A DNA stretch of 64,000 nucleotides from Pecten maximus. Taxonomy: Eukaryota. Where the stretch lies: the NCBI RefSeq assembly GCF_902652985.1, contig NC_047015.1:28706001-28770000 (forward strand). The letters are read 5' to 3'. The position numbers were made by a program, and so were the translations under genes. The notes beneath the pieces are model-generated. The model was not told the DNA's origin. It did no database searches and worked only from the letters and a program-made list of their open reading frames with translations. Below, in pieces: positions 1 to 64,000 of this stretch. The stretch's first letter is position 1; each line of letters opens with the position of its first letter.

Positions 1-344
1 AACATGCTCGTATTGAAAGTTAAAAGAACAAAGGGAAATTTATAGGCTGTCAATATGAGCTGGTATTCAAAGTTGAAAAGACAAAAGGGAATACAAATGA
101 ACATGGACAGTTGCTCAATACCAACTAGTATTGAAATGTAAAGTTAAGGACATTATCTATTTTGCATTGGAACAGAATGGACGAACGGACAACTGGTTAT
201 CTTGATATATAATCACAAACAGATGAAGTTGATCAAGGAAGGAACGCAGAACGTCTGGAGTATCACAGTTGGGTAGGCGGATGGATGTACAAAGCCTGGA
301 GTATCACAGATAACCAGAGTAGGTGGAGAGGCGCACAATGCATT

Positions 345-1065
345 AATTACACATAGTCGGGGTAGATAGAGAGATAAAGTCAGCAGCATCACAAACTGTT
401 AGTGTAGGTGAAGAGACAAAGTCTATAGCATCACAGACTGTTAGGGTAGGTGGGGGTCTAGCATCACAGACTGTTAGTGTAGGTGGAGAGACAAAGTCTA
501 GCATCACAGACTGTTGGGGTAGGTGGAGAGACAAAGTCTAGCATCACAAACTGTTAGGGTAGGTGAAGAGACAAAGTCTAGCATCACAGACTGTTAGGGT
601 AGGTGGAGAGACAAAGTCAAGCATCACAAACTGTTGGGGTAGGTGAAGAGACAAAGTATAGCGCATCACAGACTGTTGGGGTAGGTAGAGAGACAAAGTC
701 TATAGCATCACAGACTGTTAGGGTAGGTGAAGAGACAAAGTCTAGCATCACAGACTGTTAGGGTAGGTGGAGAGACAAAGTCTAGCATCACAGACTGTTA
801 GGGTAGGTGGAGAGACAAATTTTAGCATCACAGACTGTTGGGGTAGGTGAAGAGACAAAGTCGATAGCATCTCAGACTGTTAGGGTAGGTGAAGAGACAA
901 AGTCAGCAGCATCACAGACTGTTAGGGTAGGTGGAGAGACAAAGTCGATAGCATCACAAACTGTTAGGGTAGGTGGAGAGACAAAGTATATAGCATCACA
1001 GATTGTGAGTGTAGGTAGAGAGACAACGTCCGCAGCATTCCAAACTGTTGGGGTAGATGGAGAGC
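345..1065. repeat. 40-42 bp minisatellite (~17 copies)
   Basis: Unit AGCATCACAGACTGTTAGGGTAGGTGGAGAGACAAAGTCT(AT). Confidence 0.9.
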
Positions 1066-2203
1066 CTGTAATACACTAACAGATCAGTAAGTAAATATAC
1101 ACATAACTTGGGATATTAAACAGTCGTAGTAAGTAGAAAGACACACATAACAGCGCCATACACCAGTTTTGTCATTGAGGGACAAGTGACAATTTAAACT
1201 ATCTAAAAAGCCTCAGCAAATAAAAAGCAAATTGTATTAACTTCAATCCTGCTCCTCTACTGGTGCATGTCTAAAAGATGAAAGTAAATCGGTACAGTCC
1301 AATTACTGTTCCAATGAAATAGCCATTCAGACCAGAGACATGTAAAATTGTACACCAGTCACGCCCGACCGATCAAAGGCAGCCATTCTATCACTCTACA
1401 CAGGAAGCAGCCAAGTATGACACAAACATTAACAGACGGGTGTCTCCTTGGTGCATTTTATCATGCACATCACCATCAATCCAGTCAATAATGTGTTCAT
1501 AACTTACTTTTTTTCTCTCATTTACCAATCAATAAGGACGGTGTTTGTTTAAAGTGCACAAGTGAAACTAATCACAGATGAGGCCACAAAAGAAGTGTTA
1601 TCTTCGTATTTTTCCGACACATGTTTATAAAAATTTCTAGTCGGTAGAATTAGCAGTAATTGTTGTGATAACTAATCTCTGATGACAGCGACTCTACTGA
1701 TGTAACACTGGTTGAAATCAATTACCAGAGTTGGCTCCTGATATGTATCTGTGTAACTGGTCCCGACCCCAAGTCTACATCCTCCATCACGTGACCATCT
1801 GGAAGTCTGTCCCATTATATATATTTATATATATAGACGACTATTTTATATAATACCAAGGCATACTGCTAAATCGTATTATATACCCTTAAACGGGAAT
1901 AGAATAATGTATTAAAAATATTAAATCTCCAGTCAACAGTCAACAATAAATATGAGCCACTCTCAGAAAATTAAATGAGGAAATATATTAATTTTCAAAT
2001 GCAAATGTACTTTTGAGACTGTTCAGTATCAGATTGATTGTATTCGCTATTAGGATGCATCCTAAACGCTATGTAACTGCTGAATGATATTATTTATTGA
2101 ATGTATTTGTTTGCTAATTCCTAATCTGCGTTGAACATGCATTAACATCTGATTTCAAAAGTGAAGTGCAATAACAAGTGCAGTACAGTGCAGCAGTTAA
2201 TTG

Positions 2204-3445
2204 GACACTGTTGTATCATTAGACACTGTTGTATCATTAGACACTGCTGTATCATTATACATTGCTGTATCATAAGACACTGCTGTATCAGCAGACACTC
2301 CTGTACACTAGACACTCCTGTACCATTAGACACTTCTGTATCATTAGACGCTGCTGTATCATTAGACGCTGCTGTATCATTAGACACTGCTGTATCATTA
2401 GACACTTCATTAGACACTGCTGTATCATTAGACACTGTTGTATCATTAGACACTGCTGTATCATTAGACGCTGCTGTATCATTAGACACTGCTGTATCAT
2501 TAGACACTCCTGTATCATTAGACACTGCTGTATCGTTAGACACTGCTGTATCATTAGACACTGCTGTATCATCAGACACTTCATTAGACACTGCTGTATC
2601 ATTAGACACTGTTGTATCATTAGACACTCCTGTATCATTAGACACTGCTGTATCAGCAGACACTGCTGTATCATTAGACACTTCATTAGACACTGCTGTA
2701 TCATTAGACACTGTTGTATCATTAGACACTGCTGTATCATTAGACACTCTTGTATCATTAGACACTGCTGTATCATTAGAAGCTGCTGTATCATTAGACA
2801 CTGCTGTATCATTAGACGCTGCTGTATCATTAGACACTGCTGTATCATTAGACACTCCTGTATCATTATACACTGCTGTATCATTAGACACTGTTGTATC
2901 ATTAGACACGCCTGTATCATTAGACACTGCTGTATCATTAGACACTGCTGTATCATTAGACGCTTCATTAGACACTGCTGTATCATTAGACACTGCTGTA
3001 TCATTAGACACTGTTGTATCATTAGACACTGCTGTATCATTAGACACTGATGTATCACTAGACACTCCTGTATCATTAGACATTGTTGTATCATTAGACA
3101 TTGTTGTATCATTAGACACTGCTGTATCATTAGACACTGCTGTATCATTAGACATTGCTGTATCATTAGACACTGCTGTATCATCAGACACTGCTGTATC
3201 ATTAGACACTGCTGTATCATTAGACATTGTTGTATCATTAGACACTGCTGTATCATTAGACACTGCTGTATCATCAGACACTCCTGTATCATTAGCCACT
3301 GCTGTATCATTAGACACTTCATTAGACACTGCTGTATCATTAGACACTCCTGTATCAGTAGACACTCCTGTATCATTAGCCACTGCTGTATCATTAGACA
3401 CTGTTGTATCATTAGACACTGCTGTATCATTAGACACTGATGTAT
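2204..3445. repeat. 18-bp minisatellite (~70 copies)
   Basis: Unit TGTATCATTAGACACTGC with occasional 12-bp units. Confidence 0.95.
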
Positions 3446-4971
3446 CCATGTTAACACAACCGTACGCGGTACCGAAGACATCAGAGTACTCTTGGACCAA
3501 TGGTGTCATAGCTCAGCGGACCAAATACATCACAGTACGCGATGCCAATGACAGTCTGCTTTGGCCAAAGCATCATAAAACAGAGGAACAATGTCATTAT
3601 AGTGTCAAAGGGTTAATACCACGACAGGACGAGCGACCAGTGTAGTACGCTGGACCGATGGCATCACATGACGCTGGGCCAATGGAAATACAGCAATTCA
3701 AAATTAGCACAGTATCCTGTTACCAAAGTTAACATAGTACAATTACCACCAACGTGTTCTAAGATTAGGGTACAAAGATAGACATATATTTTACATTAGC
3801 TGATCTTATCTGGTATATCCATATCTGCCACTCACAGTACGAATTAAATACATCTTATAATGAAAAGTGAAACTTAAAAAGGATACTTAAGGTGAAACAC
3901 AATAAATACGTCATACCTTAGATAGGATCTTTATCCTTTTAGCCTAACAACTCATTTTCTGTGATTCTTAATTTAACTCGAGATGTAAACCTTACATAAA
4001 ACCAGAAGTCTCGATATTGTCACGCAATCTCAAAAGCACATTTAAGTACTCTTAAGAAACTAACATATATCTGCAATGACAGCGTTACAAACGTGGGTGG
4101 ACGTACTACTTAAACAATGCGAGATCAAACTCTCATTGCTTTCTCACAAAAGTATCCGTTACTTGTGATCAGCAATCTCCGATTAGTGACTGAAGTATTA
4201 CCTAACTGAAATATTTCATTATGCAATCTTGACATTTGAATCAGTTTCAAACATAGATTTCCCGAACGACTGTTATCGAAATCTAACAGACAAGCATGTC
4301 CTATTTAGATGATAGAATCATTATTTCTCCGTCAGCAAGTAAAGCTATCACCCCAAGCAGTCTGTAATACAGCCATGTACCGATCCTATGTTAGGACGTA
4401 AATTGTAATTAGCCTTACTCCAGTAAGTCTTGGCGATATTTTTGTTCACAGTGATGACATTTTCTACTGTAAGTGATGACAGTTGGAGTGATAATAATTT
4501 CCAGTTCTTTTAGTTCTAATGACACATTTTCCAGTCGTTGTAATACCATGTCGTGCCTTCCAGGGCTTCTGACGACATTTTCCTATTTTCGTGAATACAG
4601 CGTTTTTTTCTTTATCAGATATTTTGTTATCATAGCGATAATACTTCCTGATTCTATTGAAAATATATTCCAGTTCGTCTGTTCTAGTGATGGCATTACC
4701 TAGTCCTAGTTATAGTAGTTTCTGCTATTATTACAATCACTGCAATACTTTCTAGTTTTTATTACTATTAATTTCTAGTTTCGGTGCCAACAATACCTAT
4801 CCACAAGATTAATTGTAACACCAAAACAAATGTAAACTCACTATCAACTGAAAATGATGACACGTCCTAGTCCATGGTAACATATAGAGTATTTCGACAC
4901 TGTTGTTCCCAAGATGAATCGCAATAACAATCCGTCGAGACAACAAAGCTTGCAAGTGTTCATGGTATCGA

Positions 4972-7900
4972 CTAACAACCTGTGTGGAATGTATAGACCA
5001 GTATCCTAGTGACCTGGGATCCAATGGACACCACCAGGGTCTGTGAGTTGGCAGAAAAACACATGTTCACTATCTCGAAGCTGGCCCTTGTGTTAAACAC
5101 TTCCTTCCCTGTGGAGGCTTCCCAAATCTTGATTGTGTTGTTACGACATGCAGTGGCCACCCACTTACTGTCTGGTGAAAATACTGCCAATATCACCTAC
5201 AAAATATACAGGCAAATTATCAAGTGAATATTAGATCTTAAGATCATTGCAACAATAACCCCTTTTAAATTCATTGATGCAAGAAAAAAAACCATTCCTT
5301 TAAATAAATCAAGAAATTCGCCACAAAAACTGGATATATTGTGTGCAGTAAAACTATTGACATGTACATTCATATTTACCGTTGCAGAGTGTTTAGATGA
5401 TGGAACTATATTCTGTACAGGTAAGCCCGAGTCAGTGTTATAGACAAACACGTAGCCGTCCTCTGATCCAAGTGCAGTATACTTCCCATTACTACTTTGA
5501 GTAATGGCCAGAGTAGTGCCTTTGCACGCCTGACCTAGCCAGTCTGGCCGGTACATCATCCCCTTCTTTTCCACTTTGCTCACTTTTTGGTCACACTTGC
5601 CCGTTGGAATGTCCCAGTGCAAAACCCAACGCCTGGTGGTAATCAACATAACATTTCCATGGAATGGGATGATGACCTCTCCAAGGTGAGGTATCTTGGA
5701 CATAATCCTCAAGCAGTGCATCAGTCCTCCCGTTGCCTGAGTAAGGTCAGCTGCACTGAAACGGTAGGGGTGGGGCTGTGGAAAGAACGACCCTTGCTTC
5801 TTCCAGGATGCTTCTATCTCTTTAAAATCCGTCTCCGTCACTTTGGTGCGTAACAAGATAAATCTACTGTTTGCACTAAGGCTAATGTCAATACTTTCAT
5901 ATTCAGGAACACCTTTTAGATAAAAGGTTTTCTTTGACTGTCCAACTGTAAGGTCCATGACGTCAACCATGAGTCCCTTCTCTTTCTTACAGATGATACA
6001 CATGAGTGAACGGTCTTTGCTAACAGTGAAATCCAATGCACCTTTGGGAAGATCACATTCAACGGCACTTTCACCATTTTCTAACTGGAATATTTTGATT
6101 TTTCTAGCAGTTCTATCTAGAGCCACGCAGCTTTCTTTGGATATCACCTTAATCTTGTCCCCTATAATGCCGATATCAAAATTTAGAGTCAACGATATGT
6201 CAGAAAGTGACCAAAGACTGACCATATTGTCCCGTGAAGCAGTCACAAGCTGCAGACTGTCCAGGGTGATATCAAAACTGGCAACTTGCGTCTGGCCCAA
6301 GAGACCAACAGAGTTTGTTTCACTGCTCTTGGTTTGGGGTTGTGTGATATTCTGTGTAAGGGCTGATATGGACCAGATCTTCATGTCTTTATTGATTCCA
6401 AGGGAAATGACATAATCATCTGCACCCACTAATCGCTGCATGCTGCTTTCGTGAGCCGGGAATGTACCGCAGTGATTGTTTGTGCGTGTGTTGTATAACA
6501 CAATCTGACCCTGGGAGTCCCCCAGCATAGCTAATCGATGTGACCAGTTGACGTACAGACAGGACACAGGGTTATTAGTAGACAGATCATTAAGGACCGT
6601 CCCTTCTTTCCAGTTCACTAGGCTGACCACGCCCTGTTTAGATAGGACCGCAGCAAGTCGCCGTTTCCTAGCAACGGACATTTGAATCATGACATCAGGT
6701 AAAGGCATCTGACTAATTTTGTCGAGCTCTTCCAGCTCAATAGCCACTAGCGTACATGATGTTTCAGTGTTGCACAGTCCAACTAGAAAGTCCTCTGATG
6801 ATCCCAAGCGCACTAGCCCACTTGAGAACGACGCTGGTATTTCAATACGTGCATCCTTGTTTTCGTCCAAAGGCTGGAAAAATTGTACAAATCCTTTAGT
6901 AATTTTGTTTTCATCTTCGTCTCCGCATTTTCCTGTGACAATGACAGCGGGACTGTCCCAGCCGGTACACATCAATTCGCCAACATCATCTGCGTCCTCG
7001 GACAAAGTCATCAGTCTCACTAACTTCATGGAACTGAGGTCGATCACCAGGACATTACTATCATCAAACAGTAGAGCCACGTACGAGGAATCCGTGTCAA
7101 AGGCCCACATAACAGGACTGATATCTGCAGACACTTCCGGACACACCTCAGACAAGTTCTTGCTGATAGTAACTTTCTTGAAGAGGCTAATTGTGTTGAT
7201 CGTTCTCTTGTTGAGATAAAATATTTTCTTACTGGCTCGATCAAGCCTTGGTAGCAGTCCATTCATGTAGGTATCAGGTAGACTGACCTGTTGTTGTTCT
7301 TCGGTGACGGTATTGTATACTGCATGCAGATCTCCGCTCTCCTCGTCCGTTTCTTTCCCGCATAATCGCAACAAGACAGACTCTCCACCAACCGACAGGA
7401 CCTTTTCAGCACCCTGGATGGAATCCTTCATGGCACTTGAAGAGTTGGTGCCAGGAGCCATACAGGCATATTTCGGAATCAGCAAAGTTTTATTTTGAGA
7501 TTGTAAGTATTCTAAAGCCGTATTCAACAATCTTTCTAAGTTGTTTTCCCCTTCTGTTATTGGAATTTTGGCAAGCAGACCGACAGCAAATTTTTCTGCA
7601 TTACCAAGGTCCTCTGTTTTGCATACAGAAAAGAAGTATCTGAGTTTCTGGACCTCTGTATCCTCTGTTCTATCTACAAAATCAGCGAGGTCCTCTTGTA
7701 GAGCTGTCAGCGGAAAGGCGGAAATTTTGGCTTTCAGGAAATGAAAATTGCAGAAGCACTTTTCCTTGGCTTGATCTGATGAAATCGTTTCTTTAGCATT
7801 ATTAATGTAGAAAGGTAGACAGGAAAGCATCCTCATGTTCTTGCTAACCATAGCCTGTGGTGTGATTTGTCGGTCAGCATTTTCTATGGTTGTTTTCCTC

Positions 7901-10900
7901 CACTGAAGCTGAATGCTGCGTTTACTGAATCGGACATGAAGATTTCGGAGAAATTCCTATGGAGTTTCTGACCAGCCTTTCCCTGTGTGTAAAGCGTACG
8001 TGCAGCTTCTATAAACTGTCTGTGGTACCAGTTCAATGTGTACTTATTGTGAGTCCGCCTCTCAACAAGATATTCATTGAGATCGTAGCGGAGACGAGCC
8101 CAAAGGACTGGCGGTATGCGAACAATACCTTCTACGGGTGGGTCATGGTAACGGTATACGTCGTTGAGAGCTTCGTCATCACAGGAGAGGACGTCTTCAA
8201 TCTCTGTTTCCGAAGCACCGTTCATGGCAATAGTGATGTAACCAAGTGCATGGTTTGTTATCACCTCGCCAAATTTTGTCTCCAAGGTCTGAAATAACTG
8301 TTTGATAGCACTCCTAACTGCATCAGCCAGTACATTTTCATGTTCAGGTGTGTAGGATCTCCATCTGACTGCTTCATCCAACAACAATTTGAGATAAAGC
8401 GGCCCTGGCGCTTGAGTAAAATAGGACATAAGGACCTTCAGCTGGTTGTCTGTCACAGTTCGCTTCCTCTGACTTAGGTATTTGTTGACGATCTCCTTGC
8501 CTGTTGTCACAGAGAGTGTAGAAACTGCGATATAATTATCGTCAATTGGGAGCATGTCTTTCAGGTTATCAAGGATACCATGTTCTTCTGGCAATGTGGA
8601 CACAATCAGTTTGATATTGGATGGCAGTATCGTAGGTAACCATGCCAATGAGTGGGCATCATGGTTGGCTGTCAGCTGGTCTAAAGAATCGAGGAGGATG
8701 ACGACTGGGGATTTAATGGCACTGGCCACCCGCCGGAAAAGCCTTGGCACATACTCGAGCAAATTTTTCATGTTCTTATAGGACACTGGTTCCATGATGA
8801 TCTCAGCAATGTCCGCGAGTTGTCCACATACACCAAACAAAACATCATAAATGTTGGTGCTTAGAGGGCTTGTACCAAGGAAGCGGATGACTGCAACATG
8901 ATTCTTTTTCTTAAACCAGGATGACAGATTTTTCATGATCATAGCCATGATGGATGTCTTTCCTGCCCCTGATGGAGCATGTAGAACAAGGGGCTTGCGT
9001 GATGTGTCAGTGAGGATGTAGGACTTTACACTATCAAGAACATCAGCCTGTCCACAGAACGTTTCACACTTGGTGTTACAGAACTGGAGATGGTGAATCA
9101 GTTCAGCGTAATCTGTGTACCATCCTGAAAATCGTATTTTTGGTAGGTAGTCCGCCATCCCATCCTTGATCAAACCTTTCATGTCAGATTGAAAGTCATT
9201 ACAGAAAGATTCAATGTACTTTCCATGGGGAACATTTGCGTTTGGATCGACACCTCCAGACATCCATGGGATTTCATAATCATGACAGTTTGATCCTTTC
9301 AATTTCTTCTTAATTTTGCTTAAAAGTTGATTCCGCAAACTTTCTATTTCCGTGTCAACTTCAAGCTGAAAAATAAATTAATGAATGACACATTTGCTAT
9401 CATAGTGTAAATACACTGGAAAAATCTAAAACATGCAGACATACAATACAAAAACTACTAAGTGATAATTACAATACCACAACTCCATACTGATGATAAA
9501 AACTACCAATACTCATAACCGATAATATACACTACCACAACTCCTTACTGATAATATACACTACCAAAACTCCATATTGATGATAACAAGAGGCCCAATG
9601 GGCCTGTATCGCTCACCTGGCTCTGCAACAACTTTGAGGTTGATTGAAGTCATTTCTACAGATACCATGATGATTACCCCTTTATTCAAATATCAGAGTA
9701 GGCTAGGTTTATACATATCAATAAATTTTCTAGTCCTTCATTCCAGCATACCATTGGCCTAATATCAGGTCTCGGAAACTCTTGGCTATCGCAAAATTAT
9801 TGTGTACAGATTTAAGCCGATTTCACCACTGTTACCTTGAATGTAGGTAAAGGTCATTCATTTGAACAAACTTTGTAGCCCTTCACACAAGGATGCTACA
9901 TGCCTAATATCAAGTCCCTGGCCCTCTTGGTTATTGAGAAGAAGTTGTTTGAAGATTAGAGCCTATTTGACCCATGTGAACTTGAATGAAGGTCAAGGTC
10001 ATTTTTTTTATTAAACTTGGTAGCCGCTCACCCCAGCATGCTACAGGCCCAATATCAAGTCCCTGGGCCTCTCACTTATTGAGAAGAAGTTGTTTAAATG
10101 AAAACGGATGGACGGCCGGATGCCGCACCACGGCATCAGCCCACTTGCCCCTCAGGCAGGTTAGCTAAAAAGAACAACAACTCATAACCGATCAAATACA
10201 CTACAATAACTCCTTACTGATAATATACACTACCACAACTCTTTACTGATAATATACACTACCACAACCCCTTACTGATAATATACACTACCACATCTCC
10301 TTACTGATGATTTACACTACCACAACTCCTTACTGATGATATACACTACCACAACTCCTTACTGATGATATACACTACCACAACTCCTTACTGATAATAT
10401 ACACTACCACAACTCCTTACTGTTAATATACACTACCACAACTCCTCACTGATGATATACACTACCACAACTCCTTACTGATGATATACACTACCACAAC
10501 TCCTTACTCACAATATACACTACCACAACTCCTTACTGTTAATATACACTACCACAACTCCTTACTGTTAATATACAATACCACAACTCCTTACTGATGA
10601 TATACACTACCACAACTCCTTACTGATGATATACACTACCACAACTCCTTACTGATGATATACACTACCACAACTCCTTACCTATAATATACACTACCAC
10701 AACTCCTTACTGATGATATACACTACCACAACTCCTTACTGATGATATACACTACCACAACTCCTTACTGATGATATACACTACCACAACTCCTTACTGT
10801 TAATATACACTACCACAACTCCTAACTGTTAATATACACCACCACAACTCCTTACTGTTAATATACACTACCACAACTCCTTACTGATGATATACACTAC

Positions 10901-13900
10901 CACAACTCCTTACTCACAATATACACTACCACAACTCCTTACTCACAATATACACTACCACAACTCCTTACTGATAATATACACCACCACAACTCCTTAC
11001 TGATGATATACACTACCACAACTCCTTACTGATGATATACACTACCACAACTCCTTACTGATGATATACACTACCACAACTCCTTACTGTTAATATACAC
11101 TACCACAACTCCTTACTCACAATATACACTACCACAACTCCTTACTCACAATATACACCACCACAACTCCTTACTGATGATATACACTACCACAACTCCT
11201 TACTGTTAATATACACTACCACAACTCCTTACTGTTAATATACACCACCACAACTCCTTACTGATAATATACATCACCACAACTCCTTACTGATAATATA
11301 CACTACCACAACTCCTTACTCACAATATACACTACCACAACTCCTTACTGTTAATATACACCATCACAACTCCTTACTGTTAATATACACTACCACAACT
11401 CCTTACTGTTAATATACACTACCACAACTCCTTATTGATGATATACACTACCACAACTCCTTACTCACAATATACACTACCACAACTCCTTATTGATAAT
11501 ATACACTACCACAACTCCTTACTGATAATATACACTACCACAACTCCTTACTGATAATATACACCACCACAACTCCTTACTGATGATATACACTACCACA
11601 ACTCCTTACTGATGATATACACTACCACAACTCCTTACTGATAATATACACTACCACAACTCCTTACTGATAATATACACTACCACAACTCCTTACTGAT
11701 GATATACACTACCACAACTCCTTACTGATGATATACACTACCACAACTCCTTACTGATAATATACATTACCACAACTCCTTACCTATAATATACACTACC
11801 ACAACTCCTTACTGATAATATACACTACCACAACTCCTTACTGATAATATACACTACCACAACTCCTTACCTATAATATACACTACCACAACTCCTTACC
11901 TATAATATACACTACCACAACTCCTTACCTATAATATACACTACCACAACTCCTTACTGATAATATACACCACCACAACTCCTTACTGATGATATACACT
12001 ACCACAACTCCTTACTGATGATATACACTACCACAACTCCTTACTGATGATATACACTACCACAACTCCTTACTGATAATATACACTACCACAACTCCTT
12101 ACTGATAATATACACTACCACAACTCCTTACCGTTAATATACACTACCACAACTCCTTACTGATAATATACACTACCACAACTCCTTACTGATGATATAC
12201 ACTACCATAACTCCTTACTGATAATATACACTACCACAACTCCTTACTGATAATATACACTACCACAACTCCTTACTGATGATATACACTACCACAACTC
12301 CTTACTGATAATATACACTACCACAACTCCTTACTGATAATATACACTACCACAACTCCTTACCGTTAATATACACTACCACAACTCCTTACTGATAATA
12401 TACACTACCACAACTCCTTACTGATAATATACACTACCACAACTCCTTACTGTTAATATACACTACCACAACTCCTTACTGTTAATATACACTACCACAA
12501 CTCCTTACTGATGATATACACTACCACAACTCCTCACTGATGATATACACTACCACAACTCCTTACTGATGATATACACTACCACAACTCCTTACTGATA
12601 ATATACACCACCACAACTCCTTACTCACAATATAGACTACCACAACTCCTTACTGTTAATATACACCACCACAACTCCTTACTGATGATATACACTACCA
12701 CAACTCCTTACTGATGATATACACTACCACAACTCCTTACTGATAATATACACCACCACAACTCCTTACTCACAATATAGACTACCACAACTCCTTACTG
12801 TTAATATACACCACCACAACTCCTTACTGTTAATATACACTACCACAATCTTTACTGATAAATACCTGACTGTTAAGATACACTACAAGAACTTATCAAA
12901 CATCACAGGATAAAGGGCTAGTCAGTTCCTTTGTTAATAGTTTATATATCAGAATAGAGTGAGAATGAGTAATTGTGTACACACGTTAGAGTTGCTTCCC
13001 TTGGACAAACAACTGATAGTGCAAAGGTACATAACTCACACAAACCTCGCCATTGTTGTCTTTGATCTCAATGTATCTTTTGATATCCTTGTCAGACAAA
13101 GACTCATTGTTGAGTCCAGTAAAGGTTCGGGAGTAAACCATAGTGTGGGCAACTGGATCTTTGGCATCTAGTAAGCCTTTCTTTATCTCTGTCTCTGTCA
13201 CTGAAATAAATACCAACATAAATGTCTTAATTGATATTGATTGCAGCATAAATTTTTTACTTTCCTTTTTTACATCTGAATTAAATTTCAATCTCCCAGA
13301 AGTACAGAACATCAACTATTTCTTTTCGATGAATGTGATGGTTCCATTAGTGATTCCATCTGTTCTGGTGTCAGCTTACCTATACCTGATATATACCTGT
13401 ATTAGAATTAATTACCTGTTGTTTCATTCTTTTTTATTCAAAATTTTTTAAAAAGTCAGTGTTTTGAAGCTGAAATACTCAAAATAATGTTCTTACATAG
13501 CACTGATTACTAATACATGTACATACACATGTAAGTTTTTATGAGTTTTCTTTTACTTGGCTGTCATGTCTGCAATGGACCCATGATAGTAGTCTTTAAA
13601 ACTCACAATCAGTAAGGAGATGTCAGAGAACAAATTTCCCTGAAATTGATCTTAAATTATTTCATTTTTTTTAGAAAAAATTAACAAGTTAAATGTCTAC
13701 AAAAGCACACAAGTTTGTGGCAGACTAAATAGGTCTAAAAATTAGAACATTTACTGAAAGCATAAAAAACTTTCATTTGCCATTAGGGAGTTATTACCTC
13801 TGAGAACACCCATAAGAATGTATGTAGGGCATTGTTTTCATTAAATCTGAAATTGTACTGCATGTTATCATGCAGAAATTATATGTTAAAATGGAAATTC

Positions 13901-16900
13901 AGCAAACATTCAACAAAAACTTTACAAAGAAAATAAAATATCTTTCATTAATTTGGTAATTTCAAATTGACAAGAAAGTACTCAAAAAATTTAAAACACT
14001 AACATGTAATATCTATATTTATAATTAATGAATCTGTCCTAATATCACATCAGTCTCTCTCAGTGTATTTATTTGAAAATTACTGATACAATGAATTAAG
14101 CTTTAAAGTTATGAAAAACAAATTATTACATGACACAATTAATAAGTATGTTTTTCAAGAACCTTGAAATAATGTGAGTTGTTAAATGTTTACTGAGCTA
14201 AATGTATATGAAGTGAACCACAATTCACTCATAAAGCACCTATAACTGTAAAAACCACTGTTGCAAAACATTATCAGGAGTAACGTTTCTAAAAAATATA
14301 TATAAAAAAAACTAAGACTTTCCCTTCATAACAGAAATTAAAAGTTTCAACCACTGTGTTTTGTTATTACCTCTATCAGAGTAAAACAATAACATTACAA
14401 TTCGGTAGGTCCTACAATAACATATGTTACTGCCCGTAAACAGAAGGCTGTGCTGACTTGTCACTCACACCCATGTCACTCTTTTGGTTTGTTTGGTTTG
14501 TTTTTTGTTTAACGTCCTATTAACAGCCAGGGTCATTTCAGGACGTGCCAGGTTTTGGAGGTGGAGGAAAGCCGGAGTACCCAGAGAAAAACCACCGGCC
14601 TACGGTCAGTACCTGGCAACTGCCCCATGTAGGTTTCGAACTCGCAACCCAGTGGCGGAGGGCTAGTGTTAAAGTGTCGGTACACCTTAACCACTCAGCC
14701 AGCGCGGCCCCTATGTCACTCCATTTGGCTTTCTGTGTATAGCATTCTTTACAAACATCAACTGAGTTAACCAGTGTAAAACACATATTCATAGAACATT
14801 TATATACTATAGGCTCGTACATCGTACATCACTATATCTTAAACCCATTTCACTATTTATAAGAAATTACAGTTCAAAGAGTATGAAAATCACTTTAAAA
14901 AGATCAAAATCAATAATCAAAGGACACAGCTCTGTTTTGATAGCTATAATGTGACAAATCCCACCTGTCTGGAAAACTCTAAAAATGGATAAACTTATCT
15001 GGGAATGGAGATGTGTAGATAATGAGATATCCCTAAATATAATAAGGATTATGTTTTGCATTTCTGTATTTGGGAGGGGTTGGGTTGGGGTGGAAGTGGG
15101 GTGGGGGGTAACAGACAGACTTTTTTCTGAGTGTTTGCATACAATTTTAATAAAACATTACAAGTGTCCCAATATATTGTCCTAATTGCAATTAGGAGAT
15201 AATGTATAAGCCACAGATCCTTCTGGCATACTGAACGAAAATTGTGTGAAGATAGCCTTACCTGACTGATAGTACTCCTGGAGGGCACTAGAGGATATTT
15301 TGCCTGCATCAGCAGCAGTCTTGGCAGCTTGTCTGAGGATTAATTGTAACTGTTCAAATGTCTGGCGCCAGTTTTCTGTGTCTTTCGCACGTGGCTCATC
15401 GCACCCAGGTGAGTAGTCTCCAAAAAATGTAAACTGAGATCTGATTGGCTGGAATCATATAGTATCATTTTGTTCAGGATGATGAATAATTATTTTTTCT
15501 TTCAGTAAGAATAAAAACAACAACACTTTAATTCATATTTCCAAAGGAAAATTATTTGTTTATCAAATTTCACTGTTATGCCCATGTCATTTGATTATTT
15601 TGTTTAATGCCTATTAACAGCCTGGGTCATTTATGGATGTGCCAGGTTTTGGAGGTGGAGGAAAGCCGGAGTACCCGAAGAAAACCACAGGTCTACGGAC
15701 AGTACCTGGCAATTGCCCGATGTGGGTTTCGAACTCTCAGCCCAGAGGTGGAGGTCTAGTGATAAGGTGTCGGGACACCTTAACCACTCAGCCACCGCGG
15801 TCCTCTGCCCATGTTACACATTAACAATTTGTAGAACTTAATTAATGCTAACATATGAAAAAAAAATATCAAAATTTCTCCAAAGCAGCTGCTATACACT
15901 GAACTTTCATTTTTTTTTCTCCAATTTTAGGCTTATACATGTCATTTAATGAGGAGTTGCAGTATACAATATATTAACTTATCCATTACATGTAAACAAC
16001 TTATCCAGAACATGTCAATAACTTAAGTTTGGGGTATACAAGATATTATCTTGACTTATAAGTAACCTACAAGTAATATGCATGAACTTATGTGAACAAT
16101 CACATGAATTACCTACAACTTACGCCCAGTATAAGGGTATTTCAGTATGCTGTTAACAAAACTTATAACTTATCAGGTATATTTCAACCCATATGCCATA
16201 TAAAAGTTTTTAGTGTGTGACAGCTAGGGCCTTTTCTACTCAAAACTGAACAAAGAAGATATCAATGAAGAAGAGGCAATATTCACTCACAGCATCAAAG
16301 ATCCAACTTAACATTGTATTTGATCAGATATTATCTAAGTAGGGATGGAGTACAGTGGTGATGGGGAGTTCTGTTGTGTATTTAAACTGATTACACTCCC
16401 TTAAACACACCTGTAGGATATACTGTGGGGGTTGGCTATTGTCATCCTTCTTGTACCAGGTATGTAGCAGCTTTGTATGTTCAGGATTGGTAGTGTAGCT
16501 GGTAAGTAGTGTAAAGTCCTCCGACGATATCTCAGTAGGGATGGGACGGAAGCCGTATCGGGAGCCTTTTATAAGCTGGAAGAGATATTTTGTTGATTTA
16601 GGGATACTTACACTGTAAACCCATCTGAAGATACCAAAGTATAAAATCTTTCAGAAAAAACAGGTAATTGTGATTGGTAAACATTTACAACAACAGATGA
16701 TTATAGTTTAAGATCATGTGATGTGGGACAAAATGTTAAATGAAATAGTAATTGTCAAAGACTGAAAATAGGAACACCTTAATGTAACATTTGGATAATT
16801 GGACCTTCATTTCTGATAAATATGTACAAATATAATGATCCACAGAGATTCTTTATGAGTTAAAAGGAACTGGTACTGTAAGGAAATTGGAAACTAGTTT

Positions 16901-19900
16901 TCCAGCCTAGAACTGTGAGCCACACACTACTTAATGCTTCCTCCCTACCCTTCATCGCCTACCACTCACCCCCGCCTAGAACTGTGAGCCACACACTACT
17001 TAATGCTTCCTCCCTACCCTTCATCGCCTACACTCACCCCCACCTAGAACTGTGAGCCACACACTACTTAATGCTTCCTCCCTACCCTTCATCGCCTACC
17101 ACCCACCCTGCCTAGAACTGTGAGCCACACACTACTTAATGCTTCCTCCTTACCCTTCATCGCCTACCACTCACCCCCACCTAGAACTGTGAGCCACACA
17201 CTACTTAATGCTTCCTCCCTACCCTTCATCACCTACCACTCACCCCGCCTAGAACTGTGAGCCACACACTACTTAATGCTTCCTCCCTACCCTTCATCGC
17301 CTACCACTCACCCCACCTAGAACTGTGAGCCACACACTACTTAATGCTTCCTCCCTACCCTTCATCGCCTACCACTCACCCCGCCTAGAACTGTGAGCCA
17401 CACACTACTTAATGCTTCCTCCCTACCCTTCATCACCTACCACTCACCCCGCCTAGAACTGTGAGCCACACACTACTTAATGCTTCCTCCCTACCCTTCA
17501 TCGCCTACCACCCACCCTGCCTAGAACTGTGAGCCACACACTACTTAATGCTTCCTCCCTACCCTTCATCGCCTACCACTCACCCCGCCTAGAACTGTGA
17601 GCCACACACTACTTAATACTTCCTCCCTACCCTTCATCGCCTACCACTCACCCCACAAAAAAGCCAATGCAGGTTAAAGCAAACAATAATATAAAGCAAG
17701 GAGTTTTCCATGCAAAAATATTTCAAGGTGATGCGACTTGAGGAATGAGATGGTTGCATAAAAACTTGTATTTACTCTTAGGGAAGTATCTGTGTGGGCT
17801 TCTCCATGTGAGGTATAATACATTACCCACCACAAAGTTAGGTCCCAGGGAGATTTTCTGACAGTTTTCCACCTCCAGTAAGCAAATCTTCTCCACACTG
17901 TGGTCATTCTGACTGTCGTCTGTCACACCCCACCTCATGTCCACCATCTGGAAATCAAGGTCATGTTCCGCACAGAAGTCTCGCAGTTTTGGTGTTGCCT
18001 CCCGAACAATTGCATTTCGCTCTGCCCGCATGTCTGCCCAAACAAAATAACATAAAATACTATGTTTAGAGAAGACAGAGACCTATATACTAAATTTAAA
18101 CTTAATATAGGTCTCTGGTGAAGATCAGTATATGTTGTATCAACTAAATGAACAGTCCAGCTGTTAGAGAAATTCTGGAGATTATCTGATCTTCGAATAA
18201 CAGTGCAACAGTAAACACAATGTCTGATTAAACAAATGAACCCTTAATGTTAAGTACTCCAAACAAGAAATGAAACCAAGAAAAAACCAGTACAAACCAC
18301 AGGTTACATAGAGACCCATAACTGATGTCTACGTGTTGAACACAAGATGTATCCACCAGGATTAAAGTGTCTTTCTGGTGGTTTTATCAAAGGACAAAGT
18401 TCAGTATGGTATCAATATTTGGAATTGACCTGTTCATGGCCCATTTATTTATATCTGAACTGATGAATTTTGAGGTCCTTTCATCGTGCTTATCTATTCA
18501 TCTAAACATAAACGAGTATCATTTGAGGACCTGGTTCGTTGAAGGACCTTACCAGTAAATTTGAAAACAACATTCATTACAATAACCAGACTTTGTACAA
18601 CATATAACATCTGTACATAACCTTCATTACCATAACTTGGCTTTGTACAACATATCACATCTGTACACAACCTTCATTACAATAACCCAACTTTGTACAA
18701 CATATCAAATCTGTACACAACCTTCATTACAATAACCTGACTTTGTACAACATATCACATCTGTACACAACCTTCATTACAATAACCCGACTTTGTACAA
18801 CATATCACATCTGTACACAACCTTCATTACAATAACCTGGTTTTGTACAACATATAACATCTGTACACAACCTTCATTACAATAACCTGACTTTGTACAA
18901 CATATCACATCTGTACACAACCTTCATTACAATAACCCGACTTTGTACAATATACCACATCTGTACACAACCTTCATTACAATAACCCGACTTTGTACAA
19001 CATCACATCTCTACACAACCTTCATTACAATAACCCGACTTTCTACAACATATAACATCTCTACACAACCTTCATTACAATAACCTGGCTTTGTACAACA
19101 TATAACATCTGTACACAACCTTCATTACAATAACCTGACTTTGTACAACATATCACATCTGTACACAACCTTCATTACAATAACCCGACTTTGTACAACA
19201 TATAACATCTCTACACAACCTTCATTACAATAACCCGACTTTGTACAACATATCAAATCTGTACACAACCTTCATTACAATAACCAGACTTTGTACAACA
19301 TATAACATCTGTACACAACCTTCATTACAATAACCTGACTTTGTACAACATATCACATCTGTACACAACCTTCATTACAATAACCCGACTTTGTACAACA
19401 TATCACATCTGTACACAACCTTCATTACAATAACCCGACTTTGTACAACATATCACATCTGTACACAACCTTCATTACAATAACCTGACTTTGTACAACA
19501 TACCACATCTGTACACAACCTTCATTACAATAACCTGACTTTGTACAACATACCACATCTGTACACAACCTTCATTACAATAACCCGACTTTGTACAACA
19601 TACCACATCTGTACACAACCTTCATTACAATAACCTGACTTTGTACAACATACCACATCTCTACACAACCTTCATTACAATAACCCGACTTTGAACAATG
19701 TATCACAATGGCAGTATATCTTTACTATAAACTGGTTTACTAAAATCAACTAACCCGAGAATGTTGAGCTGATGAAGATTCGGACGATAGATCTGGGAAT
19801 GTTTGGGATGTTGTCTAGTTCTCCTTTTATCATCCTTCTAAACTGTTCCTCTGCCTCTTGATCAAACCCCTCCTTCACTGTGAAAACAAATAATCTACCT

Positions 19901-22900
19901 TACCAACACATATAAAGATGGTACGCAATATATGGAAATGTTTGATAATTATTCTATAAATGTTCTCATTCACAGGCTCAGCAATGATTTGCAATCTTTG
20001 AACCAAGGCATAAACTGGATTATTGAACAACAGACCTGAATTCATCTATCTATGATAGTTTGATTAATGTAACACAAGAAAGTTAGAGAATTAATATAAT
20101 TTCTATTACAACTCATACATTTAACTCAAAATAATTTTTCTTAGTTATTTAAATTATGCTTTATCAGTAAAAATATCAGATGACTCACGCATTGACTGAC
20201 TAGCTGCATTTGCCCTGGCTGTCGTCCTGTAAAAAATATTAAATTTGTCACTGTTTTAACCGATGAAATCAGCATTTAATATCTAACAATGTCTTCAGTA
20301 ATACCAAATATATTTCACGAATGAGGCTAATATTTTGATATTGTTCAACAGTACGCAGCACGAGTGAAAATAGATCAAAGTATTAACCTCACAAGTAAAA
20401 TACACTTGGTATTACTGATTAAGATACTGCTAGTTTATTACATTTTATAGCAAAATATACCAGGTCAGCTTTTAATTTTCCCTGATGTCCTTTGTAAGCA
20501 GTGGTCTGTTTGGTCAAATCAGAAAAAGTGACATTATTCACTAGTGATAAGAATGAATAATTTTCGAAATTTTACTGGTCAAAATGTAATAAAAGAATAT
20601 TCTCATGTCACAATATAGATTAAACAATTACTAAACAGACGAATACACCAATAGGTGTTGTAGGAGAGATCCAGGCATTAGTTTGTGATAATCTCAATTC
20701 AATAATAATTTTGCTGTCAGAAATTTAAAGCAAACAATAGCAGACAAATATACCATAAATTGACCTACGTAGGACATAACCTACCATACATCAACCCATA
20801 TAGGACATAACCTACCATACATCAACCTATGTAGGACATAACCTACCATACATCAACCCATATAGGACATAACCTACCATACATCAACCTACGTAGGACA
20901 TAACCTACCATACATCAACCCATATAGGACATAACCTACCATACATCAACCCATATAGGACATAACCTACCATACATCAACCCATATAGGACATAACCTA
21001 CCATACATCAACCTATGTAGGACATAACCTACCATAATCAACCATAAACCCACCCGTGTATTAGATAATCTACAATATATCCATCCATGTATTAGATAAT
21101 CTACCATAAATCCACCCATGTATTAGATAATCTACAATAAATCCACCCATGTATTAGATAATCTACCATTAATCCTTTCATGTATTAGATAATCTACAAT
21201 AAATCCACCCATGTATGAGATAATCTACAATAAATCGACCCGTGTATTAGATAATCTACCATAAATCCGCCCATGTATTAGATAATCTACCATAAATCCA
21301 CCCATGTATTAGATAATCTACAATAAATCCACCCATGTATTAGATAATCTACCATTAATCCAACCATGTATGAGATAATCTACCATAAATCCACCCATGT
21401 ATTAGATAATCTACAATAAATCCACCCATGTATTAGATTATCTATCATAAATCCACCCATGTATTAGATAATCTACAATAAATCCAACCATGTATTAGCT
21501 AATCAACCAGAAACCCACCCATGTATTAGATAATCTACCATAAATCCACCCATGTATTAGATTATCTATCATAAATCCACCCATTATTAGATAATCTACA
21601 ATAAATCCACCCATGTATGAGATAATCTACAATAAATCCACCCATGTAATAGATAATCTACAATAAATCCACCCATGTATTAGATAATCTACAATAAATC
21701 CACCCATGTATTAGATAATCTACCATTAATCCAACCATGTATGAGATAATCTACCATAAATCCACCCATGTATGAGATAATCTACAATAAATCGACCCAT
21801 GTATTAGATAATCTACAGTAAATCCTACCATGTAAAGTATCTACCATATAGAACCTTTATCCTATCCTGCTTATAATTCAGACAAACATTGAGACATTTT
21901 CTCTAAGACATAACAGTATATATACTGCTTCCTGTGTAAACCTACTTGGACCTCTCCTGTGTTGGTTTCTTTGACGACTGGCTCTGTTGTGAACGCGGGG
22001 TAGCGCTTTGAGACTTTCCCTAAACACAAAGACAAACTTAAATTTAGAAGAAGCAAAAATGGATTTTGCTACGAAGAATGTTCAACAGGTAAATCGGATG
22101 ATCCACTTTACAATATGTCATCAGAATTTGAGCCAATCCAAGCCTCAGTAAGACTGAATTCAATTTATACACTACTCTAAAATGCTTTCCATTCCATTCC
22201 ATTCCCAAGATATAAAATAATGCATTTCATAAATTGTAATTCAGATATTTGATTAATAAAGATTATATAAAATGTTGAACAAAATTCCATTTAAGGGAGA
22301 TAACTCTAGCACAAGTCACTGGTTTTACACCAAGAAAGTGTGTAGTATGTTTCTACTACAGTGAGTATACATGTACCTTATAATAAAATCAAAGGAGGAG
22401 TCATGTCTTTTCAAACCTGGTGTTCTTGGCCCTGTAAAAAATACACAAGTTTAGTGATTTGAAATAACCAGAGGGCCTGTATTGATCACCTAGACTTCAG
22501 CAAATATGACAAAAACTCATGTCCAAATTAAATTATACACAAAATTTTCCAGTGTCGGATCTGCCAAAACAGTACAAAGCCATGTAGTAATGAAATTAAT
22601 GAACATTTAGCTTTCTGATTCAAAAGAAGATTAAAAGGAAATTAGTTGAAATTGGTTTACATAAATATAGCTTAATTGATAGTTTTTGGTCCCATCCCTG
22701 TGGCCCCTTGGGGGTCAGCCCCATCATTTTTATAAAGTTAAATCCAAATCACCTAGGGATGTTGCCACTGAAATATAAATGTCATACATTGCTTAGTTTC
22801 AGAGAAGAAGTTGTTTAATATGAATATTGCCACATGGACCTCTTTTGGCCCTGCCTATCAGGCCCCTGGGGGATTGGCCCTATCATCTGCATAAATTTGA

Positions 22901-23331
22901 ATCCCAGCCACATAGGGATACTTCCTACCAAATTCAGTTAATTTCTGAACAGCAGTTAAGCAGAAGAAGTCAATTATAACCAGATGGACCCCGTGGGACC
23001 AAGTAAGCTAAAAAATTTGAAATGAAAATTGAAAGATAAATTTGGTGAAATTTTGATTTTAAGTGAAATACACAAGACATCCTTGTTCCTGCTTTGCTGA
23101 ACATGAAAACATCCACTTGTAAGAATATACCCTAGCTCTCTAGAAATGTAAGCCAAAATACCACCACTTCCTTCCATATAAAATACATGATCTTTATAAT
23201 TATATCACAATGTAGACCTAACTCAAAAAGAAAATCCTGAAGGGATAATTTGCAAGTGTAAATCTGATTGAGACAAATAACAATTTAAAAAACATCCCAC
23301 CTGGTGGCATTTTTCTGCTTTTTGAAGACAT
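4972..23331 (-). CDS. NACHT and WD40 repeat protein (NWD1/NWD2-like), paralog A; two apparent -1 frameshifts (pseudogene or consensus errors)
   Basis: GT-AG coding exons in transcription order: 23331-23301, 22431-22377, 22019-21946, 20226-20189, 19877-19755, 18033-17831, 16575-16411, 15448-15262, 13200-13046, 9365-5380, 5196-4972 (TAG). Motifs: RIFISSTFSDMRAERN..VDMRWGV (DUF4062-like), Walker A APSGAGKTS, Walker B VILLDSLDQL, WD40 repeats. Exon-by-exon colinear with paralog B. Frame breaks near 22378 and 7921; ~1747 aa if repaired. Confidence 0.85.
9585..10171 (+). mobile_element. Helentron-type non-autonomous element (HINE/DINE-like)
   Basis: Starts AACAAGAGGCCCAATGGGCC (hairpin) then GCTCACCTG. 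Has internal ~130-bp related repeats and a GACGG-type microsatellite, and ends TGCC..GGCAGGTTAGCTAAAAA (hairpin plus subterminal inverted repeat). Confidence 0.65.
10190..12860. repeat. 29-bp minisatellite (~90 copies) in NWD-A intron
   Basis: Unit ACTGATRATATACACTACCACAACTCCTT; degenerate units also at ~9450-9584. Confidence 0.95.
14482..14712 (-). mobile_element. tRNA-derived SINE with V-domain-like core, full length
   Basis: Minus strand: A box TGGCTGAGTGG, B box GAGTTCGAAAC, core GGGTACTCCGGCTTTCCTCCACC, (CAAAC)n tail. TSD ATGTCACTC at 14473-14481 and 14713-14721. Confidence 0.85.
15588..15805 (-). mobile_element. Same SINE family, second copy
   Basis: Homologous to 14482-14712; TSD TGCCCATGT at 15579-15587 and 15806-15814. 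Confidence 0.85.
16906..17656. repeat. 68-69 bp minisatellite (11 copies)
   Basis: Unit CCTAGAACTGTGAGCCACACACTACTTAATGCTTCCTCCCTACCCTTCATCGCCTACCACTCACCCCG. Confidence 0.95.
18568..19700. repeat. 50-bp minisatellite (~22 copies)
   Basis: Unit CCTTCATTACAATAACCCGACTTTGTACAACATATCACATCTGTACACAA. Confidence 0.95.
20295..20418. mobile_element. Imperfect ~50-bp-arm palindrome, MITE-like
   Basis: TCAGTAATACCAA...TGAGGCTAATATTTTGAT pairs with ATCAAAGTATTAACCTCA...TTGGTATTACTGA; TTTATTACATTTT / AAAATGTAATAAA inverted pair nearby (20434-20592). Confidence 0.45.
20762..21850. repeat. 31-bp minisatellite with two adjacent subfamilies (~9 + ~26 copies)
   Basis: ACCCATATAGGACATAACCTACCATACATCA then ACCCATGTATTAGATAATCTACCATAAATCC. 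Confidence 0.9.
22466..23015 (+). mobile_element. Helentron-type non-autonomous element, degenerate
   Basis: Starts CCAGAGGGCCTGTATTGATCACCT, ends GACC..GGGACCAAGTAAGCTAAAAAA; internal ~170-bp repeats; termini resemble 9585-10171 and 63198-63612. Confidence 0.55.
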
Positions 23332-23718
23332 CACCTCACTGTGGTATCTGCAATAAAAGTTCATCAAATCACTGTATTAAATCAAATCACTGTATTACAT
23401 CAAATCAGTGCCTTATATCAAATTACTGTATCAAATAAAATCATTGTTTCTCATCAAACCACTGTATTACACAACATCAGTAAAAAAAAATATATAGGTC
23501 TCTGTATTACACATTAGTAAAACCAAAATATAGGAAACTGTTACTGAACTTATACATAGAAAAAAAAAAAAAAAAAATGCTTGGTAAAACATAAAACATG
23601 TAAATACACAAATTTTAGTTGGAAAAACCATCATCTTATAACTATATTAAATATTTCCTTCAAAATTTACTTACTGAATCTGCTCATTAATTTAGCCTAC
23701 ACCTGCATCTTCAATCAT

Positions 23719-24160
23719 AGTGACATACATTATTTTAAAGGGACATACATTATCACAAAGTGACATACATTATTATAAAGTGACATACATTATTACAAAG
23801 TGACATACATTATTACAAAGTGACATACATTATTACAAAGTGACATACATTATTACAAAGTGACATACATTATTACGAAGTGACATACATTATTACAAAG
23901 TGACATACATTATTACAGTGACATACATTATCATAAAGTGACATACATTATTACAAAGCGACATACATGTACATTATTACAAAGCGACATATTATTACAA
24001 AGTGACATACATTATCACATTGACATACATTATCACAAAGTGACATACATTATTACGAAGTGACATACATTATCACAAAGTGACATACATTATTACAAAG
24101 TGACATACATTATTACGAAGTGACATACATTATTACAAAGTGACATACATTATCATAAAG
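23719..24160. repeat. 20-bp minisatellite (~22 copies)
   Basis: Unit AAGTGACATACATTATTACA. Confidence 0.9.
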
Positions 24161-24567
24161 AAGTCAATAAATGTTCCCTTTAATTGAGCACTGACCTAAA
24201 ATAGACACCGGTCAATTAAACGTACAACAATGTCATTACATATACGATGTACACGAATCGGTGTATATAGATATATATCAACCATCTCGCACTGAAATTA
24301 AGTAATGACAGGGAGAACGATTGTAGTTTGTGTATAACACCTCAACACATACAGTGTTGTTGACTCTACCTGTAGATCTAGCAGTGTACATATGTACACG
24401 TACAAAAATTGTACATTATGCTTCATAAAAAACAGCCACTTTGCCAAACTTATTGCTATATCTTTAAATAACGATGTACTGGAGTTAAACCGTTGGTTGC
24501 ATGTCAAGTCACATGTTTGCATACCGATATATATGTCCGTCCATTACAACACAGGTACAAATCTTAC

Positions 24568-24643
24568 CTTCTGACTGCCGGACAGGTAACATCAGGCTGC
24601 CATGTTTGTTTACCCGGGTGACAGCGGCCAGGGTAGATAACTA
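24568..24643 (-). promoter_or_regulatory. Putative non-coding first exon / proximal promoter block of NWD-A
   Basis: AAG|GTAAGA donor at 24568/24567. A 43-bp block (24601-24643) is 37/43 identical to 45170-45212 upstream of NWD-B and contains forkhead-like TGTTTGTTTAC. Confidence 0.55.
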
Positions 24644-25213
24644 GGTGTTGTAACACAGTATTCAAACCAGTGGGGTCCTGTATACAGCTGACAACATACC
24701 GGACTCACATGAGTTGGTCACTATATATAGCAGCCAACCCGAACGTTTTCAGAACGCTCATTAGTCAAAGATCGATTCTGATATATATCCTAACAGATCA
24801 TTTATGAATGAGCTGCTAAAAACACCTTTTGGTTACACAGACTAACATATGCTGGGTGTTACATATACGGTATCTTCAATTAATCGAACCTATCTTCAAA
24901 TAATTGAAATTAGGTTAAATTCATTGAATATATGTTAATTTTGCGTTCCATACGCCAAAATAATCCCATGTGGTGTAATGGAGGTTCAGATTATACATAC
25001 ATCCTCTTCAATTCATTCAGGCAAACATCGCGGCTTATATGATGAAAATTATACAGGACATTTTTAATGAATGTCAACCATGCTGAACTACGATGACAAC
25101 CTAAAACATATATAGTTCAAATCAACTGACATCTCTAAATATCCTGTGTTAGTGTCATCAGTCGAAACTCGTGGACATGATGATATTGGTAACAAACCAT
25201 TGAAGTCATTCAT

Positions 25214-27138
25214 GACCTTACGTCAGTAGATGGTATATATATAGTATCACCACACAGACATTACGTCAGTAGATGGTATATATACAGTATCACCACACAT
25301 ACCTTACGTCAGTAGATAGTATATATAGTATCACCACACAGACCTTACGTCAGTAGATGGTATATATAGTATCACCACACAGACCTTACGTCAGTAGATG
25401 GTATATATACAGTATCACCACACAGACCTTACGTCAGTAGATGGTATATACAGTATCACCACACAGACCTTACGTCAGTAGATGGTATATATAGTATCAC
25501 CACACAGACCTTACGTCAGTAGATGGTATATATATAGTATCACCACACAGACCTTACGTCAGTAGATGGTATATATACAGTATCACCACACAGACCTTAC
25601 GTCAGTAGATGGTATATACAGTATCACCACACAGACCTTACGTCAGTAGATGGTATATATAGTATCACCACACAGACCTTACGTCAGTAGATGGTATATA
25701 GAGTATCACCACACAGACCTTACGTCAGTAGATGGTATATACAGTATCACCACAGACCTTACGTCAGTAGATGGTATATATAGTATCACCACACAGACCT
25801 TACGTCAGTAGATGGTATATATATAGTATCACCACACAGACCTTACGTCAGTAGATGGTATATATACAGTATCACCACACAGACCTTACGTCAGTAGATG
25901 GTATATATAGTATCACCACACAGACCTTACGTCAGTAGATGGTATATACAGTATCACCACACAGACCTTACGTCAGTAGATGGTATATACAGTATCACCA
26001 CACAGACCTTACGTCAGTAGATGGTATATACAGTATCACCACACAGACCTTACGTCAGTAGATGGTATATATATAGTATCACCACACAGACCTTACGTCA
26101 GTAGATGGTATATATAGTATCACCACACAGACCTTACGTCAGTAGATGGTATATATAGTATCACCACACAGACCTTACGTCAGTAGATGGTATATATAGT
26201 ATCACCACACAGACCTTACATCAGTAGATGGTATATACAGTATCACCACACAGACCTTACGTCAGTAGATGGTATATACAGTATCACCACACAGACCTTA
26301 CGTCAGTAGATGGTATATATACAGTATCACCACACAGACCTTACTTCAGTAGATGGTATATATAGTATCACCACACAGACCTTACGTCAGTAGATGGTAT
26401 ATACAGTATCACCACACAGACATTACGTCAGTAGATGGTATATATACAGTATCACCACACAGACCTTACGTCAGTAGATGGTATATATACAGTATCACCA
26501 CACAGACCTTACGTCAGTAGATGGTATATACAGTATCACCACACAGACCTTACGTCAGTAGATGGTATATATATAGTATCACCACACAGACCTTACGTCA
26601 GTAGATGGTATATACAGTATCACCACACAGACCTTACGTCAGTAGATGGTATATATAGTATCACCACATAGACCTTACGTCAGTAGATGGTATATACAGT
26701 ATCACCACACAGACCTTACGTCAGTAGATGGTATATACAGTATCACCACACAGACCTTACGTCAGTAGATGGTATATATATATTATCACCACACAGACCT
26801 TACGTCAGTAGATGGTATATACAGTATCACCACACAGACCTTACGTCAGTAGATGGTATATAGAGTATCACCACACAGACCTTACGTCAGTAGATGGTAT
26901 ATACAGTATCATCACACAGACCTTACGTCAGTAGATGGTATATATACAGTATCACCACACAGACCTTACGTCAGTAGATGGTATATATAGTATCACCACA
27001 CAGACCTTACGTCAGTAGATGGTATATATACAGTATCACCACACAGACCTTACGTCAGTAGATGGTATATATATAGTATCACCACACAGACCTTACGTCA
27101 GTAGATGGTATATACAGTATCACCACACAGACCTTACG
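25214..27138. repeat. 41-45 bp minisatellite (~46 copies)
   Basis: Unit CAGACCTTACGTCAGTAGATGGTATATA(TA)YAGTATCACCACA; length varies by TA dinucleotides. Confidence 0.95.
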
Positions 27139-28124
27139 TTTTTAGTATGGGTAAGCAGAAATACTACTATCGAGAAATGGAAAATATAGTAAAATAGTCT
27201 AATAAAGTAGTTTTCATCTCTTCATTAGTCATGTCCAGTCGCCATCGGATGTCTGAATTGTAGACACAGTTTGTATATGACTTGAATCAACTAGAAAAAA
27301 TGGCCATGCCCGGAAAAAAAAAGAGTCGAAAGGGCTCCAAATACGATGTTTTTGTACTTTTCATTTAGTGCAAGCATCACAGCTATATTTCAGAAAGTCA
27401 ACTCTTATATAGAAACATCAGATTCTGTATTGCGATTCCTGTTGGTGTAGAATTTGAAACGCACAATACCAGACACAAAGTATGATTCACCCTTTTAGGG
27501 ATTAAATCATCGGCTAAAATACCCCTTTGCTGTTATAAACATATCGGTATATTTGCTGTCTTTCGTTTTTAGGACCATATCTCTATTTTGAATAATAAAT
27601 CTGTACACACGAGTCAATGAGATACCTTGAGACAGTCGGGTAATTCAATCTACCACTTTCACGTTTTCTACCGACATAGAGCTAACCAGGCGATATACAG
27701 TCGAGTAAAACAATATATTTATAAGTAGGTTTTAGTGGTCTACTTCTACATACGTATCTAGATAACTTACTGTGACAAAAATCTTGTTCCATATAAGTAA
27801 AAAAAAACCAGCTGAATTGTACTAATTACTCTTTAGTTGCTTGTCAACAATGAAAACAGCGAATCTTCATGACTAACGCAGGATATACCGTATCCGAGTG
27901 ACATTTGACATTTCGTAGTTGAAACATCAGTACCACCTTTTATCAGGAACAGAACTCTCGAACATGTCTCCAAGCTATACATTTAAGTGATATCACCAAT
28001 CTATGAGCAAAGTTTACCTAACAGAAGCCTTCGCCAAAAAGTATTTTAAAAGTAGATTTTTTCGCTTTAAAATCCACTCCTCAGAATATCCAGAAAAATA
28101 CCACCATTGAAGGCGAAGTTTTCA

Positions 28125-28690
28125 CTTACCCTGGACAGGGATATCCGCAGTTTTACCGGGGTGAGATTTTCTTATCTCACCCTAGGGAAAAGACAAGCTA
28201 TAGTACGTGCTCTTTGAACGTGCTGCTCTTTGAACGTGCTCTTCTTGTTCTCGACAGGGTGACGCCACTATGACCTGACACGGAACGTTTGCGTGTTAAT
28301 ATCAGTAATATTCACAAAAGAAAATTAAAACAAGTATTAATTATCAGAGTTAACGGAGCGTTTTTTGGACAAGTTTATCGGAATTATATTTTGTATGAAA
28401 TCAACATCGTAAGGCTGCAGCCTTATCACAAGACATTCGTCGTCCACGTGTTGTTGTTTACATACGTTTTGATTTGGTTCACACTACGATTGGAAAACAG
28501 GATAAGAAAAAAACAATAATTCACCCCTTTTTGGGACGAGATAGGGGATCTCAACCCTCGGGGGGAGATTGTTAAGTTCCCAAACACGAGGTGTTACAAT
28601 ATCCCCCCCCCCCCTCCCCCACCTCGGGTTGAGATCCTCTATCTTACCCCAAAAGGGATGAAAGATTCTATTAATCCCCCGACAGGAAAT
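28125..28690. mobile_element. Hairpin-rich interspersed element remnant
   Basis: Hairpin GGGGTGAGAT..ATCTCACCC at ~28157-28182 and a long hairpin at 28538-28644 (GATCTCAACC..GGTTGAGATC); similar CCC.GACAGG motifs at both ends. Confidence 0.35.
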
Positions 28691-29594
28691 ATAAATGATG
28701 ACCATTATTATGACGCCATTTTCTATACACGTTTTCTGTATAAAACAAAGTTAGTGCTGTGACTTTCCACAGTGAAGTTAACGCCATAACAAACTTAAGA
28801 ATATAGGGAAACTACAGAGACAAGCTGTAACATTTCTCGTATTCAATCAGTATACCTCGGTTACTCAATTGCTTATAATGTATTTATTCGTCGTAATCAT
28901 AATGATACATGCTATGATCATTATCACAAAAGAAAACACACAAATATTAAGTAACATTTTTAATAACGTAAACAGCGACATATACAATACTATTGTGATA
29001 ATTCACAATTAGAATATATGAATCTATAGACTTAGTCTATGATAAGCTGTGAACGGCAAGGTGAGTCTATGCTCAAACTGACACAGAGGGAAACACGTCC
29101 GTATAGTAACAGTTTGGCATTGTAGGCTAGTCAGTGCCGTGACGCACCGCTGCACATCACTTTCGGTACGAGTTGACATGAGCCAACTTACTGTGTCCTG
29201 TCAGCCCGTGTCCTGTCAGCTCGTCACATATATTCACAAGAATACCTTTTACCAGTATTCGGAGAGGGTCAGTAGCTGAAACGCGAGACATTTCTGATTT
29301 TCGTACACGTAGTTGACAAGAAAGCAAGAGAAAACTCATTGTCAAATCAAATCACTACTAGTATTATCTTCTTTTCGGACTCGTTAGTTATGTTAGGGGC
29401 GAACATCCCGTCTGATGACGGGAGGCTAGGAAATTAAAAACAGCTTAAACGGTTGTGGACATATAAAAGGAGAGGTATATCAACCTTTTAAAGTAATCAT
29501 TTTAATATTTGGATTAGGTAGTGAATGATTTAAAAAAGATCGTAAATCGGAACTGGTGCCACTAAGGTAAGAATATTGATTAATCACTGTTTAA

Positions 29595-30611
29595 GGGTCA
29601 TCTATATAGCAGAATAATGTTGAATTTCAAACACGAATAAATACCTAAAGATTTGCACAAAAAATGTCATGTAATATACCAAAATGTTTGTTTGGACATG
29701 TAGCTTCTTACAATCACCAATAAATTGCTATATATGCTACCAGTTTCTTCTATAGAGTAACTTTGTGGTAAGTTGTAGCATGGAATAATTCTAAGTCACG
29801 CAAATGACCAAACCTGAAAAATAGCCAAGCTGTTATGTTCACAAGTGTCTATAGCACAGGGTAGGAGCATTTGTTTGACCGGATTTAACTGTATGTACGT
29901 CTAAACACTTATTTTGTTTTGACCCTGGAATGCAAATGGCGGCTGTGAATAAGTTTACACAAATATGGCTTAAAGGGGGGCATTTCAGTTAATAACAATA
30001 CTCCTATATCAAACATTTAAGACATCTCATCATAGTTATAAGAACATTTTAAAGTCAATTTGTTAAACTGGTGAGTTTGCAGCCTTTTTCAGAAATAGGC
30101 ATATTTTACCCCAAACTCAACGGTTGAACATTTTTTCATAAAAGTAGTCTTCTTGCCACTTCAAGAATACTTTATATTGTCTAATAAGAGCATTTTTGAT
30201 GTTTTAAATACCTCCTTATATGCCGTATTTGTGTGATATCATTCACGACCGCCATTTGTAATTCAAGGTCAAAATAAAAACAGCGTTTATACATATAATA
30301 ACGTCAAAGCTGGTCAAACCAATGCTCCTATTTTGTGCTTTAGACACTTGTGAGCGAAACGACATGGCAAGTTTGTGTAATATATGGGATACAAATGAGT
30401 TAATTATGTCCCCCTGAAACATGCATTTTTCTTACGTTTTGTTGAAATTTACAAACAGCTTAACAAATTACATGTCAACAGCAAGACCCAGGGTTTGCCA
30501 TGATACATACTTAAAGTTCATCATGTTACTTCTGTGACATTGCACCATAATAGGGATTTATAGGCCTGTAAAATATCAATGTTTTGACTGGATTTGCTGT
30601 TTAGATGCCCC
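29595..30611. mobile_element. Non-autonomous DNA transposon, TTAA target site, Kolobok-like termini
   Basis: TTAA|GGGTCATCTATATAGCA ... TGCTGTTTTAGATGCCCC|TTAA. Internal ~125-bp inverted repeats at ~29824-29950 and 30241-30368. Confidence 0.65.
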
Positions 30612-31359
30612 TTAAATCATACCTAATAAAAACGGACTTTTCGTCAACAACATAAAGGGATTCGTGTTACGTGATGTCACAATACGTGCTTGCTATGACC
30701 AATTCAAATATTCTTATTTTCAACTTTCTGTTACATCATTGTAGGCTTGTTTGAATTAATGAAATTGGTCGTATATCCGAGATGCACAATGCACTTAATA
30801 GGTAGAGAAAGCGACAGTATTTTGAAGGATTTATGTAGATTGGCGAAAGGCAATTGGAGAATTTGACGGTTGTTGTTGCTAAATAAGACATCCTAGTAAA
30901 TATCATGGCAGAGTTTCAGGTATACAAACTGAACCTATCGACATGCACTGTACCGTAACAACTGAAAATTAAATTAGAAAAAATATCCTGAAACCGTTCA
31001 TAAAGGGTAAACTTTCAAATGACCCCAACGTTTGGCCCCACAGTGACCTCTGTATATTGGACCATGTTATCGCCTACTAGTTCGCGGTAAATGTATTTGA
31101 TTGTCATAATCTTGTTATGGAGACACGGTCATGGAATTGTCGCTACGGTTGGATCATCGTGGTAGCATTGTTCAATTGCTGTTATATGGTAATGTCGGGT
31201 TTCCAAGCTGTACTATTACGCACAGTGACACTATCGAGATCCAATGTCCCTACATTTTTGTGGCATATGATAACGCTGTTGGTTCCCCATGGTAACAATG
31301 TCGGGTTTTTATGGTGCTACATTTTGTTGAAATATGGTAACATTGGTTCTCCATGGTAA

Positions 31360-31590
31360 ACAATCGACACTCCCTACCCGTGTCGGCTTGTGTTTCTCGG
31401 GAAGATGAGAATCTGGCCGGTCTGTGCTGTCGTGATTGTGTCCTTGAACAAGACACTTTTCCCTAATTGCTTTAAATGACATGCGACGGGCCTCATGGAT
31501 GTTGTTCAGTGTGGTAGTCACCAACTGCTACAAAGAAACCCCGCCTTCAAATTACCTTGGTTGTTCACGGGTCAATAAACCAAAAACCAC
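31360..31590 (+). mobile_element. Degenerate SINE fragment (CORE-like)
   Basis: GTGTCCTTGAACAAGACACTTT.CCCTAATTGCT motif; tail CCTTGGTTGTTCAC..TAAACCAAAAACC resembles the tails of the other SINEs. Confidence 0.4.
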
Positions 31591-31679
31591 TGTAACAATG
31601 TTAGGTTCCCGTGGTGTTACATCTCTTGGACTATGGTAACACTGTTGATTAGGTATGGTGACAACGAAGAACCATACGA

Positions 31680-34600
31680 TTAGCGACCTGTGTGGAAGTT
31701 GTAGACCAGTAGCCTAGTGGCCTCGGATCCAATGGACACCACCAGGGTTTGTGAGTTGGAAGAAAAACAAATGCTGATAACCTCAAGTTTGGCCTTAATG
31801 CTGAACACCTCCTTCCCCGTAGAGACTTCCCAAATCTTGATTGTGTTGTTGCGACATGCTGAAGCCACCCACTCACTATTTGGCGAAAATACTGTCAGTA
31901 TCACCTGTCAAATACAAGTCATCATACGTAAGTTTTTAGAGTAATGACATAGTATAGCAACTTTAAGGATTACGAGGAACCATTACATTTTAGATGAAAG
32001 TTCGAAATACAATCGGAAATATTTATCACGAACTCAAAGGAGTTTGGCAAATATCTGGACTATGGTTAGGAATCTGTCCCTGAGCACGAACTCGCACAAA
32101 ACTAACAAGGTTTATCTCAAAATCAAGAATGATTCTGATAACACGCCGTTTAACTTTGTGATTCTTTTTTTAAAATGGTTGTATACAAAAATCCAGTACG
32201 ATATAGAGAAAGCTCAGAGCAAACACAAAATCAGTAAAATGATTAATTCATTTAAACACGAACAACTAAAAGTGTTTCATAAACTTGTCTATTCCTGCTT
32301 ACCGAGGTAGTGTGTTTTGAACACGATGACTCTTTCGTAATAGGTAGGCCGGAGTCGGTGCTGTAAATAAAGACGTAGCCTTGTTCTAACCCAAGAGCCA
32401 AATATTTCCCATTGTTGCTCTGGGCAAGTGTCATTGGCGTGCTGTTGACGTCCTGCCCAAGCCAGTCCGGACGGGACACCATTCCCTTTCTCTCCACTTT
32501 ACTCATCTTCTTGTCACATCTGCCAGTTGGAATATCCCAAAACAACACCCAACGGCGACTTGTAATCATAGCAACATTGCCTTGAAATGCAACGATTGCC
32601 TCTCCAAGTTGAGCAAACTTTGTCACAGTTCTCGAGCAATGCACAAGTCCACCTGTGGCTTGGGTCAAATCTGCCGCGCTAAACCGGTGGCGGCGGGGTT
32701 TACTGTAGAAAGCCTCTTCATTTTTCCAAGATTCTTCTACAACCTTGTAGTACTCCTCGGTCACTTTGATGCGTAACAAAATATATCTACTGTTTGCACT
32801 TAAACTAATATCAATAGCTTCGTATTCAGGAACACCTTTTAGATAAAATGCTTTCTTTGACTGTCCAACCTTAAGGTCCATGACGTCAACCATAAGTCCC
32901 TTCTCTTTCTTACAGATTATACACATGAGTGAACGGTCTTGGCTAACAGTGAAATCCAACGCACCTTTGGGAAGATCACAGTCAACAGCACTTTCGCCAT
33001 TTGTTAATTGAAAAATTTTCATTTTCCCGGCGGTTCTATCTAAAGCCACGCAGCTTTCTTTGGATATCACCTGAATCTTATTTCCTACGATGCCGATGTC
33101 AAAGGCGCATTTCAAAGACATGTCATTGAGTGACCAGATGCTGACAGTATTATCCCGTGAAGCTGCCACAAGCTCTAGACTGTCAAGGGTGATGTCGACA
33201 CTGGTAACCTGTGTTTGGCCCAGCAGACCGCTTGGATCACTTTCCTGCTTGAGAGACTGTGTAGCATTCTGTGTGAGGGCAGGTACGGACCATGTTGTCA
33301 ATTCCTTGTTGACACAAAGGGAAATAAGATGATCATCGGCACAAACAAGTCGAACTACGTCACTTTTATGGGCGGCGGACACTATGCCGTAGTGGCTATT
33401 TGTGTGTATGTTGTATAGCCCAATCTGACCCTTCGAGTCCCCCAACATGGCCAATCGGTGTGACCAGTTGACATACAGACAAGACACAGGCTCAATAGTA
33501 GACAGTTTATTTAGGACCGTCCCTTCCTCCCAGTTCACTAAGGTGACCAACCCCTGTTTGGACAGAACCGCCGCTAGTCGCTGTTTCCTGGAAACAGATA
33601 TCTGAGTCATGACATCTGGTAAAGACATCTTACTCATGATAGCGAGCTCATCTAGTTCTATTGCCATCAGTTTGCATGACACTTCGTTGTTACAAAGTCC
33701 AACAAGAAATTCTTCTGATGCTCCAAAACAAATAAGGTGACTTGAAAATGAAAAGGGCATTTTCGCAACTATATCTTTGTTTTTGTCTGAGGTTGGAAAC
33801 ATTCGGATGAATCCTTTGCTGTCTTTGGCTTCTTCAGTCTCGCCACAGTTCCCTGTCACAATGACTGCGGGACTGTCCCAGCCAGTACACACTAAATTTA
33901 CAACATCAACTGCGTCCTCTGTCAAGGTCATCTGTCTGATCGGCTTCATGGAGCTGAAGTCGATCAGAAGGATACTTCTATCACAAAAAAGAATGGCCAG
34001 GAACGAGGATTCTGTGTCAAAAGCCCACATGGCAGGGCTGGTCTCTGCAGACAGTTCTGTTGACATATCAGATAACTTCGTACTCATGGTGACTTTTCTG
34101 AATAGATTCACCGCGTTGATTCGTCCGTTGTTGTAATAATAAATAGTCTTTCCAGCCCGGTCCAAACTTGGCATCATTCCATTCCCGAATGTGTCGGGGA
34201 GACTGACCTTTTGTTGGTCTTCTGTAACAGCATTGTACACAGCATAATCATCTTTTCTTTCTTTGTCTGATTCCTTGCCACTCAGCCGTAATAGAATAGA
34301 CTCCCCGCCGACACTTATGATATCTTCACAGCCCTTGAGAGAATCTTTCATTGCACTGGAGGTGTCGGCACCAAGAGCCATACAGGCATATTTCGGGATC
34401 AGCAAAGGTTTTCTTTGAGATTCTAGGTATTCTAATGCTGTCCCTAACAATCTTTTCAAGTTGGTTTCACCCTCTACCAGCGATATTTTGGATAACAGGC
34501 TGACGCTAAACTTTTCCTCATTGCTAAGATCTTCTAATTTGCACATAGAAAAAAAATATCTTAGCTTCTGGCCCTCGACATCCTCTGTCCTTGCCACAAA

Positions 34601-37600
34601 TGCTGTAAGGTCCTCCAGGAGTGCTGTCAAAGGAAATGCGGCAATCTTGGCTTTCAGGAAGTGAAAATTGCAGAGGCACTTTTCCTTGACTAGGTTTGAT
34701 GATATCATTTCTTTCGCATTATTTATGTAGTAAGGAAGACAGGAAAGCATTCTCATGTTCTTGCTCACCATAGCCTGTGGTGTGATTTGTCGGTCAGCAT
34801 CTGCAATGCTTTTTTTCCTCCATTGAAGCTGAATGCTACGCTTGACTGAATGGTACATGAAGATTTCGGAGAAGTTTCTGTGGAGTTTCTGGCCATCTTT
34901 TCCCTGTGTGTACAATGTACGTCCAACCGCCGTGAATTGTCTATGGTACCAATTCAATGTATACTTGCCGTGAGAACGCCTTTCTACAAGGTATTCTTTG
35001 AGATCGTAGCGGAGACGAGCCCAAAGGACTGGCGGTATGCGAACAATACCTTCTACGGGTGGGTCATGGTAATGGTATATGTCGTTGAGAGCTTCATCAT
35101 CACAAGAGAGGACGTCTTCCATCTCCGTTTCCGAGGCACCGTTCATTGCAATAGTGATGTAACCAAGAGCATGATTAGTGAAAACCTTTCCAAACTTAGT
35201 TTCCATGTCTTGAAATAAATGTGAGATAGCACTTTGGACGGTGTCAGCCAGTACATGTTCCTGTTCAGGTGTATAAGACTTCCACTTGACCGCCTCGTCT
35301 AATAGCAACTTCAGATAGAGTGGACCTGGCCTCTTAGTGAAGTGGGACAGAAGGTACTTTAGCTGAATGTCATTCAAAGTTCGCTTCCTCCGACTTAGAT
35401 ATTTACTGACTATTTCCTTGCCTGTTTTTAACGAGAGTTCAGGAACAGCGATGTAACTCTGGTCGCTCGGGAGTATGTCTCTCAGTGTGTCCAGGATACC
35501 ATGTTCTTCTGGTAATGTGGACACAATAAGTTTCACATTCGATGGCAATGCAGTGGGTAACCATGCCAACGAATATGCATTATGGTCGTCTGTCAACTGG
35601 TCCAAAGAATCAAGAAGGATTACGATTGGATCTTTGATGGCACTTGCCGCCCGCCTCAGGAATCTTGGTAAATATTCCATCAAATTTTTCATTGTCTTAT
35701 ACGTCGCGGGATCCATGATGAAATTAGCGATGTCAGCGAGTTGTGCACACACACCAAACAAAACATTAAAGATGTTGGTGCTCAAAGGGCTTGTGCCGAG
35801 GAAGCGGATGACTGCAACATGCTTCTTCTTCAACCAGGATGACAGATTTTTCATGATCATAGCCATGATGGATGTCTTTCCTGCCCCTGAGGGAGCATGT
35901 AGAACAAGGGGCTTGCGTGATGTGTCAGTGAGGATGTATGACTTTACACTATCAAGAACATCAGCCTGTCCACAGAACGTTTCACACTTGGTGTTACAGA
36001 ACTGGAGATGGTGAATCAGTTCTGCGTAATCTGTGTACCATTCAGACCAGCGGATATTCGGTAGGTAGTCTGACATTCCGTCCTCTATCAGCACTTTCAT
36101 GTCCGACAAAAAGTCATTACAGAAACACTCGATGTACTTTGCGTGGTATTTATTCGAGTTTGGGTCTATACCTCCAGGTATCCATGGGGTTCCATATTCA
36201 CGTCGGTTTAAGCCTTTCAGTTTCTTCTTTACTTTATTGAAAAGTTCGTTCTGTAGACTCTCTATCTCAGTGTCAACTTCAAGCTGCAAAGATAAAAATA
36301 TTTTGTGAACTAATCTGCGAGAGAAGTACCCATCAAGTAAGAAATGAGTTGGTCCTATACACACGGTATACATTTCTATCGTACATTAGTAGGTAGACTA
36401 AGTAAGCTAAACCTCAGACAAAGGTTTGATTTCTATGTTTTTGACATACCGTACCTATTAAGTGTATTTGAATACTTAGAAGTATTCAAATATGAGAATG
36501 TTCATAGTTTTAACGTTTAACAGAACCCTAGTAGTTAGATAATTACTGGTAATCAAAGATCTGAATATAGCAAAGACATTTGAGCAAAGTAAAGTAGAAC
36601 TAGCTACTCTGACCTAAACATGGAGTAAAAGTACGACAGGTAACACTTCCGATACTTTCATAATATATTTACCAATTACTTAATTCCTTAAAGAAGACAG
36701 CTGATAATGCTTCTATAAAGGGACAATAATGAAAACAAAACCTTAATTCAAAGTGAACACATGACCCTTGAAAGGGAATAAGAACACTTCATTGATCACA
36801 CCCATCATCTAAGTGAAATCCCAGTGATTTCACTTAACTCAAAATTTAGGTAGCGACAAGAAAACTATGATACAAACTAATGAGCATATAACAGCTGATG
36901 ATGTGTTGCCCATAACTTTCATCAAACTGCATAATCCGAAACACTTTCAGCAAAATCTTCTTCTAGCAAACATTATATTTGGATCTTTGCTTTGAAAATT
37001 GAATATTTACATACAAAAGGTGGAAAGTATGTAAGTTATATATCCCTGCGGGTAGGAATAAAAATACTAATGGTAGTACACACTACATGTTCCCTGCAGA
37101 ATGTGACTTGCTTCCATTCCTAGTATTAAATCCTCAACACACACAAACCTTGCCATTATTGTCTTTGATCTCAATGTATCTTTTGACATCCTTGTCAGAC
37201 AAAGATTCATTGTTGAGCCCAGTTAAGGTTCGGGAGTAAACCACAGTGTGGGCAACTGGATCTTTGGCATCTAGTAAGCCTTTCTTTATCTCTGTCTCTG
37301 TCACTGAAATAAATACCAACATAAATGTCTTAATTATTGATTGCAGAATACATTGTGTCTTGCTTATTTTTATTATTTTATTTTAAGAAGTACAGAATTG
37401 CAATTTAATTCTTTTCAATGAATGTCAGGATTCAATTAGTGTTTTAACTCCACTTGTCTCGGAAGATCAAACTGATATTGGCCATTCATTACTTGTTCAA
37501 ATCATTAAAATTGCTGGCTTTATCTACCTTTTACAACAACTTGGTATTTATTAATTGATAGTTTATATTTTGGAAGGTTTATGGAATTCAAAGGAAAAAA

Positions 37601-40600
37601 TGTTAATGATAAGAAGCAAAATGGCAAGATGATACTGTAATTCAAACTCAGGCAAATACATGAAAACAAATTGAGCAATGAACTAATAATATATATTTTT
37701 ATTTTTGTTGGTGAAATAAACACTGCTATTGTGGAAATAAAACAATGATACTGATAATAGCTATGAGGCAAGAATTTCACCTTACCTGACTGGAAGTACT
37801 CATGGAGGGCACAGGAGGACATTTTGCCTGCATCAGCAGCAGCTTTGGCAGCTTGTCTGAGGATTAACTGTAATTGTCTGAATGTTTGGTGCCAACTTTC
37901 CGTGTCTTTGGCCCGCTTCTCATCACATCCCGGTGAGTAGTCACCAAAAAATGTAAACTTTGACCTGATATGCTGTAATGATAATGTGAACTTTGACCTG
38001 ATATGCTGTAATGATAATGTGAACTTTGACCTGATATGCTGTAATGATAATGTGAACTTTGACCTGATATGCTGTAATGATAATGTGAACTTTGATCTGA
38101 TATGCCGTAATGATCATGTAAACTTTTAACCATACCTATTAAATACATCTAAAAGCACTATCTAAGCACAGTAATACCCCCTAAAATTCAAAGCAAGTGT
38201 AACATAAATCAGATATGTCCCATTTCATCGATAGTGGTTTTAGTGCAAATCTTCAGTGTATGATGTTCAAACTGTAGGAGAAGTTGTCAGACATTATTCA
38301 GTCTGCAATCATAAAATAATTTACTCCCATAAAAATGGCAGGGGCATGAATATACACACCTGTAGGATATACTGTGGGGGTTGGCTATTGTCGTCCTTCT
38401 TGAACCAGGTATGTAGCAGCTTTGTATGTTCAGGATTGGTCGTGTAGCTGGTAAGTAGTGTGAAGTCCTCCGACGATATCTCAGTAGGGATGGGACGGAA
38501 GCCGTATCTGGAGCCTTTTATAAGCTGGAAGGAATCCATTTTGATTTATAACAGGTAAGTTACAATTAAAAAAAAATACACTATACATTGTTTTACACAG
38601 TATCTCCAATGGAATATCATTATTAAATGCTATAAACAAAAGAGCTCTAAGTATAGATCCCTGAGGAACTGTGTGTGAAAATGTAAGTTTGTTTTGGCAC
38701 ATTTTTCCTCCAGGTGTAAATATTTTTTGTTTAGTTTAATACATGATCAAGACTATTTTTATCTATGAAAACTACACGGAACTATCAATAATTTTCAATA
38801 TGAGGTATTGATTTCCCACCACAAAGTTAGGTCCCAGGGAGATTTTCTGACAGTTTTCCACCTCCAGTAAGCAAATCTTCTCCACAGTGTGATCATTCTG
38901 ACTGTCGTCTGTCACACCCCACCTCATGTCCACCATCTGGAAGTCAAGGTCATGTTCCGCACAGAAGTCTCGCAGTTTTGGTGTTGCCTCCCGAACAATA
39001 GCATTTCGCTCTGCCCGCATGTCTGACAAACACAGAAAAGTGAATTTAGTTCAGAATATGTTGTATCAATGACATCGATGATCCATCATGTGGAGAAATA
39101 CTGGAGAAAATACAGTGTAACCGACTAAAACCTATTTCTGAGAATGTATACATGTATATAAATATCCATTCTAGAACTGAATTTAATAGTAATTACTATT
39201 CAAACACACTGGAAAGTCAATACTCTTTAAAATAAATTTTAATTGGAACATTTGTAGATTTTATTCAAATTCGTAGTAGTCTCCATTTGAATGTGACAGA
39301 CTTGACAGGTATGTGTTCTTTTCTTAAGAGATTCTTTTCATCTCTTTTCTCTCAAAGGTATGGCCATCTGAACCATATTTACATCACTTAAGATACAAGT
39401 CGATAAGAAAGCAGCATGATTGAAAATAACCAGAGAATGTCGAGCTGATAAAGATTCGGACGATAGATCTGGGAATGTTTGGGATGTTGTCAAGTTTTCC
39501 CTCTAGCATCCTTTCAAATTGTTGCTCAGCCTTTTTGTCAAAACCTTCCTTCACTGTCAACAGTAAAAAGAAATATTACCACAGATTCTGTTTGTATACT
39601 AAGATAACTCTAATTGCAAAACCTTTAAGTGAAATGAAAGTGAGAACACTGTAATCTTCACCACAAAACAAACTTTCTCAGGTCTCTAATGTTGTGATAA
39701 ATGATCCAACAATGTTTGAGGATTTCAAGGCAAGTGACAGAAACATGATTAAGTTTTAAAAGCAAAGATATTTACATCGTGTTCAAAACAATTTTTATCA
39801 CACCACCAATCTCTATAAAAAGTATTAAGAAATAAAAGCAACCTACCTATATTACTACTGTTTACTTCTGTCTTTGGTACAGTCCTGTTAAAGTAATTAT
39901 AGTATTATTGCATCCACAACTTATATATCATTAATTGGCTTACATCATGAAAATGATCACATGGTACCAACCAGTGACAGAACATGTAAACAGTCAAATA
40001 AAGAAATTATAATATACATGTAATAGGACAACAATCATATTCTTCTCTAGCTTGTATGCCATATTCTCATTGCTTTATGTATAAACAAACCTGGAGGTAT
40101 CTCCTAGGTAACCCGGAGATATTTTACCTGGGGCATACAGTATTGCTCTTTAAATGTATCTGAAAGATATCTCCAAGGTAACACAGAGGTATTCTGGGAC
40201 GTACACAGCATTGCTCTATAGACAAACCTGGAGATGTGTACTAGGTAACACAGAGGTATTCTGGGACGTACACAGTATTGCTCTATAGACAAACCTGGAG
40301 ATATCTCCTAGGTAACAGAGGTATTCTGGGACATACACAGCAATGCTCTATAGACAAACCTGGAGACATCTCCAAGGTAACACAGAGGTATTCTGGGACG
40401 TACACAGCATTGCTCTATAGACACACCTGGAGATGTCTCCTAGGTAACACAGAGGTATTCTGGGACGTACACAGTATTGCTCTATAGACAAACCTGGAGA
40501 TGTCTCCTAGGTAACACAGAGGAATTATTTTCAGACATACACAGTATTGCTCTATGGACATACCTTGACTTGTTCTGCACTGGTTTCTTTGATGCTTGAT

Positions 40601-42064
40601 TGGCAGGTTTTGGCTTTGAAGCAACATGTTGAGTTTTCCCCTAAGAAGAAATATTTACCAATTTCTAACAGCATTCAACAAGATGTAGCTGGTAGTTCAT
40701 CATTTAACAAAATACACCATATGGCATATGGGTCCAATCATTGCCCATGTAAATTAAATTGTTCCTTTATCCAGAGCCTAGATGATTTATGCTTGGGGTC
40801 TGTGAAATCTAGTTTAGTTCAAATCAAGAGATTTTGTGACACCCTCCTAGATAGTGGTTTGATAAATATACATGTATATAAATAATATTGGTATGTCATA
40901 TGTTTTCACTCTAACGCATGTAAAATGTGTAAGGTTATAAGCAGATCTCCATAGCATGGGTGGTTGGGTACACATTGGTAATGTATTCACCTTTCTACTA
41001 GGTGACTGCATGGGTTCAATTGACCAATCAGAGGTCAAAGGTTATGGGTAACCTATAAGCATTTCATTTGTTTCACAATTGTTGTAGTTTATCTCCATAA
41101 CTCTTCCTAAATCACAGGTAAAAGATGTAAGATAGACTGTCTGCCTATCTCTAGAATATCAAAATTATAAATAAAGCTTTATGAGATTGAGGATATGTCT
41201 GATTCAAAGATCAAACTAGGGGGAGATAATCTAGAATCAAATGGAGCAATTCTGACAAAAAAAACTGAAGGGCAGGTGGCCAGTCTAGATGTTATATACA
41301 TTTAGCTCTTGATTAAATCACAGGTGTAAGATGTAACATAACTCTTAATGAAATCGCAGGTATTATATATAAACTGAGCCACAGTTGTATGTGAAGAAGC
41401 TAATTTCCTTAGCATAATTTAACATCTGGTTTATCTGTGAAAGGTTTCTGCAAGATCAAAATAAGTTTTTGGGTTTGCGCGAACATGTTGGATTTGTCAA
41501 TTACTTATGGAAGCCTGATGGTGGTGTGACATAAAAAAAAGTGACCTAAAATGGTTAGTTTATATAAACAGCTTTGTACTCCTGCTAAACAAAGAATTAA
41601 CCAAGGTTTTAAATACAACATGTACCTTCAATAAATCAAAGGAGGAATCATGTCTTTTCACTGCCACCCTTTTGGAATCTGAAAAGAAGAAAACAACAAA
41701 AGTGTTAAATGTTCAATATAGGATAAATATCTATAAATATCTACAGAGAATAATCCAACTACAGGTACAAAATGTATAGTTTATGTTGTGTGAAAAAATT
41801 GTCTGTATTTGTTTAATGCTGGTATTTAAGAAACAGAAATATTGTCACATGTTTTTAAATAGTCAAGAATAATGTTTCTGCTTTTACACTGAACATGCAC
41901 TGGAAGATTTTTTTATAGGCTAGAGACTTTATAGCTATTCTTAGAGGAACATAATATTGTTGAACTGTGTAAAATTAGATAAAAAGGTGTATCAAATCTA
42001 TACTGATCATTAATAAATAAAAAAACTACTTACCTGGTGGGATGTTTTTGGTTTTGGAAGCCAT
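31680..42064 (-). CDS. NACHT and WD40 repeat protein (NWD1/NWD2-like), paralog B, intact, 1745 aa
   Basis: Coding exons 42064-42034, 41678-41626, 40640-40564, 39884-39847, 39553-39431, 39022-38820, 38524-38360, 37972-37786, 37303-37149, 36283-32303, 31904-31680 (TAA). They sum to 5238 nt with consistent phases. Starts MASKTKNIPP and has the same DUF4062-like, NACHT and WD40 motifs as A. Confidence 0.9.
37951..38126. repeat. 33-bp tandem repeat (5 copies) spanning an NWD-B splice acceptor
   Basis: Unit ATGTGAACTTTGACCTGATATGCTGTAATGATA; the first copy overlaps the exon start at 37972. Confidence 0.9.
38580..38702 (-). mobile_element. LINE reverse transcriptase fragment (L2/CR1 group)
   Basis: Translates TVPQGSILRALLFIAFNNDIP, matching the RT motif GVPQGSILGPLLFxxxINDLP. 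Confidence 0.6.
40070..40565. repeat. 67-bp tandem repeat (~7 copies) abutting an NWD-B splice donor
   Basis: Unit CTATAGACAAACCTGGAGATGTCTCCTAGGTAACACAGAGGTATTCTGGGACGTACACAGTATTGCT; the terminal unit contains the real donor at 40563. Confidence 0.9.
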
Positions 42065-42859
42065 CTGTTCTGTTTTATATATCTGTAATTAAAGCTGAAA
42101 AAAAAATATAAAAAAGAAATAGTAATAGAAAGATATTTTAATTTTTGTTTTTTTTATTAAAATTCTATGTTGTTTGGCTTTTAATTTTCCAGTAATTCCA
42201 AAAGGACATTGCTTCATGCATCTTATTAAAGTTCTTTGTATTGATGCTGGAGCATCATGTTAAATTCTTTAAAATGAAGTGATTTGAAAGCAGTCCCCTT
42301 AAAATGTGAGCCCATATAAGCTTTTTTTTATCTACAGTGTGACAGACAATATGAACATAGACATCAACAGTCATTTAAATATAATTAAAAAAACGAAGAT
42401 ATTTCTAAATGATGAATCATGATGTTGAGCTGGTTTAAGGAGTAACCTCAAAATTAAAATTGGCCTTTTATATATAAACATTTTTTTTTGAAAATGAACA
42501 TCAAAAACGTACCTGTGCACTATACACAAGTGTGCACTCTACGCGGATATTTACGATAGTAACTAGAGCAAAGGTAATTATTTCACAAATATGGCAATAA
42601 AAGAAAATAAAAGGCCAACACACTTACTTAAAAACATTTTCTTTCAATTTCAACAGTTCAATTCTTTTATCAAAATAAGATACATGCAATTCTGAGACAT
42701 GTCATCAATCACCTTTTTAAGATTTTGCATGATTCTTAGGCAGACTGCTACTTAAATACACACATCGCATGTATTGTGTATAGAATACAAGATTAGTGTA
42801 TCACCATTTACGGACATCATCCAGTTTAATGTTGTGATAAGGTAACAAAAACTATATGT

Positions 42860-44815
42860 AGTTTACAGTATATATAATGTACTATACAATGTATACATGT
42901 GTTGTTTATACATGTAATTAACAGTATTAATGTACTATACAATGTATAAATGTGTTGTTTCTACATGTAATTAACAGTATTAATGTACTATACAATGTAT
43001 ATAGGTGATGTTTCTACATGTAATTAACAGTATATATAATGTTCTATACAATGTATAAATGTGTTGTTTCTACATGTAACTAACAGTACATATATAATGT
43101 ACTATACAATGTATACATGTGTTGTTTATACATGTAACTAACAGTACATATATAATGTACTGTACAATGTATACATGTGTTGTTTATACATGTAACTAAC
43201 AGTACATATATAATGTACTGTACAATGTATACATGTGTTGTTTCTACATGTAATTAACAGTATTAATGTACTATACAATGTATATAGGTGATGTTTCTAC
43301 ATGTAATTAACAGCATATATAATGTACTATACAATGTATAAATGTGTTGTTTATACATGTAACTAACAGTACATATATAATGTACTGTACAATGTATACA
43401 TGTGTTGTTTATACATGTAACTAACAGTACATATATAATGTACTGTACAATGTATAAATGTGTTGTTTATACATGTAACTAACAGTACATATATAATGTA
43501 CTATACAATGTATAAATGTGTTGTTTTTACATGTAACTAACAGTACATATATAATGTACTATACAATGTATACATGTGTTGTTTTTACATGTAACTAACA
43601 GTACATATATAATGTACTGAACAATGTATAAATGTGTTGTTTTTACATGTAACTAACAGTACATATATAATGTACTGAACAATGTATACATGTGTTGTTT
43701 TTACATGTAACTAACAGTACATATATAATGTACTGAACAATGTATAAATGTGTTGTTTTTACATGTAACTAACAGTACATATATAATGTACTGAACAATG
43801 TATAAATGTGTTGTTTTTACATGTAACTAACAGTATTAATGTACTATACAATGTATATAGGTGATGTTTCTACATGTAATTAACAGCATACATAATGTAC
43901 TGTACAATGTATATAGGTGTTGTTTATACATGTAACTAACAGTACATATATAATGTACTGAACAATGTATACATGTGTTGTTTATACATGTAACTAACAG
44001 TACATATATAATGTACTGAACAATGTATACATGTGTTGTTTATACATGTAACTAACAGTACATATATAATGTACTGAACAATGTATACATGTGTTGTTTC
44101 TACATGTAATTAACAGTATTAATGTACTATACAATGTATATAGGTGATGTTTCTACATGTAATTAACAGCATACATAATGTACTGTACAATGTATATAGG
44201 TGATGTTTCTACATGTAATTAACAGCATACATAATGTACTATACAATGTATATAGGTGATGTTTCTACATGTAATTAACAGTATATATAATGTACTATAC
44301 AATGTATAAATGTGTTGTTTTTACATGTAATTAACAGTACATATATAATGTACTGTACAATGTAGGTATGTGTTGTTTTTACATGTAATTTACAGTACAT
44401 ATACAATGAACTGTACAATGTATATACATGTAGCTGTTGTTTCTACATGTAATTAACAGTACATATACAATGTACTGTACAATGTATGTATGCGTTGTTT
44501 CTACAGATGTACATGTAATACGCAGTATACATTGTATATAATTTACTATACAATGTATACATGTGTTGTTTCTACATGCAATTAACAGTACTTGTACATA
44601 TATAATGTACATGTACTATACAATGTATACATGTGTTGTTTCTACATGTAATTAACAGTACTTGTACATATATAATGTACTATACAATGTATATAGGTGA
44701 TGTTTCTACATGTAATTAACAGTATATATAATGTACTGTACAATGAATAAATGTGTTCTTTCTACGTGTATTTTGCAATATATACATATAATGTACTATA
44801 CAATGTACATGTATA
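42860..44815. repeat. ~53-58 bp AT-rich minisatellite (~34 copies)
   Basis: Unit AACAGTACATATATAATGTACTRTACAATGTATACATGTGTTGTTTATACATGTAACT, rich in short palindromes. Confidence 0.9.
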
Positions 44816-45131
44816 CTGGTGCTGTTTATACACGTGTTCAGGTCTACATTACATTGTAATACTTAATGTAATGTTGTTTTCCATTAAACATTTTATGCCG
44901 AAAAAAAATATATTAGCAGTTTGCCCAGAAGGGTGGACTATTTTGTAGTAAATATTCTCACCACTAAAATAGATTCCATATGCACATGTATTATTTTCCA
45001 ACCAATGTCAACATGAGCCTGTAAATGTACATGCGATTCTTTTTTATGCAGAAATATATAATATAGATACAACGTTTAAGAGTGAGACATTACTGTCACT
45101 TAGTCATCTAAAGACCGGCAACGAAACTTAC

Positions 45132-45212
45132 TTTCAGCCGACAAGTTTCAGCTTATAACACCAAGCAGACATGTTTGTTTACCTGAGTGACAGTGACCAG
45201 GGGAGACAACTA
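45132..45212 (-). promoter_or_regulatory. Putative non-coding first exon / proximal promoter block of NWD-B
   Basis: AAG|GTAAGT donor at 45132/45131; conserved block shared with 24601-24643. Confidence 0.55.
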
Positions 45213-45404
45213 TTGTAAAACAAGTGCAATCAATGATTGCGATAGCTCACCGACAGCAGCAATGTCATTTTGAAATTCCATTTAATTCGATTCATTCTAT
45301 TGACTTTAAGCTTTACAGCTCATCAGTACATATAACATATATACAATACATTAAATTGGCGGTCACAGCAATATAGCAGTTTAATTATTGTACGTCACAT
45401 AATA

Positions 45405-45840
45405 TCGCTCCTAGACCTCTAATGAATGTACTTACAAGCTTTCCAAAACTTACCTCCAAAATCTTTAAAGAGGGTTTTTGTGCCAAAAAAATTAAGTCCA
45501 CTAAATGGTAAAATGCAAAAAAAAAAACAACAAAAAAATAAATAAAAAAAAAATTCTGCATGATTAACAGAAAAAAGTTTTGAAAGTCCACAAAATGGTA
45601 AAATGCGAAAAAAAATCACAATTTTGTTCTGCATGATTTTGCCATAACATCACTCCTAGACCTCTAATGAATGTATAAACAAAATTAGAAGGGTGTGAGG
45701 TGTGTACTTTTGGACTTAGAAGTTTTCCAAAAAGTGATCCCAAAAACTTTAAAGTGGGGTGGGACGCCGACGCCGACGCGGGCACCGACGACCTGGGTAC
45801 AGTATTAGCTCACGGTTACTCGTAACCGTTGAGCTAATGA
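45405..45840 (+). mobile_element. Helentron-type element end
   Basis: Repeated CTCCTAGACCTCTAATGAATGTA, (GACGCC)n and terminal hairpin ATTAGCTCACGGTTAC-TC-GTAACCGTTGAGCTAAT. Confidence 0.5.
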
Positions 45841-47439
45841 AACATTATCGGTCCCCCTCAAAGTGAAACCAGGGAAATATATAATATTCTGAACCCTTGT
45901 CAGTATTAGTAAGAATTTCAACGTGAACAGAGCTAAAATGCGATTCTCCGGTATAACTCACCTATATTTTAAATGACTACATTATTTACGTAAAAAAAGC
46001 TTGCATAAATAACTCATTCAATGACTAATGACTTTGAGATAGATACGATGAAACTAGAATATTTATTCCTATTTGAAAACTCTGACAGGGAAGTGAATTG
46101 TAAACCTGTTGATGCTGAGCGTTATATGACTACGAAAAAAAGTCCTTACGTGTTTCAGAAATATATGTTACCAACAAACGAATAAAAAGTTGAAAAATCA
46201 TGTTAGAATCTACTCTTTCTTTGTATGATGTATAAACTGTGTTTTAACACAGGTCATAGACCTGTATTATTGTCCATGGTGATATGCACTGTCTGTAAGT
46301 GTCATAACCTACATTTGACATGTAGTTCCCGATAGATATCATTATTTGGTTATTGTTAAAACTAGGCCATAACTGATAACATTTGAACGATATCTTTAAC
46401 TGGGTCACTTTTCATATGGAAGCGAATTGAAATGAATCGTCCACAGGGATCGCCGTCTTGTCCTTATCGAAGGTGGAGGGAGGGGGCTCAATGTATATTC
46501 CTGGTCACGGGACCACGTTATTACAAAGCAAGACAAAATTATAAACTATTGCAACGCCGATCAGACAGTGATTAGTCCCAACTGACAATTTATAGGACAA
46601 GCGGAATCCTCCACAACGGATTTACATTTAGCACGTTGTTTTCCATGATTAAAAAATTATTTGGTCATTTGGCAATATTTATAACAAAACAAAACAAAAT
46701 TTTGCATCAAATCTTATGATAATCACATTAACATACTTATTCATGAAAAATGATGTGCATGTACGGGTTTACTTAATGCAATGGCAGCTACGCGCCTGTG
46801 ACAAAGCGAGAATTGACCTGACTTATAGTTTAATATTTACAATCCTGGTCACGACACCGCATTATTAGTCAAGAAAACTGTTGCTATGCAGTCTACTTCT
46901 TCAACTATCAACTTTGTTAATTCCTTCTCTTTACAAAAAATACAGTGTATAGAGAGAACATATTTACAACATTCAACAATTACAATATATGGAGGACAAA
47001 TCATACAACTTTTTTAAACAGTACTTTGATATTTACATACATCATGCCTTAAAGTTTTGATATTGGTACATTAGCTGTGAAAATTTAACAATATTAGGTA
47101 AAGTATAACAGTATTTTTCAATGCATAATTTTCGTTCAACAGTCAAAATGGGCATTTCAATAAATAAAGAAAATCATCACGGATGTCATTGGTATCACAG
47201 TGTGGACAAATTTTATTTGATAATTTACATTATGCTATCTTCAGGTTTCTACAATGAATATATGGTTACTTGTTCTAAATTTACAGAGCAACATTCTTTC
47301 GTTGTCATTAAATATACCAAAATATTTTTCAAAATTGCATCCTTTTTTATATATTCTATAACAAACTGGCATCGAAGAGTTAAAATATCACTTTCTTATT
47401 TTTGTAAAAATTGATGTACAATGTACAATGTTTGCTTTA

Positions 47440-47680
47440 CTATTGAGGGCTCAAATTGCTTTGAAACTGTGAATTCCACATATACATTAAACCACTTTCG
47501 TTTGAAATGTTTTGTATAAAACTTGAGTATGGGACTGCTCTATTTTCATTAATAAATAAACTGTACATGATATAATATAATGATGATGTTTTTATCTCAA
47601 GCAGAAGTAAGCTTGTTCCCAGTTCACCATTAACCATGTAGTTCGGTGTACTTTTTTTCAAACCTCATAGTAGTTTACAA
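47440..47680 (-). mobile_element. LINE ORF2 C-terminal fragment
   Basis: KKSTPNYMVNGELG resembles the STPxxxxYGELG motif downstream of RT in non-LTR elements. Confidence 0.45.
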
Positions 47681-47751
47681 ACTTTTAAATAAAAACGTTC
47701 TTATTTTTGATTGTCTGGAAACAGTGGCTAGTCCCGACTGACCATTTACAT

Positions 47752-47950
47752 AACACTTTATCACTAGCCCTCCACCTCTGGGTTGGGAGTTCGAAACCTA
47801 CGTGGGGCAGTTGCCAGGTACTGACCGTAGGCCGGTGTTTTTTCTCCGGGTACTCCGGCTTTCCTCCACCTCCAAAACCTGGCACGTCCTGAAATGACCC
47901 TGACTGTTAATAGGACGTTAAACAAAAACCAACCAAACAAAACAATCCAA
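47752..47950 (+). mobile_element. Same SINE family as 14482-14712, 5'-truncated
   Basis: B box GAGTTCGAAAC, core CCGGGTACTCCGGCTTTCCTCCACC, (CAAAC)n tail. Confidence 0.85.
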
Positions 47951-48239
47951 ACGTTATGGCAACATTCAAGGACACCGTTAAACAAATAAAGTGTTATTTA
48001 AAAAAAAAGGAAATCGCAGATTCAATCACTAAAACGATGTTCTAGAAACCACGAGATCAAACATGTGCTCCCGACAGGCGGCTCTCAGTCAGATCTTATA
48101 TCAGTCTCCTGTCATAGACTGAACTTTTTTTTTTCGATCACCGCCGACTGAGGAAGAAGTGCTCACAGAGACAAAATCTGGTCACAGTGGTAACTATATA
48201 CTTATATATCCTATAATGACACATAATTCACCAGAAAGC

Positions 48240-48400
48240 CCGCTTTTTATCATGATACTTATACCAGGCTCCGGAGTGACAGATGGTGTCTTTTCATGAG
48301 ATTAAATTAAAGGCATTTTTTTTTCTTTCAAAGTCATCCCAAGACAAAGCGTCATCAATATAACTAGTATATATAAATTCCTCCCTGTAAACAACCCGCC
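48240..48400 (-). mobile_element. Possible Penelope-like RT relic
   Basis: FIYTSYIDDALS followed (after a break) by KDT..HDKKR, resembling RYIDDVLS..KDTT..YDKR; very degenerate. Confidence 0.3.
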
Positions 48401-48793
48401 TTGAAGTGGTACAATGTGAGTTACAGTGATAATGATTGCTGTCTGATGATATAGTATAGATATTATATTGTCTACACATAATTAATTGTCAATTAATAAA
48501 ATTAGTTGTAGAGGGAGACAACTCGTAAACCGCACTAAGCACATGTGTATAGAATAAAACTAACAAAAAAGTCACACATACGATACCTTTAAAAGATTAG
48601 AATATAATAGTACATGGATAACGTGCGCTGTGTGGACCTACTGATTAGAGGTCATTAATTAAACCAACCCTTACCGACGCTGCCAAACCTGGTTCGGGAT
48701 TTTACTGGCCACGGTCATCGTAATATGTGGTTTGTTTATGCTTAAATCAACAATATTTTGTACATTGTGGGTTTTTATAAGTGACCCTGAACG

Positions 48794-51700
48794 ATGTCTG
48801 CGACTAGTGTACCCGACAAGACTAAGAGGATAGGACGATGGTATTTCGGCGGAATAGCTAGTGCCATGGCCGCGTGCTGCACTCATCCGGCTGATCTTAT
48901 CAAGGTATAATACGTGTAATCTAGTTATTTAAAACTTGAATTCATAGAGTTAATAAACGCATGTAATCAATATACGGAATTTCCATTCGGCACTTGCACC
49001 AATTATTTAAGACATTTGAAGGCCAATATTTTCCTTCGGTAGCATTGTTATACATGGAACAAATTCCAGGGTAAAGCTTGTAAAAACAGTTAAGTGATAG
49101 ATATCTCCGCCTTTGTCCATCACCCTACATTGTTTATGAATTAGCGTATGAATTGTATTTATTTCGGATGTGATATACCCTGTACATACCCCAACAAAAA
49201 CAGTGTATAGTTATGTTAATTTGCTGTATAATCAAAACTGGTGTAAAGTCAGCTAGTACAATATAACTACTGAGCTGTGCCGATTATAGGTGGGGGATTT
49301 GGCACGACTGGCTATAACTTCCGCGACCTTTACCTTTGTTAGGGGAATTGCTTATACCAAATAAGTTTCAACCATACAACTGGCATGACAATTATCTAAG
49401 CTGGGAATTTGGCTGATTCAACTGATTTACCTGAAAGGATTTTTGCCACAGAAACTTCAATGGGTGACTGTCAAGGTTACAATAAAGAGACTGTCTATGG
49501 TCAATAAGAATCTGTATTTAGACAGATACCCAAATATAGCCTGATGTAGACCACAACACAATCTAGCATCTTTGTCAGATATTTAGATGTATATTAGGTC
49601 ATTATGGGTGTAGGTGGGTGTGGATGGGGGTCAAATAACAAAATGAGTTTAAAAACGTTCGCATTCCTTCACAAAAGTTTGTATTCACATTAGTGTTTGA
49701 AAATCGTATAGAAGTCGTCAGAATTACACGGAATACATAATGCAGGTAATATGTAGAATTAATCCAATAATCAAAGTAGGGAATTAATGTTGGTGTTCAA
49801 TGAAAAGTTGAGTAGCAGACATAAAAAGTAGAGTCATACATAGCTATAGGAGGGTGATTTTGTCAAGTTTTCATTTCAATTTAGTTATTATCAAACATAA
49901 CGCACAGAGTATAGTGTGTTTAGTATTAAACTAAAGGCATTGCTTATAAAATGTATATCGTATATTTTGATGCATGCTTTGAAAAATAATGTGTTCAGTC
50001 TTTTATACTTTTAATTTATAGACTTTCATTTTACAATAACTGCAGAAAATGTTATATCAACTTATATTAATCATGCCTGTTAGTTCGAAGGGAAGTGCGC
50101 GAGGGGCCTTACTGTCGGAGGAAACCGGAGTAAACACCTGGCCAATTTTGTATACTATCGAATTTTCAACTAAATTTGATTCTCTTTACCAAAAATGTGT
50201 ACAGAAACTATTACAAAATTCAACAAATTCAGTGTATCGATCAGGAAGACAAAGTATAAGACTTTTTTAAATGTATGATTAAGATATCAGTAGTATTCAT
50301 TAGCTCTAAAAAGTTATCATATATGGTAATATTTGTTCGTGTATAATAATATCTGATATAATATATCTATTTAATATATCTAAAAATGACTTTCTTTCAA
50401 TAGCCAAAAATGGACATGGAAACAAAAAAGAAATTCGTTACCTATTTCATGAATATACTGTAACAGTATGGACACATTCTATTTTGATGTTCCACATTAT
50501 TCCATCTGCAAGTTTCAAGTCTTTTATGATTATTTGTTCTGAACATACACAAAAGTATTCTTTAGTTATCATTTAAAATGTCAAAACATTTTTCAAGGTT
50601 TTCAATAATTTTTCATAAATTCTATTACACACAGATTTCGAAGAATTACAATAAGTTTTACAAAAATATGATCGTACAAAATCTGATGTACAGTTAGTTT
50701 TAGGATCGTGTAATAAGATTTTCCTGTATCTGTCAATCTCAAATAAACACCATTCAACATTCATTAAACTATTTTATAGAAAGATTTAATATGGGACTAC
50801 TTTATTGTCGTTTATAAAGACAAGAGATAACATATTATCCGTCACAAATTTAGTTTGTTTTTCTCTTGATAGCAACATTCTTGACCAGTAACTAATCATT
50901 CTAGCTTTTATTTCTATTAAAAGTGGGCTTGTGCCTAGTTCCCAATAAACTAGTATTCATTGCCATCGGTACGCACGCATATCATACACCTAAACAGCGA
51001 ACAGCTAATTTCCATTAATATGTAGCATTTGACCAGCTACTTTGGTACAAAATGTATCTGATTATTGGTGTTTGTTGATATCTAATTATTCTGTGCGATA
51101 TTCACATCTCTCTGTTCTGTTTCAGCAACTTTGCATTACAGCGTCTCGTCCTTTTCCCCTTTTCTATATTATAATTTCTATGCAGAGTTATTAAGATAAA
51201 TGATTAATTCGTGTTGTATTTTAACAGGTTCATCTTCAAACCCAGCAACTGGAGAAGGTCAAGGTCACGAGTTTAATAGGCCGTATCATCAAGAATGACG
51301 GGATTCTGGGGATATATAACGGTCTATCAGCTTCTATTTGCAGACAGGTAAAGACCCCTGTAGTAAACAAATAACAACAGCAACTGCATCGCTTTGAAAA
51401 CAGTATCCCCGATAGTTTAGGGGTTACGTCCACATTCGCTCTTTGCACCCCTGGACTTTATGTTGGTAAGTGCTCAATCACCATCAGTGGATAAAACAAA
51501 ATATAAGTTTGGTCCTTTGATTTGTATTATTGAACTTCATAGTATTGAGCTTGGTAATCGCTCCTGCTCCTCCTCCTCCGACTCCGACTCCGACAGCATT
51601 TCCATGCAGATTATAAAAGCAGGAGACTAAAATATACACTGTTATGTATCAGGGCTTTTATTTGTGGGGTACCTTTCGTACATACAGATGGAAGTTGTTA

Positions 51701-54700
51701 TCTTTTATCAATGTTTTATCTGTATGATTCCTAACTCCCCAACATATACCACCCAGCCCGTTTATCCCTTCAGTTGACCTAGTCCACCAACCGGTTTTAT
51801 CCCTCCAGTTGACCTACTCCACCACCCGGTTTTATCCCTTCAGTTGACCTACTCCACCACCCGGTTTTATCCCTCCAGTTGACCTACTCCACCACCCGGT
51901 TTTATCCCTCCAGTTGACCTACTCCACCACCCGGTTTTATCCCTCAATGTGACCTACTCCACCATCCGGTTTTATCCCTTCAGTTGACCTACTCCACCAC
52001 CCGGTTTTATCCCTCAATGTGACCTACTCCATCACCCGGTTTTATCCCTTCAGTTGACCTACTCCACCACCCGGTTTTATCCCTCCAGTTGACCTACTCC
52101 ATCACCCGGTTTTATCCCTTCAGTTGACCTACTCCATCACCCGGTTTTATCCCTCCAGTTGACCTACTCCATCACCCGGTTTTATCCCTCCAGTTGACCT
52201 ACTCCACCACCCGGTTTTATCCCTCAAGGTGACCTACTCCACCACCCGGTTTTATCCCTCCAGTTGACCTACTCCACCACCCGGTTTTATCCCTCCAGTT
52301 GACCTACTCCATCATCCGGTTTTATCCCTTCAGTTGACCTACTCCACCACCCGGTTTTCTCCCTTCAGTTGACCTACTCCACCACCCGGTTTTATCCCTC
52401 CAGTTGACCTACTCCACCACCCGGTTTTATCCCTCCAGTTGACCTACTCCACCACCCGGTTTTATCCCTCAATGTGACCTACTCCACCATCCGGTTTTAT
52501 CCCTTCAGTTGACCTACTCCACCACCCGGTTTTATCCCTCAATGTGACCTACTCCATCACCCGGTTTTATCCCTTCAGTTGACCTACTCCACCACCCGGT
52601 TTTATCCCTCCAGTTGACCTACTCCATCACCCGGTTTTATCCCTTCAGTTGACCTACTCCATCACCCGGTTTTATCCCTCCAGTTGACCTACTCCATCAC
52701 CCGGTTTTATCCCTCCAGTTGACCTACTCCACCACCCGGTTTTATCCCTCAAGGTGACCTACTCCACCACCCGGTTTTATCCCTCCAGTTGACCTACTCC
52801 ACCACCCGGTTTTATCCCTCCAGTTGACCTACTCCATCATCCGGTTTTATCCCTTCAGTTGACCTACTCCACCACCCGGTTTTCTCCCTTCAGTTGACCT
52901 ACTCCACCACCCGGTTTGCCATTTACGAGACGATCAAGAAACATCTGACTAAGGATGGAAGCGTGATGCCTTTCTATCAGAAGGTTGGCACGGCCGTGGT
53001 GTCAGGCGCCTTGGGAGGTTTCGTGGGAACTCCAGCCGACCTTATCAATGTCAGGTACTCCTCTGTTTCCATTGTCAACTTCTAGTGAAATAATGTTTTA
53101 AGTGGTACCGCTAAAGTCTTACCGTCATAATAAAAGTCATAAAGAGTTCTACAAAAGTCAGATAAGTGAAGAGTTCAGTTATTTTAATATAGATTTGTGA
53201 TAAATAAGTTCAGTGGTAACTAATTACAGCATATGAATTTAGTGGTAAATAACTTTAGCATATGGAATTAGTGGTAAAAAACTACGGCATATGAATTAAG
53301 TGGTGAAAAACTTCAGCATGTGGAATTTGTGGTAAATAATTACAGCATATAAATTAAGTGGTGGATAACTTCAGCATATGGAATTAGTGGTAAAAAATTA
53401 CAGCATATAATTTAAGTGGTGGATAACTTAAGAACATGGAATTAGTGGTAAATAATTACAGCATATAAATTAAGTGGTGGAAAACTTAAGAACATGGAAT
53501 TAGTGGTAAATAATTACAGCATATGAATTAAGTGGTGGATAACTTCAGAACATGGAATTAGTGCTAAATATTTATAGCATATGAATTTAGTGGTGGATAA
53601 CTTCAGAACATGGAATTAGTGGTAAATAATTACAGCATATGAATTAAGTGGTGGATAACTTCAGCATATGAATTTAGTGGTGAATAACTTCAGCATGTGG
53701 AATTAGTGGTAAAAAAATTACAGAATGTGAATTTAGTGGTAAATATTTCAAAATATGAATTTTGTGGTAAATAATTACAGTAGACTGAATAAAATTAAGA
53801 AAACAAAATATTTTTATTTTTTCATTCGCATTGTGATAATAAGGTGTATTATGAAGAATGTCGTTATGTTTGCTTCAGGATGCAAAACGACGTAAAGCTA
53901 CCAGTGGACCAGCGCAGAAAGTGAGTACAGTAATGATGATTGAATATAAGTAAAAGCAGAGTAACACGAAATATAAACATTCTGAATACTTTCGCTGATG
54001 TCAAACTTTAATTCAAATGTCATAGCATTACATCAATCATTGACCAAAATATATCTACTGACAAGTCACCACATCAATGATTCTCATGTGTATATCTACT
54101 GACAAGTCACTAGATCATTGATACTTGTCTATAACCTCCGTCATATTTTACCAAAATGTATCTACCGACAAGGCACCATATCATTGACTCTCGTCTATAA
54201 CCTCCGTCATATTTTACCAAAATGTATCTACCGACAAGGCGCCATATCATTGACTCTCGTCTATAACCTCCGTCATATTTTACCAAAATGTATCTACCGA
54301 CAAGGCACCATATCATTGACTCTCGTCTATAACCTCCGTCATATTTTACCAAAATATATCTACCAACAAGGCACCATATCATTGACTCTCGTCAGAAACC
54401 TCCATCATATTTTACCAAAATATATCTACCGACAAGGCACCATATCATTGACTCTCGTGTGTAACCTCCGTCATATTTTACCAAAATATATCTACCGACA
54501 AGGCACCATATCATTGACTCTCGTCTGTAACCTCCATCATATTTTACCAAAATATATCTTCCGACAAGGCACCATATCATTGACTCTCGTCTGTAACCTT
54601 CGTCATATTTTACCAAAATATATCTACCGACAAGTCACCATATCATTGACTCTCGTCTGTAACCTCCGTCATATTTTACCAAAATGTATCTACCGACAAG

Positions 54701-57700
54701 GCACCATATCATTGACTCTCGTCTATAACCTCCGTCATATTTTACCAAATTTAAAGACATTACTGTCGCATTTTCTGATGGTTAAAATTTTCGCGGTTTG
54801 AACTACAAGGATTTTATTTCCCTGATACTATTCTCAAAGGTTTACACGTATTAGTTGAGGTTTACATGTATTAGTTAAGGTTTACACGTATTAGTTGAGG
54901 TTTACATGTATTAGTTAAGGTTTACACGTATAAGTTTTCTTTGTAACGTTATCTGCCGTTCTCTTTCAATCAAAGGTAAATATATCTGAAGAACAAGACA
55001 TTAATCAGCGCACATATTTAGTGTAATACCCAACACAAACTCGATAACTAAAGCATTTTTCTGTGTAATTGTAGCTATAAGAATGCCTTTCATGGTTTCT
55101 ATCGCGTGTTCCGGGAGGAGGGGATTGGAAGGATGTTCTCCGGCGCCACCATGGCCAGTTCCAGAGCGATCCTGGTCACTGTCGGACAAGTGTGTATCAA
55201 TCCTCCATTTATATTTGTAGTTATTTTAAATTCTACGTTGTGTTTGAAGAATTATGAATGTTAAACTCGGAAAGAACTGGTTTATTCGAATCAAGGAAAT
55301 TTAAAAACGAAACGGCATTTGTTTGTTAATATGTTTTATTCCTATTTTTATCGATTATGATTTAGAATTTCCTGTTATTATGTATTTACTTGTAGTTTGG
55401 TTTACTTGTAGTACACAAATGTTATAGTATTTGGTATTAGTAGTACACTTCCTGATACAGACGGGTATATACAAGGTATTAATTTCTTTGTATAGCTGGC
55501 ATGTTATGACCAGATAAAACAGACACTTATGAACACCGGCTACTTCAAAGACAATGTGTTCACACATGTAACCAGCAGTGCGGTAGCGGTAAGTACCCAT
55601 TCTACAACCTCCTCCTTATCACCATTCACCTGGCGTAGGATACGTAATGATTATTTATGAGTTTATGTAAATACAAAACATGTTGAAGTGCATCTATATT
55701 ATAGAATACATGACGACGGTGTTGAGACAAATGTATACGATATAACATATATATAGGACACATGGCGATAGTGTTTAGAAATATACATATTTAGGTCATT
55801 ATAAAGAATGTCGAGAGATTATATAACGTACAGGTGACGATGGGTGTTGGGTGAGGACCAGTGATAAGACTTGCAAAATGTTGAATTATGACAGCAAATG
55901 AATTCGGTCTCTCCACTCAGCGATTTCTCATAGTTGTCCCTTGTCAGCAAAAACTTTGGAATCTGCCAAAGGCGTGTGTCAACATTCGAATGTCTTCTAT
56001 TACATAGAGGAGCGATACTCCTCAAAACATACCATGATTTCAACCGATTTTTGCATTCAAAATGTTGAACTGGTTATATTAATATAAATGAGTATTTGCG
56101 GCAATGTGATCCTGAAGAGTAAGCGGTTCCCCAGCCACATATGGCACCCGCCATGGTCTTCAGTCCCAAATAAGTGTTATGGCAACATCCTTGCTAAAAC
56201 GTCTTGAATCTAAGAATAATTTATCTATATGACTTAACAAACATACATTAATGTTTTATCAAAATGGCCTAATAAACATATCATGATTATTTATCTCTAT
56301 GACTAAATAAACATACCATTATAATTTATATATATATGTCTTCTTTAGTATATCATAATAACCTATCTGTATGACTTGATAAACATATGATGATATATTA
56401 TATACCAGGGGACCATAGCCACTGTGATTTGTCATCCTGTGGACGTGATGAAAACTAGGATGATGAACGCCCCGCCAGGACATTACACTGTAAGTACTGA
56501 ATCGGTATACATCTTAGTCTAGTGCTAATGTTCAGCTTGTATCTCAATTTATTCTATGTGTCAGTTTATACTACCTGTGAGTTTATACTACGTGTGAGTT
56601 TATACTACGTGTCAGTTTATACTACGTGTCAGTTTATACTATGTGTCATCAGCTTATACTATATGTGAGTTTATACTTTTTGCCAGTCTATTCTATGTGT
56701 CATACTATGTGTCTATGCTGTTTATCGGTTTTATTAGATTGTGAATCACATCTGCTCTCATTGTAACCACTCGAGAATGTAGATTGTGAATCACATCTGC
56801 TCTCATTGTAACCACTCGAGAATGTAGATTGTGAATCACATACACTCTCATCACCGTAACTCCTCGGGGATGTGATGACTAGATGTAGATTTTGAATCAC
56901 ATCTGCTCTCATTGAAACCACTCGAGGATGTATATTATGAATCACATCTGCTCTCATTGTAACCACTCGAGGATGTATATTATGAATCACATCTGCTCTC
57001 ATTGTAACCACTCGAGGATGTATATTGTAGATACAATGATACATGCACATTGAAGTTTTATCAAAGTTTTATGTGATTAACGTACAACAGTGATACGTTT
57101 ATATTACAGTGATATGTTTATATTACAGTGATATGTTTATATTACAGTGATACGTTTATATTACAGTGATACGTTTATATTACAAGTATTACTTTCCGGG
57201 AATTATTTTTGCAGGTCCAGATTTTGTGCCAGCATTACTTGCCGACAATTATTGTGTATGGTCAGATTTTGTGCCATGATTACATTCCAAGAATAAAAAG
57301 TACCTGATGTAAATTACGTTTTAAATCATTTTCAGGGTTTATTTGCATGTGCAAAGGATATTGCGAAAAATGGACCTCAAGGCTTTTTTAAGGTAAGATT
57401 ATTTAGCTATTGACGAATCAAAATCAGTTGAATATTTATTTTCCCATGGTTTTGTTTTAACTTTTTGTACCAAATGTTAGGACGTAAATAATATAACGTA
57501 ATGATTGCATTCAGGGGGTTTATTATCACAGTGTGTATTTCTCGGTCTTGGAGACGAATATCAAGTTTGAACATCTTAAAATCAAAAAATCAATTTATTT
57601 TTTATTACTATTGATAGTCATGTTAATCAAAACAGAATATAATATACTTATGATGGATTGTGTATTTTGTGAGTAATTATCATTAGTAAGAGTTGATAAA

Positions 57701-58094
57701 GTTATTTTTTGTTTGAAACTGTTTAAAACCAATATTCATCTCCCAAATGAGTATTTGTATACTCTTATATACATGTTAGCTAAATCAAAACTACTGTCGG
57801 AATTATTACTGCAGTACTGATTTTATTTTTAAATTTATTGGTTGACTCGTATTCGTAAGAATATCGTTACTATATCGTTGATATTCATGCAGTATTAAGC
57901 TCAACATCTGACAAGCTGTAGTGTTCTATATTTTAGTTTTGGAAAGGGAGAACTAACATTCCATGTGTGATTATCATTTCTTTTGTCTTCGACAGGGATT
58001 CATTCCAGCCTTCGTGCGTTATGGACCGCATACAGTCTTCATATTCATTTTCCTGGAACAGATACGACAGAATTTCGGAGATGATCCGGAGTAG
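48794..58094 (+). CDS. SLC25A10: Mitochondrial dicarboxylate carrier, 292 aa
   Basis: Exons 48794-48904, 51228-51347, 52894-53054, 53879-53920, 55075-55189, 55496-55588, 56409-56489, 57336-57392, 57996-58094 = 879 nt, all GT-AG and in phase. Contains RWYFGGIASAMAACCTHPADLIKVHLQTQ, RQLTYSTTRFAIYE, GTPADLINVRMQND and PVDVMKTR (three carrier signature motifs). Confidence 0.95.
51761..52917 (+). repeat. 35-bp tandem repeat (33 copies) made of the SLC25A10 exon-3 acceptor and the first 24 nt of the exon
   Basis: Unit CAG|TTGACCTACTCCACCACCCGGTTTTATCCCTY; the last copy runs into the coding exon at 52894. Confidence 0.95.
53205..53780. repeat. ~29-30 bp degenerate minisatellite
   Basis: Unit AATTAGTGGTAAATAATTACAGCATATG(A), with two alternating variants. 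Confidence 0.85.
54040..54750. repeat. 66-bp minisatellite (~10 copies)
   Basis: Unit TATCTACCGACAAGGCACCATATCATTGACTCTCGTCTATAACCTCCGTCATATTTTACCAAAATR. Confidence 0.9.
54838..54932. repeat. 20-bp tandem repeat (~4.5 copies)
   Basis: GGTTTACAYGTATTAGTTRA. Confidence 0.8.
56558..57185. repeat. Cluster of short arrays (17 bp at 56558-56680, 44-45 bp at 56736-57030, 19 bp at 57088-57185)
   Basis: GTTTATACTACGTGTSA; GAATCACATCTGCTCTCATTGTAACCACTCGAG..; TACAGTGATAYGTTTATAT. Confidence 0.8.
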
Positions 58095-59181
58095 CTAATC
58101 GGACAGGGGTGTCTTCATTCATAGTGTATGGAGTAGCTTCTCCCATCACAACATTGACTCAGTTTCCTAGAAAATCGAGATAATTGAGGTCGTAGCCGTG
58201 ATGTTTCCGTATGCCTCGCTATTTTTATTCTCGTGGTGAGATTAAAATAGATCTAAAACATCAGTAAATATATTTATAAACCATTTATGTAACACTTTAA
58301 ACTACTTTAGTATGTATTTTCCACAATTATCCAAGAACAGGTCACCGAGCGACATTAACGTTGTTCCATGTTTTAAAGTACAAATGTAAAATATCGGTAT
58401 ATTTCGTGCAATCTTGTTTATTAGGGAACTGAACTGCCATTTTAGAAATTGTGATATGTTAAACTGGAACTTGTATTGGGGTGTTAGGAAAATGTGTGTC
58501 ATAGACCAGCAAGAACCGTACTGCATGTGTATGTGTGGTATATGGCCGGGTTAGTTTGGATTTGTTGGCTTTTTTTACCATCAATGTTATTTATATGTTT
58601 CATGTTTTTATCAGTCCATTATTTATTTACATTTCCAGTCCAGCTATCGATGTATTTAGTTATATGTGTTTTAGAAAGTTTCGTTTACCAACAAAACTGT
58701 GATATTTATACTCCGATTGAAGATACAAACGCCTATCTTGTTAATGAATGACGTGCTTTTGTTTTGGGTGCAGTGTATGTTGATTTTTGCCCAGTCGATG
58801 TGTCTACCCTGTGTATATGTTGTAAGGTGTTGACTATCTATTGACTATTATGTTGAATATGTAGTGGATGGTGTGAATCTTTGTGTCAGATTTTATTCGT
58901 TTCGTTCCTGTAAGTGTGTGATAGAGCTATTGAGGACGAGCATGCAGGGATCCCAGTCTTTCACTGACGATTCTGGCCATCGGAATAAGAGAGAGTTCAG
59001 ACAAAACCTTACTATCAGTGATTATAGATATAGGGGAGATCTTGTTGAACCTTGTGATTTAGATATCCCATTTGAAATATTTCCAGTGAATCTCTTCCGG
59101 TCTTATTTTGTTACTTTCTGTTGTTAAGGCGACCAGTTGGCCTTTACTACAGAAATGCTTGTTAACATGTTTGTACTCAAT

Positions 59182-59187
59182 AATAAA
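59182..59187 (+). terminator. Candidate poly(A) signal of SLC25A10
   Basis: AATAAA ~1.1 kb after the stop codon, followed by T/GT-rich sequence. Confidence 0.3.
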
Positions 59188-60099
59188 GTAATTCATATAA
59201 AAGGCTAGAGTTCAGTATTTGTTTATGAAAATTTTGTACAAATAGTCGGTGATTTATGCAGTATACAGTGATTGCAACGATTTATTTCTCATGATTTCAT
59301 TCCGTGGGACATTTAACAGTAAAGACATACGTTTATCTTAGTAATTAATAATGACACATCTCTCTGACATTCCTCATAGATTTGTGAAGTTAAATGTCAA
59401 GAAGTATTCAATATTTTTGCAAAATAATTGTATTACCGTCATTTCCCCGTCAACTCCCGTGAGAAAATATGTAACACACACGTGGCGATGGTGATAATGA
59501 TACTGTATCGTCGACATCCTACACCTATCATCAGAACACACGATCTATCTTTTGTCCCCGCCGTGGTTTACGAGGCATATACAGAAAGAATTATGCTATG
59601 TAATTTTTTTAATCATATTACTTTTTCTAATAATAATTTCCACATAACTTATTAATATGAAATTCCGTTTTAGGTAAATAGCGCACACACAGAAAAGCAA
59701 ATTATGTCCGAAAGCCTGATACTACAAAACTGTGTAACACTCTTCGTGTGAAAATATCACCAATTTTGTGATATGAATTTCACAAAATCTTAAACCACGT
59801 GATTAAAAAGTATATTTTAAATAAAGGGTGAAATTTTCAGGTGATTTTTCACATAATCCACCCTAATTCCTCTAAAATATTTAGACGAAGTTTCCTGAAT
59901 TAAAATTGAATAGATAAATTGGATCTGGAGACGATATCTATGTAAAATAAGATACATACTATTTTGTTCGCCTACTCGAAATAAATAGAGGAAGAATTTA
60001 CTGGACGGATTTAGGTGGGTACCTTAAGAACACTTTACCGTCCCTTGAGAACATCAGTAGAACATTACACTAGGTCAAAAATCCACATGACCGTAGCCT

Positions 60100-62000
60100 A
60101 GTACAGTTAGAAGAATGAACAGACTTAAACTAAATCATGATGGTGAAATGGCAACACTTCAGGAGTCTGTCAAGATGTTTTGGGACCGTGGTGAATGACG
60201 TCAAAACTGACCTTACAAGAGCAATTGATGAAAGAGTGAAAAAACTGGATAACAGAAGGAGGGGAAATACAAACTAATAAAAGATAAACAGAAAAGACAA
60301 ACAAGTATGTTATACTCTTATATACATGTTAGCTAAAACGAAACTACTGTTGGAATTATTACTGATGCAGCATTTATTGGTCGACTCGTATTCGTAAGAA
60401 TACCGCTACTATATGATATTCATGCAGTATAAGTTCAACATCTGACAAGCTGTAGTGTTCTATATTTTAGATTTGGAAAGGGAGAACTAACATTCCATGT
60501 GTGATTATCATTTCTTTTGTCTTCGACAGGGATTCATTCCAGCCTTCGTGCGTTATGGACCGCATACAGTCTTCATATTCATTTTCCTGGAACAGATACG
60601 ACAGAATTTCGGAGATGATCCGGAGTAGCTACTATAAAAGACGAACAAGATGTCAGAACAGTATCAGCCAAGCTAGGTGTAGATAGACCCTTCTTCGTCC
60701 AGGAAAATATGACGAAACTAAAGTACAACCCTCAGGGTTGTCATAGAAACCAAACAACAAGCTATGACATTGCTGAATAATGCAAAAGATATTAATCAAA
60801 ATAATGTTCTCGGAACATCACAAAGTAGTCATTAAGTGTGACCAAACACCATGACAAAGACTGGAGATGCAAGAGGAAAATGCAGCAAAATTTCACAATC
60901 AACTCCGGTCAAACTGCTGCAAAATCTCTATTTTGGTTTTGCATTATTAAACGTCCTATCAACAGCTTAAGAAATGTATTAAGGACGTCCCCATATGAGC
61001 GAAATACAGTCATGTAGTATATAAGTGTGTTGTCTGGGAGGCTGAAGTATATTCATGTTTGCTTCCTTGCGATAGTGCGGATCTGATGCCGACTTAACTA
61101 TGCTACCTCACTGAAGCTTACTGTCAAAGAAACCCAGCACGACAATTCACCCGACATGGGCGAACCTGACAGATGACAAAATATCCTAGACGAAGGCGTT
61201 TCCGAACCGAACATGGTGAAAATCACGCCTCGATGTGGAGGCTCAGAAATATATTAATACAATGAGGCGTCAATGGAAAAATACCTACACCGCAAAACCA
61301 AGGAAAACTTCAAGGGGAGCAAATTAACCAGAAATAATGCAACCAGAAATTTTCAGAGTTACCGCTATCACTTATACAAGAGAGGAAATTACAGTATATG
61401 TAAAAACCAACAAGAAGCTTTTCTGGAAGTATGTACGAGGACACGAACACCACGTCTGTAATAAACATGGAGAAAGCTGAAGACACTTACAAGTTGGATC
61501 AGTATTCACCCAACCAGACGACGACAGCCCTCCAGAAATGTCGTCGCACAGAAATTGGATCCGAACAAATCATCTGGATCAGGTATTTTTCATCCTAAAT
61601 TGCTAAAAGCGACCCCAGATCTGATAACGGACCCTTGGAGAACATCCCTAAGAGTGAAACAGCAAAGTAATTATCGCCTATTTACTCCAGCATCTGTCCT
61701 AGACAAACTACTACAACGAAATGTCAAAGATGAAATAGTGGAACACACGGATATTGACAACTTGTTCACTGAACATCAAAATGGTTGTAGATCCGGCAAG
61801 TTATGTACAGCATTTATTCTTATTAAGAATACATTTACAGAGCTAATGTTCGTATTGTTTGAAAACACGATTTTTTTTATAACAATTCGTGTATCTTGTA
61901 ACATTCACTTGAAGTCATTGAACACTACATGCATGTCAATGCCATCGACAAAGGAGAAAACGTTGATGCAATTTATTTGGAGTCAGACGGCCAATGAAGC
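60100..62000 (+). mobile_element. Decayed CR1-group LINE, interrupted by the SLC25A10 exon copy and a SINE-like fragment (~60930-61170)
   Basis: RT-like remnants PNKSSGSGIFHPKLLK, NYRLFTPASVLDKLLQR..NLFTEHQNGCRSGKLC, AIDKGENVDAIYL and KTNKKLFWKYV; purine-rich ORF1-like sequence (IDERVKKLD) upstream. Confidence 0.65.
60310..60631 (+). pseudogene. Duplicated SLC25A10 terminal exon (60530-60628) with ~220 bp of the preceding intron
   Basis: Copy of ~57758-58097. The 99-nt exon, acceptor and stop read identical; the distal intron part has substitutions and indels. Confidence 0.85.
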
Positions 62001-63197
62001 ATTGGAAGTTGGGTCAATAGCTATCATTGTTTTTATTATGATACAAGTTAATTACACGGTCCAACCTCGAATACGCTCCCTAGGTGTGGTCTCCTACTCT
62101 TAGAAAACGTCAGATAGCAAAAGAAATGTCTAACGTATATATATAACCACTAAAAGACTACACCCCACAGTTCCTACACGTCCTCATGATAAAGGGGAAT
62201 TATGGTTTATCTTATACATTGTAGTTAGTTACATCATATTTTAGAAACAATAACAAAGAATGGGGATACGTAATTAATTTTGAAGAAAAAATTAAAGTTG
62301 TATGAATGTTTAATTTTGAATTTATTTCATGAAACATCATTCTTATGATTGATGGTTTTGCAAAACCGTATGCAAGTCAGACAAGACCCGTGCAAAAAAA
62401 AAAAAAAAAAAAAATGGAAATCTTTTGTTGTTTAGAATTCTGAACTTTGTCCTTTTTCACTGTTGAGGCTACATTGTGTAAGGTTTTCACCTTAGCTCAG
62501 ACGCTTCCAATAAGTGAAGCAAACACGCAAGTGGTATGGATATAAAATGCTTTTAAGAATTTTGCTTGCCTTTGTTTAAATAACATGTTACGGGAATAGG
62601 TCTAGGTCATATTGCTACTGAGATTAATCAAAGTATTTACAGCATTTAAAAGGACAGCAAAAGCCAATTTTGTCAAGTTCTAAACGTTTTTAGGCCATTT
62701 TGATAGTCCAATATTGCTTTTTCAATGCAATACCTCTGTTGTAACAATTGGACAAACCTGTACGATGGTTTAGTTGAACTTGCTATACAGTTATAATTAC
62801 ACGTATACTGTATTTTTAAGAGGTAGATATTACACTTGTGATCAGGTATGTGATTTCCGCTATTTTCTTGGCCATTCAGGAAGCCGAAGCATTTTTTTCC
62901 AATGGTTGATTTCAGGAGACTTTTTTCAGTGTTATACATTGTACTGACAACTCTCTTTAAAAGAAAGTACATGTATAACTTTTCTATTACTATTTATAGA
63001 ATATACGGAGAATGGGAGATCCAACGTCCATAAAGGTAGTATCGGTGTAATTCTGTAATTTAGCTCTATTTATAGAATCATTATTAAACTTTTTTTTAAT
63101 TAGACTACATATATTGGTCCATTATGAGACAACCTTGAACAAGTTGGTCTTTCAGGGTGTTAAGGTCACAGTTGATATTTGTAGAAAACTAGGGCTA

Positions 63198-63612
63198 TTT
63201 CAGCTCACCTGGGCCAAAGGCCCTGGGGTCTTTCCCCACCCCTAGGGACTTAGTTTCTTTGATATAGCTTTGAAACCATTGAGATCCCCACCCCATAACC
63301 ATGTATAGCATCGTTGGACATAAAGAGATAAACACAATCATGATCTAAAAATAGGCCCTGGGGTCTTTCCCCACATCTGGGGACTTAGTTTCTTTGATAT
63401 ATCTTTGAAACCATTGGGATCCCCACTCTATAACCATATATAGCATTGTTTGACATCGACATGAACATTATTTTGACGTTTGGTCAAATCCAACCAAATA
63501 TATATGTCGATTGTAAAAGCTCAGCAAACGAGCTTGTGTTTAAATATACCGACGTTAAATAAAACTTGAACTTGAACAAGGTAAGCAATACAGGCCCTCT
63601 GGGCCTCTTGTT
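63198..63612 (-). mobile_element. Helentron-type non-autonomous element, reverse orientation
   Basis: AGCTCACCTGGGCCAAAGGCCC at left, CAATACAGGCCCTCTGGGCCTCTTGTT at right, internal ~130-bp tandem duplication. Confidence 0.6.
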
Positions 63613-63953
63613 TAATATGGTGCATTGAATGCAGTACATGTACAATGTTGTTAATTGTTGAATTACAGTAAGTTTGTTTAACGTAAATTACTTTGAAATA
63701 TTTTGTATAATTATATTTTGTAACGTTTATAGTGTTACATACAATGTATCGGAAAGCTACAATGTTTATCGTAGTTAAAGGGAGACCACTCTGATAACCC
63801 GCTGGTTCGTGGGTCACATCTGCAGTGGTCGTCGTCACGTCAGCATGCTAGCGTGTGTTGTGTAGTGGAGGATGCTGATTTGCAGTTTTAGTTCTTATTT
63901 TGGTATTTACCTGATGATCTGAGTGACATCCTGATACATCTACGATTGGAAAC

Positions 63954-64000
63954 ATGCCGGTGGACAAGACCAAGCGAGTTGGGCGTTTTTACTTCGGCGG
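63954..64000 (+). CDS. SLC25A10: First coding exon (truncated by window edge) of a second dicarboxylate carrier paralog
   Basis: AAACATG start, then MPVDKTKRVGRFYFGG, matching PDKTKRIGRWYFGG of the upstream gene. Confidence 0.75.
   Translation, partial: MPVDKTKRVGRFYFG

Follow-up and report, generated by a model that had tools for sequence, protein, structure and literature searches.

Amphioxus genes are known to contain "mirages", tandem duplications resembling minisatellites in which each unit bridges an intron/exon boundary; they occur in Adh3, the globins BflGb6 and BflGb9, troponin C and PGBD5 and are reported to be spliced normally (PMC3087553, PMC3902484). Mirages affect acceptor and donor boundaries alike, have units of tens to ~160 bp, many of them with AG/GT signals, place the authentic junction in the copy joined to the exon, and turn over by unequal exchange. 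For mirages PMC3087553 cites Canestro et al. (NAR, 2002). In the 37-bp VNTR of human F7 IVS7 the first unit spans the exon-intron boundary and a series of pseudo-donors follows the real donor; these are functional but silent, only the most upstream site being used (PMC1557585). Tandem duplication across an AG^GT site (here and below ^ marks the splice junction) is also the basis of the Rogers model of intron gain (PMC3087553, PMC2812944). Our search of the literature found no report of junction-spanning minisatellites in molluscs. The arrays described here are not new in kind, being preceded by the amphioxus mirages and human F7 IVS7.

We analysed a 64-kb stretch of Pecten maximus DNA (the window; it contains zero N), 26% of which is made up of ~30 tandem arrays. 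Three of these, all recovered by Tandem Repeats Finder (TRF) within 15 kb, lie at splice junctions of two genes. Arrays 1 and 2 belong to LOC117329570 (P0001), an NWD1-like gene with a product of 1745 aa that is 100% identical to the big exon; the NWD-B junctions used below are the annotated ones, placed by mapping the LOC117329570 protein onto the window. Array 3 lies in a mitochondrial-carrier gene, which we take to be a putative SLC25A10 (mitochondrial dicarboxylate carrier, DIC) of the SLC25 family, by likeness to the human sequence. Searched exon by exon, the carrier exons matched Pfam Mito_carr only, with UCP1 as the best solved relative. The features are as follows.

37787..37972, minus strand: NWD-B exon starting HIRSKFTFFGDYSPG; LOC117329570 residues 231-292 map here at 100%, and the start is conserved in orthologues
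37950..38126, minus strand: array 1, 33 bp x5.4, 96% matches (TRF)
38360..38533, minus strand: NWD-B exon ending ..PPQYILQ^GTGTGT; donor single-copy in Pecten, junction tandemly amplified in Mizuhopecten, Argopecten and Ylistrum
40080..40565, minus strand: array 2, 67 bp x6.0 with 89% matches at 40165-40565 (TRF), and degenerate copies down to 40080
40564..40640, minus strand: NWD-B exon ..KKPVQNKS, ending in phase 2; LOC117329570 residues 29-56 map here, frame checked; its donor heads array 2
51228..51347, plus strand: carrier exon 2 (..GLSASICRQ), phase 0, donor GTAAAG; from ortholog comparison, Pfam Mito_carr and UCP1 alignment
51731..51735, plus strand: CTAAC, resembling a branch point; the AG of the most distal unit of array 3 follows 38 nt downstream
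51761..52917, plus strand: array 3, 35 bp x33.1, 93% matches (TRF)
52894..53054, plus strand: carrier exon 3 (LTYSTTRFAIYET..INV); Pfam Mito_carr, UCP1 alignment, and the same boundary in Mizuhopecten and Argopecten

All three arrays are head-to-tail series of at least two similar units, and sequence comparison found their units mutually unrelated. The unit of array 1 joins the last 10 nt of the intron (..TTACAG) to the 23 nt with which the NWD-B exon begins, the annotated acceptor setting the exon start at 37972 and the overlap being 23 nt (37950-37972). Of its four decoy acceptors, three are intact and identical to the real acceptor, base for base, from -20 to +17; the fourth has GG instead of AG. 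Array 3 is built in the same manner from 11 nt of intron end and the first 24 nt of carrier exon 3 (overlap from the exon start at 52894 to the array end at 52917), with 33 units in perfect 35-nt register. Each has a pyrimidine tract and a yUnAy-like TTGAC motif, and most also have an AG, which 28 of the 32 decoy acceptors retain. Four of its seven variable unit positions fall within -4 to +1 of the acceptor. Its blocks 51844-52368 and 52369-52893 are identical at 525 of 525 positions, a 15-unit higher-order duplication, and its unit 15 equals the real acceptor over the entire 525-bp upstream context.

Array 2 is mostly an intron-side amplification beginning at the GT, because its TRF overlap with the exon is only 2 nt and the last 10 exon bases match the end of the unit at only 7 of 10 positions (8 of 10 between the Mizuhopecten exon and the Pecten unit). 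The annotated donor CAAG^GTATGT, at 40564^40563, forms the edge of the array, and the units begin donor-like (..CCAG^GT), giving seven AG^GT decoys; five read CAG^GTTTGT, one has GTGTGT and one GTAAAA, the real site being AAG^GTATGT. A search of the window and three further loci placed the core motif in just two introns, this one and its Mizuhopecten orthologue, which holds a 51-bp x88 array with GC or AC where GT is expected; the two arrays are of common ancestry. A transposon-borne dispersed satellite that landed beside the donor was considered and rejected in favour of a local, common array, the core motif being confined to orthologous introns among the loci searched. RNA structure hiding the decoy donors was likewise discarded, as a 201-nt fold with the real donor and two units was no more stable than shuffles (z = -1.0).

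In every case the authentic junction belongs to the unit at the end of the array that is attached to the exon body, as judged from LOC117329570 and orthologous proteins, from the UCP1 alignment and from the 292-aa carriers. The orthologous proteins read ..PPQY(V/I)LQ^(N/H)IRS(K/Q)F.. across the array 1 junction and ..ICRQ^L(T/S)YSTTRF.. across that of array 3; in the UCP1 alignment, whose E-values are weak, carrier exon 2 ends at residue 88 and exon 3 starts at 89, and the annotated carrier product has 292 aa in all three scallops (Pecten, Mizuhopecten and Argopecten). The Gnomon models and homology thus fit the exon-adjacent site being the functional one at all three arrays. An earlier note on this DNA had read the three arrays as unrelated amplifications of exon-intron junctions of two host genes, with splice signals copied into decoy series and the exon-edge unit giving the conserved protein; TRF, the annotated junctions and the orthologues confirm this, array 2 being mostly intron-side. 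Splicing at a decoy is predicted to give in-frame insertions of 11 residues in array 1, whose unit is a multiple of 3 and stop-free, a frameshift or stop in array 2, and in array 3 a stop after 12 codons, or after 2 for the most distal unit.

Like mirages, the scallop arrays involve both acceptors and donors, have units in the same size range and keep the authentic junction beside the exon. Exon and intron sequence are both present in the units of arrays 1 and 3, and more weakly in array 2 (~10 nt of exon at 7-8/10 identity, beyond the 2 nt recognised by TRF), and many but not all units retain AG or GT. They differ in belonging to another phylum (Mollusca; Pectinidae and a venerid clam), in their density and size (three arrays in 15 kb, with as many as 33 copies in Pecten and 88 in the related Mizuhopecten array) and in recurring at the same junctions across genera and paralogues; they are known from genomic sequence and gene models. 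Length instability has indirect signs here, namely the identical 525-bp blocks of array 3 and the arrays' presence in some species but not in others. With F7 IVS7 they have in common that the most upstream donor is used, which matches all donor-array gene models here. The pseudo-sites of F7 do not differ from its real donor, and most of those in Pecten array 2 differ at +3; the donor arrays of Mizuhopecten, Argopecten and Ylistrum come closer to the human case, for which the evidence is from mammalian cells and does not bear on acceptor arrays. As in the Rogers model, splice signals are copied by tandem duplication, from which an intron or exon could in principle arise. No such gain has taken place at these loci, intron positions and exon ends being the same in Pecten, Mizuhopecten and Argopecten, and the earlier suggestion that the arrays seed introns or micro-exons finds no support here.

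Comparison with relatives bears on the age of the arrays. At the position of array 1 the acceptor is single-copy in Pecten NWD-A and in the orthologues of Mizuhopecten and Argopecten. The orthologous single-copy junctions of these two scallops lack arrays 1 and 3, which are therefore young, and the intron part of both units matches the ancestral intron end, in favour of a local origin. The intron flank at the distal end of array 1, to which the Argopecten intron is orthologous (10/15 positions), contains the 11-nt AAAGTTTACAT, and the exon repeats it 33 nt on; array 3 has cccgttt on its intron flank and CCCGGTTT within the exon. Such microhomology would fit seed duplication between short direct repeats. 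In Mizuhopecten a CTAAC lies ~25 nt before the single-copy carrier acceptor, and the CTAAC at 51731..51735 probably served as branch point before the array arose, although ~1.1 kb now separates it from the real acceptor. In Pecten the carrier gene as a whole is 9.3 kb long and has 11 arrays, against 5.1-5.7 kb and zero arrays in the Argopecten and Mizuhopecten orthologues, in line with the very active local tandem amplification proposed earlier. A reverse-transcriptase-like ORF at 61465-62100 was dismissed as the cause of a nearby exon duplication, as it has no Pfam match.

Mis-assembly of repeats could in principle have generated the arrays or their copy numbers, and the two identical 525-bp blocks of array 3 could reflect either a very recent event or an assembly duplication. 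We hold an artefact to be very improbable, given the ordered variants among units, the position of the arrays within a chromosome-scale contig and the same type of array in four other independently assembled bivalve genomes.

Arrays as such are far beyond chance in this window; their placement on junctions is not. Under a null of random seeds within the 64 kb, 2.13 of the 19 genic arrays are expected to span a junction and 3 do so (P(>=3) = 0.36), therefore no targeting is needed. This result upholds the caveat in the earlier note that some overlap arises by chance and gives no sign that amplification targets splice signals, no enrichment being found among 19 genic arrays of one 64-kb window.

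Beyond Pecten, arrays sit on other NWD-family junctions in Mizuhopecten, Argopecten, Ylistrum and the clam Mercenaria. Donor arrays at ..PPQYVLQ^GT are found in five gene copies, from both NWD paralogue clades and several genera, and the ..IF(I/L)SSTFS^GT donor is amplified in Ylistrum and Mercenaria. The decoy donors of Argopecten and Ylistrum are strong (CAG^GTGAGT, GTAAGT or GTAAGA), and the gene models of these other bivalves use the exon-adjacent copy every time, e.g. the first of ~9 in Ylistrum. A tblastn match to the third Ylistrum copy had raised the exonisation of that copy, which was rejected since the protein is encoded contiguously by the first. The oyster and mussel NWD genes examined have no junction-spanning arrays.

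These recurrences are what could be expected if junctions were duplication hotspots, owing to pyrimidine tracts, CAG^GTGTGT-like low complexity or damage coupled to transcription or splicing, or if the conserved junction unit re-seeded arrays. Rough hand tallies, which were not computed, put ~11 of ~66 genic arrays across junctions in eight bivalve NWD genes plus the carrier; the junctions hit are few, and unit length at one and the same junction differs by species (28, 29 and 69-71 bp), which suggests repeated origin or re-growth. Against this stand the lack of excess in the window alone, the non-independence of the cross-species cases (common ancestry and possible gene conversion between tandem paralogues) and the oyster and mussel genes, so that a birth process biased to junctions seems doubtful to us. 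Nonetheless, the ..PPQYVLQ^GT arrays of both clades and several genera persist or recur at one site beyond what would be predicted by chance alone, and this counts against regarding the arrays as by-products.

With a probability of about 0.72, we consider the arrays to be mirage-type minisatellites whose units straddle junctions by happenstance, and neutral to mildly harmful passengers rather than regulators; it seems that tandem duplication, very frequent in these short introns, produces them incidentally and that they are tolerated. Scallop introns would acquire minisatellites at a very high rate, from seed duplications of 30-70 bp that arise where short direct repeats undergo unequal exchange or replication slips between them, and with introns of a few hundred bases ~1 in 10 seeds would straddle a junction by chance. 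Multi-unit unequal exchange then enlarges the arrays, as the duplicated 15-unit block of array 3 shows. One complete junction would stay on the exon body and the partial exon copies would turn into intron, the gene being functional if the spliceosome takes the exon-adjacent copy. In donor arrays this may follow from choice of the most upstream donor, as in the human F7 IVS7 experiments. Acceptor arrays are the harder case, as first-come co-transcriptional splicing would favour distal decoys; the acceptor adjoining the exon body may be chosen via exon definition. For unit 15 of array 3, upstream identity over 525 bp means that only downstream exon context can discriminate it from the real site. 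Rare decoy use would yield premature-stop transcripts cleared by NMD (35-bp and 67-bp arrays) or the 11-residue insertions (33-bp array). Signs of mild cost are the T at +3 (GTTTGT) in most decoys of the older array 2, the GC or AC of the 51-bp Mizuhopecten units and the clustering of variable unit positions around the acceptor in array 3.

On the other hand, copy number could tune splicing, an idea raised in the earlier note; the decoys would then titrate splicing factors or divert a copy-number-dependent share of transcripts to NMD or longer proteins, and array length would set NWD and carrier expression. The decoys are indeed mostly intact in arrays 1 and 3 and strong in Argopecten and Ylistrum, the unit of array 1 preserves the frame, and the arrays at one NWD donor have endured across genera and paralogues. 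Such tuning appears unlikely, however: the orthologues function without arrays 1 and 3, which are species-specific, Pecten itself has no array at the donor where its relatives carry one, the annotated models all use the exon-adjacent site, placement fits chance, LOC117329570 has one isoform on record (a cluster of 1), an in-frame stop-free 33-bp unit has a chance of ~0.2 by itself, and the decoys of the known analogues are silent (PMC1557585, PMC3087553). We think it improbable, too, that both ideas hold together, i.e. that junction-anchored minisatellites are self-renewing, a selected unit re-seeding the array (which would explain the ..PPQYVLQ^GT arrays of both NWD clades in four scallop genera), and that intact decoys send a share of transcripts, dependent on copy number, into NMD or towards 11-residue insertions. 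If that were true, it would imply heritable, fast-mutating variation in expression and length in NWD genes of innate immunity.

The arrays add bivalve molluscs to the cephalochordates and the one human gene with junction-spanning minisatellites, and show their recurrence at the same junctions in several genera. They are also a hazard for annotation, causing mis-called exon ends and false repeat peptides. Furthermore, these loci are natural experiments on splice-site choice, with 32 near-identical acceptors in array 3, one of them with 525 bp of identical upstream context, and series of strong donors in other scallops, which make the positional rules of 3' and 5' splice-site choice testable outside mammals. 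If the arrays are merely tolerated, they would provide a figure for the robustness of splicing against decoy sites.

As the earlier note had claimed, three minisatellites in two genes are amplified exon-intron boundaries, the TRF arrays agreeing with the gene-model junctions and the units of the three showing no kinship among them. One gene, NWD-B (LOC117329570; product P0001, 1745 aa, Pecten maximus), encodes an NWD1-like protein with DUF4062, NACHT, WHD and WD40 parts; the open frame at 32255-36373 (minus strand, 1373 residues) matches it at 100% identity. The other, plausibly SLC25A10, encodes a mitochondrial carrier annotated at 292 aa, as in Mizuhopecten and Argopecten; it was searched exon by exon, and three of its pieces match Pfam Mito_carr. 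The locus is part of the 60-Mb record LR736838.1 (GCA_902652985.1), the window has zero N bases, and that the arrays are an assembly artefact seems very improbable.

Genes, junction arrays and splice sites of the window
31683-42064, minus: NWD-B, 11 exons, from P0001 mapped back onto the window
about 4975-19878: NWD-A, paralogue of NWD-B
48794-58094, plus: carrier gene, nine stop-free pieces with GT/AG borders
37950-38126, minus: array 1 (NWD-B acceptor), TRF 33 bp x5.4, 96% matches
40165-40565, minus: array 2 (NWD-B donor), TRF 67 bp x6.0, 89% matches, degenerate copies to 40080
40564|40563, minus: NWD-B donor heading array 2, exon end ..AACAAGTCAAG|GTATGT
51761-52917, plus: array 3 (carrier acceptor), TRF 35 bp x33.1, 93% matches
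51347, plus: end of carrier exon 2, ..ICRQ, phase 0
52894, plus: start of carrier exon 3, LTYSTTRF

Tandem arrays, about 30 in number, make up 26% of the window. A 29-bp x93 array (10177-12865) takes up most of one NWD-A intron and is extremely biased between the strands (GC skew -0.70 at 10001-12000), the plus strand being C-rich in several further arrays, and an AT-rich 58-bp x34 array (42852-44807, 2 kb, higher-order period 283 bp) lies inside the 6.7-kb spacer of the divergent NWD-B and carrier genes, where both promoters would be expected. Carrier intron 4 holds a 66-bp x10 array (54103-54798, plus) forming a 232-codon open frame, which gene prediction could mistake for a gene. The last coding exon of the carrier, entire through the stop and together with the end of the intron before it (57744-58097), has a second copy at 60298-60631, an orphan terminal exon 2.5 kb downstream (354 bp at 90% identity); the adjacent 212-residue stop-free frame (61465-62100, plus) resembles a retroelement by eye but gives no match in Pfam. 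In the big NWD-A exon (about 7887-7947, minus) relatives matched in two frames overlapping near 7923-7947, where the NCBI Pecten protein P0032 terminates at 772 aa; a frameshift, pseudogene status or an error of the assembly could account for this.

The array 1 unit consists of the final 10 nt of the intron (..TTACAG) and the initial 23 nt of the exon, which starts at 37972 in the annotation and reads HIRSKFTFFGDYSPG; the array, extending from 38126 to 37950 on the minus strand, thus takes in 23 nt of that exon. Directly after ..PPQYVLQ the orthologues continue with NIRSKFTFF (Argopecten) or NIRSQFKFF (Mizuhopecten), so that the conserved protein comes from the exon-adjacent acceptor. Among the decoys, i.e. 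copies of the splice site away from the exon edge, three equal the real site exactly from -20 to +17 and the fourth has GG replacing AG. As 33 is divisible by 3 and the unit is free of stops, use of a decoy is predicted to insert 11 residues in frame. The acceptor is single-copy in NWD-A and in the Mizuhopecten and Argopecten orthologues, and the Argopecten intron has the same end (..ATCATTACAG); array 1 is therefore young and built from local sequence. Its distal flank, orthologous to the Argopecten intron at 10/15 positions, holds AAAGTTTACAT, 11 nt that recur 33 nt downstream, within the exon; the likely seed was a direct repeat that already stood on either side of the junction.

Array 3 ends 24 nt into carrier exon 3, its 33 units keeping a perfect 35-nt register. 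The exon 2/3 boundaries are identical in Mizuhopecten and Argopecten, and a UCP1 (8g8w) alignment with weak E-values places residue 88 opposite the end of exon 2 and 89 opposite the start of exon 3. At arrays 1 and 3, orthologue exon boundaries thus bear out the proposal that the exon-edge unit yields the conserved protein. AG is intact in 28 of the 32 decoys, whose use is predicted to bring a stop after 12 codons (after 2 for the most distal unit). Growth proceeded by block duplication: 51844-52368 and 52369-52893 are identical (525/525), a 15-unit higher-order duplication that gives unit 15 the same entire upstream context as the real acceptor. Orthologous introns (652-695 bp) have single-copy acceptors, no tandem repeats were found anywhere in the Mizuhopecten and Argopecten carrier genes, and array 3 is likewise young and local. 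CTAAC at 51731-51735 is likely the ancestral branch point; with about 1.1 kb now separating the two, the real acceptor would have to use a branch point within the array, the most plausible being TTGAC, which derives from the exon, in the unit just before. Unit variation clusters at the acceptor core (4 of 7 variable positions in -4..+1), which hints weakly that decoys are selected against.

By TRF, array 2 and the exon share 2 nt; when the final 10 bases of the exon are set against the unit end, 7/10 positions agree, or 8/10 when the Mizuhopecten exon is set against the Pecten unit. Its units start ..CCAG|GTTTGT (GTGTGT in one), so the decoy donors are mostly weakened, and their use is predicted to shift the frame or bring a stop. 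Masking by RNA structure was rejected, stabilisation not being found (z = -1.0). A related 51-bp x88 array, with GC or AC where GT would stand, begins 17 nt past the donor in the orthologous Mizuhopecten intron; the array is absent from the Argopecten one, and the core motif common to both arrays has no other occurrence in the window or in the bivalve loci L002-L004. This makes array 2 an older array of local origin. Functional tuning of splicing through decoys appears unlikely.

For a chance expectation each genic array was collapsed to one unit and a seed of equal length placed randomly in its gene, at positions intronic or spanning a single junction. Three of the 19 genic arrays in the window span junctions vs 2.13 expected (P(>=3) = 0.36). 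Placement is thus in line with chance, as the earlier note's own caveat had foreseen, the enrichment on junctions that it envisaged was not found within the window, and there is no evidence of targeting from it. Junction-spanning arrays are not purged.

NWD loci of six other bivalves, orthologous or related (L001-L007), were compared with the window's own (L008).

Donor arrays in other bivalves
..PPQY(V/I)LQ|GT, Mizuhopecten: 28 bp x16.6
..PPQY(V/I)LQ|GT, Argopecten: 71/137 bp; paralogue 69 bp x2.3
..PPQY(V/I)LQ|GT, Ylistrum: 29 bp x27.6; paralogue x10
..IF(I/L)SSTFS, Ylistrum: about 9 copies of CTCAG|GTAAGA; arrays at L003 17146-17714 and 198-395
..IF(I/L)SSTFS, clam Mercenaria L005, 10165-10520: 73 bp x4.9

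The first donor is single-copy in NWD-A and NWD-B of Pecten; its arrays overlap the exon, where mapped, by 16 nt (L001) and 21 nt (L002). Their unit length tracks species, not paralogue, and in the protein tree genes with the amplified donor fall into both paralogue clades, so that either the amplification is ancient and was lost in places or it grew anew repeatedly. Such recurrence could also suggest birth or re-seeding biased towards junctions, which we hold to be improbable given the chance result in the window. Decoy donors of the ..IF(I/L)SSTFS arrays are near-consensus (CAG|GTAAGA, CTG|GTAAGT), the first copy encoding the protein in Ylistrum. An intronic Ylistrum array (L003 17825-18009) has a consensus-like donor, ACAG|GTAAGG, in each of its ~30-bp units, derivation from an exon edge not being obvious. 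No junction arrays were found in one oyster and one mussel NWD gene.

We favour, at a probability of about 0.7, junction arrays being tolerated by-products. They would originate by slippage between flanking direct repeats, the exon-adjacent site would be picked by positional rules and exon definition, mis-spliced products may be removed by NMD, and decoys probably carry a mild cost. Tandem duplications spanning exon-intron junctions are described as mirages at 5' and 3' boundaries of amphioxus globin, troponin C and PGBD5 genes, with normal splicing and turnover via unequal exchange, in section 16 of PMC3087553 and in PMC3902484. In the human F7 gene the first unit of the intron 7 37-bp VNTR spans the exon 7 donor, and the pseudo-donors, though functional, stay silent since the site furthest upstream prevails (PMC1557585). 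No mollusc report of junction-spanning minisatellites was found in the literature searched; with the amphioxus and F7 precedents, the kind is already known and the scallop arrays are a further member of it.
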